A stretch of DNA of 64,000 nt from Phycisphaerales bacterium. Lineage in GTDB: Bacteria; Planctomycetota; Phycisphaerae; Phycisphaerales; SM1A02. How positions within the stretch are numbered: the stretch's first letter is position 1; every line of letters begins with the position of its first letter. The notes beneath the pieces are model-generated. The model was not told the DNA's origin. It worked only from the letters and a program-made list of their open reading frames with translations, and made no database searches. Positions 1-64,000 of the stretch are shown piece after piece. The translations under genes and the position numbers were made by a program. The stretch covers positions 900 through 64,899 of the forward strand of contig JAKEEP010000056.1 of the NCBI GenBank assembly GCA_022616475.1. Direction: 5' to 3'.

Positions 1-1
1 G

Positions 2-736
2 CGAACGCCGCTCAATGCGATCATCGGCTTCACGGGCACGCTGCTCATGAGCCTGGCCGGCCCGCTGACGCAGGAGCAAGACAAGCAGCTTCGCACGATT
101 CAATCCAGCGCGCGTCACTTGCTCTCGCTGATCAACGATCTGCTTGATCTGGCGAAGATCGAATCTGGCAAGGTCGATGTGCATCTTGAGCAGGTGGTGT
201 GCCAGACCGTGATCGACGAGGTGGCGGGCTCCATGCGCCCGCTGGCGGAAGGCAAGGGATTGACGATCGAGGTCAAGGCGCCGCGACAGCAGGTGACGGT
301 GACGACCGATCGCCGCGCGCTCAATCAGATTCTTCTGAACCTGACCAACAACGCGATCAAATTCACCGAGAGGGGAAAAGTGGAGATCGAGCTGGATCAA
401 ACGCGAGACGGGGCGGGCAGGCAAGTCCAGATTCACGTGCGCGACACGGGCATCGGCATTCGGGCCGAGGATCAAGCCAAGCTCTTTCAGGCGTTCTCGC
501 AGGTGGATGCCTCGGCGGCGCGCCGGTATGAAGGGTCGGGCCTGGGCCTGCATCTGAGCCAGAAGCTCTCGCACATGCTGGGAGCGCAAATCACCTTTGA
601 GAGCAAGATCGGCGCTGGCAGCGTCTTCACGCTCACTCTGCCTGAACGATCACGCGCTCTTGGAAACGGAGCCACTGACACATGGGCGCCCGAATTCTCG
701 TCATTGAGGATAACCCAGCCAACCTTGACCTCATGA
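2..736 (+). CDS. Sensor histidine kinase, C-terminal part (5' end lies outside the window)
   Basis: The frame is open from base 2. The phospho-acceptor region reads RTPLNAIIGFTGTLL...ARHLLSLINDLLDLAKIESG. It is followed by HATPase_c boxes: N-box LLNLTNNAIKFT, G1 VRDTGIGI, G2 GSGLGLHLS. Confidence 0.9.
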   Translation, partial: RTPLNAIIGFTGTLLMSLAGPLTQEQDKQLRTIQSSARHLLSLINDLLDLAKIESGKVDVHLEQVVCQTVIDEVAGSMRPLAEGKGLTIEVKAPRQQVTVTTDRRALNQILLNLTNNAIKFTERGKVEIELDQTRDGAGRQVQIHVRDTGIGIRAEDQAKLFQAFSQVDASAARRYEGSGLGLHLSQKLSHMLGAQITFESKIGAGSVFTLTLPERSRALGNGATDTWAPEFSSLRITQPTLTS

Positions 737-1494
737 TGTACCTGTTGGCGGCGTTCGGGCATACACCGCTCAGCGCCACCGAAGGATCAGAGGGGCTGGC
801 GGCCGCGGCGGCATTGCTGCCGGACTTGATCATTTGCGATGTTCAGCTGCCCACCATGGACGGATACGAGGTGGCGCGGCAACTGAAGGCGGATGCGGCG
901 CTGCGATCGATCCCACTCATCGCGGTGACGGCATTTGCGATGCCGGGCGACCGGGACAAGGCGATTGCGGCGGGTTTCGACGGATACATTGCCAAGCCAA
1001 TCGCTCCCGATCAATTCATACAGAACTTGGATCACTTCCTTCCTGTCAATAAGCGATCGACGCCGCGCGAATTCGCGCCAACGAGGTCATCGCCGCCTGT
1101 GGTGGCTTCGCGACGGGGAACGATCCTGGTGGTTGACGATTCCAAAATCAATTGCGACCTGATCCGCAGCACGCTGGAGCCGATGGGATACACACTCGTT
1201 GTCGCCAACAGCATTGAGAGCGCGCTGAGCGCCGGGGGTAGCCAGGCGGTTGACATGGTGCTTTCGGATTTGCACATGCCCGATGGCAACGGCGACGAGT
1301 TGATCCGCGTGATCAAATCGGATCCAAAGATGAAAGGCACGCCGGTCGTGATTATCTCATCGACCTCGTCGGGTCACATCGACGCACGGAACATCGCGGC
1401 ACTGGGGGCGGCCGGCTTGATCCTGCGTCCGATTGAGCCTGAGGAATTGCTGAATCAAGTTGAAGCCTGCTTGGCGCAACGTGTTGAGATTTGA
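682..1494 (+). CDS. Response regulator with two receiver (REC) domains and no output domain
   Basis: REC1 reads ILVIEDNPANL...DLIICDVQLPTMDGYEV...IPLIAVTAFAM...YIAKP. REC2 reads ILVVDDSKINCDL...DMVLSDLHMPDGNGDEL...PVVIISS. It overlaps the upstream kinase by 55 nt. Confidence 0.9.
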   Translation: MGARILVIEDNPANLDLMMYLLAAFGHTPLSATEGSEGLAAAAALLPDLIICDVQLPTMDGYEVARQLKADAALRSIPLIAVTAFAMPGDRDKAIAAGFDGYIAKPIAPDQFIQNLDHFLPVNKRSTPREFAPTRSSPPVVASRRGTILVVDDSKINCDLIRSTLEPMGYTLVVANSIESALSAGGSQAVDMVLSDLHMPDGNGDELIRVIKSDPKMKGTPVVIISSTSSGHIDARNIAALGAAGLILRPIEPEELLNQVEACLAQRVEI

Positions 1495-1495
1495 C

Positions 1496-3697
1496 ATGGC
1501 AACGATTCTGATCGTTGATGACCGGCCGCTGAATCGCGAGTACCTTCGGACTCTGCTCGGCGCCTGTGGCTACGGACTCGTGGAAGCCGTCGATGGAGCG
1601 GAGGCTCTTGCCAAGGTTCGTCAAACGCGCCCGGATCTGGTGATCGCCGACATTCTGATGCCGACCATGGACGGCTACGAGTTCTGCCGGCAGCTTCGGC
1701 GCGATCCGGCGATTGCCGATACGCCAGTCATTTTTCTGACGGCCCACTATGCCGACGAGGTCGCCAAGAGCCTGGCGGAGAGCTGCGGCGTATTTCACAT
1801 CATGACCAAGCCGGTGGAGCCCGATGTGATCCTCTCGACCGTCTCGCAGGTGCTGGGTCTGCCGGCGCCGGCTGCGGCGCGTCGCGCATCGGGGGCCTTT
1901 GAGCGCGAGCATACGCGGCTTCTCACCGATACCCTGGCCAAGAAGGCCAATGACCTCGAGGTGAGCAATCGGCAGCTCACGGCGTTGATCGAGCTCGGTC
2001 AGCAAATGGCGGCTGAGCACGATCCCAAGCGATTGCTCCAACTGTTTTGCCCGGTGGCCGGCAAGATCGTCGAAGCGGATTACACGGTGGTAGCGGTTCT
2101 AGACGACGACGGCTCACACCTGCGCCACGTGCTGGCGACCGGCGTGCACCCTGCAACCGTCGGACAAATCACTTCGACCTCAGCGGTCGAAGGGCTCTTG
2201 CGCTGTTTCTCGAACAGCCGCTCGGCGGTGCTGATCACAGACAGCGCGAACGATCCAATGTCGCAACAACTTCCCCAAGAGTATCAGGACCTGCATTCGC
2301 TCCTGGTGGCGCCGATCGCCTCATCAACGCGGCACTACGGACTGCTGTGCCTGGGGGGCATCATCGGAATGGAGAAACCCAACGGGTCGCAACGGCGGCT
2401 GGCGTCCAGCCTTGCGGCGCAGATTGCCGTCAATTACGAGAATGCGATCCGTTACGAGCAGATCCAGCGACATTTGGCCACCTTGGAGGAGGAAATTGCG
2501 AATCGGCGACGCGCGCAGGGTCAACTGGATCGCCTGAACGCGGAACTCGAACAACGCGTGGACCAGCGAACGCAGGAACTGGAGCGCACGCATCATCTCC
2601 TGCGGCATTCGGAGCGGATGGCGGCGATCGGCACGCTGTCGGCGGGCTTGGGACACGACATGGGCAACCTGCTGTTTCCAATCCGCATTCGATTGGATGC
2701 GATGCAGAATGAGCATGCGCCGGCTACATCCGAAATGCGCAGCCACATCGATGCGGTCCGCAAGTGCATGGATTACCTTCAGACACTCACCAACGGTCTT
2801 CGAATGCTGGCGCTGGACCCTGACGAAGATGATGTCGGCTCCCCGGTGACTGAACTGGCGTCGTGGCGGGTCTCGCTCGAGCCGCTGCTCAAGAGCGCCG
2901 TGCCGCGAAGCATCATGTTGGAGTTCGATTTTCCGGAGAATGGTGTTCCGCCGCTGCGCATCGCACCCCACCGGCTGACCCAAGCGGTGTTCAATCTGGT
3001 CAACAATTCATGCGACGCCATGCGGCAGCAGAGCGGAGGCCGCGTGTGCATCAGACTTCGCGCCACGGCCGACGAGTCGATGGGCGTGCTGTCGGTCATC
3101 GATACCGGGCCGGGCATGTCCGATGATGTGCGCCGGCGCGCTGTGGAGCCGTTCTTCACGACCAAGCGGCGCGCGCTCTCAACGGGTTTGGGGTTATCGC
3201 TGGTGCACAGCATTGTTGATGCGGCGGGAGGGACGGTCGAGATCGACTCTGAACTTGGCCGCGGAACAACGATCGCGTTGACCCTGCCGCTGGCCGGGGA
3301 CGCGGCTTCGCCCTCGGGCATGCGTGGCGTGACACGGCCGGTCGCCGCGCTCGCCTTGGGCGACGAGCGGTTCAAGGCGCTGGTTCACACCGTGCTCGAG
3401 TCGATCGGATATCAAGTGAGAGCCAGCGGCGAAGAGACTTCGTCTCCAGGGTCGGATGCGAACGTGCTGGTGGTGGAAACCGGCGAAGAAGGGCTGGAGA
3501 CGGCCCGGGCGTTTATGGCCGAGCGCGAAGATCGGCGCGTGGCGGTTTTCGGCGAGGCCGACGACCGTTGGTCGGAGCTGGGCGCGATTCGCGTCGGCAA
3601 TTCATGCCGGCTGAGCGAGCTGCGCAGGGCCTTCCGCCGCTTGTTGCCCGCAGTTCCCTCGCGCAGCCATGCTATGACCAGCAAGACCGACGTTTAG
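1496..3697 (+). CDS. Hybrid sensor kinase: N-terminal REC, GAF-like region, coiled coil, HisKA/HATPase_c, C-terminal receiver-like tail
   Basis: The ATG at 1496 lies 2 nt after the upstream stop. REC reads TILIVDDRPLNREY...DLVIADILMPTMDGYEF...PVIFLTA. The H-box region is MAAIGTLSAGLGHDMGNLL. ATPase boxes are FNLVNNSCDAM, VIDTGPGM and STGLGLSLV. Confidence 0.9.
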   Translation: MATILIVDDRPLNREYLRTLLGACGYGLVEAVDGAEALAKVRQTRPDLVIADILMPTMDGYEFCRQLRRDPAIADTPVIFLTAHYADEVAKSLAESCGVFHIMTKPVEPDVILSTVSQVLGLPAPAAARRASGAFEREHTRLLTDTLAKKANDLEVSNRQLTALIELGQQMAAEHDPKRLLQLFCPVAGKIVEADYTVVAVLDDDGSHLRHVLATGVHPATVGQITSTSAVEGLLRCFSNSRSAVLITDSANDPMSQQLPQEYQDLHSLLVAPIASSTRHYGLLCLGGIIGMEKPNGSQRRLASSLAAQIAVNYENAIRYEQIQRHLATLEEEIANRRRAQGQLDRLNAELEQRVDQRTQELERTHHLLRHSERMAAIGTLSAGLGHDMGNLLFPIRIRLDAMQNEHAPATSEMRSHIDAVRKCMDYLQTLTNGLRMLALDPDEDDVGSPVTELASWRVSLEPLLKSAVPRSIMLEFDFPENGVPPLRIAPHRLTQAVFNLVNNSCDAMRQQSGGRVCIRLRATADESMGVLSVIDTGPGMSDDVRRRAVEPFFTTKRRALSTGLGLSLVHSIVDAAGGTVEIDSELGRGTTIALTLPLAGDAASPSGMRGVTRPVAALALGDERFKALVHTVLESIGYQVRASGEETSSPGSDANVLVVETGEEGLETARAFMAEREDRRVAVFGEADDRWSELGAIRVGNSCRLSELRRAFRRLLPAVPSRSHAMTSKTDV

Positions 3698-3940
3698 GCT
3701 GAGCCTGCCCGTCCTCGCCTTCTGCCGCCATTAGCACCGCCCGCCGGCTTTGCCGCTCTGTGCTTCGGCGCCATTCTCGTGCTCGGCACCAGCCCGATCA
3801 GTAAACAACCCCAAACACTCGGCTTTGGCTGCGGCCAATCGCGGCTTGCTTATGATTTACCGCAGACTGCATCGCGCGGCCCCTGACCGTCACATGTGAA
3901 GGGGACAACGATAGTTCGAGGGGTGTTGGAGCCAAACTCA

Positions 3941-4747
3941 ATGGGCCTCGATTTCATTCCGCTGTGGGTCTTCTTCATTGGAACAATCGTCATCATCCTT
4001 CTCTCGTTGGAAGCAGGGTTTCTATTTGGGAGGCGGGTTATCCGGCGTTTCTCCGATGAAAAGGAGTCACCAACCGCTGCGATGGGGGGTGCCGTGCTCG
4101 GCCTGGTCGCATTCTTGCTCGCCTTCACCTTCGGCATCGCCGCCGCGCGGTTCGACACTCGAAAGCAACTGGTGCGCGACGACGCCAATTCGATCCGAAC
4201 CGCGTACCTGAGAGCGGATTTCATGCCTGACCCGGATCGAACCGAATTCAGGCGGGTGCTCAAGGACTATCTCGATCTGCGGATAGACTTCGCACATCCG
4301 AAGGACTTTCAGAAACACCCCGAGGTCATGGCCAAGGTCGCCGACATGCAAGGGCAGCTCTGGGATTATGTGGTTGCACATGGGAGGACGGACCTGGATT
4401 CCGACATAGGCGCCCTCGTGGTTGAGTCTGTGAACGAGATGATCAATGTTCACGCGCTGCGCGTGGCGGTGGCAATCGAAACCCGCATTCCCATGGGAAT
4501 CTGGATGATCATGTATGGGCTTTCGGTTCTTGGCATGGTGGCCATGGGTTACCAGGCGGGAATCGCCGGTTCGAGGCGGTCGCACACGATCATAGTCTTG
4601 GCGGTGTCGTTTGCGCTGGTCATGACGCTGATCGAGGGCTTGGACCGCCCAAATACACCATTGGTTTCGGTGACGCAGCAGCCGCTGATCGATGTTCAAG
4701 GTTGGATCGAAGCGACACAGGGTGGTTCGAGTGGCGAGCATCGTTAA
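3941..4747 (+). CDS. Integral membrane protein of unknown function (DUF4239-like by recollection)
   Basis: Hydrophobic helices occur at the N-terminus (FIPLWVFFIGTIVIILLSL, GGAVLGLVAFLLAFTFGIAAA) and C-terminus (IWMIMYGLSVLGMVAMGY, IIVLAVSFALVMTLI). The start is uncertain: GTG 3896 or ATG 3941. Confidence 0.65.
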   Translation: MGLDFIPLWVFFIGTIVIILLSLEAGFLFGRRVIRRFSDEKESPTAAMGGAVLGLVAFLLAFTFGIAAARFDTRKQLVRDDANSIRTAYLRADFMPDPDRTEFRRVLKDYLDLRIDFAHPKDFQKHPEVMAKVADMQGQLWDYVVAHGRTDLDSDIGALVVESVNEMINVHALRVAVAIETRIPMGIWMIMYGLSVLGMVAMGYQAGIAGSRRSHTIIVLAVSFALVMTLIEGLDRPNTPLVSVTQQPLIDVQGWIEATQGGSSGEHR

Positions 4748-5048
4748 GGGGGGCGACGGAGCTGCGTTTGATTGGGGGGCGGGCCGGGGTTGGGCCAAGA
4801 GGCTGCGGCGACCCAAGAGATATCGGAACCTGGAGCGTGCATTTGGCACGACTCGCGGCTTTGGGCGCCGGGCAAGCAGAACCAGCGTAATTTTGTGTGC
4901 GCTGCGCGCGGACTTTTGTGTAGCGGAGAAGGTGTTTGTGATAGACTGCGAGCTTGGGCGGCCGGCAAGATCTCATGCGCGCGGGTCGGCCGGCGTCTTT
5001 GTCGCAGCGCGCCTGATGTTGGTCATTGAACGCTGGGGCGAACGTCTG

Positions 5049-7046
5049 ATGGGTTCCCCGAACATATTTGAGCCGCCGCTGGAGATTCCGGACGGCTATG
5101 TCGCCATTCCGATCAATTCGGAGGATTTGAGCAGCGCGCCGGTGCGATTGTCGGTGCTGGTGCGGATTGCGCCGGATGATCTTGGCGGACGACTGGTTGT
5201 GCTTCGCGAGACGCTGGATGCGCAAGTATTTCTGGGATGCATTCTGGATGCGGCATCGCAAGCGGTGAAGTGGGTTGAAGTGTGGGTGCAGAATCCGGAT
5301 GGGGTGATTGGGAGCGCGGCGGCATGCCGGGAGGCGCTGTCGAATGCGGCGCTGGACCGCCGGTGGGAGCAGTTTTTCCGGGCGCTGAGCGCGCACGATC
5401 GGAGCGCCGTGGTGACGACGGGTTGGGAGAGCGCTCATCCGGCGCCGGTGGTGTTGGATGTTGGGCGCAAGTGCGCGGTGAAGCTGATGGACCAAGAGTC
5501 GGGCGGGCATTGGGAGTTGTGTCAGGACGATCAGCTTCTGGCGGAGAAAGGTCTGCCGAAGTACGGCGGTTCGCTGGCGCGATACCTGTATGTGGCGCAG
5601 GCCAAGGGGAAGAGCGGGTTCGTGGCGGTGACCGGAGATGCGCCGACGAACGCCGTGACGAAGGCCCTGACCGACGTTGTGCCAAAGGGGAATGCTATTG
5701 GGTTCAATCTCGGCGGGGGTTTGATCCTGGTTCAGCCATTCAGCCCTGTTGGGATCGAGCAGTTCCTGGATATTCTTGGTGGCGGCGCGTGGAGCGGATT
5801 GCAGCATGGGCGCACGGCGATTCAGTGGCGCCAGAAGGATCGTGATGGCGGCGCGGAGCGGTCGGATGGAGTGACCTCGAATGGAAGCCTGTTCCTGGAG
5901 AGACATGGGCGGTCGGGGCGGCTGATCGAGTCGCTGCATTTGAAGCTGAGGTTGATTGCCGATGCGATTTCCGCTGTGCGGGGACTGGTCGCGCGAACGC
6001 AGGCTCCGCTGCTGAATATCACGCCGGAGAGCTTTGCGGTGCGATTGGGCGAGTCGGGGCTGGGGCTGCCGTATTTGTGGACGTCGCGAACGGCCCTGAA
6101 GGACCCTGGCACGGCGATCGCGCTGCCGATTCAGGCGAGCGACGTTCAATATTTCGTGCGCGGTGGTTCATCGGGAGTTTCGATCTATCAGCCGGATTCA
6201 GCGGGCGGAGCAGTGAGCGGGCGCGGGCCGGTGCGAATCCGGCAGGTGATCAACGACACCGGCGGCGGGGTGGTGGTGGAAGGCACGTTGACAACGCACG
6301 AGCGAATCGCGCCGGCGCGGAATGACCTGTTGTGGATTCGGCTGAACCTGGCGGGGCAGCGTGTGGATGTGTATTCGCGATTGGATGTTGATGCGGCGAT
6401 GGCGAGCGGCGAGGTTCGGTTCCGAAGCGTGCCTCTGCGATTCGACGCGGCGCTGGTGAAGAGCTTGCGATCTGCGGAGGGAGTGCCGATTGCCAATGCA
6501 TCGTTTGAGATCATTCCGCTGTTGAGCAGTCCGTGCGATTTGTATTCGCTGGCGGTGCTGGCGGTGCGAGCGCTGTTTGTCAACGGAGAGACCTCGCTGC
6601 CCAAGGCGCTGGACGAGGTTCTGAGCCTGGCGCGGCAGTTGGCTCTGGAGCACGATGAATCAGTGGGCTTGCGGCTGCGGATTCAATCGCTGTTTGACGG
6701 AGACAAGCGTTGGCTGGGCTCACTGGGACCGCATCGGTTGTTGCACGAGTCGGTGAAGCCTGGCGAGGCGTTCGATTTGATTCCGGGTGAATTGTGGTGG
6801 GACACCGTTGGATTGGTGGTGCGCATGTTGCCCGGGGTCGGGCCCGATAGCTTCTGTCTGGACTACAGCGATGCGCAGGCGGGCGGAATTCACAAAGTGT
6901 TTGATGGGGCGCAGCAGGAACTTGAAACGCTGCTGGTGCGCAGCCGCAGTCTGATTGTGATTGACTGGCGATTCAACCGTGAGATTCACAGCGTGATCCG
7001 GCGGCTTGTGGCGGGGATGACGGGCGAGACTGCGGGGAAGGCGTGA
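5049..7046 (+). CDS. Hypothetical cytoplasmic protein (~665 aa), first gene of the T6SS-linked + strand block
   Basis: Long uninterrupted ORF in a high-GC context, co-oriented with and closely followed by the next gene. No signal peptide or TM helix is visible. No motif I can name with confidence. The start (5016 or 5049) is uncertain. Confidence 0.65.
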   Translation: MGSPNIFEPPLEIPDGYVAIPINSEDLSSAPVRLSVLVRIAPDDLGGRLVVLRETLDAQVFLGCILDAASQAVKWVEVWVQNPDGVIGSAAACREALSNAALDRRWEQFFRALSAHDRSAVVTTGWESAHPAPVVLDVGRKCAVKLMDQESGGHWELCQDDQLLAEKGLPKYGGSLARYLYVAQAKGKSGFVAVTGDAPTNAVTKALTDVVPKGNAIGFNLGGGLILVQPFSPVGIEQFLDILGGGAWSGLQHGRTAIQWRQKDRDGGAERSDGVTSNGSLFLERHGRSGRLIESLHLKLRLIADAISAVRGLVARTQAPLLNITPESFAVRLGESGLGLPYLWTSRTALKDPGTAIALPIQASDVQYFVRGGSSGVSIYQPDSAGGAVSGRGPVRIRQVINDTGGGVVVEGTLTTHERIAPARNDLLWIRLNLAGQRVDVYSRLDVDAAMASGEVRFRSVPLRFDAALVKSLRSAEGVPIANASFEIIPLLSSPCDLYSLAVLAVRALFVNGETSLPKALDEVLSLARQLALEHDESVGLRLRIQSLFDGDKRWLGSLGPHRLLHESVKPGEAFDLIPGELWWDTVGLVVRMLPGVGPDSFCLDYSDAQAGGIHKVFDGAQQELETLLVRSRSLIVIDWRFNREIHSVIRRLVAGMTGETAGKA

Positions 7047-7099
7047 ACGGAAAGGAGTGGAGCGGGGAAGGCGTGCTCATTCGTGTGGGACAAACAATC

Positions 7100-7636
7100 A
7101 TGAAAGGAACGACAATGCGAAGGGTTTTGTGCGTGGCGACGATGATGGCGGCGATGTCGGTCTTGGGCGGATGCCCGCCGAAGTACGGACCGTATCAAGT
7201 TTCGCTGAATCTTGATCCGGGTCTGAAGGAAAACAACCAATGGCGCTCGGTGGAAGTGGACCTGGTGGGCGTTGGGGATCACGAGCGAGCGCAATGGGAG
7301 AGCAAGTCGATCGACGAATATTTTTCGTCCGGAGATTCGCTGCGGGCGGATGCGAGGGCGAACGGGCAAGCGCACACGCTGAGGTTCTCCAGCGCCGACG
7401 CGGCGAAAACGCTCACACGCAACGACCCGATCTGGAAGAACTGGAAGACCAAGCAGAACATGTTCGTGATCGCGGACTTGAGGTGGTATAGCGATGCCGA
7501 CGATGCCAAGGGACTGCATCGACGGCTGATAGTGCCGATCGACACGAGCCGCTGGGAGAGCGGGCAGGCGATTGAGATTGCGGTTCGCCGAGCGGGCCTG
7601 CAATACAAGACTGAACCCAAGCCGGAGGAAAAGTGA
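7100..7636 (+). CDS. Lipoprotein (~155-aa mature form); possible TssJ-like T6SS outer-membrane lipoprotein
   Basis: The signal peptide has a lipobox: MRRVLCVATMMAAMSVLGGC. Size and position in a T6SS cluster fit TssJ. The mature sequence (VSLNLDPGL...VEVDLVGVGDHERAQWESKSIDEYF) only loosely fits my recollection of the SciN/TssJ pattern. Confidence 0.6.
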   Translation: MKGTTMRRVLCVATMMAAMSVLGGCPPKYGPYQVSLNLDPGLKENNQWRSVEVDLVGVGDHERAQWESKSIDEYFSSGDSLRADARANGQAHTLRFSSADAAKTLTRNDPIWKNWKTKQNMFVIADLRWYSDADDAKGLHRRLIVPIDTSRWESGQAIEIAVRRAGLQYKTEPKPEEK

Positions 7637-7712
7637 CGTCGGCGCAGAAGCAGTGACGCTCGGTTGGGCCGATGGAAGGGCCGAGTGAGCAGCGACGGCG
7701 CGGGAACAGTTC

Positions 7713-10700
7713 ATGCCGACCTACGGTGGCTACGAGACGGTTCGCGAGTTGTACAGCGGCGTGCGCGGGTCGTTGTATTCGGCGCGGATGGCGGGCACGC
7801 AGGAGGCGCCGAGCTTTGCCGTAAAAACATTCACACCGGCGTATGGCGGCGGCGGTTGGGCCAGAGGCGAAACGGAACTGTTTCTCGAATCGGCGCGGAT
7901 TCAGAAGCGTCTGGCGGAGACCGAGCCGAACTTCTGGGCTCCGATACTTGAGTTCGGCGCCGAAGGCGAAGCGTTCTATGTGACCAAGTTGTACGCGAGG
8001 TCGGCCCAGGACCTTGTTGGGGGTCGCGTGCGACTGTCCTCGTGGCAGCTGGCCCGGATCGTGGGAGCGGTCATCGCCGGGCTGCGGCACATTCAGCAAG
8101 CCAGCAAGCGGCCGAACGGGAATGTGAAACCTTCCAACGTACTCTTCGGGGGCGGTGATTTGGAGACGTGCGAGATCGTGCTGAGCGATCCGTTGCCGGA
8201 TCGACGGTTGGGCGCGGATCGGTCAGAGGCAGTGGATTTGAAGGCGCTGGGCGGGTTGATCGGCGCGCTGGTGCTGCACCGGGCAGGCGTGGGCGAGGAG
8301 GAGGTCGCCAACAGCTCGCCGGCCGCATGGAAGGGACTGGGGAAGGACAGTGCGGCGTGGCGGGAATTGTGTCTGCGGCTGTTGAGGGCGACGGCGGCGG
8401 AGCCCGGCACAACGCTGGAAGCGGCCGCGGGCGAAGCGGAGCGCCTGGGGCGGAAGCGCAAACAAGCGTGGCCCTGGGTGGCCGGCGGGAGCGCAGCCGC
8501 AGCGGCGGCGGCCATCGCCGTGATCTTGATTTTGAGGATGGAACCGCCGCCGGAGCCGGTAGCCCCAGGGGACCCGACTTGGAGGCGACTGTGCCTGGAG
8601 CACGAGAGTTGGTTCAGAAACCTTCGCAGATCAGAGAATCTGCGGCAATTAGGCGGAGTGGCTGGCGAACTGCAGACCCTGCGGTCGCTCCCGGCGGAAA
8701 AGAAAAGTGATGATCCGCTGAATCCCTACCGCATGGGAGCGGGCGAGGGTTTGACGCGCATTGATGAGCTGGCTGGACTCCAGCTCGACACACGGCTGAT
8801 TCAAAAGGCCACCGGCGCGCTCAAGACGATTGACGCAGTGCGCGCGGAGCTGAAGGGATGGGAAGCGCGTGGCGCGCTGCAAGAACTGCTGGTGGTCGCG
8901 GAGCAGAACAAGCTGGGCGATGCATCCAAGCATCTGGAAGAGCTGCTGGAGCAGAGCGCGCCGCCGGAACGAGAACCTCTGGAAGAAGCCGCGAACATTC
9001 CTGAGCGATTGGTGGGAGAGGCGGCGAGCGAATTGGCGAAGCCGGATGTGGCAGAGATCGCGGCCCTGATTTGGGCGCATCGCGAGGCGGTCAAGGCTTT
9101 GCCGGGGCAGTTTCAGCTTGTTGCGGGATCCGGGGATGCCGTTGCAGCGAGGTTCACTGAATTCGTCTTGAAAGAGGCCGGCGGTGAGGCGACGGCGCAG
9201 CAATTCCTGCAGAAACTCAGTGATCGGCATCCGCTGGGGGAGAAGTTGGCCAAAGCGGTGCAGGACAGATGGCCCAAGGTCGACCAGGCCTACTTCAAGA
9301 AGCACGCCGATGTGTACGGCGAAACCGTGATGGGCGAGGGAACGTTCGCTCGCTGGATCGAGCGCGTGGCGATGAATGACTTCGGCCTGCTGGCTGCGAA
9401 GGACGATCCGAGAAGCGGCTGGAACGGGCCGGAAGAGTTGACCATGGCGAGGCGTGAAGCCTCGGAAGTGGAAGCGTTGAATTCGAAGGATCCGGATCCC
9501 AAGATCGCAGCGGACTTGGCGAGCGCGAACCAGAAGTTGAACGAGTTTGAGGCGCGGATTGCAGAACTCTCTGGATTTGAGTGGAATCGCGAGAACAAAG
9601 ATGTCATCCAAAGCCGGAGCGCCGAACTCCGCAATTCGATGGCCTCGGTCGGCTTGTCGTTGGAACACATGAAGGGGGAGTTGATCGGCGGGTGCGAAGA
9701 GTACATCGCCAGCGCGAAGCGGGAAGGGCGCATCTCGCCATCAGACGCGGTGAACGCTTTTTGGGTGAGAGTTCGCGATGAGCGAATCGCCGGGGCCTCT
9801 ACGTGTCAGAACGCCAGGTCGCAGATCAGGCCGATACGGGAGAAGCTGGTGAAGTTTGAGGAAGAGTTGCCGCGCGGGTTGGCTGCGGCAAAAGCTCCAA
9901 CAACATACGACGCGGAGAAAGGGAACGCGGCGGCTGCGAAGAAGCGAGAGTCCATTATCGCCGCGGCGCTCAGCGCTGAGGGCGCGGCTGAGGGTGACCT
10001 GACGAACCAGGCGAGCATCGCCCGCGAGGAATTTGAACGTTGGCAGCGCGATGCCGCGCGGGTTGTTGAGAGTTTTGCGGCAGTCGAGGATCGCCTTCAG
10101 GAGACGCTGGGTTTTGATCTGAAGGGCGACAAGACGGTGCTTGCGTTGTATGCGGAGGCAAAGGGGGAGCCGTTCAGCGAGCTGGCTGAGTCGCTGGAAT
10201 TGGTGAACCGCCGTCTCAAGGCGATGGAGGACATTCGGGCCGGCCACGACTCCGCGACGCTTCGACAGCACTTGCTTCAAGGAGATGTGCCCACCCGCGT
10301 GGCGGCGTGGATCCAATTAGGCGCCGTGGAGAGCTGGCCGCAGGGATTGGACGACCTGCAACGGGAAACGGAGATGTGGGCAGAGCTGCGCGGCGAGATG
10401 GAGAAAGCGGCCGGCGGCGGCGAACGACGCCGGGCGGTAGCGCAGACGATTGGCAACGAGCTGGCGCGCGAAGCTCCAAAGAGGTGGAATCGATTCTGCC
10501 GTGGGCTGGATTTCAAGAAACTCGATCGGCGAACAGTCAATGCGGCCGGAGCGGCGCTCGACAAGCTGGGCGAGCACAAGGGTGACGCGGAGCCGTCATT
10601 GCGGTATGACTTGTTGCTTTGCGATTTGACGCTGGCGATAGGAACGGAACCAGGGCTCGAAGACGCACAGCTGAAGGCGGTTCTGGCGGGGTTTGACGAC

Positions 10701-11972
10701 AGGGTTCGCCAGTTAGGTGATCGAATCGGCGGTGTTGACGAGGTGAAGCGATTGCTCGCCGGATTGGATGCGGAGATCAAAGACGAGCGGCCAGTGCTCG
10801 ATTTCAAATTGCTGGGACCGGCGCGGACAAGCACGGCGGGAGCGGCGGGTTGGAAATTCGAGCGGGCCAACGGTGAAGAGAATGTGACGTATGCGTGGAC
10901 CAGCGGCTCGGGTCGAAAGCACGAGCTGACATTCGCGCGTGTGGAAGCCCAGAATTCGGCCAGCGGAAGTACATCGTCGAGCTACCTGTGCACGACCGAA
11001 ATGCCGGTTGGGATGGTGATTGACTGGGTTGATGAGCGTGGTGATTGGGCGAGGTTCTACGAGAGCATGAATTCGCCCAACCCCGAAACTGGCGGGTGGA
11101 AGGGGCCGCGCTGTTGGACATGGCGGTATCCCGAAGACTTGAAGCGCGGCTTCACAACCAACGCGCACTGGCTGTGGGACGACATGCTCTGGCCGGCGGG
11201 TCAACAATACCCAGAGGCCTTGAGGGTGCAAGGAGGGGACCGAATGAGCCTCAACCCTGCTTTTGGTGGTGATCCGACACCAAGCCATCCGATTCAGGGG
11301 ATTCCGCTTCAAGCGACGCTCTACTTGGCGTGGTCGCTGGAGTGCCGATTGCCGACGCCTGACGAATGGCGGGCCGCCTGGAAGAGCCAGAGCGAGACCG
11401 GCGCCAAGCCGAATCTGAGAGACCTGACGTGGAAGATGCAGCACGACTATGTCAAGGAGTGCCGAGGGCAAGAAAGGGGAAGGGCGTTGAATAACTGGCC
11501 TGACGATCGCGCCTTTCCAGAGGAAGGCGAGGGTGCTCAGATCGCTGTCAACGCCGATGATCGCACGCTGTGGTTCGACCGAGTCAAGACTCAGGGAGAC
11601 GAGCGCGAAGGCAACACGAGCTTTTTTCACCTGGTGGGAAATGTGGCGGAGTTCGTTTGCGAAGATGTGCAGCTTGTGACCGACCTGAAGCTCGATGAGG
11701 GCGATCCGTTCAAACTGATCAACAATCGATTCAAGGGCAAATGGGACAAGCTTGGGGTGATCGGTGGCTCGGCCCTCACGAGCAAGGATGTCTCGGTGGA
11801 TGCGGTCGATAAGATGCGAACCATTAAGACGTCAACCGGCCTTCCTCCAAGTTCGGGATATTCGGACGTTGGGATGCGGCTGGCGTTCAGCGCGGGACCG
11901 GCGCAGCGGCCGTTGCTGACGCGCGTGCGCAGCCTGCTCGAGAAAGAGGATTGGTACCTGGCAGCGCAATGA
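7713..11972 (+). CDS. Kinase-like (probably pseudokinase) membrane protein with a C-terminal FGE-sulfatase (SUMF1-like) domain
   Basis: The N-terminus is protein-kinase-like: G-loop-like SGVRGSLY, FAVKTF lysine, helix-C FLESARIQ. The catalytic loop reads RPNGNVKPSNVLF where HRDLKPxN is expected. VLSDPLP stands in place of DFG. A single TM helix follows (WPWVAGGSAAAAAAAIAVILIL), then a ~750-aa helical/charged region. The C-terminal FGE-sulfatase motifs are LPTPDEWRAAWK, FHLVGNVAEFVCED, VIGGSAL and SDVGMRLAFS. Confidence 0.8.
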   Translation: MPTYGGYETVRELYSGVRGSLYSARMAGTQEAPSFAVKTFTPAYGGGGWARGETELFLESARIQKRLAETEPNFWAPILEFGAEGEAFYVTKLYARSAQDLVGGRVRLSSWQLARIVGAVIAGLRHIQQASKRPNGNVKPSNVLFGGGDLETCEIVLSDPLPDRRLGADRSEAVDLKALGGLIGALVLHRAGVGEEEVANSSPAAWKGLGKDSAAWRELCLRLLRATAAEPGTTLEAAAGEAERLGRKRKQAWPWVAGGSAAAAAAAIAVILILRMEPPPEPVAPGDPTWRRLCLEHESWFRNLRRSENLRQLGGVAGELQTLRSLPAEKKSDDPLNPYRMGAGEGLTRIDELAGLQLDTRLIQKATGALKTIDAVRAELKGWEARGALQELLVVAEQNKLGDASKHLEELLEQSAPPEREPLEEAANIPERLVGEAASELAKPDVAEIAALIWAHREAVKALPGQFQLVAGSGDAVAARFTEFVLKEAGGEATAQQFLQKLSDRHPLGEKLAKAVQDRWPKVDQAYFKKHADVYGETVMGEGTFARWIERVAMNDFGLLAAKDDPRSGWNGPEELTMARREASEVEALNSKDPDPKIAADLASANQKLNEFEARIAELSGFEWNRENKDVIQSRSAELRNSMASVGLSLEHMKGELIGGCEEYIASAKREGRISPSDAVNAFWVRVRDERIAGASTCQNARSQIRPIREKLVKFEEELPRGLAAAKAPTTYDAEKGNAAAAKKRESIIAAALSAEGAAEGDLTNQASIAREEFERWQRDAARVVESFAAVEDRLQETLGFDLKGDKTVLALYAEAKGEPFSELAESLELVNRRLKAMEDIRAGHDSATLRQHLLQGDVPTRVAAWIQLGAVESWPQGLDDLQRETEMWAELRGEMEKAAGGGERRRAVAQTIGNELAREAPKRWNRFCRGLDFKKLDRRTVNAAGAALDKLGEHKGDAEPSLRYDLLLCDLTLAIGTEPGLEDAQLKAVLAGFDDRVRQLGDRIGGVDEVKRLLAGLDAEIKDERPVLDFKLLGPARTSTAGAAGWKFERANGEENVTYAWTSGSGRKHELTFARVEAQNSASGSTSSSYLCTTEMPVGMVIDWVDERGDWARFYESMNSPNPETGGWKGPRCWTWRYPEDLKRGFTTNAHWLWDDMLWPAGQQYPEALRVQGGDRMSLNPAFGGDPTPSHPIQGIPLQATLYLAWSLECRLPTPDEWRAAWKSQSETGAKPNLRDLTWKMQHDYVKECRGQERGRALNNWPDDRAFPEEGEGAQIAVNADDRTLWFDRVKTQGDEREGNTSFFHLVGNVAEFVCEDVQLVTDLKLDEGDPFKLINNRFKGKWDKLGVIGGSALTSKDVSVDAVDKMRTIKTSTGLPPSSGYSDVGMRLAFSAGPAQRPLLTRVRSLLEKEDWYLAAQ

Positions 11973-12015
11973 AGGGGTCGCCGGGGATCGTTCTGGAGTG
12001 AAGCGATTGGGTTGG

Positions 12016-12294
12016 TTACTCGCCCGGTGCGTTGAGGCGTCCGGCTTCGGTGACTCGGATGCGATGAAGCTCGGCGGATCGGCCGGCCGCATATCCAGCA
12101 AAAAGCTCGTGGCCCAGTGCATCGCCGGCGCCGACTTTGCCGTCGGAAACCTGGACGAATTGAGATTCGGGCTGCCAAAGCGGTTCAGCCGAGGTTGTGG
12201 AATCCTCGACCATCGATTCGAATCGCGTAGAGCATCCGGTGAGGGCGGCGCAGCCCGCCAATCCGAGCAAGCAAGCAACGATGAATCGGCGCAT
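12016..12294 (-). CDS. Small lipoprotein (92 aa), the only minus-strand gene inside the cluster
   Basis: The N-terminus MRRFIVACLLGLAGCAALTGC has lipobox-like LAGC/LTGC. A purine-rich stretch (AGGGG) lies ~7-12 nt upstream of the ATG on the minus strand. The competing + strand ORF 11998..12300 has no such features. Confidence 0.5.
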   Translation of the reverse strand: MRRFIVACLLGLAGCAALTGCSTRFESMVEDSTTSAEPLWQPESQFVQVSDGKVGAGDALGHELFAGYAAGRSAELHRIRVTEAGRLNAPGE

Positions 12295-12598
12295 GATTGA
12301 ACCCCTGAACGAGCTCTATAACTAGAAAGGACACATCCCTAACAAACGCCCGGAAACCATCGATCCAAACCGCCTGATGCTGAAGGCGGAGTTCGAACGC
12401 GGATCGAGGGTCGAGGTTGCCCAACCGGAACAAGTGGATGGGTTGGGTTAAACGGGAGAACGAGCGCACAATGATGGGGCGATCGCTCGCCTTGGCGTGC
12501 GGTTCGAAGCGGTGACGAACGCGTCAAATTGAGAGCATGATCTGTTGATTAGGGGCGCGAGCGTTATAATCGCTCGTTGGGCTCAGTAGTCGACGAAC

Positions 12599-13537
12599 AT
12601 GCTCAACGAAACACAAGCAGCAGCGCCAGCGGGGAGGAAGAAACCGCCGGCAGCGGCGGCGATGGCGGGCCGATTGCGCCTGCTCCAAGCGGAATTGGCG
12701 GATGAAAGTCCCGAGGCGCGGCAACAATTGCTTGCCGATGAGATTGAGCGCGCGCTGCGGGCGATCGCGCCGGATGATCGGCCGGGGTTTTTGAAGAATC
12801 TAGAAGCACTGTTTCCGACCTGGGACGCGCGGGTGGATGTTTCGACTGAAGTGAAGCCGTCGGCGCGCTCCTTGACCGATGAGCGCGAATTGCGCGATCC
12901 AAGCTTTCTGGTTTCGCGGCTGGTTGAAGTTGCAAGCGCGCTTTCAGCGGAGCAGCGTCGGCAAGTGATCAATCGATTGCAGGAAGGGGGGCTGACGCCA
13001 CCGAATCAAGGAGGCTTGCCGAGCGCGGCGACCAAGCTGGTACGCGAGCAATTGAAATTGGGAGATGAGGCGGCGATTCACGCGGCACGGACGATGGAAT
13101 TGACGGCGCTGCTGGCACAGATGGCCGGATTGCTCGATCCGGTGGTGCGCGAAGCGTGGAAGCAAATTGCGCCGCGATCGGCCGTGCGGCGCTCAGGGGA
13201 TTTGAACAAGATCATGGGGAAGTTTGCACTTGGCGACGAGAACGTGCCGCGCGGTCAGGTGCAGCAGGAACTCGAGGTGCTTCGAAGCCTGACGGCGGCG
13301 CTGATCCAGGCGGTGGGCTCGGTGGGCAAACAGTTCGCGCAAGGGTTCCGGAAGTACGCGCCGACGGAAATCGAGGGGCTGGCTCGGATTGAAAAGAAGT
13401 TCACCGAATCCCTCGATGCGGCGTGCTGGCGAAAATTCAAGGAGCTGGCGAGCGATCTGGATGAGGCAACGATTGAGTCAACGATTCGGCAGTTAATTGC
13501 GACATATGCCGAGAGCTGTTTGGGACACCGTCGATGA
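12599..13537 (+). CDS. Hypothetical helical cytoplasmic protein (312 aa) immediately upstream of tssK
   Basis: The ORF ends 23 nt before tssK on the same strand. The sequence is rich in Ala/Leu/Glu/Arg and has no TM helix or signal peptide. No FHA signature (GR...SRxH...NG) is visible. Confidence 0.65.
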   Translation: MLNETQAAAPAGRKKPPAAAAMAGRLRLLQAELADESPEARQQLLADEIERALRAIAPDDRPGFLKNLEALFPTWDARVDVSTEVKPSARSLTDERELRDPSFLVSRLVEVASALSAEQRRQVINRLQEGGLTPPNQGGLPSAATKLVREQLKLGDEAAIHAARTMELTALLAQMAGLLDPVVREAWKQIAPRSAVRRSGDLNKIMGKFALGDENVPRGQVQQELEVLRSLTAALIQAVGSVGKQFAQGFRKYAPTEIEGLARIEKKFTESLDAACWRKFKELASDLDEATIESTIRQLIATYAESCLGHRR

Positions 13538-13560
13538 ATGCCAGAGCAAGAAGTTAACAC

Positions 13561-14934
13561 ATGGCGATACCGGAACAGATTCATTGGCACGAGGGCTTGT
13601 TTCTTCAGCCGCATCATTTGCAGTTGATGCAGCATCAGTTGCATTTGTTGCATGAGGAGCAGCGGCGGGTGGGATGGGGATATCCCTACGGCCTCATCGA
13701 GGCAAAGCTCTCAGCGGATCGGCTGGAGAACATGGTGGTTGGGTTTGATCGACTGCACCTGGTGATGCCAAACGGCGTGGAAGTGGATGTGCCGGGCAAT
13801 GCCGACCTGCCGACGCTGGACATCAAGCACGCGTTGACGGCCAGCAGCGGATCACTGATGGTCTATGTTGGAGTTCCACGGTGGTCGGCGGACCGGGCGA
13901 ACACGATCGAGAGCGATGACAATTGGCGCGAGCGGCGGCTGTATCGGGTGAAGAAGGTGGACCGTCCGGATGAGAACACCGGGCAGAACCTGCAGCCGGT
14001 GATGGTGCGGCGGATCAACGCGCGGCTGCTGCTTGAGAACGATGATCAGACAGACTTGGAAGTCATGCCTCTGCTGAAGATCGGGTACGCCACTGGGGAG
14101 AAGGTGAGCTTGCCGAAGCAGGATCCCTCGTTCATTCCGCCGTGCCTGGTGTTGTCGGGCTCGCCGACGCTGCGTGAGCTGGTGCGCGACTTGGCGAATC
14201 AGGTTGAAGCGAGCCGCTCCGAGCAGCGGATCAAGCTGACCAGCGGCGGCTTTAGTCTGGAGACGATGCGGGGCGTGCAGTTTTCGCAGATGCTGCGATT
14301 GCGCACATTGAGCCGTTACGGAGCGCGACTGGCGAGCGTGTGGCAGGTTCCGGCAGCAACGCCATTCCAGATTTATTTGGAGTTGAGAGAGTTGCTGGCC
14401 GAGCTTTCGGCTTTGGCGCCGGATCGCGATCAATACGAAGTGTCGAAATACGATCACGACAATCCGGGCGTGGCGTTTTATGAGTTGAACAAGAAGATCA
14501 GACCGCTGCTGAAGCCCGAAGGCCGGGCGACGTGGCTGAAGCTCGATTTCAAGCTCAATGGAAAGGTGCTGGCGGCGGAACTCAGCGAAGATCATCTCTC
14601 CAAGCCCAACGAGTACTTCCTGGCGATCAAGACCGGGCAGGATCCGCGGCAACTGGCGCGCCTGGTCGAGGACAAGGATCAGTTCAAGCTGATGCCACTG
14701 AGCTTGGCGGGCAAGAAGATCTACGGCGTGAGGCTGGTGGAGGAGCGTCATCCGCCGCTGGAGTTGCCGGCACAAATCGGCTTGAACTATTTCAGATTGT
14801 CGCGTGCCGACAGCGATCGAATTTGGGACCGTGTGAAGTCGGAGAAGAAGCTTTCGCTGGAGTGGCCGAACCTCGAGGGCTCGGATTTCCGGGACAACGT
14901 GGCGCTGTACATGACGGTGGCTGATGGGAGTTGA
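13561..14934 (+). CDS. tssK: T6SS baseplate protein TssK
   Basis: The N-terminus IHWHEGLFLQPHHLQLMQ matches the characteristic TssK opening (W-x-EG-x-FL-x-PQHFQ). Size is ~450 aa. It is followed by tssL and tssM with overlapping stop/start codons. Confidence 0.9.
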   Translation: MAIPEQIHWHEGLFLQPHHLQLMQHQLHLLHEEQRRVGWGYPYGLIEAKLSADRLENMVVGFDRLHLVMPNGVEVDVPGNADLPTLDIKHALTASSGSLMVYVGVPRWSADRANTIESDDNWRERRLYRVKKVDRPDENTGQNLQPVMVRRINARLLLENDDQTDLEVMPLLKIGYATGEKVSLPKQDPSFIPPCLVLSGSPTLRELVRDLANQVEASRSEQRIKLTSGGFSLETMRGVQFSQMLRLRTLSRYGARLASVWQVPAATPFQIYLELRELLAELSALAPDRDQYEVSKYDHDNPGVAFYELNKKIRPLLKPEGRATWLKLDFKLNGKVLAAELSEDHLSKPNEYFLAIKTGQDPRQLARLVEDKDQFKLMPLSLAGKKIYGVRLVEERHPPLELPAQIGLNYFRLSRADSDRIWDRVKSEKKLSLEWPNLEGSDFRDNVALYMTVADGS

Positions 14935-15656
14935 TGATGACGCTGCTTGAGCTTTGCGAGCCGCTGTTTCAGACAGTGTGTCGCTTGAACCGGTCGGGGC
15001 GCAAGGGGCTGAACCCGAATTTCCACGATGAGCGTGCAAAGATCAACGCGCTGTTGTCGGACATGAAGGCGCGGGCGCAAAGCACGCCGGGAGTGGCCGA
15101 CCAGTATGAGAAGGTGGAGCTGGCGCTGATCTTCTTTGTTGATTCAATGATCGCCGAGAGCAAGCTTGGTTTTGCGTCGGAATGGAACGCCGAGAGACTG
15201 GCGGAGAATCTGCACCCGCCGCAACTGGGAGGCGATGAGCGATTCTTTGATCTGTTGGATGAAGCGCTGGCGGACCGGAGCCATGGGGCAAGCGAGCGGC
15301 TGCAGGTTTTCTACACGTGCCTGGGGCTGGGATTTACGGGTTTCTATGCGGGACAGCCGGAATACCTGCGGCGGAAGATGAACGAGATTTCCTCGCGGCT
15401 CAAAGGGGTGAGCGAGTCGGAGTTGGCGAGCCGCATCTGCCCCGAGACCTATGAGCACATCAACACGGCTGACCTGGTAGAGCCGCCTGGAGTCAGGCTG
15501 GCGGGGTGGGCGATTGCAGTCGCCGCATTGATTGTGATCGTGTTCGCGGCGAACTTCACGCTGTTTCGAACCACGCGCAATGACCTGAAGGATTCGTTGG
15601 AGGAGATTACCCGGAAGGGCAACCCAAGCGCGTTGGCGGGGGAGGTCCAGCCATGA
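14934..15656 (+). CDS. tssL: T6SS membrane-complex protein TssL (DotU family)
   Basis: Cytoplasmic DotU-like domain (LALIFFVDSMIAES, FYTCLGLGFTGFYAG) with a single C-terminal TM helix (WAIAVAALIVIVFAANFTLF). The start overlaps the tssK stop. The stop overlaps the tssM start (ATGA). Confidence 0.85.
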   Translation: MMTLLELCEPLFQTVCRLNRSGRKGLNPNFHDERAKINALLSDMKARAQSTPGVADQYEKVELALIFFVDSMIAESKLGFASEWNAERLAENLHPPQLGGDERFFDLLDEALADRSHGASERLQVFYTCLGLGFTGFYAGQPEYLRRKMNEISSRLKGVSESELASRICPETYEHINTADLVEPPGVRLAGWAIAVAALIVIVFAANFTLFRTTRNDLKDSLEEITRKGNPSALAGEVQP

Positions 15657-18600
15657 CCGGGTTGCTCTCATCGTTTTTCAATCTGCCCAAGCCGCTGCAG
15701 GCGGCTTCGAGCTTGGCGGCGGGCGGGAGCGTGGTGGCGGTGGTGTTGTTGGCCATGGGCGGATACACGATCGTGGCGGCAGTCATCCTGATCGGTTTCG
15801 CGGTTCTGGCCGGTCTGTTGTTGCTCTATCGATCGATTCTGAAATGGCGACAGAAGGTGAAGGCGGCACCGTTCGTGCGGGAAATCGCCGAAAGCACCTC
15901 TGCGGTTCCGCAAGGGGCCGGCGGAGCGGCCGCCCGAGCCAGCATGGATGACATGCGCAAGAAGTTCGAGTCGGGCATGGCGACGTTTCGAACGCACGGC
16001 AAGAACATCTACGCGTTGCCGTGGTACGTGTTTGTCGGCGAGCCGGGGTCGGGCAAAACCGAAGCGATCAGGCACTGCAATATCGGTTTCCCGCCTGGTT
16101 TGCAAAACGAGCTTCAGGGCACCGGCGGAACCATCAACATGGATTGGTGGTTCACCAATCACGCGGTCATTCTGGACACGGCCGGGAAAATGGTGATGGC
16201 CGATGTGGACAGCCCGGCTACGAGCCTATGGACCGAGTTCCTCAAGCTGCTGGCGCGGCACCGCCCAAATTGCCCGATCAACGGACTGCTGCTGGCGATC
16301 TCGGCGGAGAGCCTGATCAACGACACGGCGGAGGCGATCGAGAAAAAGGGCGGAAAGCTGGCGCGGCAACTGGACCACATTCAGCGAGCGCTGGGCGTGC
16401 GATTCCCCGTTTTCGTGGTCATCACCAAGTCCGACAAGATCAACGGCTTCCGGGATTTCTTTGATGACATCGGCGATCCGCAGATGCAACACCAGATCTT
16501 TGGCTGGTCGAATCCGGCGCCGCTCGATGAGGAATTCAAGCCGGATCAAGTCGAGCGATGCTTGCAGGAGATTCGCACGCGTCTGGTTCGAAGGCGCCTG
16601 GCCTTGCTGCGCGATCCGATACACAGCGAGGACGAAGGCGGCCGGCGGATCGACCAGATTGACTCGATGTACGATTTCCCGAACGAGATCGTGAATCAAT
16701 TGGCGCCGCGCCTGCGGCGGTATTTGGAAATGATCTTTGTCGCCGGAACATGGGCGACCAAGCCCTTGTTCCTGCGCGGGATTTACTTCACATCGGCGAT
16801 GCGCGAAGGCGAGGAGCTCGACAAAGCGCTGGCGAACTTGTACGGCGTGGCGGTGGAGGCGCTCCCTGGCGGCCGCGCCTGGTCGCGCGACAAGGCGTAT
16901 TTCCTTCGCGACCTGTTCCTGAACAAAGTCTTCCGCGAGAAGGGCTTGGTGACGCGCGCCGGGAACACAAAGAAGCTGCAACAACGGCGCCGGCAGGCGC
17001 TGCTGGCAACGGCATGCGGCGGATTGCTCCTGGTCGGGGCGTTGACGTTATGGGGCGTCTTCGCGCTCAGCAAGAGCGTGGTCGAGCCCGGGCGGTTTTG
17101 GGGATCGGTTTCGAAGGCCATGGAGCCCAAGCACCAGCGCAAGATTCTGGCGCGGGTTGACGACATTCTGGTCTATGGCGGGGATGATCGAATCGAGGAG
17201 AAAGGCGAGCCGATCATTGTGGGAGAGCCGGCAACGCTGGCTGGAGCCGTGGCCAGAGTGCACGAGCGAGCGGCGGAGAACATCAAAGTTCATCCGATTT
17301 TCTATCCCGCGAATTTTGCATCGCGCCAGTTGCTGGATAGCGAGAGGCACGCCGCTGCGGAGGCGTTCTTCAGCGCGAACGTCCTGCAACCGTTGGTTGA
17401 GGAAACGCGCCAGGGCTTGCACAAGCAGAAGCAATGGGGCGATCGCGATGCTGAGGTCCAGGCGCTGACAGAACTCGTGCGGATGGAGGTGGCGGCGGAG
17501 GTGGAGGGGCCGCAGGAGCAGCCGATGGCCCTTGGACCGCTGCTTGCCTACGCGCTGCGACCTACCGAAAGCGATGGAGGAACCGGCGGCGAGGCGGCCG
17601 CTGCCGATGGGGAGTCAAGTGATGTCATCGAGCGCGACAAGGCGCTTGGCGACGCCGAGAGCCTGCAGAAAACGATGAACTGGTTGTATGGCTCGGCCGA
17701 GGACCAGCTGAGCCTGCCCTGGCCGCCCAGCGACCTAGGCGCGGGCACCAAAGACGCGCGTGATGGCATCACCAGGGCGATCGAGTCGTTCAAGACGCAT
17801 GCGCAGAGCCGATACGGCGGTGGCGTTCACGGGGACGTGCAACGGCTGGTTGAACAGCTTTCGAGATTCGCTGAGATTGAGCGCGGGCTCCATGCGATGT
17901 CGGGCCAGTTTGAGACGGGCAATGCGGATGCACTGGTGCGGGAGTGGAACGAAAAGCTGGCGGCGCTTCAGGCTGCAGCCAAGGAGATTGAAAGCAACAC
18001 GGCGAACCTGGGATCGTCGACCCTGACAGACTTGAACAATCAGTTGCTGAAGCGAGACAAGGCCATTCTGGATGGACAACTCCAGAACCTTCGCACGGCG
18101 CTCAAACCGCTGAATATTCCGGCCGATGACGCCGGTTCGGCCAAGTCGAAGCATGAACCGGTTGACCCGTTCTTTGTGACGGTGCATCGCAGCATCGGAG
18201 AGATTCAGGCGTTCAGTCCGAGCGCGGTCCAGCAGGAGGAAATCGCGCGCCGGCTCAGGGAATTCGATCAGATTTACCTGGCGCGGGCGGAGGAACCGAG
18301 CAAGCGGCGGCTGTTTGAGATCCGCAATCACATGTACCGCCTGGCTGACGATGAGATCAAACGAGCGGCCAGTTCCGGCGAAACCAAGGATCTCAAGGCC
18401 GAAATAGAGCGATTTGTGCGGGCAGGCGCTGCGGCGATGGACGGCATCCGAGGGGACGCCGCGGCGCTGACTCCGCTGGCGCTCAGGGAACCGGCGACAG
18501 CGGTCTCGACGGGTGCGGCGGCGCTGGCGTCACGACTGGCCACTCAGAATCTGGCGCACTCGTTCTTGAGCTCGCTCCCCGAACGCGCGACTGAATTGGC

Positions 18601-20209
18601 GCAGATGATCAAGGATCAATCGGACGCCGCCAGTTTTCCGGCTGGGAATGACGCCGGTCCGCGAAACGAGTTGCCTGAGATTCCGTTGACGGCGCTGGCG
18701 CACAATCCAGCCAAGCGGCAACTCGATGCGGCCTACATTCAGGGAGCCGAGTCGAGTTTTCTCGAATCGTGGAAGACGCTCACAGGGTTGCTGAAGCCGG
18801 TCGCACCGCCGGCGCCGGAGCCGCTGCTGGATCGGGCGGCCTTGAAAAGCGCGTACGACGGCAAGGCGAGCGCTGTCAACCAGTACATCGACGACTACGT
18901 GAATTATTGGGCTGTCGAGGTTCGCAACCGCAGCGCGATCGATTTTGGAAGCGCGACCAAATGGGAAGGGGAGCCGGGCTCGGCCGGGATCCGCGATCAA
19001 CTGAAGACGGTCAAGATTTCCGACACCAACAAGAATCTGAAGCTTGTCGCCGAGCGCACACGCGACGCGCTGGAGCGAGTCGACCAGGCCGCCCTCAATG
19101 AGGCGGCGAGGAAGACGTTGGAGCAGATTCGCTGTGAAATCAGGACGCTGACCGATTCGGGCTTCGAAAAAGGGTGCAACACCGCCCTGGACCATTGGAG
19201 AAGCCTGAATTCGTTTGAACAGGCGAAAGGAACGCTGTTGCGCAGCATGAATCTGGACAACACCTTTTTTGAGGTGTATCAGGATGAGTGCACATCTCAA
19301 ACCGGCGCGGTGAGATACTGGAGCGATCTGGGGTTGAAGTCGCTTGAAATGCTCGCCAATGAGGGCAGCGCATCGACGTTGGACGCCAAGAAGAAGTTGA
19401 CGGCCCAAGCCAGCCAGAAGTTCCCGCTTTGCTTCAGCCATTCGGAGTTGTCGGAGGCGGAGTTCACCGACGCCCAGAGGTGGTTCCAAGCGATCGACGC
19501 GGCTGCGGCTGGAAAGGCAGGGGCTGATACCGACAAGACCCAGTGGAAGCTGGTGAACGAACAACTTCGGCGCCTTGCCGGCGTGGGTTTGTTCGATCAG
19601 CCGACACGCGACTGGATCCTGAAAACGAAGCCGATCTTCGAATTGTTTGAGAAGCCCAAGGGCGAGGGCTTCACTTGCAGCCTGGTCGTGGTCTCCGACG
19701 ACAGCCTGCAACGAGCAACGCCGGCCCGGCTTTACCTCGACGACGAAGCGGGGCGCAATGAGGCGGTTGCGGCGGTGGGGCGATTCGGATTCTTCAAGGT
19801 GAAGATCGGGGATGCCGAGACAGCCGACGCGATCAAGACCAGCGGAGGCGACCCGCTGAAGATTCAACAGCTGAAGCAAGACAGGTTCAAGCTACGGCTG
19901 CCGCAGGACCAGGAGGTGACGTTCACGTTCTACGAAGAAGCGCCTTCGCCCGGCAAGCCGCCGGCCGTTCGAGCCGTGGCAACTCTTCCAAAGCCCTGGA
20001 CCGGCCTGGGGGCGCTTCGGCTGACCAACGACCAATATGAGGGCGACGGTGAGAAGCGAGTCTGGCGGGCGCCGCTCCGAGTTGTCGTAGAGGAAGGGCC
20101 AGGCAAGGGGGAAACCTACTTCTACTGGATCGGCCTGCAGTTCAATCGCGATGTTCCCAAACAGGACGCCTGGCCACAGGCCAAGGACTGGGTTGGCTTG
20201 AGCCGCTGA
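15653..20209 (+). CDS. tssM: T6SS membrane-complex protein TssM (IcmF family), unusually long at 1,518 aa
   Basis: Two N-terminal TM helices are followed by [22 protein letters not shown] (Walker A), [15 protein letters not shown] and a third TM helix ([23 protein letters not shown]). A ~1,050-aa predicted periplasmic region follows. Confidence 0.9.
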   Translation: [1518 protein letters not shown]

Positions 20210-20246
20210 TCGGCACGGGCTCTTTGAAGCGTCGCTTGTCAGGAGA

Positions 20247-21293
20247 TTGGCACCAACTTTGTTGCACCGTAAGCCAAACAACCACTCGCCGGCACTGTTC
20301 CTGGGAGCTTTTGGCAAGCATCCGGGTTGGGATGACCACATCGACGACCTGGGTTTGGAGACTGATACCCTGGTCGCGATCAAACGAGCAATCTACACCG
20401 ACGGAGTGGGGATCAACGTGGACTCGGGCGCGTGGGAGGCGCTGGAGGAACGCAGGCGGACCGAAGGATTCGATCACCTGGTCGTTTGGCGCAACGGAAG
20501 CGATATGGTCGTTGGCCGCCTCTGGTCGTCAAGTGATGGCAAGGGACGCACGCGATACCCGATGGTGGCGGCGGCTCACGCGACCGGCACAGCCCTGGAT
20601 TGGGCCGTTGGCGAAGCGCTGCCAAGGCTGGAAGCGCTTCGCGCTCGTTGCGTGGCGACCAAATCGGCCCGCGAGGTCCGCGACACAGTTGACCAGACGC
20701 GACGGCAGCTTCGCGACGCCCTGGCAGCCGCGGGGAAAGGGGCGTTTGAATCGCCCAATCGCATCAATCCAATTGAACGGCTCGCGGGCCATGCGAACAT
20801 GGGCTCGCAGGGCGAAGGACTGCTGCGCATCCTGTATCAAGTTGAACGGGAAATGTCGGCGTTCAAGCCGCTGGCTCCGGGTACGACCGCATTCCGAGTC
20901 AAGGGGGCCAGCCAACGCGCACAGCAGATAAGGGTCCCCAAGTGCGGCCAAGGACCGGCGGACGAGGCTCTTCTCTGGCAGGCGTTCATGCTCACGCAGG
21001 TTCACGCGGCAGCGCCGGTGCTGGTGCTGGTCCCTGTGGATCAGACCTGGGTGGATGTGATTGTCGGTGAGTCGGGCGCGGCGCAACTGTTTTGCCTGCG
21101 GGCAACGCAAGACGCCATTCCCTTGGTGACTGAGATTCCGTTCACTTTGGAGCCAGGCTTCATCGAACGCGCCGGTGAGTTCATCGCTCAGGCAAGGGCA
21201 GGTGAGGGCTTAAGCTTCTCGGTCTCGCCCGCGATGGGCAGCGTTCATCGGGAGCCGAAACTGCTTCAGCGAATCTTGCGTCTGCGATCGTGA
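20247..21293 (+). CDS. tagF: T6SS-associated protein TagF
   Basis: The N-terminal FLGAFGKHPGWDDHID matches the TagF opening motif (G-x-FGK-x-P-x-x-GDF). It lies directly downstream of tssM. No ATG is available near the start. Candidates are TTG 20247, 20259 or 20262, with AGGAG at 20241-20245. Confidence 0.75.
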   Translation: MAPTLLHRKPNNHSPALFLGAFGKHPGWDDHIDDLGLETDTLVAIKRAIYTDGVGINVDSGAWEALEERRRTEGFDHLVVWRNGSDMVVGRLWSSSDGKGRTRYPMVAAAHATGTALDWAVGEALPRLEALRARCVATKSAREVRDTVDQTRRQLRDALAAAGKGAFESPNRINPIERLAGHANMGSQGEGLLRILYQVEREMSAFKPLAPGTTAFRVKGASQRAQQIRVPKCGQGPADEALLWQAFMLTQVHAAAPVLVLVPVDQTWVDVIVGESGAAQLFCLRATQDAIPLVTEIPFTLEPGFIERAGEFIAQARAGEGLSFSVSPAMGSVHREPKLLQRILRLRS

Positions 21294-21741
21294 CCGGGGG
21301 ATTGCCCTGAAGCGCATCGCCGAACGGTTCGGACAAGTTCACCACGACAACGTCAGTGCGAGGGGTGGCCGATAATATCGACTTCTGCCTTGGTTCAACC
21401 GTAGAGTCGAGGCAGGCGACCAGAAGTCGTGCTTCGAACTGGTTTTTTGGCGCGCATCGTTGCGACTTGGCTCTCTATCTATGAGAGCTTGTGAAATCTG
21501 GCGCCTTTGTTCGAGTCTGAGGCAAAGAGTCTTGACGAAGCCATGCGGGTCGTTATCTTCGGTAATCGCCGCAACGGGGGAAGCAACCTGGACTGTTGCT
21601 GTCTAGTCGTCGAATCGCGGCATCAAGAAGCATGCCAGGCCAAGGAGGGCGCGGGCGCGAAGCGCTGTCGGGTTTGTTGTTTTTGTCGCCTTGGAATCAA
21701 GGCGGTCACAGTTGATTACCTGTCTCAGGGTCGGGACCATC

Positions 21742-23730
21742 ATGAACATTCAAAACAAGCCTGCGCGCCGTGGCGAAGCGGAGCGGGTTGCAATTGCGAA
21801 GATAGCGCGATCTGCGCTTCTGGTGGCAGCCGGAGCGCTGGCGCTCTGGACTACGGCAAAGAGCAGTGCGCTGGCAACCGAGCCGCAAGCGGCGCCGTCC
21901 ACTCCGAGCGCGGCGACCCAGCCCGCGATCGCACCGGGCGTCGCAGAAGATCCGGGCCCGTGGTACCGGATTGATCGGTTTGAATTGAAATACGCGTCTC
22001 CTCGCCCGGATCATGTTCCGATTTTTGAGCTTGCGCAAACGGAAATCCGTTTGACCAAGACCGCCAACGGATATGTTCCCCCCGGCGCCGACGTCACGGA
22101 ATTCAAGCTCATTGAAGCGCCCAAGGACCGTTACAGCCTCAGGGCGATCTACTCGATCTGCAGCCAATTGGTCCGCGCGCTGAATGAACGCGGCATGATC
22201 GGCATTGAAGTTTCGACCGACCAGATCGAGCCCAACGGCGATGACCGGCGCCAGGGTCAAACTGCGCTTCAACTGACTATCTCGACTGGCGAGGTCGTTC
22301 AGGTTCGAACGTTAGCCGCGGGTGAGCGAATCAACCCGCAATTGCGCGAGAACAATCCGGCGCATCAGTGGATTCGCGACCACTCGCCGGTGCAGCCTCG
22401 GACCGAAGGCGGCGCGGTGCGTGGATCGCTGCTGCGGCAGGACTTGCTGGAGGAATACCTGTTTGCACTGAGCCGGCACCCGGGCCGCCGGGTTGACATG
22501 GCCCTTTCGCAGGGGGATGTGCCGGGCGGGGCGGTGCTCGACTATATCGTGACGGAGAACGATCCCTGGCTTTGGTACACCCAAGTATCGAACACCGGCA
22601 CCTCACAAACCAAATCTGTTCGCGAGCGGTTCGGATTGATCCAGAATCAGTTGACCGGAAGAGATGATACCTTGACGCTGGACTACATCACGGCTGGTTT
22701 CCAGGACACCAACGCCCTGCTGGGATCGTATGAATGGCCGCTCGACGATGATCGCACCTGGCGGGCGCGGGGGTTTGCGTCCTGGAGCCAATACACCGCG
22801 TCGGACGTCGGATTCGCGGGCGAAGATTTTGAAGGCGAATCGTGGTCGATCGGCGGCGAAGTCTCGACCAACATCTTTCAATATCGTGAGTTCTTCATCG
22901 ACGCGATCGCCGGATTGAGGTTTGACAACATCAAAGTGGACAACCAGGCGGTTGCAATCGTGGGTGAAGCGGGGTTGCTCATTCCCAATATCGGAGCGCG
23001 GTTCGAGCGCACGACGCAGATCGACAACACGATGGGAGCCGTTTTCCTTGAATTCTGCTCAGCCGGGTGGACCGGCGTCGACGAGGCTGAGCTGACCGAA
23101 TTGGGACGGTTTCTACCGAGCGAGGATTGGGTCGTTCTTCGTTGGGATGCAACGCACTCATTCTTTCTGGAGCCGTTGCTTGACCCCGATTGGGAGGACC
23201 CGGAGGCGGAAGGTTCGAAACTAGCGCATGAGATCCAGGCGGTGTTCAAGGGGCAGTATGCATTTGACCGCCGACTGATCCCTCAATTCGAACAGGTGGT
23301 GGGCGGCTTGTACACCGTGCGCGGATACCCCGAGTCAGTCGTGGCGGGCGACTCAACAGTTATCGGGAACCTGGAATACCGATTTCACGTTCCTCGAGCG
23401 TTCTATCAGCGGCCCGATGGTCGCGAAACTGTGCCTGAACCCCAACTCTTCGGCGGGCCGTTCCGATGGGTGCCACAAACGCCTTACGGCACGGCGGATT
23501 GGGACGTGGTCCTCAAAGCGTTCTTCGATGCCGGTTGGGCCGGGATCAGCGAGCCGTTCTTCTTTGAATCCGATCACACGCTGTTGAGTGCGGGGGTGGG
23601 GATTGATTTCTTGTTCAAGCGCAACCTGACGGTTCGGGTGGATTGGGGATTTGTGTTACGCGCGCTTGAAGACTTGGACGTGAACAGCGGGTCAAACCGC
23701 GTTCAGTTTGTTGCGACTTTTCTCTTTTGA
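21742..23730 (+). CDS. Two-partner secretion outer-membrane transporter (TpsB; ShlB/FhaC family)
   Basis: Signal-like N-terminus (IARSALLVAAGALALWTTAKSSALA). POTRA-like region (YRIDRFELKY...LQLTISTGEVVQVRT). Barrel motifs YTVRGYPES and GNLEYRF. The C-terminal residue is aromatic (FVATFLF). It sits immediately upstream of a TPS-domain exoprotein. Confidence 0.85.
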   Translation: MNIQNKPARRGEAERVAIAKIARSALLVAAGALALWTTAKSSALATEPQAAPSTPSAATQPAIAPGVAEDPGPWYRIDRFELKYASPRPDHVPIFELAQTEIRLTKTANGYVPPGADVTEFKLIEAPKDRYSLRAIYSICSQLVRALNERGMIGIEVSTDQIEPNGDDRRQGQTALQLTISTGEVVQVRTLAAGERINPQLRENNPAHQWIRDHSPVQPRTEGGAVRGSLLRQDLLEEYLFALSRHPGRRVDMALSQGDVPGGAVLDYIVTENDPWLWYTQVSNTGTSQTKSVRERFGLIQNQLTGRDDTLTLDYITAGFQDTNALLGSYEWPLDDDRTWRARGFASWSQYTASDVGFAGEDFEGESWSIGGEVSTNIFQYREFFIDAIAGLRFDNIKVDNQAVAIVGEAGLLIPNIGARFERTTQIDNTMGAVFLEFCSAGWTGVDEAELTELGRFLPSEDWVVLRWDATHSFFLEPLLDPDWEDPEAEGSKLAHEIQAVFKGQYAFDRRLIPQFEQVVGGLYTVRGYPESVVAGDSTVIGNLEYRFHVPRAFYQRPDGRETVPEPQLFGGPFRWVPQTPYGTADWDVVLKAFFDAGWAGISEPFFFESDHTLLSAGVGIDFLFKRNLTVRVDWGFVLRALEDLDVNSGSNRVQFVATFLF

Positions 23731-23803
23731 TTGGTTGGTGGTTGGTTTAACATCGCTCTAAAAGCCTGCAAAATGCGGGTCAACCGGGGAATTTGGAGGT
23801 CTC

Positions 23804-26800
23804 ATGGACCACACGACTCTTCGGCGTTTCAATCGGTTGTCCAGGCCATATGCGGCCTTCGCGGCGGCGTTCTCCCTTCTGATCGCTCCGCTGGTGGCGT
23901 TGGGCGGTCCGCAAGGCATGCAGGTCATCAATGGGAACGTTGTGTTCAAGCAGAACGGCAACGTTTACATCATCCAGGCCAGCAACAAGAGCATCATCAA
24001 TTTCAGCAGCTTCAACATTGGTGCCAATGAGACGGTTCAATTCATTCAGCCCAACGAATTGGCGCGCGTGCTCAACCGAATTACAGGTCCCGGGCCAACG
24101 CAAATCGATGGTCAACTCCTGGCCAACGGAATCGTATACCTAGTAAACCCGGCGGGCGTGATCTTCGGCAATGGTTCGGTGGTGGATGTCGGTGGCATCT
24201 ACGCCGCGGCGGCGGATATCTCCAACACGCGCTTCATCAAAGACATCAACCGGTTCCCGAACGTCACCGGCGACGTTGTGAATCATGGGACGATCCATGG
24301 CGACATCGTCCATCTGATTGGAAAACACGTTGCCAATCACGGGGTGATCGTCGCCGATGGTGGCCTTGTTAGCATGCTGGCGGGGGACGACATTTTCATC
24401 GGCAAGCAAAACGGCCGCATTCTGGTGCGCATTGACGGCCACAACTTGGCCAACGCCGCGGCCGCGGGTCAAAGCAGTCCCGATGTTCAGGCTACCCCGG
24501 GAGTCGAGAACACGGGCATCATTCGCGCGCATGACGGCCAGGTTGTCGTCGGAGCGGGGGATCTCTACTCGCTGGCCATTCGCAATTCCGGAACCATCAG
24601 CGCCAAGCGCGGCGATGTGACGGTCGCCGCCGCCGACGGTGTGATTCACAACACCGGATTGATCAGCGCTTCGACGCACGGCGGCACGGCTGGATCGGTC
24701 ACGGTTCGGGGCCCAAGCGTGGTCAATTCGGGTGAAATCAGCGCTGATTCGGACAAGGGACAGGCCGGATCAGTTGAGGTCACCAGCCAGAATCACACCT
24801 ATTTGCTGGACGGAAGCCTGGTCTCAGCGGCGGGCGGAAACGATTCTGCCAATGGTGGCGAGGTTTTGATCCACAGCTACAACGGATTGACGGTTTTCGA
24901 GGACGGCGCGGTGGTCGATGTGTCGGGGGGATATCAGGGTGGTCACGGCGGATTTGCAGAAGTTTCGGGCAAGTGGCTGGATTACGCGGGACACGTGAAT
25001 CTGAAGGCCAAGGGGGGATATGACCGTGGCCACCTGCTGATTGATCCGCGCGACATCACGATTGAGCTGTTGGATGACGAGGCCGATCCGGCGGGGAGCA
25101 AATACCTGGATCCCGAAGGCTCGATTCTGTTTGATGAGCCCGACGAGACCACGGACATCGTTGTGTCGGTGCACGCACTGACTCAGGTGATGGGTGAGAT
25201 CACGCTTCAAGCCACGCGCGACATCTTCATCAATGACGACGTTAACCTTGTGAACAGCAACGACGTCACGTTGGAGGCGTGGCGGGACATTTTCTTCAAC
25301 GCTGCCATCAATGGCGCGCATGATTTGACGGCCACGGCGGATGCGGACAACGATGGCGACGGAGCGCTGCATCTGCCGATTGATTTCGATCTGAGCGGCA
25401 GCGGAAATTTCAGCGGCGCGGAGATCAGGTTGAGCGCGGACATTTCGGCGGGTGTCGAGGCGTTGGTGGGAGGCGGCGGCGACCTGACGTTCAATGACCC
25501 GGTCATTCTCACCGAGGACGTGACGTTGAACGCCGACAACATCACGTTTGCAAGCACGATTGATTCGGACGCGATCGGCACGCCGCGGGTTCTGCAGGTG
25601 AACAGCGCCAATGCCGGGACGACGATTTTCGGGGGGGCGATCGGGAGCACGGCGTTGCTGGAGGCGCTGACCACGAACGCTGACGGCGAGACACAACTCA
25701 ACGGCGGCGCGGTGACTGCCAACGCCGATTTGAACTTCAATGATCCCGTGAGGCTGGGGGCGGACACCACGTTGGCCGCCAACGACGTCACATTCGCACA
25801 GACCGTCGACTCTTTCGACGCGACGGATCGATTCTTGGTGGTGAACACGACTGGCGGCGGCGCTACGACATTCGCAGACGCGGTGGGATCGACCTTTGAC
25901 CTGTTGAGCCTGACGACGAATGCCGATGGAGAGACGCGGCTCTTCGGCGGCTCGGTGGTCACCAGCGCCGACCAGACTTACAACGATGCGGTGCGGCTGG
26001 GCGCGGACACCACGCTGGCGGGCAACGATGTCACGTTTGCCTCGACCGTAAACTCTTTTGATGCCACCGATCGATTCCTGGTGGTGAACACGACCGGTGG
26101 CGGAATTACGACATTCGGCGGCACTGTTGGATCGACCTTTGACTTGCTCAGTTTGACCACCAATGCGGATGGTGAGACAAGGCTCAACGGTGGGTCGATT
26201 ATCACCAGCGCCGATCAGACCTACAACGACGCGGTGCGGTTGGGCGCGAATACGACGCTCACGGGCAACGACATTACGCTTGCTTCCACCGTGAACTCGT
26301 TCGATGCAACGGATCGATCTCTGGTGGTAAACACAAGCGGGGGAGGAATTACAACATTTGGCGGCGCGGTGGGAGCAAGCTTTGACCTGCTCAGTTTGTC
26401 TACCAACACCGATGGCGAGACTCGCTTGAATGGCGGCTCAATCATCACGAGCGGCGATCAAACCTACAACGATTCGGTGTGGCTGGGAGCGAACACAACG
26501 CTCACGGCCAACGACATTACGTTTGTGTCCACGGTCAACTCGCTCGATGCGACGGATCGATTCCTGGTCGTGAACACAACCGGGGGCGGAATTACGACAT
26601 TTGGCGGCGCGATTGGATCAATCTTTGACCTGTTGAGCCTCACCACGAATGCGGACGGCGAGACGCGGCTGAACGGCGGGTCGGTGATCACGAGCGCCGA
26701 TCAAACGTACAACGATGCGCTGCGGCTGGGTGCGAACACGACCCTGGCTGCGAACGACGTGACGTTTGCCGCCTCCGTCAACTCGTTTGACGCGACGGAT

Positions 26801-29800
26801 CGATTCTTGACCGTGAATACCACAGGCGGCGGCGTCACGACGTTTGGCGGCGCTGTTGGAACGAGCTTTGACCTCTTAAGCCTGACCACAAACGCCGACG
26901 GCGAAACACGGCTCAACGGCGGCTCAGTGATCACGAGCGCCGATCAAACCTACAACGATGCCCTGCGGCTGGGCGCGAACACGACTTTGACGGCCAACAA
27001 CATCACGTTTGCTTCAACGGTGAACTCGTTTGATGCCACGGATCGATTCCTGGTCGCGAACACGACCGGCGGCGGCATCACGACATTCGGCGGCGCGGTT
27101 GGAACGAGCTTTGACTTGTTGAGTCTGACCACGAATGCTGACGGCGAAACGCGCCTCAATGGTGGCTCGATCATCACCAGCGCCGACCAGGCCTACAACG
27201 ATGTGGTACGGCTGGGGGCCAACGCGACGCTGGCGGCCAACGACGTCACATTCGCCCAGACTGTTGATTCTCTTGATTCGACGGATCGCTCCCTGGTCGT
27301 GAATACAACCGGCGGCGGAATCACGACATTTGCGAGCGCTGTGGGATCAATCTTCGAACTTCTGAACCTGACGACGAACTCCGATGGTGAGACACGACTG
27401 AATGGCGGAGTTGTGATCACGAGCGCCGATCAGACTTTCAACGACGCGGTGCGGCTGGGCGCCGACACAACGCTCACGGGCAACGACATTACGCTTGGCT
27501 CGACCGTCAACTCGTTTGATGCGACGGATCGATTCCTGGTCGTGAACACGACCGGAGGCGGAATCACGACATTCGGGGGCGCTGTGGGAGCGACCTTTGA
27601 TCTGTCGAGTCTGACCACCAATTCCGATGGAGAGACGCGGCTGAATGGCGGATCAGTCATGACGAGCGGCGATCAGTCGTATGACGACGCGGTGCGGCTC
27701 GGCGCCAACACGACATTGACGGCCAACGACATCACGTTTGCTTCGACCGTGGACTCGTTCAATGCAACAGATCGATTCCTGGTCGTAAACACAACTGGCG
27801 GCGGGAACACAACGTTCAACGGCGACGTGGGCACGGATTTCGCTCTGATGAGCCTGACGACGAACGCCGATGGGCAGACGAACATCGCCCAGGACATTGA
27901 GACCACAAACGGAATCACGTTCGCCGACAACGTGGTGCTGACAGGCGCGGGGTTGCAGACTCTGGATGCGGGCGCTGGTCTGCTGCATGCGCAGAGCACC
28001 GTTGACAAGGACACGGGCAACCTCGATCTGGTCGGCGGATCAGTCGAGCTCGACGACAACATCGTCGTTGATATTGGCAGCCTGGAGGTCACCGGCGCGC
28101 TGACGGCTTCGGGCCTTGTTCAAGCCGGGCAGAACATCGACACCAACGATACTGCTGTGTTCATGGGTGATGTGATTGGCGGCGGCAACGTCACGTTCGA
28201 CGACGCTACCGAATTCAACGGCCTAGTTGATCAAACGGTGACGGCCCAAACCGGAACGCTTTGGGCCAAGCAAACGGTCACCAAGAACAACGGCGGGAAC
28301 CTCGCGCTCAACGGTGAACTGCTGGTCAATCTCGACGGAACAGTTGACGTGAACGATGGCGGCAACCTGGCGATCACCGGTGATGGCGGCGACCTTGTGG
28401 TTGCCGGAACCATCGACGCCGAGGCGAATCTGTTGGCTGGTGGCGACATCACCGTTGACGGTGCGGCGACTGTGGGAGGCAACGTCAACGCAGGTGGGAA
28501 CGTGACGTTCCACGACGCCTCAGAAGTTGGTGGATTCGTTCAGGCGACTGGTGGCAATGCGCTGTTCGAGGGCGAGGCGAACATCGATGGCAACATTACC
28601 GCGGGCAACAACGCGACGTTCCAGCAGGACGCGTTCCTTGGCGGCGATGTGTTTGCCAGCGTGAACATTACCTTTGAGATGGATGCTGAATTTGATGGAT
28701 CGAGTCATCAGTCAGTCGATGCCGATGGTGGACTGCTCGATTTCAACGGCTCGCTGGTCAAGAGTTCGGCGGGGAACTTGAGCCTTCACGGCGATACCGG
28801 CATTCACGTGGCCGGAAACGCCCAAACGGGCGACGGCAACCTCGTGTTTGAGGACGATGTGGAGTTTGACGGGGCCGCAGGCGTCAATCAAGTTGCGCAG
28901 GCGGGCACCGGTGTTGGCGACGGAATGCTCGACTTCCACGGGAGCACGCTGCGAACCCAGCAGGGGAATCTGAATCTCGTTGGCGCCGACGGCATCGAAG
29001 TGGCGGGAAATGCCACGACGTTCGATGGCGACCTGGTGTTTGACGGTGATGTCGAGTTCGATGCGAGCGCCGGGAGTGACCAACTCGCTCAAGCCGGCGA
29101 CGATGGAACGCTGGATTTTCAGGGAGACATCGATCGGACAGAGGATGGGAATCTCACGCTGATCGGAGCAGGCGGCATTGAAGTGGCAGGCAACGCCAGC
29201 ACAAGCAACGGCGATTTGTTCCTGAACAACGATACGGAGTTTGATGGCGCGGGCGATCAGGAGGTTTTGGCGAACGGCGGCACGCTCGATTTTGATGGAG
29301 AGGTCGAGAAGACCACGGGCGGCGCGCTGACTCTTGCCGGGACAGATGGCATCTTCGCTTCCGAAAACGTCGAAACCGCCGATGGCGACCTGACGTTCGC
29401 CGACGATGCGCACTTTGACGGCGAAGGGAAGCAAGAGATCAGCGCCTCGGGCGGCCTGCTCAGTTTCGCATCGGACGTCGAGAAGCTCAACGGGGGGATT
29501 GCAGGCAATCTGAAACTGATCGGCGATTTGGGCGTCAGCATCGGGGGCGACGTTGAAGTTCAAGACGCCAGCTTGATCGTGCAGGGCGACGCGTTCCTGG
29601 GCGGCGATGTGTTCGCGAGCGTCAATGTGCACTTCCGCGACGATATTGAAATCCAGGCCAATGGGTTGAAGATCAACGCCGGGGAAAGCGTCAGACTTCT
29701 CGGTCAAATCACAAGCGAAGCGAATGAGACGAATGATCTGCGAATCAAGAGCCTGGATGGCGATGTTGTTCTTGGCGGCAGCATTGGAACCAATGCAGCA

Positions 29801-31084
29801 AACCAGCTAGGAACACTGCGAATCAATGCCGGAGGCGACGGCATCATTGATTTCCGATCAGGCCACGTGCTCGTGGCGGGGGATCTGGTGCTGAACAAGA
29901 ACCAGCACGCCTCAGTGCCTCTCGCGGCGACGATCGTCGGCCGAGACGACCTCAGCATCAACGTCGGCGGCGATTTCATCATGGGGCAAAATGAGAAATT
30001 CACCGTGCTGGGCGATCTGGCCATTCACGCCGACAACGCCACGCTGAGCGATCTCTCCACTCTGGGCGACATGACGGTGGACACAACGAGCGCGGGGACG
30101 ATTCTGATTCTCCGTCGTCTGGCGAGCAATGTGCTTGAAGCGGATGGAAGTCTGGTTGAGGATCTGGGAGTCGATTTCGTCGCCGGCGGCGAAATCAACT
30201 TCATCTTCGGCACGCTGGCGCCGCAATCGGCGGGCGATCCGCGGCCGACCTTTGCCACCGTCGAGGGGATCAACGGCGTGAATCTTGAGTTGGCGTTTGC
30301 GCTGGATCCGTCCGATGGCAATCGGTATTCGTTCCGTCGGCTCAGCAACGTCTACGGGTCGTTCTTTAATGGCACCGATTCGCCTGTGTTTGGAGGCAGT
30401 GTGCTCGATCTGCGCACGCAAGGGCCCACTGAGACCGATCCATCGACAGCGCTCGCCAGCACTGTTCCGCTGGAGAGTCGTGTTCGAATTGTGCCGCCAG
30501 GTGCTGAGCTTTCGGCAGCGCAGCGCGAGCACCTGGCGCAACTGCGAATTCGAGTGCGCAATTGGCCGGACCAGGGACGGTGGGTGGAAGAAACCAGCCT
30601 GGCGGCGGGCAAATACGTATTCGAAGACGTTCCATCGAAAGTGGGATCGGCCGACCGCGAGATCGCGGAGGGCCGTCTCGATCGGGAATTGGTGACACGA
30701 GTGCTGGCGATGCGCGACGCATTCCTTGAGACGACCGATCCAGAGCAGGCCGACAAAAAAGGCTGGATCGTGGTGAAGGAAATGTTGCAGCGAACCTGGA
30801 CCAAATACTACGAGGAAATGACGGCAGCTGGCGTTGAAGAGCCACCCATCGATGGCTTCCGCGCTTACATCGAGGGCCTGCCCGAAACCGACGCCGCCCC
30901 CCGGATGGTGGCGGACCTGCGCAAATTCCTTGAGGCGCTGAGCCTGCTGGGGCTGAATTCCTGGGAGGCCGCCAATCCGCGCAGCGCCATCATTCACGAA
31001 ATCACGCCAGCTGATATGCAGCAAGTGATCGAGAAATTATTTGAGCAAGGGCCGGACACTCGCACGCAAGCGATGGCAGACTGA
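23804..31084 (+). CDS. Two-partner secretion exoprotein (TpsA; filamentous haemagglutinin-like, 2,426 aa)
   Basis: GGAGG lies upstream of the ATG and the signal region is extended. The TPS domain reads INGNVVFKQNGNVYIIQASNKSIINFSSFNIGANETVQFIQP...LNRITG...TQIDGQL...IVYLVNPAGVIFG. Long beta-helix-type repeat tracts follow. The ~250-aa C-terminal region is helical and non-repetitive. Confidence 0.9.
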   Translation: MDHTTLRRFNRLSRPYAAFAAAFSLLIAPLVALGGPQGMQVINGNVVFKQNGNVYIIQASNKSIINFSSFNIGANETVQFIQPNELARVLNRITGPGPTQIDGQLLANGIVYLVNPAGVIFGNGSVVDVGGIYAAAADISNTRFIKDINRFPNVTGDVVNHGTIHGDIVHLIGKHVANHGVIVADGGLVSMLAGDDIFIGKQNGRILVRIDGHNLANAAAAGQSSPDVQATPGVENTGIIRAHDGQVVVGAGDLYSLAIRNSGTISAKRGDVTVAAADGVIHNTGLISASTHGGTAGSVTVRGPSVVNSGEISADSDKGQAGSVEVTSQNHTYLLDGSLVSAAGGNDSANGGEVLIHSYNGLTVFEDGAVVDVSGGYQGGHGGFAEVSGKWLDYAGHVNLKAKGGYDRGHLLIDPRDITIELLDDEADPAGSKYLDPEGSILFDEPDETTDIVVSVHALTQVMGEITLQATRDIFINDDVNLVNSNDVTLEAWRDIFFNAAINGAHDLTATADADNDGDGALHLPIDFDLSGSGNFSGAEIRLSADISAGVEALVGGGGDLTFNDPVILTEDVTLNADNITFASTIDSDAIGTPRVLQVNSANAGTTIFGGAIGSTALLEALTTNADGETQLNGGAVTANADLNFNDPVRLGADTTLAANDVTFAQTVDSFDATDRFLVVNTTGGGATTFADAVGSTFDLLSLTTNADGETRLFGGSVVTSADQTYNDAVRLGADTTLAGNDVTFASTVNSFDATDRFLVVNTTGGGITTFGGTVGSTFDLLSLTTNADGETRLNGGSIITSADQTYNDAVRLGANTTLTGNDITLASTVNSFDATDRSLVVNTSGGGITTFGGAVGASFDLLSLSTNTDGETRLNGGSIITSGDQTYNDSVWLGANTTLTANDITFVSTVNSLDATDRFLVVNTTGGGITTFGGAIGSIFDLLSLTTNADGETRLNGGSVITSADQTYNDALRLGANTTLAANDVTFAASVNSFDATDRFLTVNTTGGGVTTFGGAVGTSFDLLSLTTNADGETRLNGGSVITSADQTYNDALRLGANTTLTANNITFASTVNSFDATDRFLVANTTGGGITTFGGAVGTSFDLLSLTTNADGETRLNGGSIITSADQAYNDVVRLGANATLAANDVTFAQTVDSLDSTDRSLVVNTTGGGITTFASAVGSIFELLNLTTNSDGETRLNGGVVITSADQTFNDAVRLGADTTLTGNDITLGSTVNSFDATDRFLVVNTTGGGITTFGGAVGATFDLSSLTTNSDGETRLNGGSVMTSGDQSYDDAVRLGANTTLTANDITFASTVDSFNATDRFLVVNTTGGGNTTFNGDVGTDFALMSLTTNADGQTNIAQDIETTNGITFADNVVLTGAGLQTLDAGAGLLHAQSTVDKDTGNLDLVGGSVELDDNIVVDIGSLEVTGALTASGLVQAGQNIDTNDTAVFMGDVIGGGNVTFDDATEFNGLVDQTVTAQTGTLWAKQTVTKNNGGNLALNGELLVNLDGTVDVNDGGNLAITGDGGDLVVAGTIDAEANLLAGGDITVDGAATVGGNVNAGGNVTFHDASEVGGFVQATGGNALFEGEANIDGNITAGNNATFQQDAFLGGDVFASVNITFEMDAEFDGSSHQSVDADGGLLDFNGSLVKSSAGNLSLHGDTGIHVAGNAQTGDGNLVFEDDVEFDGAAGVNQVAQAGTGVGDGMLDFHGSTLRTQQGNLNLVGADGIEVAGNATTFDGDLVFDGDVEFDASAGSDQLAQAGDDGTLDFQGDIDRTEDGNLTLIGAGGIEVAGNASTSNGDLFLNNDTEFDGAGDQEVLANGGTLDFDGEVEKTTGGALTLAGTDGIFASENVETADGDLTFADDAHFDGEGKQEISASGGLLSFASDVEKLNGGIAGNLKLIGDLGVSIGGDVEVQDASLIVQGDAFLGGDVFASVNVHFRDDIEIQANGLKINAGESVRLLGQITSEANETNDLRIKSLDGDVVLGGSIGTNAANQLGTLRINAGGDGIIDFRSGHVLVAGDLVLNKNQHASVPLAATIVGRDDLSINVGGDFIMGQNEKFTVLGDLAIHADNATLSDLSTLGDMTVDTTSAGTILILRRLASNVLEADGSLVEDLGVDFVAGGEINFIFGTLAPQSAGDPRPTFATVEGINGVNLELAFALDPSDGNRYSFRRLSNVYGSFFNGTDSPVFGGSVLDLRTQGPTETDPSTALASTVPLESRVRIVPPGAELSAAQREHLAQLRIRVRNWPDQGRWVEETSLAAGKYVFEDVPSKVGSADREIAEGRLDRELVTRVLAMRDAFLETTDPEQADKKGWIVVKEMLQRTWTKYYEEMTAAGVEEPPIDGFRAYIEGLPETDAAPRMVADLRKFLEALSLLGLNSWEAANPRSAIIHEITPADMQQVIEKLFEQGPDTRTQAMAD
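25670..27856 (+). repeat. Nine tandem copies of a 243-nt (81-aa) repeat inside tpsA
   Basis: The protein unit TTNADGETRLNGGS(V/I)ITSADQTYNDA(V/L)RLGANTTLTANDITFASTVNSFDATDRFLVVNTTGGGITTFGGAVG(T/S)SFDLLSL recurs nine times in phase. More degenerate copies sit on each side. The period also shows as a ladder of minus-strand ORFs spaced 243 nt apart. Confidence 0.95.
28690..29593 (+). repeat. Five diverged ~58-64-aa repeats (second repeat family) inside tpsA
   Basis: The recurring unit is EFDG(A/S)..Q......G.LDF.G.......GNL.L.G..GI.V.GN..T..GDL.F..D. It is recognisable at protein level only and is much more diverged than the 243-nt family. Confidence 0.7.
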
Positions 31085-31097
31085 GCTTGGCCGCATC

Positions 31098-31439
31098 ATG
31101 CACGCGTCAATGAACCATCAATCGGGAAGTTCGTCGGAGCTTGGGCAGGACCTATTGAGCCGAATCGTTGAGCAGCAACCGGCCTCGGCCGACCATTCAA
31201 CGCCGCTGAGCGCGACCTCGAGGTCGGCGGTGGCGGAGGTCGCCCGGCGCTATGCCGGCGAGCGGCTGTCACTCAATCCGATCACGGTGGAACTGCTGCG
31301 CGCCGTGTTGGTGGATTGGCTGGGAGTGCCCACCGGCGGCATCGAGACGATCGTCGAGCAGGTGGCGGCGACGCTTTACGAGGATCCGGTCTCGCATGAC
31401 CGGCTGCAGGCGATGTGGATCAACCTGGGTGGGAGCTAA
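31098..31439 (+). CDS. Small hypothetical protein (113 aa) coupled to the downstream sigma-factor gene
   Basis: The ATG lies 14 nt after the tpsA stop. The stop lies 4 nt before the sigma-factor ATG. The N-terminus is Ser/Gln-rich and probably disordered, and the C-terminal half is helical. No recognisable motif. Confidence 0.55.
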   Translation: MHASMNHQSGSSSELGQDLLSRIVEQQPASADHSTPLSATSRSAVAEVARRYAGERLSLNPITVELLRAVLVDWLGVPTGGIETIVEQVAATLYEDPVSHDRLQAMWINLGGS

Positions 31440-31443
31440 GCGC

Positions 31444-32190
31444 ATGGCGGCGGCCCGGCAAATGACTGTTCAGCGCGTGATCGAACCGGTTGTGGAGAGC
31501 AAGTCAGCCACATCGGCGAGACAGCAACTGATCGAGTCGTGCCAGGGTCTGGTTCGATCGCTGGCGTGGAAGATTCACAAGAAACTGCCGGCACACGTCG
31601 AACTGGAAGACTTGATCGCCTATGGAGATGTCGGCTTGACGCAAGCGGCAGATGATTTCGACCCGACCCGCGGGCACCGATTCATCACCTACGCGCACCA
31701 TCGGATCCGGGGCGCGATCCTTGACGGGCTGTCGCAAATGGCCTGGTTCAACCGCCAAGACTATCACCGGTCGCGCTACGAGCAAATGGCCAACGAGTTC
31801 TTGCGACTGCACGGCGAAGATGGAGCCATGGTGGCGTCAAACGATGTCGAGCAGCAGCTGCACTGGTTGAGAGATGTCGGGAGCAGCTTGGTAGTTGTGC
31901 ATCTGGCGTGCGGCGATGATGATCGCGGCGTCAAGGGCCTGGTTGAAGACTCGGAGGTGGAGCCGGAGCGGCGAACGATTCAACAGGAGCTTCGGCAGAA
32001 GCTACGACAACTCATCGATGAGTTGCCTGCGGAGGCAGGCCTGTTGATCCGCTCGGCGTACTTTGACGGGTTGACGTTGCAGGAGGCGGGCCAGCGACTG
32101 GGAATCAGCAAGGCGTGGGCAAGCCGGCTCCACGCCAAGACGCTTCAGCGGCTGGCGAAGTCGTTGCGGCTGGCGGGGGTTGCGGACTAG
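31444..32190 (+). CDS. Sigma-70 family factor, group 3 (FliA/WhiG/SigB-like)
   Basis: Region 2 reads LIESCQGLVRSLAWKIHKK...ELEDLIAYGDVGLTQAADDFDPTRGHRFITYAHHRIRGAILDGL. Region 4 has an HTH: LLIRSAYFDGLTLQEAGQRLGISKAWASRLHAKTLQRLAKSL. The listed ORF start (31252) overlaps the previous gene. The ATG at 31444 gives a normal 248-aa sigma factor. Confidence 0.85.
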   Translation: MAAARQMTVQRVIEPVVESKSATSARQQLIESCQGLVRSLAWKIHKKLPAHVELEDLIAYGDVGLTQAADDFDPTRGHRFITYAHHRIRGAILDGLSQMAWFNRQDYHRSRYEQMANEFLRLHGEDGAMVASNDVEQQLHWLRDVGSSLVVVHLACGDDDRGVKGLVEDSEVEPERRTIQQELRQKLRQLIDELPAEAGLLIRSAYFDGLTLQEAGQRLGISKAWASRLHAKTLQRLAKSLRLAGVAD

Positions 32191-32236
32191 GAGACGGTTG
32201 GTATGTTCGGTCTGAAATTTTGGAAACGGAGCACAG

Positions 32237-33370
32237 ATGCCATCGGCACAAGTTCTTGAAATCAAGGATCTGTTGCAGCCCATTCCCGGAGGCAACCCTG
32301 CTGGGGCGAACCTGCGCGACGATCGGTCGCCGGTTTCGATCTACCAGGCGATCAAGGCAAGCCGAACACAGGCTCGGGCGGCGGAGCGGCAGGCTTTGAC
32401 CGAGGATTCGGAATCGTCAAGTGTCAAGGCGGATTGGCGTCCAATCCTCGAGCAGGCGCCGAAGGTCATCGCTGAGAAATCCAAGGACATCGAGCTGGCG
32501 GCCTGGCTGATTGAGGCGCTGGTGAGGCAGCACGGCTTTGCGGGGATGCGCGATGGATTTCGGTTGGCGCGCGAGCTCGCCGAACAATTCTGGGACCAGT
32601 TGTACCCGTTGCCCAACGAAGATGGGGTCGCGGACCGGGTTGCGGCGCTGGCGGGACTGAATGGCGTGGAAGGCGAGGGGACGCTGATCGCGGCCATCAA
32701 TCGCGTTCCGTTGGCGATTGGAAAAGACGGCCGGGGCCATACGAGGGCCGACTACAAGCAGGCGGCGGACTTGGAGGCCGTCACGGATCCGGATCGGCGC
32801 AGCCAGCGTTTGGCCCGCGGCGCGGTGAGCATGGAGATGCTGGAGCGCGCGGCGCTGGAGACGCCCGCGGAGTTCTTCCGGAATGTGCGCGACGACTTGA
32901 AGCAATGCAGCGAAGAGTTCGATCTGCTCTGCGGCGTGATGGATCAACGCTGTGGAAGGGGACCGGACGGAGCGCCGGCAGCGCCTCCTTCATCGGCCAT
33001 TCGCTCAGCGCTGGCTGAGTGCATGGATGTGGTGCTGGCGCTGGGCAAGAACGTATTCGGAGATGATGCGGCAGGGAGCGCCGAAGGCGAGGCGCGTTCG
33101 ACCGACGAGGCGCGACCCGCCGCTGGGGGCGGCGCGGTGGCGCGGCAGATTCACAATCGCCAGGAAGCATTGCAATCGCTGCTGCGCGTGGCGCAGTTTT
33201 TCAAGGATACCGAGCCGCACAGCCCGATTTCGTACGCGCTGGAGCAGGCGGTGCGCTGGGCGAAGATGCCGCTGCCGGCGTTGCTGGGTGAGCTGATACC
33301 CGATCAAAGCGCCCGCGAGAGCGTGTTCAAGCTCGTTGGCATTGTTCCAGAGAAAGGTCCGAACAGTTAG
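32237..33370 (+). CDS. tssA: T6SS protein TssA (ImpA N-terminal domain family)
   Basis: ImpA_N-like opening (LLQPIPGGNPAGANLRDDRSPVSIYQAIKASR). Conserved C-terminal segment EPHSPISYALEQAVRWAKMPLPALLGEL. It lies upstream of tssB. Confidence 0.85.
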   Translation: MPSAQVLEIKDLLQPIPGGNPAGANLRDDRSPVSIYQAIKASRTQARAAERQALTEDSESSSVKADWRPILEQAPKVIAEKSKDIELAAWLIEALVRQHGFAGMRDGFRLARELAEQFWDQLYPLPNEDGVADRVAALAGLNGVEGEGTLIAAINRVPLAIGKDGRGHTRADYKQAADLEAVTDPDRRSQRLARGAVSMEMLERAALETPAEFFRNVRDDLKQCSEEFDLLCGVMDQRCGRGPDGAPAAPPSSAIRSALAECMDVVLALGKNVFGDDAAGSAEGEARSTDEARPAAGGGAVARQIHNRQEALQSLLRVAQFFKDTEPHSPISYALEQAVRWAKMPLPALLGELIPDQSARESVFKLVGIVPEKGPNS

Positions 33371-33541
33371 CTGACGAATGGTCACAGGCATGCACATGCG
33401 CCGGCGACGGCGCATTGAAATTGAAAGGGAAGGCAAGGCAACCGTAGTGGTCCGAAATCGTCTTCGGTACACTGAACAACACACCGTGCTCGCTGCGCGA
33501 TACTTCACGGGCGGGCCTCATCCAATGGAGGTAAGCATCAC

Positions 33542-34057
33542 ATGGCCGAATCTGTACATGACAAACTCAAGCGCGTGAGGAAGCCGCGCGTTCACATCAC
33601 CTACGAGGTGGAAACCGAAGGGGCGATGGTGGTCAAGGAATTGCCGTTTGTGGTGGGCGTCATGGGCGACTACTCGGGCAACCCGAGCGAGCCGCTCAAG
33701 CCGCTGAAGGATCGCAAGTTCATTCAGATCGATCGCGACAACTTCAACGATGTCATGAGCCGCTTGACGCCCGGATTGAACCTCAAGGTGGAGAACACGC
33801 TGAAGGGCGACGGCGGTGAGTTGGGCATTGAGCTGAAATTCAAATCGATGGACGATTTCCTTCCGGCCAACGTGGCCAAACAGGTCGAGCCGCTGCGCAA
33901 ATTGATGGAAACGCGCAACAAGCTTCGTGATCTGCAAACCAAGGTGGACCGTTCGGATGAGCTGGAGAACGTGTTGGAGCGCATCCTGCAGGACACTGAT
34001 GAACTGAAGAAGGCATCAAGCGAGCTGGGCGTTGAAGCGCCAGCGACAGGAGCGTAA
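33542..34057 (+). CDS. tssB: T6SS contractile sheath small subunit TssB (VipA)
   Basis: Contains [33 protein letters not shown], typical of TssB. Size is 171 aa. GGAGG lies 8 nt upstream of the ATG. Confidence 0.95.
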
Positions 34058-34061
34058 CCCA

Positions 34062-35558
34062 ATGAGTGCAGCCGAACAGAAAACCCAAGCCGCGGGCGCC
34101 GCCACAACGGTTGCCGGCGCAAGCCTGCTGGAGCAGGCGATTTCCGCCACCAAGCAGACCGAACGGTCACAAGCTCAAGAGATGGTGAAGACTCTGGTCG
34201 CCGAAGTGACCAAAGGCACGGTGAGCTGGAGCAGGAACGTCTCGCGGACGATCAAGCTGGGAATTGAAGCCATCGATGCGGTGATCTCCAAGCAACTGGC
34301 CGCGATCATGCATCATCCGGATTTCCAGAAATTGGAAGGATCGTGGCGCGGGCTGAATTACCTGGTGATGAACACCGAAACCAGCGCGCAGTTGAAGATC
34401 AAGCTCTTGAACGTGTCAAAGCGCGATTTGTTCAAAGACCTGGACCGCGCGGTGGAATTCGATCAGAGCCAGGTCTTCAAGAAACTGTATGAGAACGAGT
34501 TCGGATCGCCCGGCGGTGAGCCGTACGGCGCGCTGGTGGGCGATTACGAGATCACGAATCATCCCGAGGACATCGATCTGCTGACCAAGATGTCGAATAT
34601 TTCGGCGGCGGCCTTCGCTCCATTCATCACGGCCGCGTCTCACGCGCTGTTGGGGCTTGACAGCTACACGGAGCTCGCCAAGCCGCGCGATCTGGAGAAG
34701 ATCTTCGACTCGGTCGAGTACACGTCGTGGAAGTCGTTCCGCGACAGCGAGGATTCGCGTTTTGTAACGATGGCGATGCCGCGCGTGCTTTCGCGCCTGC
34801 CCTACGGGGCCAACACCAAGCCGATTGAGGAATTTGGGTTCGAAGAAGTGACCTTGGACAGCAAGGGCAAGGCCAAGAAAGTCGCGCACGAGCACTATTG
34901 CTGGATGAACGCCGCCTACGTCCTTGGAGCGCGACTCACCGATTCGTTCGCCAAGAACGGCTGGTGCACATCGATTCGCGGCGCCGAGAACGGCGGCAAG
35001 GTCGAAGGGTTGCCCGCACACGTGTTCACCAGCGATGATGGCGATCCTGACCTGATGTGCCCCACCGAGATCGGGATCACCGATCGGCGCGAAGCGGAAT
35101 TGAGCAAGCTGGGCTTCCTGCCGCTGTGTCACTATAAGAACACGGATTACTCGGTGTTCTTCGGCGCGCAGACGGCGCAGAGACCCAAGAAGTACGACCG
35201 TCCCGCGGCAACGGCGAACGCGGCAATCTCAGCGCGCCTGCCATACATCATGGCAACGGGCCGGATCGCGCACTATCTGAAGGTGATTGCGCGCGACAAG
35301 ATCGGCTCGTTCATGGAGGCTAGCGATTGTCAGGAATGGCTGAATCGGTGGATCGCCAACTACATCTGCGCCGACGCCAAGCCGACGGCGGAGATGAAGG
35401 CGAAGTACCCTCTGGCTGAGGCGAAGATCGAAGTGAAGGAAGTGCCCGGCGCGCCCGGCAGCTACAACGCGGTGGCGTGGCTGCGGCCGTGGTTGCAAAT
35501 GGAAGAACTGACCACGTCGTTGCGAATGGTGGCCAGCATTCCGAAGCTGTCTTCGTGA
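34062..35558 (+). CDS. tssC: T6SS contractile sheath large subunit TssC (VipB), copy 1
   Basis: Contains [61 protein letters not shown] and the C-terminal [19 protein letters not shown]. The ATG lies 5 nt after the tssB stop. Confidence 0.95.
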
Positions 35559-35650
35559 GCGCGGGTTCAACCGCGCCAGACACGCCAATCCCAAATGGAT
35601 TGCGCGCGTCTGGCGCGGCGAATCCGGGCGCCGGAGGGAACGGTTGTGTC

Positions 35651-37252
35651 ATGAATTCAGAGCGGGCTAGTTCGCTTGCCGACGCGCCGGCTCAAACGGC
35701 GACGTGGCATGTTGATGTTGAGCCGTCACGCGTTGAAGCGACTTCCGCGCCGGTGGATGCCGCGCCGACCCTCCTCGACTCGGTGGTGGCGGCGACCGCA
35801 AGTCATCAATCTGACGCTCGCACTCATCTGGAGGCGTTTCTCCAAGAGTCATCCGGCGCGCGGGCCTTGCGAATGTGGGCCGGAAGCAAGGCGCCTGCGG
35901 CGGGACCGAGGGCTCGCGACCTCTGGCTGCAGATGTTGGCGCGGGACATCGCCGCCATCGACGCCATGCTCAACCAGCAGCTCAACGCTGTTCTTCATCA
36001 CCGGCGGTTTCAGCAGTTGGAAGCGTCGTGGCGCGGCCTGCGGTACCTGGTGGATCAGGCCGATGCCGATGAGAATGTTCACATCAGGATGCTCAGCGTC
36101 AGTTGGCAGGAATTGACCAAGGATGCCGAGCGTGCGCTGGAATTCGATCAAAGCCAGCTTTTTCGCAAGGTGTACACCGACGAATTTGATTCGCCGGGCG
36201 GCACGCCGTTCGGACTTCTGATCGGCGACTATCAGATTCAGCACCTACCGAGCCCCGACCATCCCGACGATCTGGGAACCGTGGCCTCGATCGCGCAGGT
36301 CGCAGCGGCGGCATTCGCGCCGTTCATCGGCGGGGCCGATCCGGCGATGTTCGGCCTGGAGAACTTTTCGCAGTTCGATCGGCCGATGGATCTCTCACGC
36401 GTGTTCGAACAAGTGGAGTACGTGAAGTGGAACGCGCTGCGGCAGGTTGAGGATGCTCGGTTTGTCGGCATGACGCTGCCACACACGCTCATGCGGTTGC
36501 CATACGCCGACGACAATTTCCGCCCGGATTCCTTTTGTTTTCGCGAGGAAGTGGAGGGGCCTGATCAAAGCAAATACCTATGGGGGAACGCGGCGTATGC
36601 GTTCGGCGCGGTGGTGATTCGTGCGTTCATCGATTCGGGCTGGCTCGCTGAGATTCGCGGTGTGAAGCGCGGCGAAGACGGCGGCGGGTTGGTGGCTGAC
36701 TTGCCGTCGTGCTCGTTCGGAACCGACAAGGCGGGCATCGCCCTGAAAAGCTCCACCGACCTGATCATCAGCGATGATTTGGAGAAGGAGTTGAATGACT
36801 TGGGCTTTGTGCCCTTGAGCCATTGCAAAGACACGCCATATTGCGCGTTCTACGGCAACCAGTCGATCCAGAAGCCCAAGCTCTATGACCAACCGGCGGC
36901 GACAATGAACAGCAAGATCTCGAGCATGATGCAGTACATCTTGTGCGCTTCGCGGATCGCGCATTATTTGAAAGTGGTGGCGCGCGAAAAAATTGGATCA
37001 TTCAGCGAGGCTACTGACCTCGAGGAGTACCTGAAGCGGTGGGTGCATCAGTACGTCACGCCCGACTCCGAAGCGCCGGCGAAAGTGAAGGCGCAGTTCC
37101 CGCTTCGAGAAGCGCAGGTGCGCGTGCGGGAGCGCCCGGGCAGCCCGGGAAACTATGCATGCGAGATGCACTTGCTTCCGCACTATCAGCTTGATGCGCT
37201 CACAGCGTCGGTTCGATTGCGGACCGAGTTGGCCCCGGCGAGGTCGGCGTGA
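35651..37252 (+). CDS. tssC: T6SS sheath large subunit paralogue TssC, copy 2 (ImpD-like)
   Basis: Collinear with copy 1: [77 protein letters not shown]. It has an Ala/Pro-rich N-terminal extension. An alternative GTG start at 35555 overlaps the copy-1 stop (GTGA). Confidence 0.9.
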   Translation: MNSERASSLADAPAQTATWHVDVEPSRVEATSAPVDAAPTLLDSVVAATASHQSDARTHLEAFLQESSGARALRMWAGSKAPAAGPRARDLWLQMLARDIAAIDAMLNQQLNAVLHHRRFQQLEASWRGLRYLVDQADADENVHIRMLSVSWQELTKDAERALEFDQSQLFRKVYTDEFDSPGGTPFGLLIGDYQIQHLPSPDHPDDLGTVASIAQVAAAAFAPFIGGADPAMFGLENFSQFDRPMDLSRVFEQVEYVKWNALRQVEDARFVGMTLPHTLMRLPYADDNFRPDSFCFREEVEGPDQSKYLWGNAAYAFGAVVIRAFIDSGWLAEIRGVKRGEDGGGLVADLPSCSFGTDKAGIALKSSTDLIISDDLEKELNDLGFVPLSHCKDTPYCAFYGNQSIQKPKLYDQPAATMNSKISSMMQYILCASRIAHYLKVVAREKIGSFSEATDLEEYLKRWVHQYVTPDSEAPAKVKAQFPLREAQVRVRERPGSPGNYACEMHLLPHYQLDALTASVRLRTELAPARSA

Positions 37253-37311
37253 GTGTGAGAAGTAGACGAAACCTGAGCAGTTGAAGCCAACGTTCGTTGA
37301 GGAGTGAAGTC

Positions 37312-38115
37312 ATGACCGTGAAAGAACATTACAAGGCCGGGCGATTGTCGGAGGCGCTGGCGAGCGCGACGCAAGAGGTAAAGCAGAATCCGAGTGATGT
37401 GACCAAGCGCAGACTGTTGTGCGAGATGCTTTGCTTTGCGGGCGACTTGGACCGGGCCGATGTGCAGCTCGACGCCATCGCGCAAATGGATTCGACGACG
37501 GCCTTGGACGTCTCGCTGTTCCGGCAGCTGTTGCGGGGCGAGCAGGCGCGGCGACAGTTCTACGATGAGGGCCGCGTGCCTGAGTTTCTCGACACGCCCA
37601 CGGCCAATCTCCAAATCCGATTGCAGGCTTCGATCGCCTTGCGCGATGGGCGCCCCGATGAAGCGGCGAAGCTGCTGGGCCAGGCCGAGCTTGAGCGCGC
37701 GAGGATCGCCGGCGTCTGCAATGGCGAGCCGTTTGACGATTTTCGCGACATGGATGATCTGACGGCGTCGTTCTTCGAGGTGCTCACGAGCAATGGAAAG
37801 TACTACTGGGTGCCGTTTGAGAAGGTTGACGTGATTGAGTTCGAAGCGGCGCAGCGGCCGCGCGATCTGCTGTGGCGTGCGGCGCATCTGGTCGTGCATG
37901 GCGGTCCCGATGGTCAGGTGTTCGTGCCGGTCCTCTATGCCGGGTCGCATGCAAACGATGATGAGCTCGTGCGCCTCGGTCGGATCACCGACTGGCGGCA
38001 GACCGCCGGTCCGATCGTTCGAGGGTGCGGGCAGCGATCGTTCCTGGTCGGCGATGGCGACCGATCGATCCTTGAACTGACCAAGATCGAGTTTCAGCAA
38101 TCGTCAACAACCTGA
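37312..38115 (+). CDS. tagJ: T6SS accessory protein TagJ (ImpE/SciE family)
   Basis: The N-terminal TPR-like segment HYKAGRLSEALASATQEVKQNPSDVTKRRLLCEMLCFAGDLDRADVQLDAI matches the ImpE pattern. Its position between tssC and tssE matches imp-type clusters. Confidence 0.8.
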   Translation: MTVKEHYKAGRLSEALASATQEVKQNPSDVTKRRLLCEMLCFAGDLDRADVQLDAIAQMDSTTALDVSLFRQLLRGEQARRQFYDEGRVPEFLDTPTANLQIRLQASIALRDGRPDEAAKLLGQAELERARIAGVCNGEPFDDFRDMDDLTASFFEVLTSNGKYYWVPFEKVDVIEFEAAQRPRDLLWRAAHLVVHGGPDGQVFVPVLYAGSHANDDELVRLGRITDWRQTAGPIVRGCGQRSFLVGDGDRSILELTKIEFQQSSTT

Positions 38116-38144
38116 ATTGATCGAGACAAGAAGACCACTTCATC

Positions 38145-38633
38145 ATGCCGCGCGTGTCCGACAACCAACCCTTGATGCCTTCGGTGCTCGATCGACTGGC
38201 GCTACAGGATCGCAGGCCCTCGGCTGGCCGCGATTCGATGTTTTCGGTTCGCGATCTCAAACAGAGCATCCGCCGCGATCTGGAAAACCTGCTGAATACG
38301 CGCTGGCGCTGCACAGCGTGGCCGCCCAATCTGGATGAGCTCGGCCAATCGCTGGTGGATTACGGGATTCCCGATTTCAGCGGCTCCAGCCTTGGTTCGA
38401 CCGTCAATCGAGAGGAGTTCCGGCGGATCATCGAGCGGGCGATCCGGCGGTTCGAGCCCCGCTTGAAGAACGTGAGCGTGGAACTTTTGAAGAATGCCGA
38501 AGCCATCGATCGAATCCTGCGGTTTCGCATCACGGCAATGGTTCAGGCCGACCCTCTGCCCGAGCAGGTGGTGTTCGATTCGGCGCTGGAGCCGCTGACG
38601 GCGAACTTTCAAGTCAAGGGAGGCGGACGGTGA
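38145..38633 (+). CDS. tssE: T6SS baseplate protein TssE (gp25-like)
   Basis: Contains LMPSVLDRL...SIRRDLENLLNTR...VDYGIPDFSG...IERAIRRFEPRL, typical of GPW/gp25 family TssE. Its stop overlaps the tssF start (GTGA). Confidence 0.9.
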   Translation: MPRVSDNQPLMPSVLDRLALQDRRPSAGRDSMFSVRDLKQSIRRDLENLLNTRWRCTAWPPNLDELGQSLVDYGIPDFSGSSLGSTVNREEFRRIIERAIRRFEPRLKNVSVELLKNAEAIDRILRFRITAMVQADPLPEQVVFDSALEPLTANFQVKGGGR

Positions 38634-40462
38634 CTGACGAGCTTCTTCCATACTATCAGCGCGAGCTTTCGTACCTGCGCCGTCTGGGCGCCGAGTTCGC
38701 TGATGCCCATCCCGACGATGCGGCGCGATTGCGTATCAGCGCCGACACGTGCGATGATCCCCATGTCGAGCGGATGATCGAAGCGTTTGCGTATCTCACG
38801 GCACGCATCCGGCACAAGCTGGATGACGACTTTCCGGAGATCACCAGCGCGCTGTTAAGCGTGCTTTATCCGCATTATCTGGCGCCGATTCCGTCGATGG
38901 CGATCGTCGAGCTGGTCCTTGATCGCGGGCAAGGCGGATTGACCAAGGGTTTGCGGCTGGCGCGCGAAACGGTGATCGAGACCGAGCCGGTAGACGGCGA
39001 GCCGTGTCGCTTTCGCACCTGTTATCCGGTGACGTTGTGGCCCATCGAGCTGGTCTCGGCGCGGTTGGGCGCTGCGCCATTTTCCGAGGGCAAGCCGCCG
39101 CCGGCGCCTGGGGTTTCAACCGTGCTTCGGTTGGAGCTCAAGTGCTACGCCAAGGACATGACGTTCAGCAAGCTGGAAATGCCGGCGCTGCGCTTCTTCC
39201 TCAAAGGGCAGCCGCAGCACGTGCAGGCACTGCATGAGTTGATCTTCAACAGTACCCTGGAGGTCTCGATCGGTTCGGGCGGCGCCGCGCCGCGAATGAT
39301 GGGAACTCAATGCCTTCAACAGGTGGGCTTCAATCTTGATGAGGGCATGTTGCCCTATCCGGCGCGGTCCTTCCCGGGATATCGGATGCTCACGGAGTAC
39401 TTTGCCTTTCCGGAGAAGTTCCTCTTCTTTGAATTGGCCGGGTTGAGTCCGAGTCTCTTGAACGGAATTGGGAACAAGCTCGAAGTCTGTCTGTACCTGA
39501 ATCGCTCGTCAGCCGACCTGGAGCACAACGTGTCGGCCGACATGTTCCGCTTGGGCTGCACGCCGGTTGTGAACCTGTTCCAACAACGCGCCGAACCGAT
39601 ACGGCTCACGCAAACCGACACCGAGTACCACATCGTGCCGGACGCGCGGCGGCCGCTGGCGACCGAAGTGTATTCGGTTGAGAAGGTCACCGCGACCGCG
39701 CCCAGCGGCGAGGCCGTGGAGTATGTGCCGTTCTATTCATTTAAGCACGCGATCGATCGGCACAAGCAGCAGACATTCTGGTACGCCGCGCGAAAGCCCG
39801 CCGAATCGCGCGAGCGCCGCACCGATGAAGGCACGGAAGCGTACCTGTCGTTTGTGGATCTGGATTTCAACCCGGCCGCAGCCCCGAACTGGACGATCGA
39901 TGTGCAAACGACCTGTTTGAATCGAGATTTGCCTCATCGCTTGCCGTTCGGCGGGGGCCAGCCTCGGCTGCAATTGGCGACCGGCGGGCCGATTTCGCGC
40001 CTCACGTGCCTGACACCGCCCACGCCGACGTTGCGCGCTGCACATCGCCACCAAGCGATGTGGCGGATCATTTCTCACCTTTCGCTGAATCATCTCTCGA
40101 TCGCCGATGAGAACGGATCACCCGACGCGCTGCGCGAGATTCTTAAGTTGTACGACTACGCATCGACGGCGAGCACGCAATCGAAAATCGCCGCGATCCT
40201 CGACGTGCGCAGCCGGCGCGTGGTCGGCCGGGCGGGCGGCGCGGCAGCAGGGGGGTTCTGCCGCGGCATCGAGGTCGCGGTCTTGTTTGATGAAGATCGA
40301 TTTACAGACAACGGATTGTTTCTCTTCGCGTCGGTGATCGAGCGATTCCTGGGCTTGTATTGCTCGGTCAACTCGTTTTCAAGGCTGGTGGCGCGCACCA
40401 AGCAAAGGCAGGGAGCGTATCGGCAATGGTCACCCCGAGCGGCGGAAAAGGCCCTGCTGTAA
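38630..40462 (+). CDS. tssF: T6SS baseplate protein TssF
   Basis: The N-terminus LLPYYQRELSYLRRLGAEFADAHP and FAYLTARIRHKLDDDFPEITSALL are characteristic of TssF. Size is 610 aa. Confidence 0.9.
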   Translation: MTDELLPYYQRELSYLRRLGAEFADAHPDDAARLRISADTCDDPHVERMIEAFAYLTARIRHKLDDDFPEITSALLSVLYPHYLAPIPSMAIVELVLDRGQGGLTKGLRLARETVIETEPVDGEPCRFRTCYPVTLWPIELVSARLGAAPFSEGKPPPAPGVSTVLRLELKCYAKDMTFSKLEMPALRFFLKGQPQHVQALHELIFNSTLEVSIGSGGAAPRMMGTQCLQQVGFNLDEGMLPYPARSFPGYRMLTEYFAFPEKFLFFELAGLSPSLLNGIGNKLEVCLYLNRSSADLEHNVSADMFRLGCTPVVNLFQQRAEPIRLTQTDTEYHIVPDARRPLATEVYSVEKVTATAPSGEAVEYVPFYSFKHAIDRHKQQTFWYAARKPAESRERRTDEGTEAYLSFVDLDFNPAAAPNWTIDVQTTCLNRDLPHRLPFGGGQPRLQLATGGPISRLTCLTPPTPTLRAAHRHQAMWRIISHLSLNHLSIADENGSPDALREILKLYDYASTASTQSKIAAILDVRSRRVVGRAGGAAAGGFCRGIEVAVLFDEDRFTDNGLFLFASVIERFLGLYCSVNSFSRLVARTKQRQGAYRQWSPRAAEKALL

Positions 40463-41574
40463 TTCAGCAGCTTTTCTCAAAGCCGTACCAATTCGATTTC
40501 TTTCAAGCGGTGAGGCTTCTGGAACGTGCCGCCGGAGCGGTCGATGGCGCCGGCACGTCGGCGCCGGTGGGGCATGACTCCGCGCCGGCGCGCGAGGTCG
40601 CGCGTTTTCGCGCTGCGCCCGCGCTGAGCTTTCCAGCCGGCTCTATTGTCGAGCTTCGCGCTTCGAACTCCAACGGCGCCGCGCCGCCTCCCGCCGCCTC
40701 AGCCGAGCCTCATTCCGCGGCTTCCGCGTCCCCGGCTCACATGACCGTTGCCTTTATGGGTCTAACGGGTCCCAGCGGCGTCTTGCCCGTCCACTACACG
40801 CGAATGCTGATTGAGCGCAGTCGCGAAAAGGACTATTCGATTCGCGATTTCTTCGATCTGTTCAATCATCGATTGATCTCGCTGTTCTACCGCTCGTGGG
40901 AAAAATACCGCTTTCTGCGCGGTTATGAACGCTCCCGGCTGTCGGACCAGTCGTCGGTCGCGAATGGGGCCAAAGCGGATTTGTTTACGTCGTGCTTGCA
41001 TTGCCTGACAGGCATGGGGACCGACGGCTTGCGTGACCGAATGACGGTGGATGATGAGTCATTCCTTCTCTATGGTGGATTCTTTGCCGACTCCCATCGT
41101 TCGGCGGTCGCTCTGGAGCGTACGCTCGCGGACTACTTCGAATTGCCGGCATTTATCGATCAGTTCCAGGGACAATGGTTGAATCTCGGGCCGGATGACC
41201 TTTCGCGGCTCCCCGGCGGCGAGCATCCCAAGGGGTTGAATCATCAACTGGGTGTCACGACGGTGCTGGGCGATCGAGTGTGGGATGTTCAAAGTCGCTT
41301 CCGAGTGCGACTTGGTCCGCTCAGTTATGAGCAATACTGCCGGTTCACGCCCGCGGGCGATGGCCTGGAGCCGATTTGCCAGTTGGCGCGGACCTATGTG
41401 GGACCGCAGTTTGATTTTGATGTGCAACCAATACTGAAGGCTGAAGCAGTGCCGGCAACCCAGCTCGGGTCGGTGCTGGAGGTCAAACCGATGCTGGGGT
41501 GGAACGTGTGGTTGAAGTCGCAGGCGTTTGATCGTGATTTTGCGGACGCTTCGTTTTCGCGCGAGTCCATTTGA
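40426..41574 (+). CDS. tssG: T6SS baseplate protein TssG
   Basis: Contains PYQFDFFQAVRLLER near the N-terminus and FDLFNHRLISLFYRSWEKYRF, typical of TssG. It overlaps the end of tssF by 37 nt if ATG 40426 is used. Confidence 0.85.
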   Translation: MVTPSGGKGPAVIQQLFSKPYQFDFFQAVRLLERAAGAVDGAGTSAPVGHDSAPAREVARFRAAPALSFPAGSIVELRASNSNGAAPPPAASAEPHSAASASPAHMTVAFMGLTGPSGVLPVHYTRMLIERSREKDYSIRDFFDLFNHRLISLFYRSWEKYRFLRGYERSRLSDQSSVANGAKADLFTSCLHCLTGMGTDGLRDRMTVDDESFLLYGGFFADSHRSAVALERTLADYFELPAFIDQFQGQWLNLGPDDLSRLPGGEHPKGLNHQLGVTTVLGDRVWDVQSRFRVRLGPLSYEQYCRFTPAGDGLEPICQLARTYVGPQFDFDVQPILKAEAVPATQLGSVLEVKPMLGWNVWLKSQAFDRDFADASFSRESI

Positions 41575-41766
41575 GGCAATCGTGCGATGTGAGATTTGTG
41601 CAACCATGGCTGGAAACCCCTCAAAACACGTTCGTTTTCGTTATACTGATTCGGCCCGGATCGCCTGCGGGCACCGCGTGGTTACAGCGGAACGGAAGCT
41701 GCGGCAACAAGCGGTGATCAATAGTCCGGACGCCCGCGAGGCAGGATTCTTGCGCCGGCTCCTGCT

Positions 41767-44571
41767 GTGCTGGGGCACGCCGTGATAACTCTGCCGCTGA
41801 AGTCGTTGGTCGGTAAGCTGAACGACACGTGTCGCCTTTCGCTCGAATCTGCCGCGGGCTTCTGCCTGTCGCGCACGCACTACAACGTCGAGCTCGAGCA
41901 CTGGCTGCTCAAACTGCTCGATGCACCCAACACTGATCTGACGGCGCTGTTTCGGTACTACGAGATCGACACGGCGCGATTGAATCGCGATTTGACCAAG
42001 GCGGTGGATCGGCTCAAGCCCGGCAACGCCAAACCCCCGGGATTGTCGCAAACTGTCGTTGACCTGATGCGAGAGGCGTGGCTGGTGTGCTCAGTGCAGT
42101 TTCATGCCGGGCAGATTCGCTCGAGCCATTTGCTGTGCGCGCTGCTGAGTGATGATTCGTTGTCGCGGATGGCAAGCGACATATCCGAAGAGCTGGACAA
42201 GATCTCCGTCGAATCGCTCCGTCGCGACCTGGCGGACATCACGGCGGAGACCGACGAATCGAAAACCACGGCGGCGGCGACCGCTGCCGGCGGCCCTGCA
42301 GGACCGGCGGGCCGCCCGGGTTCCGGAAAGACACCCTCACTCGATCAATTCACCATCGACTTGACCCATCGCGCGCGCAAAGGCCAGATCGACCCGGTCC
42401 TTGGCCGCGATTCGGAAATACGGCAGATCATCGACATCCTCACGCGCCGGCGTCAGAACAATCCGATTTTGACCGGCGAGGCGGGTGTCGGAAAGACGGC
42501 TGTGGTTGAGGGGTTTGCGCAGAGGATCGCCGATGGCGATGTGCCTCCATCGCTTCGCGGCGTTTCGCTGCGGAGTCTGGATCTCGGGCTGCTTCAAGCC
42601 GGCGCGGGAATCAAAGGCGAGTTCGAGAATCGCCTCAAATCCGTGATTGAAGAGGTCAAGGCCTCGCCTCAACCAATCATTATTTTCATTGATGAAGCGC
42701 ACACGATGATCGGAGCGGGCGGTCAGGCCGGTCAGGGTGATGCCGCCAACTTGCTCAAGCCGGCCTTGGCGCGTGGCGAGCTGCGTACCATCGCGGCGAC
42801 CACTTGGGCCGAGTACAAGAAGTACTTCGAGAAGGATGCGGCGCTGGCGAGGCGCTTCCAGGTTGTCAAAGTCGAGGAGCCAACAGAAGCGGTCGGCGTG
42901 CAAATGATGCGGGGGCTTGTCGATACCTTGGAAAAGCATCACAAGGTGCGCATTTTGGATGAAGCGGTGGTTGACGCGGTGCGATTGTCGCATCGGTACA
43001 TTTCCGGACGCCAGTTGCCGGACAAATCCGTGAGCTTGCTGGATACGGCATGTGCGCGAGTGGGAATCAGCGACACGGCAACGCCGCCGGCGCTGGAGGA
43101 TTGCCGAAGGCGCATTGAGCAGTTGCAGGTTGCCATCGAGATTCTCAATCGTGAGGCAGTCGCGGGCGTGAACCATGAGGAGAAGCTCAAGGAGCTCGAT
43201 GAATCGAAGGCCAAGGCTGAGGTTGAGCTGAAAGAACTGGATGAGCGATGGAAGCAGGAAAGCGCGGCGGTCGCGAGCATTCGAGCGATTCGCCAGCAGC
43301 TGGAGGCCGGAACCCTTGTTGGCGCAGGAGTCTCGGCAGAATCGAACGGTCAACCGAACGCGACCACTGTGACAAGCGCCACGTCAACGCCGGGCGCCGC
43401 GTCAACTTCTTCACCTCAGTCGCCGGCCGTGGCCGCGCCATCTGAGCCCTTGCCTGCGGCTTCGCTCTCGAATGAAGAACGCCAGCGGCTGCGCTCTGAG
43501 CTCGACAGTCTGATGGCGCAGCTGCGGAAGCTGCAGGGTGAGGCGCCGCTGATGCAGGTGTGCGTCGATTCGCAGGCGATCGCCGAGGTAGTGTCAGGCT
43601 GGACCGGAATTCCCGTCGGCCGCATGATGACTGATGAAATCAAGACCATCCTCTCGTTGCGGCAACGCATGGAGGAGCGGATCATCGGCCAGTCGCATGC
43701 GCTGGAGGCGATCGCCCAGAGCATCCGGACATCGCGCGCCAACATGACCGATCCGCGCAAACCGATCGGTGTCTTCCTAATGGTGGGGACCAGCGGCGTG
43801 GGCAAGACCGAAACCGCGATCGCGCTGGCAGAGCTGTTGTATGGCGGCGATCAGAACATGACCGTCATCAACATGTCGGAGTTTAAGGAAGAGCACAAGG
43901 TATCGCTGCTGATGGGGTCGCCCCCCGGGTATGTCGGCTATGGCGAGGGCGGCGTGCTGACCGAAGCCGTGCGCCGAAAGCCCTACAGCGTTGTGCTGTT
44001 GGATGAGATGGAGAAGGCGCATCCGGGAGTTCAGGACATTTTCTATCAGGTCTTCGATAAGGGCTCGCTGCGCGACGGCGAGGGACGCGACATCGACTTC
44101 AAGAACACCGTCATCCTCATGACCTCGAACGCCGGTACCGACCTGATCACCAAGCTCTGCGCCGACCCCGAGACCCGACCCGATCCCGCGGCGTTCATCG
44201 AAGCGCTGCATCCCGAGTTACTCAAGACATTCAAGCCAGCATTCCTCGGCCGTGTCACGGTCGTTCCGTTCTACCCGCTGGCCGATGACGTGATGCGCAA
44301 GATCATCGAGCTGCAACTGGGCCGTATTCGCCGGCGCGTGCGTGAGAACTACAAGGCGACGTTCACCTATTCGCCGGAACTGGTGGCGAGCATTGCCGAT
44401 CGGTGCAAGGAAGTCTCGACCGGCGCGCGAAACGTGGATCACATTCTCACCCGAACGTTGCTGCCCGAGATTTCGGCCGAGTTCCTCTCGCGAATGGCCG
44501 AGGGTCAACCCATTACCTCGGTCAACGTTTCGGTGAACAACGAAGGGCGCTTCGAATACGCCATTCAATGA
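41767..44571 (+). CDS. clpV: T6SS AAA+ ATPase ClpV (TssH)
   Basis: Clp N-domain (LKSLVGKLNDTCRLSLESAAGFCLSRTHYNVELEHWLLKLL). Two Walker A sites (LTGEAGVGKTAVVEG and MVGTSGVGKTETAIALA). Walker B IIFIDEAHTM and VVLLDEMEKAH. The exact start is uncertain (ATG 41767 or GTG 41782). Confidence 0.95.
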   Translation: MLGHAVITLPLKSLVGKLNDTCRLSLESAAGFCLSRTHYNVELEHWLLKLLDAPNTDLTALFRYYEIDTARLNRDLTKAVDRLKPGNAKPPGLSQTVVDLMREAWLVCSVQFHAGQIRSSHLLCALLSDDSLSRMASDISEELDKISVESLRRDLADITAETDESKTTAAATAAGGPAGPAGRPGSGKTPSLDQFTIDLTHRARKGQIDPVLGRDSEIRQIIDILTRRRQNNPILTGEAGVGKTAVVEGFAQRIADGDVPPSLRGVSLRSLDLGLLQAGAGIKGEFENRLKSVIEEVKASPQPIIIFIDEAHTMIGAGGQAGQGDAANLLKPALARGELRTIAATTWAEYKKYFEKDAALARRFQVVKVEEPTEAVGVQMMRGLVDTLEKHHKVRILDEAVVDAVRLSHRYISGRQLPDKSVSLLDTACARVGISDTATPPALEDCRRRIEQLQVAIEILNREAVAGVNHEEKLKELDESKAKAEVELKELDERWKQESAAVASIRAIRQQLEAGTLVGAGVSAESNGQPNATTVTSATSTPGAASTSSPQSPAVAAPSEPLPAASLSNEERQRLRSELDSLMAQLRKLQGEAPLMQVCVDSQAIAEVVSGWTGIPVGRMMTDEIKTILSLRQRMEERIIGQSHALEAIAQSIRTSRANMTDPRKPIGVFLMVGTSGVGKTETAIALAELLYGGDQNMTVINMSEFKEEHKVSLLMGSPPGYVGYGEGGVLTEAVRRKPYSVVLLDEMEKAHPGVQDIFYQVFDKGSLRDGEGRDIDFKNTVILMTSNAGTDLITKLCADPETRPDPAAFIEALHPELLKTFKPAFLGRVTVVPFYPLADDVMRKIIELQLGRIRRRVRENYKATFTYSPELVASIADRCKEVSTGARNVDHILTRTLLPEISAEFLSRMAEGQPITSVNVSVNNEGRFEYAIQ

Positions 44572-44782
44572 CGATGCGTGTTGGACGGAGATTTTCTTGC
44601 CTCACAAGAAGAATGCACGCAACTTTTCACCCGAACCGGCGACAATAGAGCATTCGGGGGCTGCACGAACGGAATCGAACCCCACTGCAGAGTCATAGCC
44701 GGTGAACGTCGGCTGGAAGCCGCGAGACCCAGCCCGCCGGTTGTCGTCTTGTCCAACATCGTCGAACACAAAGGAGTTTGCC

Positions 44783-45277
44783 ATGCCCGCCTATCTGAAG
44801 CTCGGAGACATCAAGGGAGAAATCACTGAACAGGGTCACAAGGACTGGATCAAAATCGAGACCATGGCCGCCCCGATCTTCCGCTCGATCCCTCAAGGCG
44901 CCAAAGACATGCAGCGCGCTCGCGGTGAGACCACCCTCGGCGACATCGTCATCGTCCGTGAGCTTGACAAATCATCGGTCAAGCTAGCTGAAGCGTGCGC
45001 CAACGGCACCTTCATCAAGGGGCCCAATACCGAGATTCACTTCTGCTCCACGGTGAACAACAAGGAGGAGCCGTACCTCAAGTACAAGCTCACCGACGTG
45101 ATCGTCACCAGCTACAGCTTCCACGGCAACTCCAGCGGCAGCCCGCTGCCCACCGAGGAAGTCACACTGGGCTTCTCTGAAATCGAATGGACGTACGTCC
45201 TGATCGATCCCAAGACCGGCGAGCCCAAGGGCAACATCCCGGCCAAGTACAATCCCAGCACGGGCAAGGCCGGGTAA
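44783..45277 (+). CDS. hcp: T6SS tube protein Hcp (TssD)
   Basis: AAGGAG lies 7 nt upstream of the ATG. The N-terminus MPAYLKLGDIKGEITEQGHKDWIKIETM is typical of Hcp. Size is 164 aa. A strong terminator hairpin follows. Confidence 0.9.
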   Translation: MPAYLKLGDIKGEITEQGHKDWIKIETMAAPIFRSIPQGAKDMQRARGETTLGDIVIVRELDKSSVKLAEACANGTFIKGPNTEIHFCSTVNNKEEPYLKYKLTDVIVTSYSFHGNSSGSPLPTEEVTLGFSEIEWTYVLIDPKTGEPKGNIPAKYNPSTGKAG

Positions 45278-45321
45278 GGCCGGAAATTTGTCGCGTCGCG
45301 CCGCCGGCGCTGACGTTTACC

Positions 45322-45361
45322 GCGGACCCGGGGAAACACCCCGGGTCCGCATTTTCTGTTT
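45322..45361 (+). terminator. Rho-independent terminator (or attenuator) downstream of hcp
   Basis: A perfect 12-bp GC-rich stem, GCGGACCCGGGG (45322-45333) pairing with CCCCGGGTCCGC (45339-45350), has a 5-nt loop AAACA. It is followed by ATTTTCTGTTT. Confidence 0.8.
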
Positions 45362-45452
45362 GTGAAGCGGCTTGGCAATGTCAGAATGGCCTCGCCGCTA
45401 AAAGCCTCGTTCACCCGTTCGGCCGAATTCACCACAAGGCTTGGGCTCACCC

Positions 45453-47810
45453 ATGGCCACCTACACGCAAGAAAACCGACGCCTGGCAATCGAGACCCCG
45501 CTGGGCAAAGACGCACTGCTCCTGAGCGGTTTCTCCGGTACCGAGGAGATTTCGCGGCTGTTCAGTTTCAACCTCGAAATGCTCTCAGAGCGCGGTTCCA
45601 TTCCCGCCAAGGACATTGTCGGGAAGAATGTTACCTTTGCGCTCGAGCTGATGGACGAAGACCACACGCAGCGCTTCTTCAACGGCTACGTTCGTCGCTT
45701 CACCTATCGAGGCAAGGACGACCGGCTGCATCGCTACACCGCCGAGGTCGTTCCCTGGCTGTGGTTCCTCACCCGAACCACCGACTGCCGCATTTTTCCG
45801 CCCAATAAGACCGCGCCGCAGATCATCGAGCAGGTGTTCACCGACCTGGGCTTCACCGAATTTGAAACCACGGAGATCAAGGGGAAGCATCCCGAGCGCG
45901 AATACTGCGTTCAGTATCGCGAATCGGATTTCGACTTCGTTTCGCGCTTGATGGAGGAAGAGGGCATCTTCTACTACTTCCGGCACGAGAACGGCAAACA
46001 CGTGCTGGTGCTGGCCGACGGGAAGGCCGCGTACAAGGATTGCCCCGAAAGCCAGGTTGAATTCAAGTCCACGCTGAGCGCGCCTGAATGGGGAGATCTG
46101 ATCACGGGCTGGGAACATCAATACGAGTTTCGATCGGGCAAATTTGCGCAGACGGACTACAACTTTGAGGCGCCAACTGCTCCGATGCTCTCGAGCTCCC
46201 CGACCGTTCTGAAGCTGGACAATGTCAGTGCCTACGAGCTCTTTGACTATCCAGGCAAGCACGTCGTCAAGGACGACGGCGACACACTGGCGAAAATCCG
46301 CATGGAGCAGGAGGAGATTCCGCACGATGTCGTGCGCGGCGCCAGCAAATGCCGCAGCTTTTTCACCGGCGGGCGCTTCACCATGGCGGCGCATCACGAC
46401 CCGGCCGAAGAAGGCAAGAGCTACGTCATCACATCAGTTCACCACTCTGCGGCGGTGGAGGGCTTTGAGACTGGAAGCGAAGACTCAAACATCGAGTACA
46501 GCAACACGTTCACGTGTATTCCCGATTCACTGACCTTTCGCCCCGCGCGCCTGACGCCCAAGCCACTTGTGCACGGCAGCCAGACCGCCATCGTCGTTGG
46601 GCCCAGCGGCGAGGAGATTTACACGGACAAGTTTGGACGCGTCAAAGTCCATTTCCACTGGGATCGATACAACAAGCCCGATGAGAACAGCTCATGCTGG
46701 GTTCGTGTTTCCCAGACCTGGGCGGGGAAGCAGTGGGGCGCGATGTTCATCCCGCGAATTGGTCAGGAGGTGATCGTCGATTTCCTCGAAGGCGATCCTG
46801 ACCGCCCCATCATCACCGGCCGAGTCTATCACGCCGAGTCCATGCCGCCCTACGAGTTGCCCACCAACATGACGATGTCCACGATCAAGACGTCGTCGAG
46901 CAAGGGCGGCGAGGGATTCAACGAGATCCGCTTCGAGGACAAGAAGGGCGACGAGCAGATCTTCATTCACGGCGAGAAAAACCAGGACATCCGAATCAAG
47001 AACGATTGCTTCGAGTGGATCGGCAACAATCGCCATCTCTTCGTCGTCAAGGACCAGTACGAAAAGGTTGACAACAACCGACACGAGATGGTCACCAACG
47101 ATCACATGGAAGAGATCGGCAAGGATCGCCACCTGAAAGTTGTCGGCAAGGAAGCCAAGGAAGTGGGGGAGAGCCAGTCTCTCACGGTCAAGGGCGATGT
47201 GATCGAGGTCTTCAAAGGCAAGCAATCGACCGACGTGACCGGCGACCTCTATATCAAGGGGATGAACGTCGTCATTGAAGCGACGGCGAACCTCACCCTC
47301 AAGGTCGGTGGTAACAGCGTGGTGCTCAGCCCCGCAAGCGTCGTTGCCACGTCCAGCGCCATGCTTGGAATGAACGGCAGCATCGTCTTGATCAACTCCG
47401 GCGGCAGCGGCGCGGCCGGTTCGGGCCAGGCTGGCAGTGCCGTCGCGCCAGCCGCTCCGACCGAGCCCGAGGAAGCCGATGTCGCCGACCCGGGACAGGT
47501 CGCCGAGGCAAAGGCCGAGCAAATCGAGCAGGAAAAGGGCAAGTACGGCGCCGTGCCAGTCACGCCGCACAAGCCTCCGAAGACTGCCGAGGAAAAGGCC
47601 AAGAAGACAAGCTGGGTCGAGATCAAGCTCGTGGACGTTGAGGGCGAGCCGGTTCCGGGTGAAGCTTTCAACATCACTCTTCCGGATGGCTCGGTCTCGA
47701 GCGGGACGCTGGATGAAAAGGGTTTTGCGCGGGTTGAGGGATTTGACCCCGGATCATGCAAGGTGACTTTTCCCAACCTTGATAAGAGTGTATGGAACGC
47801 CAAGGCGTAG
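45453..47810 (+). CDS. vgrG: T6SS spike protein VgrG (TssI) with a C-terminal extension
   Basis: The N-terminus reads YTQENRRLAIETPLGKDALLLSGFSGTEEISRLFSFNLEMLS. The gp27/gp5-like core includes RVSQTWAGKQWGAMFIPRIGQEVIVDFLEGDPDRPIITGRVY, followed by beta-helix repeats. The tail has an Ala/Pro/Glu-rich linker and a ~65-aa beta-rich domain. Confidence 0.95.
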   Translation: MATYTQENRRLAIETPLGKDALLLSGFSGTEEISRLFSFNLEMLSERGSIPAKDIVGKNVTFALELMDEDHTQRFFNGYVRRFTYRGKDDRLHRYTAEVVPWLWFLTRTTDCRIFPPNKTAPQIIEQVFTDLGFTEFETTEIKGKHPEREYCVQYRESDFDFVSRLMEEEGIFYYFRHENGKHVLVLADGKAAYKDCPESQVEFKSTLSAPEWGDLITGWEHQYEFRSGKFAQTDYNFEAPTAPMLSSSPTVLKLDNVSAYELFDYPGKHVVKDDGDTLAKIRMEQEEIPHDVVRGASKCRSFFTGGRFTMAAHHDPAEEGKSYVITSVHHSAAVEGFETGSEDSNIEYSNTFTCIPDSLTFRPARLTPKPLVHGSQTAIVVGPSGEEIYTDKFGRVKVHFHWDRYNKPDENSSCWVRVSQTWAGKQWGAMFIPRIGQEVIVDFLEGDPDRPIITGRVYHAESMPPYELPTNMTMSTIKTSSSKGGEGFNEIRFEDKKGDEQIFIHGEKNQDIRIKNDCFEWIGNNRHLFVVKDQYEKVDNNRHEMVTNDHMEEIGKDRHLKVVGKEAKEVGESQSLTVKGDVIEVFKGKQSTDVTGDLYIKGMNVVIEATANLTLKVGGNSVVLSPASVVATSSAMLGMNGSIVLINSGGSGAAGSGQAGSAVAPAAPTEPEEADVADPGQVAEAKAEQIEQEKGKYGAVPVTPHKPPKTAEEKAKKTSWVEIKLVDVEGEPVPGEAFNITLPDGSVSSGTLDEKGFARVEGFDPGSCKVTFPNLDKSVWNAKA

Positions 47811-47847
47811 AGGGCGGGCCTCGAGGTCTCACGAGAGAATTTCGCAC

Positions 47848-49716
47848 ATGCCTTCCACAATCACAGCCAAAATCGGAGACACCCTTTGCGGATTGGCGAT
47901 GGAAGCGGGGTTCCTCGACTGCAAGCCCATTCGCGACCTCGCCGAGAACCAGGGCAAGGAATTCCTCACACGACCTCTGGCTCCCGGCGACGAGGTCGTG
48001 ATCCCAGATCTTGTGATGGCGGTCCTGGACAAAGCCGCCGAAGTGCTTCACGAATTCGTCAAAAAATCAGCTCCACCGGTCTTTATCCGGTTTGTCCATG
48101 GGTCACGGACCAAGCCGTACCGGCTTGATGACACGTTGACATTCCTTAATGTCAGCAACTTCGTCACCGACCGAGCGGGGAGGACGGAAACAGCCGCGTG
48201 GGTTGGGGACGGCCATCGTGCCTTCGATGCGAATGCCGATGCTGATGTCGATTCGTTCAAGGTGGAGGTTGTGGATCCTCGAACGAGTTCGGCGGATTTG
48301 CCGGTTGAGTTGGATGTGCTTCAGCCGACGTTTGGCCCGACGGGAGACATCACCGGGCACACGGAATTCCCCGGTGATCGAGCGACTGCGGGAACGCAGC
48401 GCAACCGTCGTAGCCTGGACGCGACTGCATCCAAACAAAAGAGCACTCGATGTTTTCGCACGTGTTACCTGCGACTGGTTGTTGATGATGAAGACAAAGC
48501 AGCGCGCCCGACGCAAACACTCTTGGTGAGCGACGATGTGCGAGCCGGCGGCGATGATCGCATCGAAATACTCGATCAACAAGTGCGAGCAACATATATC
48601 CTCACCGACTGCCCCGCCTCGGCCGCCAGCCGATGCCGAGTGACTGCGACAGTCCCGGTTGGAGATGACGCCGAGCAGCGGCGGCTCCGAATCGCCCTCC
48701 ATGTCCTGCGCTCAGCACCGGGCGGGGCGCCCGTGGTGCCGATGGCGGACGTCCGAAGTCGCGTTCGTAAATGGGTTCGGCGATACTACGCGCAGGCGAA
48801 CGTCGCGCCATCGATCATTACCGAGGCTGAAGTGGATCCGCCCGATGACATGCTGGTTGTCTCTGAACGCCAGGGCAATTTGGCAGCCGGCGACGAAAGC
48901 ATGAGCTTTCGCCTGCGCGCCACGCGCGCCGACGGAACGGTGATTGCGGCTGAGATCCGGAACCCGATCACACCCGGTGGAGCTTCAGCCGCAGACCCAC
49001 CCTACCGACCGGCCGCCGGCGATAGGCCAACCGATACCGCCGATGCACTGGCCGATCGAATACGCGCCGCCGGGTTCACCGCAACCGTGACCAGAAATGT
49101 GCAGTTGGTGCCAAACATCGGACGGCCTGCCGATATCGTCATTCATGATCCCGGTGGCGGAGGTGTCGCCATTGAGGCCCTTGTCTCGACGGGCACGCGA
49201 CAATTGCTCAGCAGCGTGTCTGTCAATCCGGCGGCGATTGTCCAAACCGACGGCCTCGATTTCAACACAGGTTCATCTGATCATCGCTGTCTGATGCGCA
49301 ACTTTGATACAGGCGACGATCGACTCGACATGTTCATCATTGGCAACCACGCAGGTGGCCGGACCGGTCAGGGCATCATGCCGCTCACGTACGTGCCTGC
49401 GGCGAAACGTCCTGAAACTGTATTGCGCCGCAATTGTTTCTGCATCGCGGCCGCCGCTGATGCCACCGACACATTTCCCATGTTGGCGGCCCACGAGGGA
49501 GGTCATGCCGTCATGGATGTGGATCATACGGCCGACGGCACGCAATTGATGATGGGACGCGCTGGTCCTGAGCCAGTCACCAATACAACCGGCGGACCCA
49601 AACGTCTGGCCGACAGACCGATCGTCCATGATGGGGCAGGCATGGTCGCGGACATCCACGTGAATCTGGTGCAGCGGTTGCGCACGCACTCCGGCGGCGC
49701 CGTCGTGCCATGGTGA
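47848..49716 (+). CDS. Putative T6SS effector: N-terminal LysM-like domain, C-terminal HExxH zinc-metallopeptidase-like motif
   Basis: Located immediately downstream of vgrG. The LysM-like segment is TITAKIGDTLCGLAMEAGF...LAPGDEVVIPD. Near the C-terminus is FPMLAAHEGGHAVMDVDH (HExxH plus a downstream Asp/His). No signal peptide. Confidence 0.65.
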   Translation: MPSTITAKIGDTLCGLAMEAGFLDCKPIRDLAENQGKEFLTRPLAPGDEVVIPDLVMAVLDKAAEVLHEFVKKSAPPVFIRFVHGSRTKPYRLDDTLTFLNVSNFVTDRAGRTETAAWVGDGHRAFDANADADVDSFKVEVVDPRTSSADLPVELDVLQPTFGPTGDITGHTEFPGDRATAGTQRNRRSLDATASKQKSTRCFRTCYLRLVVDDEDKAARPTQTLLVSDDVRAGGDDRIEILDQQVRATYILTDCPASAASRCRVTATVPVGDDAEQRRLRIALHVLRSAPGGAPVVPMADVRSRVRKWVRRYYAQANVAPSIITEAEVDPPDDMLVVSERQGNLAAGDESMSFRLRATRADGTVIAAEIRNPITPGGASAADPPYRPAAGDRPTDTADALADRIRAAGFTATVTRNVQLVPNIGRPADIVIHDPGGGGVAIEALVSTGTRQLLSSVSVNPAAIVQTDGLDFNTGSSDHRCLMRNFDTGDDRLDMFIIGNHAGGRTGQGIMPLTYVPAAKRPETVLRRNCFCIAAAADATDTFPMLAAHEGGHAVMDVDHTADGTQLMMGRAGPEPVTNTTGGPKRLADRPIVHDGAGMVADIHVNLVQRLRTHSGGAVVPW

Positions 49717-50825
49717 GCATGCCTATGCGCAGAAAGAGGCGATTACGTCCGCTCGTCCAAATGTCGATGATTCTGATCGGAGGGCTCTTCATGGTCACCC
49801 GCGCACACTCCCGCCCATTCGCAATGCAAACCCCCGCCGAGCGCCTTGAGAACTATTTGACCAACGCAGACATGGCGACGATTTGGTACCCGCCGCAGAA
49901 TCTTGAGCCTGCGGACTTGGTTCGAATCCTCAGCCTCCGAGTTCGCGAATCGGCCCCGGACGAACTGCTGAAACGGATGCAGCACATTGTGCAGTTTTAC
50001 GACTTGTACGAGGCTGCCGAGTATCTCAAGAGTTTTCTGAAACGACGCGAGGTGAACCAAGTGGATTGGAACAGGTCGGCGCTCTGCACGGCGACTCTGG
50101 CAAGAGTTGGCCGCGGGCCGGACCGGGATTTCGCGCGAGATTACTACCGCTACATGCTCCAAAACAGCAATTCATACGACCGTCTCAATCCACTGCTGGA
50201 GCCACTGGAGGCCCTAGGGCCCGATGAGCCCGTCGACGGCCTGCGCGATGCGGCCAAACGACGGTTGGCCGCGCTCACGCCTGAGCGGGACAAAGTTTGG
50301 GCCAGTGGACAGGAAGCACGAAAACTGGAAAGCTTGATACAGAACGATGTCAAAAGAATTCAAGATTTCAACGTGCTAAAGGGGCGAGCCACAGGGCTCC
50401 CTGATCGTGCCGCTCGCGTGCAAACCTACGCCAAGATCTATGTCGGTCTGGACGCGCCCGGAGGCGGAACCACGCCTTACTTGTGCGACTGGGCAGAGTT
50501 GATGTTGCGGCGCGAGGCTCACTGGCCGACGCGTCGGCCCGACAGCAAGGCGAAGCTCCCGGTTCCACCCGTTGAGGAGCAGCTTCAATCGCGCAAACTC
50601 GCCGCCGACACCTTGGTGGCGGTTCTTCCCGAAGTCGACAGGTCCGGCATCGATGATGAGTGGAAAACGTTTCACCGAATTCGATGTCTCAACGCAATTG
50701 TGTTCTTCGGAGGCTCTCTTACAGACCAGCAGAACAGCGAGCTGCGGTCGGACGCAGCTCAAGAGCAGATTCATCCCCTGAAGCCAGACGGTCGGCCTGC
50801 TCGAACGATCGAAGACCTTGAATGA
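49710..50825 (+). CDS. Secreted/periplasmic hypothetical protein; candidate immunity protein for the upstream effector
   Basis: The start codon overlaps the effector stop (ATGGTGA). The signal peptide is MRRKRRLRPLVQMSMILIGGLFMVTRAHS. The mature part is helical and has no recognisable motif. Confidence 0.6.
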   Translation: MVSMPMRRKRRLRPLVQMSMILIGGLFMVTRAHSRPFAMQTPAERLENYLTNADMATIWYPPQNLEPADLVRILSLRVRESAPDELLKRMQHIVQFYDLYEAAEYLKSFLKRREVNQVDWNRSALCTATLARVGRGPDRDFARDYYRYMLQNSNSYDRLNPLLEPLEALGPDEPVDGLRDAAKRRLAALTPERDKVWASGQEARKLESLIQNDVKRIQDFNVLKGRATGLPDRAARVQTYAKIYVGLDAPGGGTTPYLCDWAELMLRREAHWPTRRPDSKAKLPVPPVEEQLQSRKLAADTLVAVLPEVDRSGIDDEWKTFHRIRCLNAIVFFGGSLTDQQNSELRSDAAQEQIHPLKPDGRPARTIEDLE

Positions 50826-50854
50826 GATAGGGAAGATCTCAGATTGGAATTGCC

Positions 50855-51154
50855 ATGCTCCCCGCCGCACGAGTTTCTGATATGCACGTCTGCCCGATGG
50901 TCACACCTGGCACGCCGCCAGTGCCGCATGTGGGCGGGCCGATCCTGCCGCCGGGATGTCCGACCGTGATGATCGGGGGAGTGCCCGCCGCGCGCGTCGG
51001 AGACATGTGCGTTTGCGTCGGGCCGCCCGATTCGATCGTCATGGGCTCTACCACAGTTTTGATCGGCAACATGCCTGCGGCGCGCGTCGGTGACCCAACC
51101 GCGCACGGCGGAGTCATTGCCGGACCGGGGTGTCCAACGGTCTTGATTGGATGA
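50855..51154 (+). CDS. PAAR-domain spike-tip protein
   Basis: Three PAAR motifs are present (LPAARVSD, VPAARVGD, MPAARVGD) with conserved Cys/His/Gly spacing. Size is 99 aa. Confidence 0.9.
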   Translation: MLPAARVSDMHVCPMVTPGTPPVPHVGGPILPPGCPTVMIGGVPAARVGDMCVCVGPPDSIVMGSTTVLIGNMPAARVGDPTAHGGVIAGPGCPTVLIG

Positions 51155-51215
51155 AGTTGCGTGGTTGCGGGCTGTGCCGCACCGCGCCAGCAGTTCTCTT
51201 TTCAGGAGTCTACCA

Positions 51216-51416
51216 ATGCTCACCGACTCCAACGCCCAGTGCAGTCCCGAATACGGATTCGCCGAATCGCACTGGGACATCATTCGAGAGTACGCCCGAA
51301 ACGCCAAATTGGTCATCATCTTTCGAGCAGGCAAAGCCGCGTCGATCCGCTGGATTGACAAGGGCTATCCCGCCAAGCCCATGACGCTTGGTGGCGACAA
51401 TCTGAAGGCAAGTTGA
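51216..51416 (+). pseudogene. Short ORF (66 aa) resembling the N-terminal nucleotide-binding segment of an EF/CyaA/ExoY-type nucleotidyl cyclase toxin; probably a truncated effector remnant
   Basis: AGGAG lies 7 nt upstream of the ATG. The segment IIFRAGKAASIRWIDKGYPAKPMTLGG fits, from memory, the pattern F-R-x-V-N-x-x-[AS]-x-x-L-I-x-x-G-[YF]-P-T-K of that toxin family. The frame stops right after it. No other frame continues the similarity. Confidence 0.35.
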
Positions 51417-51547
51417 AGTCCATCGATGCCAGTATGCAGCCGACACACACCGGATCCTCGAGCGGTATCGGCCGGCACGATTCCGCGGTGTGTTCGGTCA
51501 AAGCGCCATTGAAGCGTGAGCAGCGTGCGATTGGCGCGGCATCGCTG

Positions 51548-51581
51548 TGTTTCGCGGGCAACGAGGGCCCAAGGCGCCGCT
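51548..51581 (+). repeat. Left copy of a ~34-nt imperfect direct repeat flanking the sulfatase gene
   Basis: The sequence TGTTTCGCGGGCAACGAGGGCCcAAGGcGcCG shares an identical 22-nt core with the copy at 53612-53645. There are 3 mismatches over 34 nt. Confidence 0.85.
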
Positions 51582-51593
51582 CGTCGTTCTCCT

Positions 51594-53336
51594 CTACCTC
51601 TGGTTGGGAGGCGGAAGCCCGTCCTCAAAGACGTGGTTGACAATATCCCTAAGATTGCCCGTCGTTTCCTTCAGTGGCGGGTTGCTGTACTTCGTCGCTT
51701 CAGCCATCCAGAGCGTCTTCAGTTCCGCGAGCTTCTCGGGGTGTCGCGCCGCCAGGTCGGTCGATTCGGAGAAGTCGGTGTCGGTGTTGAAGAGCAGCCA
51801 CTGGTCCTTCTCGAAGTCCGTTCCCGGCACGTGCATCGCGACGGCCTTCCACGGCCCGGACGTAATGGCGCGGTTGCAGTACAATTCAAAGTACTGAACG
51901 TCGCGGGCGCTTTTCGCATCGGCCGCGGTGAAGGACGGGCGGATGGAGCGACCCGCGACCGGGATCTGTTCGTGACCGTCGATCACCGAGCGGAATTGCA
52001 CGCCAGCGGCGTCCAGCAGGGTGGGCGCGAGGTCGATGACCTCGACGAACTGCCTGCGGATCGCCCCGCCGTCCTTGATCTCTCGCGGCCAGGAGACGAT
52101 CAGAGGCGCGCGAGTCCCGCCGGCGAACGGCCACAGCTTATACCGCCGGAACGGTGTCGCGCCCACCATCGCCCACGGGCGCTGGTAGAGCGGCTCGGTC
52201 TTGTCCGAGCCAAGCAGGTCGAGATTCTTCTCCATCTCGGCGAGGGGCGTCGTGTCGCGGTAGGCCCGGAAGAAACCGCCCGTCTGGCCGGCCTCTGAGG
52301 CCGGGCCGTTGTCGGACAGCACGACCAGCAGGGCGTTTTCGAACTGGCCGGTGGCCTTCAGGTGCGCCACGAGCCGTCCGATCTGCTCGTCCGTGTGCTC
52401 GACAAATCCGGCGTAGTTCGCCATGAACGCCGCGAAGACCTTCTTCTCCTGTGCGGTGAGGTCGTTCCAACTTCGGTCCCCCACGTTCCGTTCCGGCAGC
52501 ACCGTATCCTTGGGAATAATGCCGAGTTCCTTCTGCCGGGCGAACCGCTCGCGCCGGATTTCATCCCAGCCCTTGTCGTACACCCCTGCATATCGGTCGC
52601 GAAAAGCGGCCGGGACGTGGTGCGGGGCGTGCGCCGCACGGTATGCCAGGTACAGAAACGTGGGCCGGTCCGCCCCCGGGAGCGCCGCGATGGCGCGATC
52701 TGTCAGATCGATCGAGAGGTGGTAATCCTTCCGGTCCGGCTTGGCGATCTTCTCGTTCCCCTCGATAAGATCCGGGTGGTACTGACTTTGGGCGCCGACG
52801 GCGAACCCGAACCCGTAGAACTCGTCGAACCCGCGCTGCAGCGGCCACGATGCCCGCTTACCCTCGGTTCCGTCCTCGTACGTCGGAGCGAGGTGCCACT
52901 TACCGAGCGCGACCGTCCGGTAGCCCGCGTACCGCAGCGCCAGCGACAGCATCTCGGCGTTCTGGGGAATCTCCGCTCGCCAACTGGTCTTGTCGGTAAG
53001 GTCGCCGTCGCGCGGCAGGCCAGCCATGTTCACCGTGTGGCCGTTGCGACCGGTCAGGAGCGCGGCCCGCGTGGGCGAGCAAATCGCTCGCGTGTCGAAG
53101 CGGTTGTACCGGAGGCCCCCCTTGGCGAGGGCGTCAATGTTCGGCGTGCGGATCTCCGAACCGTAGCAGCCGAGGTCCGCAAAGCCGACGTCGTCGAGCA
53201 CGATCAGCACGATGTTGGGTCGTGGGGCGCGAGGCTCTGCGGGTTTCGTCGGCTCTTGCGCCGCGGCACGGTCTCCGTTGAGCGCGAACGCGACCATTGC
53301 CAGCATCGCGATTCCGCTACGGAGCGTATATGACAT
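51594..53336 (-). CDS. Arylsulfatase (formylglycine-dependent sulfatase family), secreted
   Basis: Contains PNIVLIVLDDVGFADLGCYGS and the CSPTRAALLTGRN sulfatase signature (C-x-P-x-R). The signal peptide is MSYTLRSGIAMLAMVAFALNGDRAAA when ATG 53336 is used. The ORF extends to 53456. Confidence 0.9.
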   Translation of the reverse strand: MSYTLRSGIAMLAMVAFALNGDRAAAQEPTKPAEPRAPRPNIVLIVLDDVGFADLGCYGSEIRTPNIDALAKGGLRYNRFDTRAICSPTRAALLTGRNGHTVNMAGLPRDGDLTDKTSWRAEIPQNAEMLSLALRYAGYRTVALGKWHLAPTYEDGTEGKRASWPLQRGFDEFYGFGFAVGAQSQYHPDLIEGNEKIAKPDRKDYHLSIDLTDRAIAALPGADRPTFLYLAYRAAHAPHHVPAAFRDRYAGVYDKGWDEIRRERFARQKELGIIPKDTVLPERNVGDRSWNDLTAQEKKVFAAFMANYAGFVEHTDEQIGRLVAHLKATGQFENALLVVLSDNGPASEAGQTGGFFRAYRDTTPLAEMEKNLDLLGSDKTEPLYQRPWAMVGATPFRRYKLWPFAGGTRAPLIVSWPREIKDGGAIRRQFVEVIDLAPTLLDAAGVQFRSVIDGHEQIPVAGRSIRPSFTAADAKSARDVQYFELYCNRAITSGPWKAVAMHVPGTDFEKDQWLLFNTDTDFSESTDLAARHPEKLAELKTLWMAEATKYSNPPLKETTGNLRDIVNHVFEDGLPPPNQR

Positions 53337-53611
53337 GAGTCGGCCTCGCTCGTGTCCCACACGGTGGATCATACCGCCGCCGCGGTCAGCTCCTGCGGCT
53401 GATTCGTCGGCAGGTTGGTCCGCGGCAGATGGGGCACTCTTCTTCGAGCACCGCAAGTTGCATCGGGCCCGCCGTAGTGAGTAACGATAATGCGCGTGTG
53501 TTTCACGGACCGCTTCCTCGCTTGCCGGGCGCTAGATGTGGCGTCGAACTGTTGATACAGCAGCGGCACGAACTCACGTCTGACATCCGCGTCTCGGATG
53601 AACCTTCGCCA

Positions 53612-53645
53612 TGTTTCGCGGGCAACGAGGGCCGAAGGTGTCGAT
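53612..53645 (+). repeat. Right copy of the ~34-nt direct repeat flanking the sulfatase gene
   Basis: The sequence TGTTTCGCGGGCAACGAGGGCCgAAGGtGtCG lies between the sulfatase start and tRNA-Gly. Confidence 0.85.
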
Positions 53646-53699
53646 GCGATGGCCGACAATCGGCGCCATCTGACGCCACCGGGACAGAAAGGCATCAAG

Positions 53700-53771
53700 A
53701 GCGGGTGAACGGATTTGAACCGTCGACTTTCACGTTGGCAACGTGACGCTCTACCACTGAGCTACACCCGC
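53700..53771 (-). tRNA. tRNA-Gly (anticodon GCC)
   Basis: The reverse complement folds by hand into a cloverleaf. Acceptor GCGGGTG/CACCCGC, D arm GCTC-AGTGGTA-GAGC, anticodon arm TCACG-TTGCCAA-CGTGA, variable loop AAGTC, T arm GACGG-TTCAAAT-CCGTT, discriminator T. CCA is not encoded. Confidence 0.95.
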
Positions 53772-53908
53772 GAAGTTGTGTAGCATAGCACGCCGTGAAA
53801 CCAGGGCAAGCAAGAGCGGCGGTGCGACCGACCGCCCGTGCGCGACCGGTCCGGGTGAAGGCTCGGGTCGGCCAAAGCGCGATCAAGCGCCGCGGTGAGA
53901 CTCGTCGC

Positions 53909-54955
53909 ATGATTACCACACTGTGTGATTGGTTTGGTCGCCATGGGCGCGATCTACCATGGCGCACGCACCGGAACGGATACACGGCGCTAGTTGCTGA
54001 GAGCATGCTCCAGCAGACGCAAGTCTCGCGCGTTGTGGATCGCTACCGAGCATTCATGAGGCGTTTTCCGACGGTTCGAAGCCTGGCCGCTGGGAGTGAG
54101 CGCGAGGTGCTGGTGCTATGGGATGGGCTTGGGTACTACCGCCGTGCCCTGAACCTGCATGCGGCGTCGAAGATGATTGTGAGGGAGTTCGGCGGCCGGG
54201 TTCCCCGGTCGATCGCCGACCTGCGGCGCCTTCCTGGAGTCGGCCGCTACACCGCAGGCGCGATCGCATCGATCGTGTTCGGCGCCCCCGAGCCTATTGT
54301 GGATGGAAATGTGCGCCGCGTCCTGGCGCGTTGGTTCGCTCATCAATCAGATCAGAATAAGAAAGGCGCAAGCAGCTGGACCTGGAGCGCCGCGGCGCGC
54401 TTGGTCAACACAGCGCGCGATCCGGGTGGCTTCAACGAGGCCCTCATGGAGCTTGGGGCCACGATCTGCACGCCAAAATCGCCGCGATGTCATCGCTGTC
54501 CCGTCCGCCGGCTCTGCAGCGCGCGAGCCAAAGGGCTGCAAGAGCTGATTCCGGCGCCAAAGCCCCGGACCACGCCAAAAAAGGCAAATCATCACGCCGT
54601 GATTGTCGTTCGCAGGCCGCAATACCCGAGTCAGTCCAAGATTCTCATCGAACAGCGCGACGGCGGAATGTGGTCCGGCATGTGGCAAGTGCCCACGATT
54701 GAGAGTCATCGTGAACTCAGCGCATCCGAATTGAAACGGAAACTCTCGATCCCAATTGCGTCGCTCGAAGAATGGGGCTGCTTCGAGCACAAGACGACGC
54801 ACCGCCGAATACTCTTCCACATCTATCGGGCGCGCACTCAATCGCGGCGCGGAATTTGGCGGCGCATTAGCGATTTGCGAGATTTGCCAATGAGCGCCGC
54901 GCAGCAGCGCGTCCTACAATCGATGCTCGTGCAGCCCAGAGCCGACCAAGGATGA
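53909..54955 (+). CDS. mutY: A/G-specific adenine DNA glycosylase MutY
   Basis: Contains RDLPWR...YTALVAESMLQQTQVSRV, the helix-hairpin-helix LRRLPGVGRYTAGAIASIVFG, IVDGNVRRVLAR and the 4Fe-4S cluster loop CTPKSPRCHRCPVRRLC. A C-terminal NUDIX-like domain is present. The ORF opens at 53795 and the ATG at 53909 is preferred. Confidence 0.9.
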   Translation: MITTLCDWFGRHGRDLPWRTHRNGYTALVAESMLQQTQVSRVVDRYRAFMRRFPTVRSLAAGSEREVLVLWDGLGYYRRALNLHAASKMIVREFGGRVPRSIADLRRLPGVGRYTAGAIASIVFGAPEPIVDGNVRRVLARWFAHQSDQNKKGASSWTWSAAARLVNTARDPGGFNEALMELGATICTPKSPRCHRCPVRRLCSARAKGLQELIPAPKPRTTPKKANHHAVIVVRRPQYPSQSKILIEQRDGGMWSGMWQVPTIESHRELSASELKRKLSIPIASLEEWGCFEHKTTHRRILFHIYRARTQSRRGIWRRISDLRDLPMSAAQQRVLQSMLVQPRADQG

Positions 54956-55205
54956 CACTCTTGCGCCAATTCAGTTTTCTGGTGCGGCTTGGCGCTCCTT
55001 GCGTTGGCGTGTTATGCGTTCTCCACAGGTTGACGATGGCTCGTTGCCCCCGTCTTTGGGGACTCGATGGGGCGGGGCCACTGAACCCTGGCAGGTATTG
55101 GTCGCTGCGATCGTTCTGTTTTTCGGGAGTGGCGGGTTCTTTAGGATTGCCTGGACCAAGAGCCGTCAGCCACTCGGCTGAGAAAGGCAATGTCGTTGCC
55201 GGCAC

Positions 55206-57536
55206 CTACGCCGAAACCGGCTTGGCCTGCTCCGTCTGCGGCGCTTGCAGTTGATCGCCACCTTCATCGCTGGCGGCCGGGTAGCTGATGCGTGAATGGT
55301 GAATGGTCAGCAGTCGATTGATGATCGCATCTTCAATGAGATTCAATTCGCGGAACGTGAGATTGCACTCGTCGAACTGGCCGTCTTCCAACCGCCTGGC
55401 CGACAGCTTGCGCACAAGGCTGTCGATGCGACTGGGAGTTGGCTCGTCGATGGCGCGGGTGGCCGATTCAACAGCGTCGGAGAGCATCAGAATCGCGGCT
55501 TCCTTGGTCTGTGGCTTGGGACCCGGGTAGCGGTATTCGACCTCCGAGACCGATAGCCCCTGATCGGTCCGCTCGGCTTTGGCCTTGGCGGCGTGATAGA
55601 AGTACTCAACCAGCGTGGTGCCGTGGTGAGATTCAATGAAGTGCTGGATCTGTTTGGGAACGCCGCACTCGCGCGCGAGTTCAATCCCGTTCTTGACGTG
55701 CCCGATGATCACCAGCAAGCTCATGGCGGGGCTGAGCTTGTCGTGACGGTTGTAGCCGCCGGCCTGGTTCTCGACGAAGTACTCGGGCTTGTTGATCTTG
55801 CCAACGTCGTGATAGAGCGCGCCGACGTACACTAGCAAGCTGTCGGCCCCGACCGCCTCCGCCGCGGCTTCAGCGATGTTGGCAACCTGAATGGAGTGCG
55901 TGTAAGTGCCCGGAGCGCGTTGCTGGAGCTGGCGCAACAACGGCCGCTTGGGATCGCGAAGTTCGGCCAGTGTCATGCCGGTGGTGATGTCGAAGATTCG
56001 CTCGATGCTCGGGAGAATGCCCAGAACCAGGAACCCGACCCCATAGCTGGTGAGTCCGGCCGACAGGGCCATGACGATGATCTGGGGCCAGGCGCCTGCC
56101 ACCATGGGGGTTTCGAGCAGGCCCAGCATCAGAGTTCCAAAGGCAAGCACTGCAGCCGTGCCCGTTGCGGCGCGGATGAGGCTGTTGCGGTGCCGCACTT
56201 CGCGCAACTGCGCCACGGCGGTGGCGCAACCGGCCAGGAGCAAGACGAAGAAACCGATGCTCTGCTCGAGTGCGAGCGTCACCAGCATGCACTGGATTCC
56301 GCCCAAAAGCAGGGCCAAGCGCTGATCGTAAGCGACGAGCATGATGACGGCGACAAATAGAGTTGCGCCGACCGCTGAAGGCAGCAGGAAAATAGGCGCA
56401 TACGCGGTGATGAGCACCGCCGCGCCGAGCAATGTGGCCATGAGAATGCACATGGCGCCAATTCGCAGCGGGCTCTGCGTGATGAGGGGGTAGGCGGTTG
56501 CGGCAAAGCTGCCAATGAACAATGTGATGATTGCCAGCAAGCCGATGATGCCGGCACGCTGCTGCCACCGCTCGAGTTCATGTCCGAGCGAAGCGCGGTA
56601 ATGTTTCGCCTCGGTGAGCACCTCGCTGTATTGCTCGGGGCTCAGCCTGTCGCCCTTGCGATAGAGCACTTCGCCCGCCTGGTGCGTGATTTTCACAGGC
56701 TGCTCGGCCAAGGCCGCGCTTTCGGCGAGCTTCGTGGTCTCCTCTTCCCAATAGAGGAACGTCGGTTGACCATCGTTCAGCAACCGCTTGAGAACAACCG
56801 GCACCAGCTGCATGGGGAATCCGGCACGGGCAATCACTTCCTCAAGGCGGGGATCGGGCGGTTGGCCCGGGTCGGTCCGAAGCTCGATCGGCTCGCCAAA
56901 GGGTTGCTGCTGCTTGCCATCGGTCAGCACCAGCGCTTTCTTCAGAGTCGTGATGTAGACCTGATACTCCTGGCTCTTGAGCAGGGGATTGCGCAGAAGC
57001 TGGTCGCGCACCAACCGGCTGACCCAACGCGTCCAATCGGCCGAAGGCTCGCCGTCCACGACAACCGTTTGCAGCGCACGGAGATCGGATTCAGTCAAGG
57101 CGAACTCTTGTTGGAGATCCTTGCTGATTTCATCCAGAAGCATCTTGCCGGCAACCGCGCGCGGCAGCTCTCCCAAGGCGTTGGCCAGACGATTCAGGTG
57201 CGATTCGTTCAGTCGGTAAAGCCGCGGCGAGGATCGCCGAGCCTCCTCCCGCTTCTCGAGGGTCTGCTCCTCGTCGATAACCGTGTACCCCAGGCGGTAA
57301 AGCCGTGTGCTGGTCATGACCTGCCCGTCACGAACCTTGATTTGATCGCGAGACCAGATAACGGCGGTGCTGGCCAGGACCATAAATAGAACCAGGAACA
57401 GCGCGCTGTGAAGGAACTGCGGCTTCTGCACCAGCCCCAGGAAGTCGAAGGACGGGCGGGGGAGCGTTCGGCGCAGCTCTTCACGTCGGCGGGCTGATGT
57501 GGCCGTACCGGTCTTTGGCTTGTTTAACCTGAACAT
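55206..57536 (-). CDS. Multi-pass membrane HD-domain phosphohydrolase (7TM-HD / PgpH-like)
   Basis: N-terminal TM helix plus an extracytoplasmic domain, then a block of about seven hydrophobic helices. The C-terminal HD domain reads HSIQVANIAEAAAEAVGA...VGALYHDVGKINKPEYF...HHGT. Confidence 0.85.
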   Translation of the reverse strand: MFRLNKPKTGTATSARRREELRRTLPRPSFDFLGLVQKPQFLHSALFLVLFMVLASTAVIWSRDQIKVRDGQVMTSTRLYRLGYTVIDEEQTLEKREEARRSSPRLYRLNESHLNRLANALGELPRAVAGKMLLDEISKDLQQEFALTESDLRALQTVVVDGEPSADWTRWVSRLVRDQLLRNPLLKSQEYQVYITTLKKALVLTDGKQQQPFGEPIELRTDPGQPPDPRLEEVIARAGFPMQLVPVVLKRLLNDGQPTFLYWEEETTKLAESAALAEQPVKITHQAGEVLYRKGDRLSPEQYSEVLTEAKHYRASLGHELERWQQRAGIIGLLAIITLFIGSFAATAYPLITQSPLRIGAMCILMATLLGAAVLITAYAPIFLLPSAVGATLFVAVIMLVAYDQRLALLLGGIQCMLVTLALEQSIGFFVLLLAGCATAVAQLREVRHRNSLIRAATGTAAVLAFGTLMLGLLETPMVAGAWPQIIVMALSAGLTSYGVGFLVLGILPSIERIFDITTGMTLAELRDPKRPLLRQLQQRAPGTYTHSIQVANIAEAAAEAVGADSLLVYVGALYHDVGKINKPEYFVENQAGGYNRHDKLSPAMSLLVIIGHVKNGIELARECGVPKQIQHFIESHHGTTLVEYFYHAAKAKAERTDQGLSVSEVEYRYPGPKPQTKEAAILMLSDAVESATRAIDEPTPSRIDSLVRKLSARRLEDGQFDECNLTFRELNLIEDAIINRLLTIHHSRISYPAASDEGGDQLQAPQTEQAKPVSA

Positions 57537-57782
57537 GCGGCCCTATCGATCTCCACTACGCTCTCGGGGCAAGAACGGGCCCAGCCCCCAAAACGATATC
57601 GGCTCGCAGATTTGCGGCATAGAGGCAGGATTACTGGATTGACCCTTCCGGAGGCCCATTGCAGGTAGCTTGGTTCCCAGAATGTCCATATCTTGTAGCC
57701 CGAAGGCCAAGAGGTCATATTAGCGGGGTTGGCAGCGGCAGTCGAGCGTGGGCTGGAACGGCAGAATCCTACCGTGATGCAG

Positions 57783-58754
57783 TCACAACCTCCCAGCTGA
57801 ACCCCTGGCAAGCATCGCGGCCCCAAGCAGCCCGGCATCTTCGCGAAGCGTGGTCAGCAGGAGTCTGCAACGGCCATTGCGTTGGGGGAAGACATGCCTT
57901 TTGAAACTGTCGGTGACTCGCCGCAGGTACGGTTTGCCGAGGTCTTCCGCGACGCCTCCACCGATCACAACTGATCCGAGAGCCAGGATCGTGATCCAGT
58001 TGGCGATGGCGATGCCAAGGAGATCGGCCGCACTGTTGACGACCAGGAGGGCCAGCCGATCGCGGTTTCGACAGGATTCGGCCAGGTCCCTGGAACCGAT
58101 GCCCTTCGCAATCGGCCTGGCGAGTTGATTGAGCATGGATTCTGGATGGCTTGGCAACAGCTCGCGAATGGTCCGGGTCATGCCGGTGCGGCTGCAATAT
58201 TCCTCAACGGTGCGGCGGCCGCGGGGACGATCGGGAAAGACAATCGAGTGTCCGATTTCGCCCGCGGTGAAGAAGTCGCCGTGGTACAACCGGCCGTTGA
58301 GGACCAAACCTCCACCCACGCCGGTGCCGACCCAAACACCCAGCACGTCGCCCCGACCGCGCGCGACACCGAGCTGACTCTCGGCCCACACCGCCGCGTT
58401 GGCATCGTTATCCACGACGATTTTACAGGTGAGTCGTTGGCGCAAAATCGCGCGAAGCGGCACGTTGCGCCACTTGAGGTTGGGGGCTTCCAGGACCACC
58501 CCCTTCGCAATGTCGATGGCGCCAGGAGCCGCGATTCCGATCGCCGTGACTTGTTTCAGATTGATGCCCGCTTGCTCGCAACTGATGTGGATTCCTCCAA
58601 CGATGCGGTCGATGACGGCTTCGACGCCTTCAGACGCGCGGGTCTTGTCTCCGTGACGTCCGACGATTCGATTCCTCGAATCGACGACGCCGATCTGCAT
58701 GTTGGTGCCGCCCAGGTCGATGCCGACGACCAGCCCACGTAAAGCGCTGCGCAT
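57783..58754 (-). CDS. ROK-family sugar kinase (glucokinase-like)
   Basis: Contains VVGIDLGGTNMQIGVVD near the N-terminus and GVWVGTGVGGGLVLNGRLYHGDFFTAGEIGH. No N-terminal HTH extension. The start is 58754 or 58778. Confidence 0.85.
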   Translation of the reverse strand: MRSALRGLVVGIDLGGTNMQIGVVDSRNRIVGRHGDKTRASEGVEAVIDRIVGGIHISCEQAGINLKQVTAIGIAAPGAIDIAKGVVLEAPNLKWRNVPLRAILRQRLTCKIVVDNDANAAVWAESQLGVARGRGDVLGVWVGTGVGGGLVLNGRLYHGDFFTAGEIGHSIVFPDRPRGRRTVEEYCSRTGMTRTIRELLPSHPESMLNQLARPIAKGIGSRDLAESCRNRDRLALLVVNSAADLLGIAIANWITILALGSVVIGGGVAEDLGKPYLRRVTDSFKRHVFPQRNGRCRLLLTTLREDAGLLGAAMLARGSAGRL

Positions 58755-58781
58755 TCTTGCACTGTAGCATCCGCGCACCCG

Positions 58782-60263
58782 CTAGCGAGTAAGCTCAAGC
58801 TCCGGCAATTGGAAATTTAGTTCGGCCCCACGTTCGAACATTCGTGCGACGCGGAACATGGTCAGCTCATCAAACGCTCGGCACTGCAGGTGCAAGCCAA
58901 TTGGGAGTCTCTTCCGATCCTTGATCGCGAAGCCGCATGGAATTGAGATGCCGCAAATTCCTGCAATATTTGTGTTCACCGTGTAGATGTCTGACAGGTA
59001 CATTGACAGCGGATCAGGTTTGGAGCCAAGGGGGAACGCTGGGGTCGGCGAAGTGGGGCCCAGCAGTGCATGGCATCGTGCGAACGCCGCATCGAATTCC
59101 TGCTTGATCAACCGGCGCGCCTGCAACGCGCGCTTGTAGTACGCGTCGTAATACCCCGCGCTGAGAACATACGTGCCCAGCATGATCCGTCGCTGAACCT
59201 CGGGGCCGAAGCCTTCGGCACGGCTCTTGGCATAGAGATCGAAGACATCTTCGCCTTCCCCGAGGTCGGCGCGCCGGCCATAGCGAATGCCGTCGTATCG
59301 CGCCAGGTTGCTGGAGGCTTCCGCCGGAGCGATCACATAATACGTGGCGATGCCGTAGTTGGTGAGTGGAAGGTCAACATCGATGATTGTCGCGCCCAAG
59401 TCTTTGAAGAGCTCGATGGCGTTCTGCACTGCGTCGTTGACTTCAGAATCGTTGCGATCGCTGCAATACTGTCGAGGCACACCGATTCGCAAATCGCCGA
59501 CGGGCTCATCGAGGCGTTCGAGATAGTCGGGAACGGCTGCGTCGCTGGAAGTTGAGTCATGGCGATCGATGCCAGCGATCGCACTCAGAATGGCGGCGGC
59601 ATCGGCCACCGTTCGCGCGAGCGGCCCAATCTGATCGAGGCTGGATCCGAATGCAACCAGACCATAGCGGCTGACCCGGCCGTACGATGGCTTCACTCCG
59701 ACAACGCCGCACATGGAGGCGGGCTGGCGGACTGACCCGCCAGTTTCCGATCCGAGCGCGAGCGGGCACATTCCCGCGGCAACCGCGGCAGCACTTCCTC
59801 CAGATGAGCCTCCGGGAACTCGTGTGACGTCCCACGGATTCCGCACCGGACCGTACGCACAGTTCTCGGTTGATGAGCCCATGGCAAACTCATCGCAGTT
59901 GGTCTTGCCGACGATGATCGCGCCGGCGTTGATCAGTCGGCGAATGGCGGTGGCGCTGAAGGGGCTGCGGTAGTTTTCGAGAATGCGCGAACCGCAGGTG
60001 GTGTGACCGAACTCGGTCACGATGTTGTCCTTGACGGCAATCGGCACGCCTGCAAGCTGGCCGGGGTCCTCGCCGGCCGAGGCGCGCAGGTCAATGCGTC
60101 TGGCCGCTTTCATGGCGAGATCTGCGGTAACCTCGTGGAACGCGTTCAGCGCCGGATTCAGTCGATCGATTCGATCCAGGCACTCTCGCACAACGTGGAC
60201 GGCCATAACCTTACGCTGTCGTATCGCGTCGGAGAGCTCGAGGATTGACTCAAAAGTGAACAC
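58782..60263 (-). CDS. gatA: Glu/Asp-tRNA amidotransferase subunit A
   Basis: Amidase signature GGSSGGSAAAVAAG and KDNIVTEFGHTTCGSRIL. Size is 493 aa. It lies directly downstream of gatC. Confidence 0.9.
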   Translation of the reverse strand: MFTFESILELSDAIRQRKVMAVHVVRECLDRIDRLNPALNAFHEVTADLAMKAARRIDLRASAGEDPGQLAGVPIAVKDNIVTEFGHTTCGSRILENYRSPFSATAIRRLINAGAIIVGKTNCDEFAMGSSTENCAYGPVRNPWDVTRVPGGSSGGSAAAVAAGMCPLALGSETGGSVRQPASMCGVVGVKPSYGRVSRYGLVAFGSSLDQIGPLARTVADAAAILSAIAGIDRHDSTSSDAAVPDYLERLDEPVGDLRIGVPRQYCSDRNDSEVNDAVQNAIELFKDLGATIIDVDLPLTNYGIATYYVIAPAEASSNLARYDGIRYGRRADLGEGEDVFDLYAKSRAEGFGPEVQRRIMLGTYVLSAGYYDAYYKRALQARRLIKQEFDAAFARCHALLGPTSPTPAFPLGSKPDPLSMYLSDIYTVNTNIAGICGISIPCGFAIKDRKRLPIGLHLQCRAFDELTMFRVARMFERGAELNFQLPELELTR

Positions 60264-60283
60264 GATTGGTAACGCCGCGCGAT

Positions 60284-60604
60284 TTACGCGCTCGAATGAT
60301 CATCTAACACCTTGGGCACTGCCAGAAAGCGACCTTCAATGGCCGGCGCGGTTCGATGCAAGTCTTCAATCGGCATGGTCGAAGAGATTTGGTCGTCATC
60401 GAGACGGTTGGACAACTCCGTCGGGTGCGCCAGCGGCTCAACGCCTTCGAGATCCAGTTCGTTGAGCGTGGCGATGTGCTCCAACACGGTTGCCAATTCG
60501 CTTCGATAGCGGCGGATCTGATCGTCGGAAAGCTTGAGCCGACAAAGCTTGGCGACGTGTTGAACTTGCGCGTGAGAGAGTGTTGGTTCGGCGCGTTCGC
60601 TCAT
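60284..60604 (-). CDS. gatC: Glu/Asp-tRNA amidotransferase subunit C
   Basis: Size is ~100 aa. Contains VQHVAKLCRLKLSDDQIRRYRSELATVLEHIATLNELDLEGVEPLAHP, typical of GatC. It lies 20 nt upstream of gatA. Confidence 0.85.
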   Translation of the reverse strand: MSERAEPTLSHAQVQHVAKLCRLKLSDDQIRRYRSELATVLEHIATLNELDLEGVEPLAHPTELSNRLDDDQISSTMPIEDLHRTAPAIEGRFLAVPKVLDDHSSA

Positions 60605-60733
60605 GTTGAACAGGGTATCACGTATGCGGCGACCAGACCCAATCTTGACGTGTCCGCGAGCCAGCGCTGACTCGCGTCATACGGTCGGCTTGCCTACTCT
60701 ATTCACCTCGGTGGCAAGGAACATGCTGCACTG

Positions 60734-62077
60734 ATGGCCGCGCCGCGAAACATGATCGTATCGGTGATCTTCCGGGTAACCGTGTGCATTGCCATCTTGG
60801 CCACGTCGTTGACGGTGTTGTGGTGGCTGGTCAGCACCAAGCCCAAGGCCGGGCCATCGGGTCTTCACGATTCAGCGCCCCGGCTGGCGGTGATGCGCGC
60901 CGCAGCAATCCCAGTTCGCCGGCAGTGGGAGGGGTTTGGAACCGCCCGGGCCCTCGATGCTGCCGATGTTCCGGCCCGAGTAACGTCAACCGTCGTCGAA
61001 AGACCGCCTGAAATCGATCCGGGGGTGTCGGTGAAGGCGGGCCAACTCCTGATTCGCCTGGACGAAAGCGATTTTGCGCGCCAACTCGAAATGGCCACGC
61101 AAACGATCGAAGACATTGACGCCCAATTGGCCCGGCTGGAAGTCGAAGAGCAAAGCTCGCGCCGCCGCGCTGAACTTGCCGCGGAGGATCTGAAGCTGGC
61201 GCAGGCGGAATACGAGCGAGTTCAGCGCGCGGTTGCCAATCAAGCGGCCAATCAGCGCGAGCTCGATCAGGCGCGCCAGGCGCTGAACGCCGCGCAGCGC
61301 TCCGATGTCGCGGCGCAGGAAAACCTGCAGAACTTCATTCCCCGGCGGGCCAGTCTCCGAGCCCAGCGTCTCGCGCAGGAGGCTTCACGACGGCTGGCGG
61401 CACAGAATGTCGAGCGAAGCCGCATTCTCAGCCCCATAGACGGCGTGCTTGCGAATGTGGACGTAGACCTGGGCGAGAGTGTGATGGCAGGACAGCGGAT
61501 CGGACGCGTCGTCAACCTGGAAAGCATTGAGGTACCGCTGCTCTTGCCCGCGTCGGCCAGAAGGGAAGTAGCCATCGGCGATGAGGCTATTCTCGCAAGC
61601 ACAGGCGCCACCGTCGATCGGTGGAAAGCGTCGGTGGTCCGAATCTCGCCGGAGGATGATGAATCGACGCGCACGATGACCACGTATGTGGAGCTGAGGC
61701 AACGGCCCAGCGATGAGCATCTTCTTGCACCGGGTAAATTCGTTCACGGACAGGTCGTGTCCAGACGGCCGCAGGATCGGTGGATGGTGCCCGTGCGCGC
61801 GATCTCCAGCCAGCGCGTCATGCTGATCCAAGACGGCCTGGTGCACGGCCTTCCGGTGGACGTTGAATTCCACGTGCACGCATCGATTCCACAGTCGGGG
61901 CTGCCCGACACGGAGTGGGCGGTGCTTCGAGACTCGTTGCCGGACGAAGCATTGGTCGTGCTCGATGCAACGCGAACGATTGCCGAAGCCAGCCCGGCGA
62001 TTGCGGTCCTGGCCGGCGACCTCGCCTCCAGCGGCGCACGCGCGGCGGATGGACCCTCCGCGAGCACAACGCCATGA
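60734..62077 (+). CDS. RND efflux periplasmic adaptor (membrane fusion protein, HlyD family)
   Basis: N-terminal TM anchor (VIFRVTVCIAILATSLTVLWWLV). Lipoyl/hairpin architecture (VKAGQLLIRLDESDF, then a coiled coil, then ILSPIDGVLANVDVDLGESV). The stop overlaps the start of the RND pump (ATGA). Confidence 0.85.
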   Translation: MAAPRNMIVSVIFRVTVCIAILATSLTVLWWLVSTKPKAGPSGLHDSAPRLAVMRAAAIPVRRQWEGFGTARALDAADVPARVTSTVVERPPEIDPGVSVKAGQLLIRLDESDFARQLEMATQTIEDIDAQLARLEVEEQSSRRRAELAAEDLKLAQAEYERVQRAVANQAANQRELDQARQALNAAQRSDVAAQENLQNFIPRRASLRAQRLAQEASRRLAAQNVERSRILSPIDGVLANVDVDLGESVMAGQRIGRVVNLESIEVPLLLPASARREVAIGDEAILASTGATVDRWKASVVRISPEDDESTRTMTTYVELRQRPSDEHLLAPGKFVHGQVVSRRPQDRWMVPVRAISSQRVMLIQDGLVHGLPVDVEFHVHASIPQSGLPDTEWAVLRDSLPDEALVVLDATRTIAEASPAIAVLAGDLASSGARAADGPSASTTP

Positions 62078-64000
62078 GTCTGCCGCGCTTTGGCGTGACG
62101 CGCCCAGTGCCAGTGCGGTTGATGATGACTGCCGTGTTGGTAGGGGGCATCTACTCGGCGTTTACGATTCGGCGCGAGTTCTTTCCCCAGGTTGATCCTG
62201 AAGGCGCGCGCGTCACCTTGATTTACCCCGGTGCCACCCCGCAGGAAATCGAAGAATCCATGGCGCGCAAGGTCGAGGACGCGCTGGCCGATCTTGAAGA
62301 GGTCGATGAGATCACCACCAGCCTTTCCGAAGGCGGCGGCGGGATCATGGTCGAGTTCCATAGCGGCGTTGACATCGACGAGGGAGTCGAGAAGGTCAAG
62401 CGCGAGATCGATGCCCTGACCGATCTGCCCGACGAAGCCGAAGAGATTCGGATCGCGGAGTTTGAGCCTCAAATCCCAGCGATCATGCTCACGCTCTATG
62501 GCGAAGCTGACGAAGAGGCGATGAAGCAGTCGATCCGGCGAATGGCCGACGACCTGCGCTCCTTGCCGGGCATGGGAAAGATCGTGATCTCCGGGGTGCG
62601 CGAATACGAGCTGCGAGTCGACGTCTCTGAAACCGCCCTTCTTGAGCACGGCCTCAGCTTGCCCCAAGTGAGCGACGCCATTCGCGCATGGATGGAAGAC
62701 GTTCCCGGTGGCCCGGTGCGAGGTCCGATGGGCACCGTGAACGTTCGCACGCTTGGGGTGCAAGAGCGGGCCGAGGCCGTTCGACATATCGTCATCAGCG
62801 CGACCCCAAGCGGCCGGGCCCTGCATGTGGGTGACATCGCTCGAGTGCGCGAGGACTTCGTCGACGATCAAGTCTTCCGACGATTCAATGGCCATCCTTC
62901 GGTCAGCCTGACGGTGTTCAAGGCCGGCGATGAAGACGCGGTCGACATGGCCCAAATGGTGCGCGCGTATGCCGCTGGCCGCCGAGGTGAGCCGTTTGAG
63001 CCTTCGATCATCGAGCGCCTGACCAACTCCAGTCGTGAACAGGCCTGGGAGCTCGGCGCCAACCATCCACAAAAGCTCGTGGGCCAGCTGGCGACGCACT
63101 CGGAATTGGCTCGCCTGATCGAAGGACGATTGGAGCTGCTTTCGGAGAACGCGATCCAGGGAGCATTCCTGATCTTTCTGACCATCTTGTTGGCCCTGAA
63201 CGCGCGAACGGCGTGGTGGGTCATGAGCGGCCTGGTGACCGCTCTCTGCGGCACGTTGATGCTCATGTGGGGATTCGACGTCACGCTGAATCTCCTGACG
63301 ATGTTCGGCCTGCTCATCACGCTGGGCATGTTGGAGGATGACGCGATCGTGGTTTCCGAGAACATCACCGCCCGGTATGAGCGTGGCGATCCGCCGCTCC
63401 CGGGCGCGATCAAAGGCGCCGAGCAGGTGTTCTGGCCGGTCATCGGCACGGTGTTGACGACCATCGTCGCTTTCATTCCGTTGATGTTCGTCAAGGGGCG
63501 CATCGGCGATCTCCTCGGCGCGCTGCCGTGGGTCGTGGCGTTTTCCCTCCTCGTGAGCGTTTTGGAGACCATGATTGTCCTTCCCACTCATATGGCCCAC
63601 TCGCAGCAGAATCGGCTGAAAAAGTCGCCTGGGCGGATCGCCCTGTTCTTCAGGGGCTTGGAAACCTGGCGCGATCGCAAGGTCATCGGCGCCTTCATCG
63701 ACAGGTACGCAGCCTTCCTGCGGCTCTCGATCGCTCACCGCTACATCACAACCGCCACCGCGATCGCCGTATTGATTGTGTGCGTTGGAATGGTCGCCAG
63801 CGGCCGGCCGGAGTTCACGTTCCTGCCCGAATCTGATTCCGAGACGATCATCGTCGATGTGCGCCTGCCGATTGGGGCGTCGATCGCCCAGACCGAAGCC
63901 ATCGCTCGCCGGATCGAGCTTGCGGCTCAGGAACAGCCCGAAACAAAGTCGGTCGGCACCATCGTGGGCCAGCAGTTCAGCCTCGATTCAGGCTTGGTCT
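62073..64000 (+). CDS. RND efflux transporter inner-membrane subunit (AcrB/CzcA family), 3' end outside the window
   Basis: My translation from ATG 62073 is MSLPRFGVTRPVPVRLMMTAVLVGGIYSAFTIRREFFPQVDPEGARVTLIYPGATPQEIEESMARKVED. The frame stays open to the window end and so is absent from the ORF track. The listed 664-aa minus-strand ORF is its antisense shadow. Confidence 0.85.

Follow-up and report, generated by a model that had tools for sequence, protein, structure and literature searches.

In the H1 type VI secretion system (H1-T6SS) of P. aeruginosa, PpkA (TagE), TagR and TagQ constitute a threonine phosphorylation pathway, in which the lipoprotein TagQ recruits TagR and TagR activates PpkA. 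PpkA has a periplasmic domain of its own, which is of a different kind. Two sources annotate TagR (PA0071) as a protein with an FGE-sulfatase domain (PMC7253367, PMC13411936) and a third as COG1262 (PMC13584744), in line with what a sequence-only reading of the locus described here had supposed. Fusions of Ser/Thr kinases with FGE domains are a recorded PF03781 architecture (PF00069 + PF03781; bioRxiv 10.1101/2021.05.21.445229). In type VIIb secretion, the membrane pseudokinase YukC/EssB acts as a central non-catalytic scaffold (bioRxiv 10.1101/2020.05.09.085852).

The stretch of DNA analysed here (64 kb, hereafter the window) comes from a Phycisphaerales MAG and holds a complete T6SS with all core genes. 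Next to tssK, tssL and tssM lies a gene for a 1419-aa pseudokinase/FGE-like protein (Table 1), whose identical database entry is annotated as a "hypothetical protein". Its start codon is secure because all homologues begin with MPxYGGYET. The open reading frame and the motifs first read from it are all present in the translation: SGVRGSLY (residues 15-22), FAVK (35-38, ending in Lys38), Glu59, NGNVKPSN (135-142) and SDPLP (158-162), followed towards the C-terminus by LPTPDEWRAAWK, GNVAEFVCED and GMRLAFS. The family comprises 726 representative clusters at E<=1e-30, nearly all from Planctomycetota, with a few from Opitutales. Residue counts given below were made on 150 representatives, with a separate count on 47 genomic loci. 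A literature search found no earlier description of such a protein, in agreement with the first reading, which knew of none.

Table 1. Features of the pseudokinase/FGE-like gene and its neighbours in the window.
Feature	Position	Strand	Basis
Conserved gene, ~665 aa, start uncertain	5049..7046	+	phmmer E down to 2e-224 in 20 loci
Conserved lipoprotein, signal peptide ...SVLGGC, start codon uncertain	7100..7636	+	sequence, synteny
Whole gene, 1419-aa pseudokinase / TM / stalk / FGE-like protein	7713..11972	+	ORF, ATG start
Predicted cytoplasmic kinase-fold domain, residues 1-252, shortened activation segment	7713..8468	+	profile, AF2, Foldseek, hhalign
Lys38, counterpart of strand-3 (VAIK) lysine	7824..7826	+	Lys in 143/150 members
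Catalytic-loop counterpart NGNVKPSN	8115..8138	+	aligned on HRDLKPxN
SDPLP, Asp159-Pro160 at DFG position	8184..8198	+	family conservation, model position
Single TM helix, residues ~256-275, N-terminus inside	8478..8537	+	hydropathy peak 2.32
Periplasmic stalk, residues 281-1040 (~760 aa), Ala/Leu/Glu/Arg-rich	8553..10832	+	composition
FGE-sulfatase-like domain, residues 1044-1418, non-catalytic	10842..11966	+	profile, PF03781 in homologues
GGSALTSKDV, site of GGSYLCHDSYC in FGE	11763..11792	+	profile alignment, family counts
312-aa TagH/Fha-like protein without FHA domain	12599..13537	+	PF20232, hhalign, position
tssK	13561-14934	+	Pfam T6SS_VasE 1.9e-62
tssL/dotU	14931-15656	+	Pfam DotU 8.7e-29
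tssM	15653-20209	+	Pfam IcmF-related_N 2.3e-54
348-aa TagF-like protein	20247..21293	+	PF09867, motifs, position after tssM

The N-terminal domain, first called kinase-like from its motifs, is predicted by both profile and structure to be a kinase fold. Against the PDB, the family profile matched bacterial Hanks kinases (StkP/PknA/PknB, E 1.3e-7) and placed RPHGNLKPSNVL on VHRDLKPQNIL of these kinases. The AF2 model of residues 1-252 has a pLDDT of 90.7, and a Foldseek search with it returned ~2000 kinase matches, the best being PknS (E 1.6e-9, TM 0.65). An hhalign comparison with two Ser/Thr kinases of proteobacterial T6SS loci gave a probability of 94.8% (E 5.5e-8), with NGNVKPSN lying over HRDLKPxN.

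Asn137 occupies the position of the HRD Asp. Across the 150 representatives this position holds Asn in 128, Ala in seven, Asp in four and other states in 11; the catalytic Asp is thus absent in 146/150, and it is likewise absent in 47/47 genomic loci. In no register does an Asp stand five residues ahead of Asn142, itself retained in 146/150, and the loss of the catalytic Asp that had been read from the sequence is upheld. The same reading had DFG replaced by SDPLP; the motif is there, following strand 154-157 of the AF2 model, but it is no plain replacement, as a DFG-like Asp-Pro is conserved (Asp159 in 143/150, Pro160 in 148/150), its equivalence to DFG being one of position since the hhalign alignment is inexact there. 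The domain has no Gly-rich GxGxxG loop, and its activation and P+1 segment is deleted, with only 16 residues between D159 and the helix-F Asp D175 in the homologue alignment and the AF2 model. Because the base is Asn and both the Gly-rich loop and the activation/P+1 segment are missing, alignment and model show a domain that should be unable to transfer phosphate canonically. In kinases, nucleotide and metal are bound by Lys, Asn and Asp, and the conservation of Lys38 (143/150), Asn142 and Asp159-Pro160 matches what is expected of a pseudokinase that binds nucleotide or metal, not of a decayed domain.

It is very improbable that the protein is an atypical active kinase, in which another residue would substitute for the base and a T6SS component would be phosphorylated as by PpkA. 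Such activity would suit the conserved ATP- and metal-binding K38, N142 and D159 and the four representatives with an Asp at the HRD position, but it is at odds with the absence of that Asp from the other 146 and from all 47 loci, with the missing GxGxxG loop and with an activation and P+1 segment reduced to 16 residues. The Pfam Pkinase model is not reached, and Pfam matches no FHA, PP2C or Pkinase domain in the window and no FHA or PP2C domain in the looked-up loci, so that both the FHA reader and the PP2C eraser are missing there.

A single TM helix after the kinase-fold domain, as originally proposed, is predicted at a position that is hydrophobic in all 10 homologues and flanked on its N-terminal side by the Arg/Lys stretch RKRK. 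The stalk that follows is 31% charged and of helix-favouring composition, its helicity being an estimate from composition alone, and residues 281-1040 have no Pfam match. Stalk length is variable across the family, with homologues of 1373-2573 aa that differ there by duplicated modules. The predicted topology shows the TM helix and long stalk putting the FGE-like C-terminus in the periplasm.

The assignment of this C-terminus to the FGE-sulfatase family gains support from a family-profile match to solved FGE structures (E 4.4e-11, in two stretches) and from PF03781 matches in 9/10 homologues (best 3.8e-15) and 18/21 further relatives. Pfam and NCBIfam do not match the 1419-aa protein itself even at E<=10, so that a direct scan for Pkinase and FGE domains fails on the window protein although it succeeds for PF03781 on the homologues. 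The AF2 model of the domain is poor (pLDDT 59), with EgtB and FGE as best Foldseek matches. The catalytic Cys pair is absent in 114/114 members, the first Cys being Ser, Ala or Thr and the second a gap, and because of this loss the FGE-like domain is predicted to be catalytically dead as well. Its weak profile matches to PorK/GldK (E about 1) are not significant. A sulfatase gene is located at 51594-53456 in the window.

The family gene lies beside tssK/L/M and the 312-aa TagH-like gene in 39/46 assessable loci and in five of five directly looked-up contigs, the sampled loci all having been found through the pseudokinase/FGE family itself; it is also present in all five loci that were reached via a TagF-FGE paralogue and have a visible upstream region. 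The lipoprotein gene is directly upstream of it in 24 loci, and the ~665-aa gene is always upstream of the lipoprotein gene (20 loci); neither product has a Pfam or PDB match. The lipoprotein is a candidate TssJ or TagQ analogue, and Pfam identifies no TssJ in the window. At 25-40% identity, the family gene keeps its slot, downstream of the lipoprotein gene and upstream of the TagH-like/tssK genes, in Phycisphaerae, Planctomycetia and Opitutales, and it does not adjoin vgrG or effector genes. The link to T6SS made at the outset therefore holds for a complete system in the window and across loci, and the protein is a conserved, undescribed component of T6SS clusters of Planctomycetes and relatives. 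An envelope protein without T6SS function that merely sits in the locus is a far-fetched alternative, be it the relic of a kinase-FGE receptor, an enzyme of sulfatase maturation or an immunity protein of FGE type. Seven orphan family copies do sit away from tssK/L/M, the window has its sulfatase gene, and there are precedents for kinase-FGE fusions as well as for T6SS immunity proteins of FGE type (Tsi3); the conserved slot, the missing Cys pair and the lack of vgrG or effector genes next to it speak against this alternative.

Two neighbours resemble T6SS regulators. PF20232 (T6SS_FHA_C) is matched by 13/27 homologues of the 312-aa protein (best E 2.6e-4), and hhalign of this family against six real TagH gave 87.5% (E 3.6e-6) over the C-terminal domain only (~100 residues). 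All 38 of 38 relatives are ~300 aa long and have no FHA domain, and the gene sits where proteobacterial loci carry tagH. By profile similarity, the protein is related to the TagH/Fha C-terminal domain. For the 348-aa family, PF09867 (TagF_N) is matched weakly by 11/28 homologues (Pfam best E 0.007) and hhalign against TagF is statistically weak (E 0.033); GK.P...D and S.D..GR are invariant with spacing as in real TagF, and the gene lies directly 3' of tssM, like tagF. The order TagH-like, tssK, tssL, tssM, TagF-like equals the proteobacterial tagH-tssK-tssL-tssM-tagF(-PP2C-kinase). The view that no FHA or PP2C partner is encoded is thus right for the domains but not for the partners, which are present as the TagH-like protein without FHA and the TagF-like gene. 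In 11 other loci, TagF-like domains are fused to the same TM, stalk and FGE-like module, so that the periplasmic module acts like an input device coupled to T6SS regulators in the cytoplasm. Of the proposed fusion of both PpkA and TagR halves, the domain calls and the TagR family stand, but the fusion need not be a literal one of PpkA with TagR, as kinase-FGE is a known PF03781 architecture and the module also occurs on TagF-like proteins.

We put at about 0.5 the probability that the protein is a phosphorylation-independent, PpkA/TagR-like inner-membrane adaptor of a Planctomycetota/Verrucomicrobiota T6SS variant, working by binding and not by catalysis. The periplasmic FGE-like head would bind an envelope partner, most obviously the lipoprotein encoded next to it if TagQ-TagR is taken as the model, and binding or clustering would be signalled along the stalk and TM helix as far as the pseudokinase. 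In response, the pseudokinase could recruit or release the TagH-like protein at the complex of TssK, TssL and TssM, with the TagF-like protein as a competitor. Proteins that switch one another directly, perhaps under the control of a bound nucleotide, would thereby take over from PpkA phosphorylation and FHA phosphothreonine recognition. In these T6SS clusters, all that is left of the usual phosphorylation switch seems to be protein scaffolds. We infer the sensor or signalling role, as we do all interactions of the protein; a kinase encoded at another site of the genome may act in trans, which would count against a scaffold.

A gene that is nearly universal in these loci could equally well encode a core structural part or a regulator. 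The main alternative, tentative in our assessment, is that the protein is a structural core subunit of a remodelled envelope-spanning complex and carries no signal. Its FGE-like heads might form an outer-membrane-proximal layer, comparable to the FGE-fold lipoprotein PorK/GldK of type IX, with the stalk crossing the periplasm, and its pseudokinase might dock the baseplate, for which YukC/EssB provides a precedent (bioRxiv 10.1101/2020.05.09.085852). The gene's occurrence in nearly every locus seen, including the five reached via the TagF-FGE paralogue, and a stalk that changes length by whole modules are consistent with such a part, as are the lack of a Pfam TssJ in the window and a TssM recognised in its N-terminal part only (TIGR03348 covers positions 31-452 of 1168), with an unrecognisable periplasmic part. 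The PorK/GldK matches point the same way but fall short of significance, a candidate TssJ lipoprotein is encoded upstream, the neighbouring genes encode homologues of two regulators, TagH and TagF, and conserved Lys38, Asn142 and Asp159 are hard to explain in a pure strut.

Compared with the H1-T6SS, the adaptor proposed here is like PpkA in spanning the membrane, in having a cytoplasmic domain of predicted Hanks-kinase fold at its N-terminus and in being encoded beside tssK/L/M and tagF, and like TagR, at the level of domain family, in its periplasmic FGE-sulfatase-family domain. A lipoprotein gene adjoins it, as with TagQ, and TagH/Fha-like and TagF-like genes follow the same order. Unlike PpkA and TagR, it carries kinase fold and FGE-like domain in one chain, with the ~760-aa stalk between them, and it has lost the catalytic Asp, Gly-rich loop and activation segment of PpkA. 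The TagH-like protein is without an FHA domain, there is no PppA, and no TagS/T was identified.

The PF00069 + PF03781 fusions share the two domain families, their order and an intervening TM segment. They are annotated as kinases, presumably with an intact HRD, and to our knowledge have no link to T6SS. The window protein differs in failing both Pfam models and in its long stalk and strict synteny. HER3-type pseudokinases, too, have Asn in place of the catalytic Asp and retain Lys, Asn and the Asp of DFG, a combination associated with nucleotide binding without efficient transfer; the likeness is one of residue pattern only, as HER3 belongs to a eukaryotic receptor tyrosine kinase family and has a full activation loop. 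PorK/GldK and Tsi3 likewise use an FGE fold without catalytic cysteines as an envelope binding or structural module, although PorK is a lipoprotein ring subunit with a profile similarity of only E about 1, and Tsi3 is a small immunity protein of the periplasm whose gene adjoins that of its effector. YukC/EssB belongs to another secretion system and phylum and has another outer domain, but by architecture alone it is alike, a single TM helix linking the cytoplasmic pseudokinase at its N-terminus to a domain outside the cytoplasm.

The ORF behind the proposed sensor is real: it has an ATG start, and its 1419-aa product is a 100% match to a protein annotated as hypothetical in a metagenome-assembled genome of Phycisphaerales. 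All of the motifs quoted in the sequence-only reading are found at the places it gave in this window protein. When searched whole and as three pieces against Pfam and NCBIfam, the protein had no match to either of its end domains, even at E ≤ 10. The hmmscan check proposed in that reading thus failed for both Pkinase and FGE-sulfatase on the window protein itself, but succeeded for the latter on its relatives, with PF03781 matched by 9 of 10 homologues. The end domains are visible because family profiles and structure were used, library models being blind to them. Nine homologues of 1373–2100 aa could be aligned to the protein from end to end.

A Hanks-type bilobal kinase fold is recovered in the N-terminal domain both by structure and by profile, which bears out the kinase-like call. 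A profile of residues 1–252 matches StkP, PknA, PknB, and PknI in the PDB (E 1e-7 to 1e-4, best 1.3e-7), and in this comparison the VHRDLKPQNIL of kinases is aligned with RPHGNLKPSNVL of the window protein. The AF2 model of the domain is confident (pLDDT 90.7, pTM 0.88), and Foldseek retrieved ~2000 kinases with it, the best being PknS of Xanthomonas citri (E 1.6e-9, TM 0.65). Alignment by hhalign against two Ser/Thr kinases from proteobacterial T6SS loci gave 94.8% probability over 223 columns. The PF00069 gathering score was not reached, with no match at E ≤ 10 for the window protein and E 0.076 for 2 of 10 homologues.

The domain lacks what characterizes an active Hanks Ser/Thr kinase such as PpkA/TagE, namely the HRD Asp, a GxGxxG loop with a full activation segment, and a PF00069 match. 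The catalytic loop is dead, as had been suspected: Asn137 occupies the position of the HRD Asp, and among 150 representative family members this position holds Asn in 128, Ala in seven, Asp in four, and other residues in 11. The Asp is likewise missing from all 47 sequences taken from genomic loci. The Gly-rich loop is degenerate, with variable loop positions. Retained, on the other hand, are the strand-3 Lys (143/150), the catalytic-loop Asn (146/150), and an Asp-Pro at the DFG position (Asp 143/150, Pro 148/150). In canonical kinases the DFG Asp and the helix-F Asp are separated by ~36 residues. Here, in the alignment and in the AF2 model, only 16 residues lie between Asp159 and the conserved helix-F Asp175, so the activation and P+1 loops are missing, as is the APE motif. 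Nearly all of the family members examined are pseudokinases. The base and the substrate platform have been lost and the nucleotide and metal ligands kept, a pattern that argues for a maintained, non-catalytic domain that may bind nucleotide. An active atypical kinase is unlikely. An intact catalytic Asp in a shifted register was also considered and rejected, none being present within the loop. The four members with Asp at the HRD position read HGD (among family members P0070–P0217), and the conserved His two residues before this position is Asn in the window protein alone among the 150.

A single hydrophobic helix lies at ~256–275 in every homologue, in agreement with the one TM helix proposed earlier. 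It has RKRK on its N-terminal side, and there is no signal peptide; the kinase fold is therefore predicted to be cytoplasmic and the remainder periplasmic. Residues 281–1040 are rich in Ala, Leu, Glu, and Arg, with 31% charged residues. The length of this stalk differs across the family through duplicated modules, and no internal repeat was found in the window protein by self-BLAST.

The C-terminal domain belongs to the FGE-sulfatase superfamily (PF03781) by significant profile similarity, as the sequence-only reading had supposed. The family profile of residues 1040–1419 matches solved formylglycine-generating enzymes in two stretches (E 4.4e-11), and 18 of 21 further relatives carry PF03781. 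Catalytic FGE has two active-site cysteines that bind copper. The GGSYLCHDSYC of FGE faces GGSALTSKD in the window protein and GGSALSPPE in the family, and none of 114 family members has an active-site Cys at either position. An identity as an FGE enzyme was thus rejected, because both catalytic cysteines are absent. An immunity protein was rejected as well, its position and size being wrong. Foldseek matches of the domain to EgtB and FGE carry little weight, since its AF2 model is poor (pLDDT 59), and the FGE-domain profile retrieved mainly fragments, which are uninformative on kinase fusions.

When 1.84 billion representatives were searched exhaustively with HMMER (threshold E ≤ 1e-30), 726 proteins were detected, in all of which the matching domain lies at residues 1–250. 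Of the best 150 of these 726, 113 are at least 1200 aa long, and 111 of the 113 have the FGE-like end. The family comprises no fewer than about 700 sequence clusters, and its annotation is 'hypothetical' throughout. In GTDB species genomes 241 stretches were confirmed, the best 80 of which are nearly all from Planctomycetota (Phycisphaerae, Tepidisphaeraceae, Planctomycetaceae, Pirellulales), with two from Opitutales (Verrucomicrobiota). Where the module is full, the order is 665-aa gene, lipoprotein gene, pseudokinase gene, ~310-aa gene, tssK, tssL, tssM, and TagF-like gene, often followed by a shlB-like gene and a giant TPS-domain gene. Some loci are without the 665-aa and lipoprotein genes, or without tssK. 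The gene order is kept in Phycisphaerae, Planctomycetia, and Opitutales. Among 50 copies, 39 adjoin tssK/L/M or the 310-aa gene, and in four the flanking sequence is too short to judge; seven are orphans, three of which are still preceded by the 665-aa and lipoprotein genes. With 39 of 46 assessable loci adjoining these genes across taxa, the link to type VI secretion is far firmer than a single window could reveal, and an unrelated envelope protein is an unlikely explanation for the family.

Within the window, the type VI secretion locus around the pseudokinase gene is complete. By Pfam, tssK, tssL, and tssM lie directly downstream, and tssA, tssB, two tssC, tagJ/impE, tssE, tssF, tssG, clpV, hcp, and vgrG are found farther along. 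Two tssC genes are also present in an Azospirillum plasmid locus (L089). In many related loci (e.g., L006, L043–L045, L068, L077), the TagF-like gene is again followed by the pair of ShlB/FhaC-like and TPS-domain genes; it is unusual for a T6SS locus to have a two-partner secretion pair as a fixed component. Promoter and terminator scans gave results at chance level.

Features of the window in and around the type VI secretion locus
Position	Strand	Feature	Observation
47–3697		Histidine kinase fragment, double-receiver response regulator, hybrid receiver-GAF-histidine kinase	Upstream of the T6SS module
4692–7046		~665-aa protein	Likely start near 5049; most conserved gene of the module
7043–7636		Small lipoprotein	Likely start 7100 or 7115; signal peptide ending LGGC
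7713–11972	+	Pseudokinase with FGE-like C-terminal domain	1419 aa
11973–12598		627-bp gap between pseudokinase and TagH-like genes	~150–220 bp in three homologous loci; contains one 100-aa ORF only, with no Pfam match
12599–13537		TagH-like protein	312 aa; gene in the tagH position ahead of tssK
15653–20209		TssM	1518 aa; recognized in its N-terminal part only (IcmF-related_N; TIGR03348 positions 31–452 of 1168)
20247–21293		TagF-like protein	348 aa; gene directly after tssM, the same place as the TagF gene
21691–31084		ShlB/FhaC-like transporter gene and gene of a 2426-aa TPS-domain protein	Within the T6SS locus
31252–32190		Sigma-70 family gene	312 aa, regions 2 and 4; within the T6SS locus, just ahead of tssA
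34032–35558 and 35477–37252		Tandem tssC (VipB) pair	Each complete by Pfam
51594–53456	−	Sulfatase gene	PF00884, E 2e-58; just past the T6SS locus; no catalytic FGE in the window
53700–53771	−	tRNA gene	Just past the T6SS locus; a tRNA was the sole Rfam match

The sequence-only reading had seen no FHA or PP2C partner. Zero Pfam matches to Pkinase, FHA, or PP2C were indeed obtained among the window ORFs, but TagH-like and TagF-like neighbours are present. The 312-aa protein itself has no Pfam match. Thirteen of its 27 homologues match T6SS_FHA_C, always in the last ~70 residues (best E 2.6e-4); this is the C-terminal domain of T6SS Fha/TagH. By hhalign, the 312-aa family aligned with six annotated TagH sequences at 87.5% (E 3.6e-6) in the C-terminal domain only, and significance was reached only with all six, not with a single TagH. 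An FHA domain was found in none of 38 relatives, all of ~300 aa, and the profile search retrieved family members of the same length only. The combination of N-terminal FHA and T6SS_FHA_C that defines TagH/Fha is thus not found in this protein, which we call TagH-like rather than a full TagH because the C-terminal domain alone was matched and the FHA domain is absent.

TagF_N (PF09867) is weakly matched by 11 of 28 homologues of the 348-aa protein (E ≥ 0.007). The hhalign comparison of its family with TagF was not significant (E 0.033), and its profile had no match in the PDB. Its invariant GK.P...D and S.D..GR motifs are spaced as in real TagF, and proteobacterial loci have the order tagH-tssK-tssL-tssM-tagF, the same as in the window, with PP2C and a kinase coming next in one of them. 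In 11 other loci (L013, L019, L021, L027, L041, L044, L051, L066, L068, L077, L080), proteins of 1200–1850 aa carry, behind the TagF-like domain, a single TM helix, a stalk, and the FGE-like domain seen in the pseudokinase family (E 1e-73 to 1e-97). The periplasmic module is therefore found joined to a PpkA-like or to a TagF-like cytoplasmic domain.

The ~665-aa protein was detected by phmmer in 20 loci with E down to 2e-224, its gene always upstream of the lipoprotein gene, and has no Pfam, NCBIfam, or PDB match. In 24 loci the lipoprotein gene immediately precedes the pseudokinase gene. Its product's identity as a divergent TssJ, or as a TagQ-like partner for the FGE-like head, is a guess, since the lipoprotein has no library match and its profile had no match in the PDB.

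Read most economically, the locus retains the threonine phosphorylation pathway only in the form of scaffolds: a pseudokinase resembling PpkA with a TagR-like head, an FHA-less TagH-like protein, and a TagF-like protein, with no phosphatase. The FGE-like head would bind a partner in the envelope, which may be the neighbouring lipoprotein, and this binding would control how the TagH-like protein is recruited to TssK/L/M in opposition to TagF. We put the probability of this control at about 0.5. Its main rival, in which the protein would be a permanent structural part of a remodelled membrane complex, is less likely. In favour of this rival are the occurrence of the pseudokinase gene in nearly every locus, a TssM periplasmic part, normally TssJ-binding, that is not recognizable, and the precedents of PorK and YukC. 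Extending the scaffold reading, it is conceivable, if somewhat doubtful, that T6SSs of Planctomycetota and Verrucomicrobiota carry a complete 'de-phosphorylated' pathway, switched purely by ligand-driven protein-protein contacts, with one cue for activator and repressor. PpkA would persist as a pseudokinase with a sensor head of the TagR type fused to it, Fha would have lost the FHA domain that binds phosphothreonine, and TagF would often bear the same head, the phosphatase being gone. Activator and repressor would then read the same periplasmic cue, and nucleotide bound by the pseudokinase might gate the assembly switch.

To our knowledge, post-translational control of T6SS firing has been described almost only for the PpkA-PppA-Fha-TagF circuit of a few Proteobacteria, and our literature search yielded no publication describing a T6SS pseudokinase or the architecture of planctomycetal T6SSs. 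The present family keeps the protein parts of that circuit, with the chemistry lost. If the scaffold reading is true, it offers a natural test of the shares of scaffolding and phosphorylation in kinase, FHA, and TagF signalling, and TagR-type FGE domains would gain a general role as envelope input modules. It would also give a first handle on how T6SSs are built and controlled in Planctomycetes, where the envelope is unusual and TssM/TssJ parts are unrecognizable.

Among known systems, the membrane pseudokinase YukC/EssB is the central scaffold of the type VIIb system (bioRxiv 10.1101/2020.05.09.085852). PF03781 is known from Ser/Thr kinases and, in a form without the cysteines, from a T6SS immunity protein (bioRxiv 10.1101/2021.05.21.445229). 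Recruitment of a pre-existing kinase-FGE receptor that then lost catalysis is as possible an origin for the window protein as a literal PpkA-TagR gene fusion. The sequence-only reading was correct in taking TagR for an FGE-sulfatase protein: TagR (PA0071) has an FGE-sulfatase domain (PMC7253367; PMC13411936) and is assigned to COG1262 (PMC13584744). Once recruited by the outer-membrane lipoprotein TagQ, TagR acts from the periplasm to activate PpkA. The C-terminal domain of the window protein is of the same FGE-sulfatase family and is likewise predicted to be periplasmic, with a lipoprotein gene adjacent.

Follow-up and report, generated by a model that had tools for sequence, protein, structure and literature searches.

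Little is settled about how type VI secretion systems (T6SSs) locate their targets and stay in contact with them. To our knowledge, the contact or recognition factors encoded by T6SS clusters are few (TasL, TslA/TagM1, TagQRST) and all belong to Proteobacteria, and the T6SSs of Planctomycetota and Verrucomicrobiota are essentially unstudied. Two-partner secretion (TPS) systems such as HMW1A/HMW1B of Haemophilus influenzae and EtpA/EtpB of enterotoxigenic E. coli have a tpsB-type transporter beside a large exoprotein that carries no toxin tip. In CdiBAI systems the TPS pair, with a very large filamentous exoprotein, acts in contact-dependent cell-cell interactions. FhaB/FhaC of Bordetella is a TPS adhesin system in which the C-terminal region of the exoprotein is distinct from its beta-helical shaft; this C-terminal prodomain remains periplasmic and controls maturation. 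A precedent for a contact factor encoded with a T6SS is TasL of the Vibrio fischeri T6SS2 (PMC9040878; reviewed in PMC13584744). TasL and other target recognition factors (TslA, TagM1, TagQRST) were proposed to act in target contact or recognition (PMC9040878; PMC13584744).

The DNA analysed here is a stretch of 64,000 nucleotides (the window) from a Phycisphaerae-like (Planctomycetota) genome. It carries a complete T6SS-i cluster with a TPS pair inside. In the literature searched, no account was found of a TPS pair located inside a T6SS cluster, and a 2026 review of T6SS accessory genes mentions neither two-partner secretion, TpsB, adhesins nor PVC bacteria (PMC13584744). The earlier note on this DNA had called such an embedded arrangement non-standard for T6SS loci, and it is indeed both real and unusual. 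The pair resembles the HMW1 and EtpA systems in its gene organization and in the lack of a toxin tip, and their TPS domains are its best sequence matches. It differs from them because no HMW1C/EtpC-type glycosyltransferase gene adjoins it, the passenger is unrelated beyond the TPS domain (it has 81-aa repeats and a C-terminal domain of its own), the TpsB is so divergent that its profile matches no PDB sequence, and the genes are embedded in a T6SS cluster. Like CdiBAI it combines a TPS pair with a very large exoprotein, but the window TpsA has no VENN or other pre-toxin motif, polymorphic tip or FHA repeats, and no immunity gene accompanies it. The likeness to FhaB lies in a C-terminal region distinct from the presumed beta-helical part, whereas no Fil_haemagg repeats were detected, the C-terminal domain is unrelated and much shorter, and the genomic context is another one. 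Like TasL, the window TpsA is a large protein, presumably of the surface or envelope, whose gene belongs to a T6SS cluster and with which the core machine can dispense. TasL, TslA and TagM1 are, however, lipoproteins instead of TPS substrates and are unrelated in sequence to the window pair.

The transporter and its exoprotein

The tpsB gene (21742–23730, + strand) starts with the ATG at 21742 and codes for a 662-aa outer-membrane transporter of the Omp85/ShlB family with a signal peptide. It is followed on the same strand, after 73 nt, by tpsA (23804–31084, + strand), whose product was assigned as a 2,426-aa exoprotein from its translation, Pfam and TIGRFAM matches and composition. Across related loci the median of the extrapolated gaps between the two genes is 120 nt. 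The positions, sizes and common strand reported previously for the transporter and the exoprotein are thus correct. TpsB matches the Pfam ShlB model (PF03865; 33.2 bits, cut-off 22.7), with an aligned part limited to aa 286–394. The loop-6 motif VRGY is found at aa 526 and its RGY is invariant in 26 homologues. Homologues with 41–56% identity number 215, and the named ones are metagenome-assembled genomes (MAGs) of Phycisphaerae, Tepidisphaeraceae or Planctomycetes.

The first 35 residues of TpsA precede a TPS secretion domain (23909–24598, + strand; aa 36–265) with an NPAG motif at aa 115; the N-terminus is hydrophobic and signal-like in the translation. The domain is recognized by PF05860 (82.1 bits, cut-off 33.5) and TIGR01901 (69.8 bits, cut-off 29.1). 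Its best sequence matches in the PDB are the HMW1 adhesin (2ODL, 1.2e-28), EtpA (8CPK, 1.1e-24) and HxuA (4I84, 5e-17), and no CdiA, FHA or ShlA-type chain is among its PDB matches. A TPS domain of the HMW1/EtpA type fits an adhesin role. The earlier note had expected Haemagg_act/TPS, ShlB and POTRA domains in the pair. The first two were recovered directly, whereas Pfam gave no direct match to POTRA in the 286 N-terminal residues of TpsB, where a profile-profile alignment suggests that such domains may be present: columns 92–645 of the TpsB profile align by hhalign (probability 99.7%) to ShlB proteins that have Pfam POTRA_2 at aa 90–160. Judged by these domain assignments, tpsB-tpsA is a genuine type Vb (two-partner) secretion pair.

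The central part of tpsA contains a tandem array (25667–27880, + strand) of 9.1 copies of a 243-nt (81-aa) repeat, detected by Tandem Repeats Finder with 77% matches, no indels and a score of 2095. The motif returns at 81-aa spacing in the protein, where the repeat region is rich in Gly, Thr, Ala and Asp and has no Cys; we take this region to be a beta-helix. Pfam finds neither Fil_haemagg/FHA-type repeats nor PT domains in TpsA, and scans of this protein and of three relatives revealed no toxin domain. All complete TpsA proteins linked to a T6SS are 2,017–3,314 aa long and those of one unlinked clade 1,250–1,550 aa; length is the sole feature of the TpsA sequence found to be specific for linkage.

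The C-terminal domain (30041–31081, + strand; aa 2080–2426) comprises the end of the beta-strand region and then a helical part of ~190 aa. The TpsA C-terminus had no matches in a word-indexed protein search, and an exhaustive HMMER search identified the domain in 144 representative proteins including the window TpsA, many of them contig-truncated fragments. The match is at or near the C-terminus in nearly all of them, in host proteins of up to 4,252 aa, and the domain is common to T6SS-linked TpsA and to unlinked paralogues. The single-sequence AlphaFold model of the C-terminus was unusable (pLDDT 37.6). The alignment-based model has a mean pLDDT of 75.7 and is helical over ~aa 2238–2425, with pLDDT 80–97, in agreement with the non-repetitive, helical C-terminal part described before. 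Foldseek comparison of this model to the PDB gave no fold match (best E = 0.55). HMW1 is tethered to the cell by its C-terminus, which suggests a possible role for the conserved C-terminal domain of TpsA.

The ~350 C-terminal residues match no known toxin or family and no fold, and this would be compatible with a CDI-like system in which TpsA carries a novel C-terminal toxin. We consider this reading very unlikely. The pre-toxin motifs VENN, VDNN, ELYN, NEALV, DAENN and LYVN are absent from TpsA and Pfam has no PT-VENN match, as the earlier note had observed for VENN. The C-terminus is conserved, not polymorphic, over the 144 representative proteins, linked and unlinked paralogues alike, and the TPS domain is nearest to the HMW1/EtpA adhesins. 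In eight relatives tssA starts 35–300 nt after tpsA with no gene between, a distance that leaves no room for an immunity gene, and in the window the gene next after tpsA codes for a sigma factor instead of an immunity protein of the CdiBAI type. The alternative proposed at first, a novel activity of the C-terminus, is therefore not supported in the sense of a toxin: the domain is family-wide, and the search for remote homology led to neither a known fold nor a toxin.

The slot within the T6SS cluster

Pfam and TIGRFAM matches identified the core genes tssA–C, tssE–H and tssK–M together with hcp, vgrG and PAAR (50855–51154); the matched ORFs code for TssA, TssB, TssC (two copies), TssE, TssF, TssG, ClpV, TssK, TssL, TssM, Hcp, VgrG and PAAR. 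Directly upstream of the pair's slot is a block of membrane-complex and baseplate genes (13561–20209, + strand) formed by tssK (13561–14934; Pfam T6SS_VasE, 211.9 bits), tssL/DotU (14931–15656; DotU, 101 bits) and tssM (15653–20209; IcmF-related_N, 184.9 bits). The downstream half of the cluster (32237–37252, + strand) consists of tssA (32237–33370; TIGR03363, 281.7 bits), tssB (33542–34057; VipA, 207 bits) and two tssC paralogues (34032–35558 and 35477–37252; VipB, 443.7 and 398.6 bits). The slot is bordered on its 5′ side by tssM and a conserved 348-aa gene, and on its 3′ side by the sigma factor gene and tssA. No match to TssJ/T6SS-SciN was obtained among the window ORFs scanned, which covered the small ORFs only in part; its absence from the window is likely.

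The 348-aa gene (20247–21293, + strand; probable start near 20304) is conserved 3′ of tssM in more than 100 loci. In many relatives its homologue is fused to a long C-terminal extension, which carries a recognized FGE-sulfatase domain in the three relatives scanned, and the window protein shares 43% identity with the N-terminus of a Verrucomicrobia protein that has such a domain at its C-terminus. The earlier note had placed the pair between tagF and the sigma factor/tssA genes; the placement is right but the tagF label is unsupported. The protein had no match in Pfam (E up to 10) or NCBIfam (E up to 0.01), TagF models included, and a PDB profile search and tblastn of plasmids were empty. Its resemblance to TagF is confined to the location 3′ of tssM and to the motif FGKHPGWDDH (GK.P..DD) near the N-terminus, and its identification as TagF was rejected for want of support from HMM, PDB-profile and plasmid tblastn searches. 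For ORF 7713–11972, elsewhere in the window, an FGE-like C-terminus is hinted at only by its relatives in Phycisphaerae (25–30% identical) and by an RLPTxxEW-like motif. Its assignment as a fusion of a kinase to an FGE-sulfatase was rejected because Pfam sees neither domain, and this ORF also has no similarity to the Verrucomicrobia TagF-like::FGE protein.

The spacer that precedes tpsB, previously estimated at ~450 nt, has 448 nt (21294–21741, + strand). A promoter scan, with no more hits than expected by chance, gave a sigma-70-like candidate in it, TTGACG-16 nt-TATCTT (21532–21559). When this spacer is aligned with that of the closest relative (L162), no conserved stretch stands out more than the TTGACG...TA..TT block, and the conservation of this block may point to separate transcription of tpsBA. 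Apart from this block the two spacers show little conservation. An RNA element was also considered and rejected, with no Rfam match and little conservation outside the promoter-like block. Terminator-like sites were found neither in the spacer nor in the intergenic gaps of the window. The sole GCCGATAA of the window is located in the spacer at 21368. It was discarded as a sigma-28 (FliA) promoter because it has no TAAA −35 element and is not kept in the spacer of the closest relative.

The gene between tpsA and tssA (31252–32190, + strand) codes for a FliA/WhiG-like sigma-70 family protein with Sigma70_r2 and r4 domains; its TIGR02479 score of 119.8 bits is below the cut-off of 189.6. A sigma-70 family gene is also found 3′ of tpsA in the closest relative, and the gene is missing from this place in the 80 GTDB loci surveyed below.

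Conservation of the linkage across genomes

The linkage was surveyed in 80 species-level GTDB genomes found through TpsB. In 42 of these TpsB-anchored genomes the pair adjoins T6SS genes, with tssL/tssM/348-aa gene upstream and/or tssA/B/C downstream on the same strand, mostly in the same slot as in the window, although the TpsB proteins are only 38–48% identical. The carriers seen here are without exception MAGs or unnamed assemblies. Independent gene calls and Pfam assignments for GCA_007693785.1 give the order TssK-DotU-TssM-328 aa-ShlB-TPS (3196 aa)-ImpA_N. A second order, found in L041 and L072, is housekeeping genes-tpsB-tpsA-tssA, where the pair heads a split tssA operon. A third is found in Verrucomicrobiota, on one 4.6-Mb contig and 10 metagenome contigs: TpsA-TpsB-306 aa-TssK-TssL-TssM-TagF-like::FGE-sulfatase. 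The T6SS there is of the same subtype as that of the window and the pair is directly 5′ of tssK-L-M. The linked pair thus occurs in three to four gene orders over two PVC phyla. In some loci inserted kinase-like genes separate the 348-aa gene from tpsB, and in some lineages a Pkinase protein with 11 Ig-like domains is encoded at the same place.

The association is not obligatory. Of the metagenome loci whose flanks were long enough, 15 carry a T6SS cluster of the same subtype with no TPS gene closer than 10 kb to the 348-aa gene, and several of these 15 end in housekeeping genes. That machine thus does not require the pair. Shorter paralogous TPS pairs also exist away from T6SS genes. From the two observations together it follows that the pair is accessory and not part of the core. 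The earlier note had regarded relatives with the T6SS and no pair, and the reverse, with independent expression, as a sign of fortuitous insertion. Such TPS-less clusters and unlinked paralogues do occur, in partial agreement with that scenario, but the linkage recurs in 42 of the 80 genomes and in two phyla, and this recurrence rules out a chance insertion. That a mobile TPS locus entered the T6SS cluster recently and by accident is extremely improbable. The one favourable sign is the slightly lower G+C content across tpsB-tpsA (0.58–0.60, for ~0.61 in the flanks), a marginal shift. The synteny survey contradicts this reading, the same slot being filled in dozens of divergent genomes, and no mobile-element genes were seen among the window ORFs scanned.

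The pair could also be an ordinary, mechanistically independent TPS adhesin or cytolysin system of a surface or antagonism island, perhaps co-regulated, the linkage reflecting shared regulation or inheritance. This is a possibility to be taken seriously, if on balance an unlikely one. The TPS-less clusters of the same subtype and the unlinked paralogues, whose domain plan is identical, agree with it, as do the promoter-like element in the spacer and the sigma factor gene beside tpsA in the window and the closest relative, which hints at local regulation. Against it, the linkage persists down to ~40% TpsB identity and has outlasted kinase-like insertions, the splitting of clusters and, in another phylum, an inversion to the A-B order. 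It is difficult to see how the linkage could last through such rearrangements if proximity were not selected for, and the conserved arrangement favours a functional or regulatory link of the two surface machines.

The role of the pair

The reading that we prefer, with a probability of about 0.5, is that the pair is a conserved accessory module of a PVC T6SS subtype that makes an adhesin or fibre, produced with the T6SS and aiding target contact. TpsB would export the giant, repeat-rich TpsA through the outer membrane, and TpsA would most likely form a fibre or adhesin on the cell surface. This fibre may establish or stabilize contact with the target cell so that the contact-dependent T6SS fires productively, a role comparable to that of the "target recognition" accessory TasL in Vibrio. 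Surface display, adhesin function and coupling to T6SS activity are inferred; roles of the TasL type rest on genetics and imaging (PMC9040878), whereas the one proposed here is read from gene neighbourhood alone. The earlier suggestion of two linked surface machines, one supplying an adhesin, thus stands to the extent that the conserved linkage favours a functional or regulatory link and that the type of TPS domain fits the adhesin role.

One observation is not predicted by a pure adhesin model. In the clade of L048, L059, L069 and L075, tpsB follows the 348-aa gene with no adjacent tpsA. The pair might belong instead to the envelope or signalling side of the T6SS, with TpsB (with or without TpsA) as an outer-membrane partner of a membrane complex without a recognizable TssJ, or with binding by TpsA relayed through TagF-like, FGE-sulfatase and kinase-like proteins to license firing. 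In keeping with this, tpsB adjoins the membrane-complex operon in window-type and Verrucomicrobiota loci as well as in those of the orphan-tpsB clade, and TssJ is missing among the ORFs scanned while all other core genes scanned for were found. The neighbours are TagF-like by position and in several relatives have FGE-sulfatase domains, the domain family of TagR (COG1262; PMC13584744), and the Pkinase with 11 Ig-like domains lies at the same place in some lineages. We nevertheless judge this explanation improbable: in nearly all cases TpsB comes with a canonical TPS-domain substrate, just as it does in ordinary TPS systems, numerous clusters of the subtype contain neither of the two, and T6SSs without TssJ are known elsewhere (Acinetobacter, as far as the account in PMC10564176 indicates). 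The argument for it is also one of gene neighbourhood, and the TssJ search covered the scanned ORFs.

A bolder reading, which we hold to be doubtful, would make the TPS pair an integral outer-membrane and target-recognition module of the PVC T6SS. The TpsA fibre, anchored by its C-terminal domain and TpsB beside the complex without a recognizable TssJ, would bind prey or neighbours, and a relay via the TagF-like, FGE-sulfatase and kinase-like proteins would trigger assembly at the contact site. If true, it would be the first instance in which a type VI machine incorporates a type V secretion system.

A giant two-partner-secreted fibre kept beside T6SS genes, as our preferred reading has it, would add a new class of T6SS accessory, connect two secretion systems usually treated apart and give a testable handle on T6SS biology in Planctomycetota and Verrucomicrobiota. 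If the pair were independent, it would still define a large family of uncharacterized TPS adhesins in PVC bacteria, whose conserved C-terminal domain matches no solved structure.

Gene content of the cluster

The window carries a complete T6SS cluster on the + strand (12.6-51.2 kb). It opens with a conserved 312-aa gene (12599-13537) followed, in this order, by tssK, tssL/DotU and tssM (1,518 aa). A conserved 348-aa gene (20247-21293) lies directly after the tssM group, and a 448-nt spacer (21294-21741), estimated at 450 nt in the earlier note, separates it from tpsB (21742-23730) and tpsA (23804-31084). A sigma-70 family gene (31252-32190) comes next, and downstream are found tssA, tssB, two tssC paralogues, tagJ/ImpE, tssE, tssF, tssG, clpV, hcp and vgrG. 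The cluster ends with two genes of 645 and 371 aa (47779-50825) and a PAAR gene (50855-51154); the first two match no family and are candidates for effector, chaperone or immunity functions of this T6SS. All these genes are on the + strand. The G+C content across the tpsB-tpsA pair (0.58-0.60) differs only marginally from that of the flanks (~0.61). Scanning of the window ORFs revealed no TssJ among those covered. A 92-aa ORF on the - strand (12016-12294), in the gap between a 1,419-aa gene and the 312-aa gene, has a lipoprotein-type signal (LAGC) and no family match.

The 312-aa gene has no Pfam or NCBIfam match. Most related loci whose sequence extends to this point (Phycisphaerae, Verrucomicrobiota and groups lacking TPS genes) have it immediately before tssK, or sometimes before tssL, and it looks like a subtype-specific T6SS component. 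The name tagF, proposed for the 348-aa gene in the earlier note, is not upheld by any match to TagF models, PDB sequences or plasmid records. The gene product is 43 % identical to the N-terminus of a Verrucomicrobia TagF-like::FGE-sulfatase fusion, which assigns the two to the same T6SS subtype. Large membrane proteins accompany this TagF-like gene, as separate genes or fusions (7713-11972 in the window; 9815-15583, 9926-12091 and 12316-19899 in the related loci L097, L145 and L110, respectively). No Pfam domain is recognised in the 1,419-aa protein of the window; several relatives carry an FGE-sulfatase domain (TagR-type) and one lineage a Ser/Thr kinase with 11 Ig-like domains. This suggests a TagR/PpkA-like post-translational control module. 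The consecutive tssC paralogues (VipB + VipB_2) after tssB occupy 34032-35558 and 35477-37252, while L145, a Verrucomicrobia-type contig, codes VipA and VipB domains in one protein (13281-15059) ahead of normal tssB/tssC; the subtype may typically have its sheath gene duplicated or fused. Upstream of the cluster, at the 5' edge of the window (47-3697), a histidine kinase fragment, a double response regulator and a hybrid response regulator-GAF-histidine kinase form a set of two-component signalling genes, possible regulators. A 784-aa gene (4692-7046) without family match is 53 % identical to its counterpart in the TPS-less metagenome contigs L108 and L110, which occupies the equivalent place ahead of the 312-aa gene.

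A two-partner secretion pair without CDI features

The pair is a two-partner secretion system, as first read from the sequence. TpsB (662 aa) matches Pfam ShlB (33.2 bits; cut-off 22.7) and has the loop-6 motif VRGY. Pfam recognises no POTRA domain in TpsB; when 26 homologues are combined into a profile, its columns 92-645 align with Verrucomicrobia ShlB proteins bearing POTRA_2 (probability 99.7 %). All named homologues belong to Planctomycetota MAGs, mostly Phycisphaerae/Phycisphaerales, which makes it very probable that the window derives from this group. TpsA (2,426 aa) has a TPS domain at aa 36-265 (PF05860, 82.1 bits; TIGR01901, 69.8 bits) and no other Pfam domain. Its N-terminal 399 aa match the solved TPS domains of HMW1 (1.2e-28), EtpA (1.1e-24) and HxuA (5e-17), the first two being adhesins. 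The region that follows is rich in Gly/Thr/Ala/Asp, free of Cys and taken to be a beta-helix; the gene carries here 9.1 tandem copies of a 243-nt (81-aa) unit (25667-27880).

The last 347 aa of TpsA were used in an exhaustive HMMER search of 1.84 billion representative proteins (E <= 0.001), which identified 144 proteins, that of the window included. Their lengths reach 4,252 aa, many being contig-truncated fragments, and nearly all have the match at or close to the C-terminus. TPS is the sole domain in the three full-length members scanned. The domain is common to T6SS-linked and unlinked TpsA of related genomes (25-50 % identity). An AlphaFold model (25-sequence alignment; mean pLDDT 75.7) shows the end of the beta-strand region followed by a helical part (~aa 2238-2425, pLDDT 80-97), for which Foldseek found no match in the PDB (best E = 0.55). 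This recurrence across the family, in linked and unlinked proteins alike, and the lack of a PDB match mark the C-terminus as a domain conserved within the family rather than a polymorphic toxin tip. TpsA is also devoid of any VENN-type motif, as the earlier note had observed. The pair thus lacks CDI features, and the evidence speaks against a CDI-like toxin system, a reading we consider very improbable. By analogy with HMW1 and FhaB, the conserved domain at the C-terminus might anchor the fibre to TpsB or the periplasm.

Conservation of the pair beside T6SS genes

One genome per GTDB species was scanned with the TpsB profile, 10 kb were taken on either side and the window's proteins were placed in these loci by tblastn. 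The 80 best loci are nearly all labelled Planctomycetota MAGs, most of them Phycisphaerales/Phycisphaerae, with TpsB 38-48 % identical to that of the window. T6SS genes adjoin the pair in 42 of them; in 18 the upstream 8 kb or more are free of T6SS genes, and 20 are too short to judge linkage. The common order is tssK-tssL-tssM-348-aa gene-tpsB-tpsA-tssA-tssB-tssC, and tpsB is often separated from the 348-aa gene by a long gene, or fusion, of kinase-like/FGE-sulfatase type. It was found again in GCA_007693785.1 by independent gene calls and precomputed Pfam matches. The distance from tpsA to the tssA start is 35-300 nt in eight relatives, and in three others the gap up to tssB fits one tssA gene in size. 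In a rough neighbour-joining tree of TpsB, large clades hold most of the linked proteins, and many of the unlinked form a clade apart; complete linked TpsA are all 2,017-3,314 aa long versus ~1,250-1,550 aa in the unlinked clade.

Other arrangements were identified. In loci L041 and L072 the order tpsB-tpsA-tssA (ImpA_N 112-115 bits) comes after housekeeping genes, which places the pair at the head of a split tssA operon. In ten contigs from a metagenome scan that used the 348-aa gene as anchor, a ShlB-type gene (Pfam 90-100 bits for the two examined) lies immediately before 312-aa-gene homologue-tssK-tssL-tssM-348-aa gene. Ahead of this ShlB-type gene is the C-terminal part of a protein rich in repeats and presumably beta-helical. 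The named relatives of this ShlB are few, most being Pedosphaera sp. or Verrucomicrobiae. A 4.6-Mb contig reads TpsA (1,656 aa, TPS + DUF5649)-TpsB-306 aa-TssK-DotU-TssM-TagF-like::FGE-sulfatase. The association is therefore found in at least three gene orders and two PVC phyla. TpsB of the Phycisphaerae-type and Verrucomicrobia-type groups are only ~24 % identical, which implies that the association is old or that the pair was recruited more than once; either way, proximity seems to have been selected for. The fortuitous insertion considered in the earlier note does not agree with a pair found beside T6SS genes in 42/80 loci and in several gene orders.

Fifteen metagenome loci with enough flank lack TPS genes up to 10 kb away from the 348-aa gene. 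Some of them run out into housekeeping genes (pyruvate phosphate dikinase, symporter, glycoside hydrolases); in others a HEAT-repeat protein or the Ser/Thr kinase with 11 Ig-like domains comes next. Since these loci are of the same T6SS subtype, the pair is an accessory and not a core part. In an orphan-tpsB clade (L048, L069, L075 and the short L059) tpsB follows the 348-aa gene and neither tpsA nor a giant ORF is present within 10 kb downstream. This clade, the missing TssJ and the constant neighbourhood with tssM, the TagF-like gene and FGE-sulfatase genes suggest a structural or signalling role beside the membrane complex, which we nevertheless consider improbable. The genes next after the orphan tpsB (~10001-11810 in L048, L069 and L075) code a signal peptidase, HSP20 and a kinase-TPR protein.

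Transcription and proposed role of the pair

The spacer shows little conservation relative to that of L162, the closest relative with DNA to align. The most noticeable conserved stretch is a block around a promoter-like element, TTGACG-16/18 nt-TA(t/c)(c/t)TT (21532-21559), and no terminator-like site was found in any intergenic gap from the 348-aa gene to tssA. The pair may thus have its own promoter, with read-through into downstream genes. The sigma-28 -10 consensus GCCGATAA occurs once in the 64-kb window, in this spacer (21368-21375); it was rejected, having no -35 TAAA element and no conservation in L162. The sigma factor encoded after tpsA is FliA/WhiG-like, below the family cut-off. 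None of the 80 GTDB loci shows a sigma gene between tpsA and tssA; in P0003, the window's closest relative (TpsB 54 % identical), tpsA is followed by a sigma-70 family gene as it is in the window. That the pair codes for an independent adhesin sharing just regulation or inheritance with the cluster is rather unlikely.

A surface fibre or adhesin that would be produced with the T6SS and would make or stabilise contact with the target best accounts for the adhesin-type TPS domain, the long shaft of repeats, the lack of a toxin or immunity gene and the repeated linkage; we give this function a probability of about one half. Comparable roles were proposed for TasL of Vibrio fischeri (PMC9040878) and for the "target recognition factors" of a 2026 review of T6SS accessory genes (PMC13584744), to which the TpsA fibre may be likened. 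That review mentions neither two-partner secretion, TpsB or adhesins nor Planctomycetes or Verrucomicrobia, and the full-text literature searched, which does not cover all journals, contains no description of T6SS clusters that include a TPS pair. What appears new here is a type Vb secretion system that would supply a T6SS with an accessory or contact factor.
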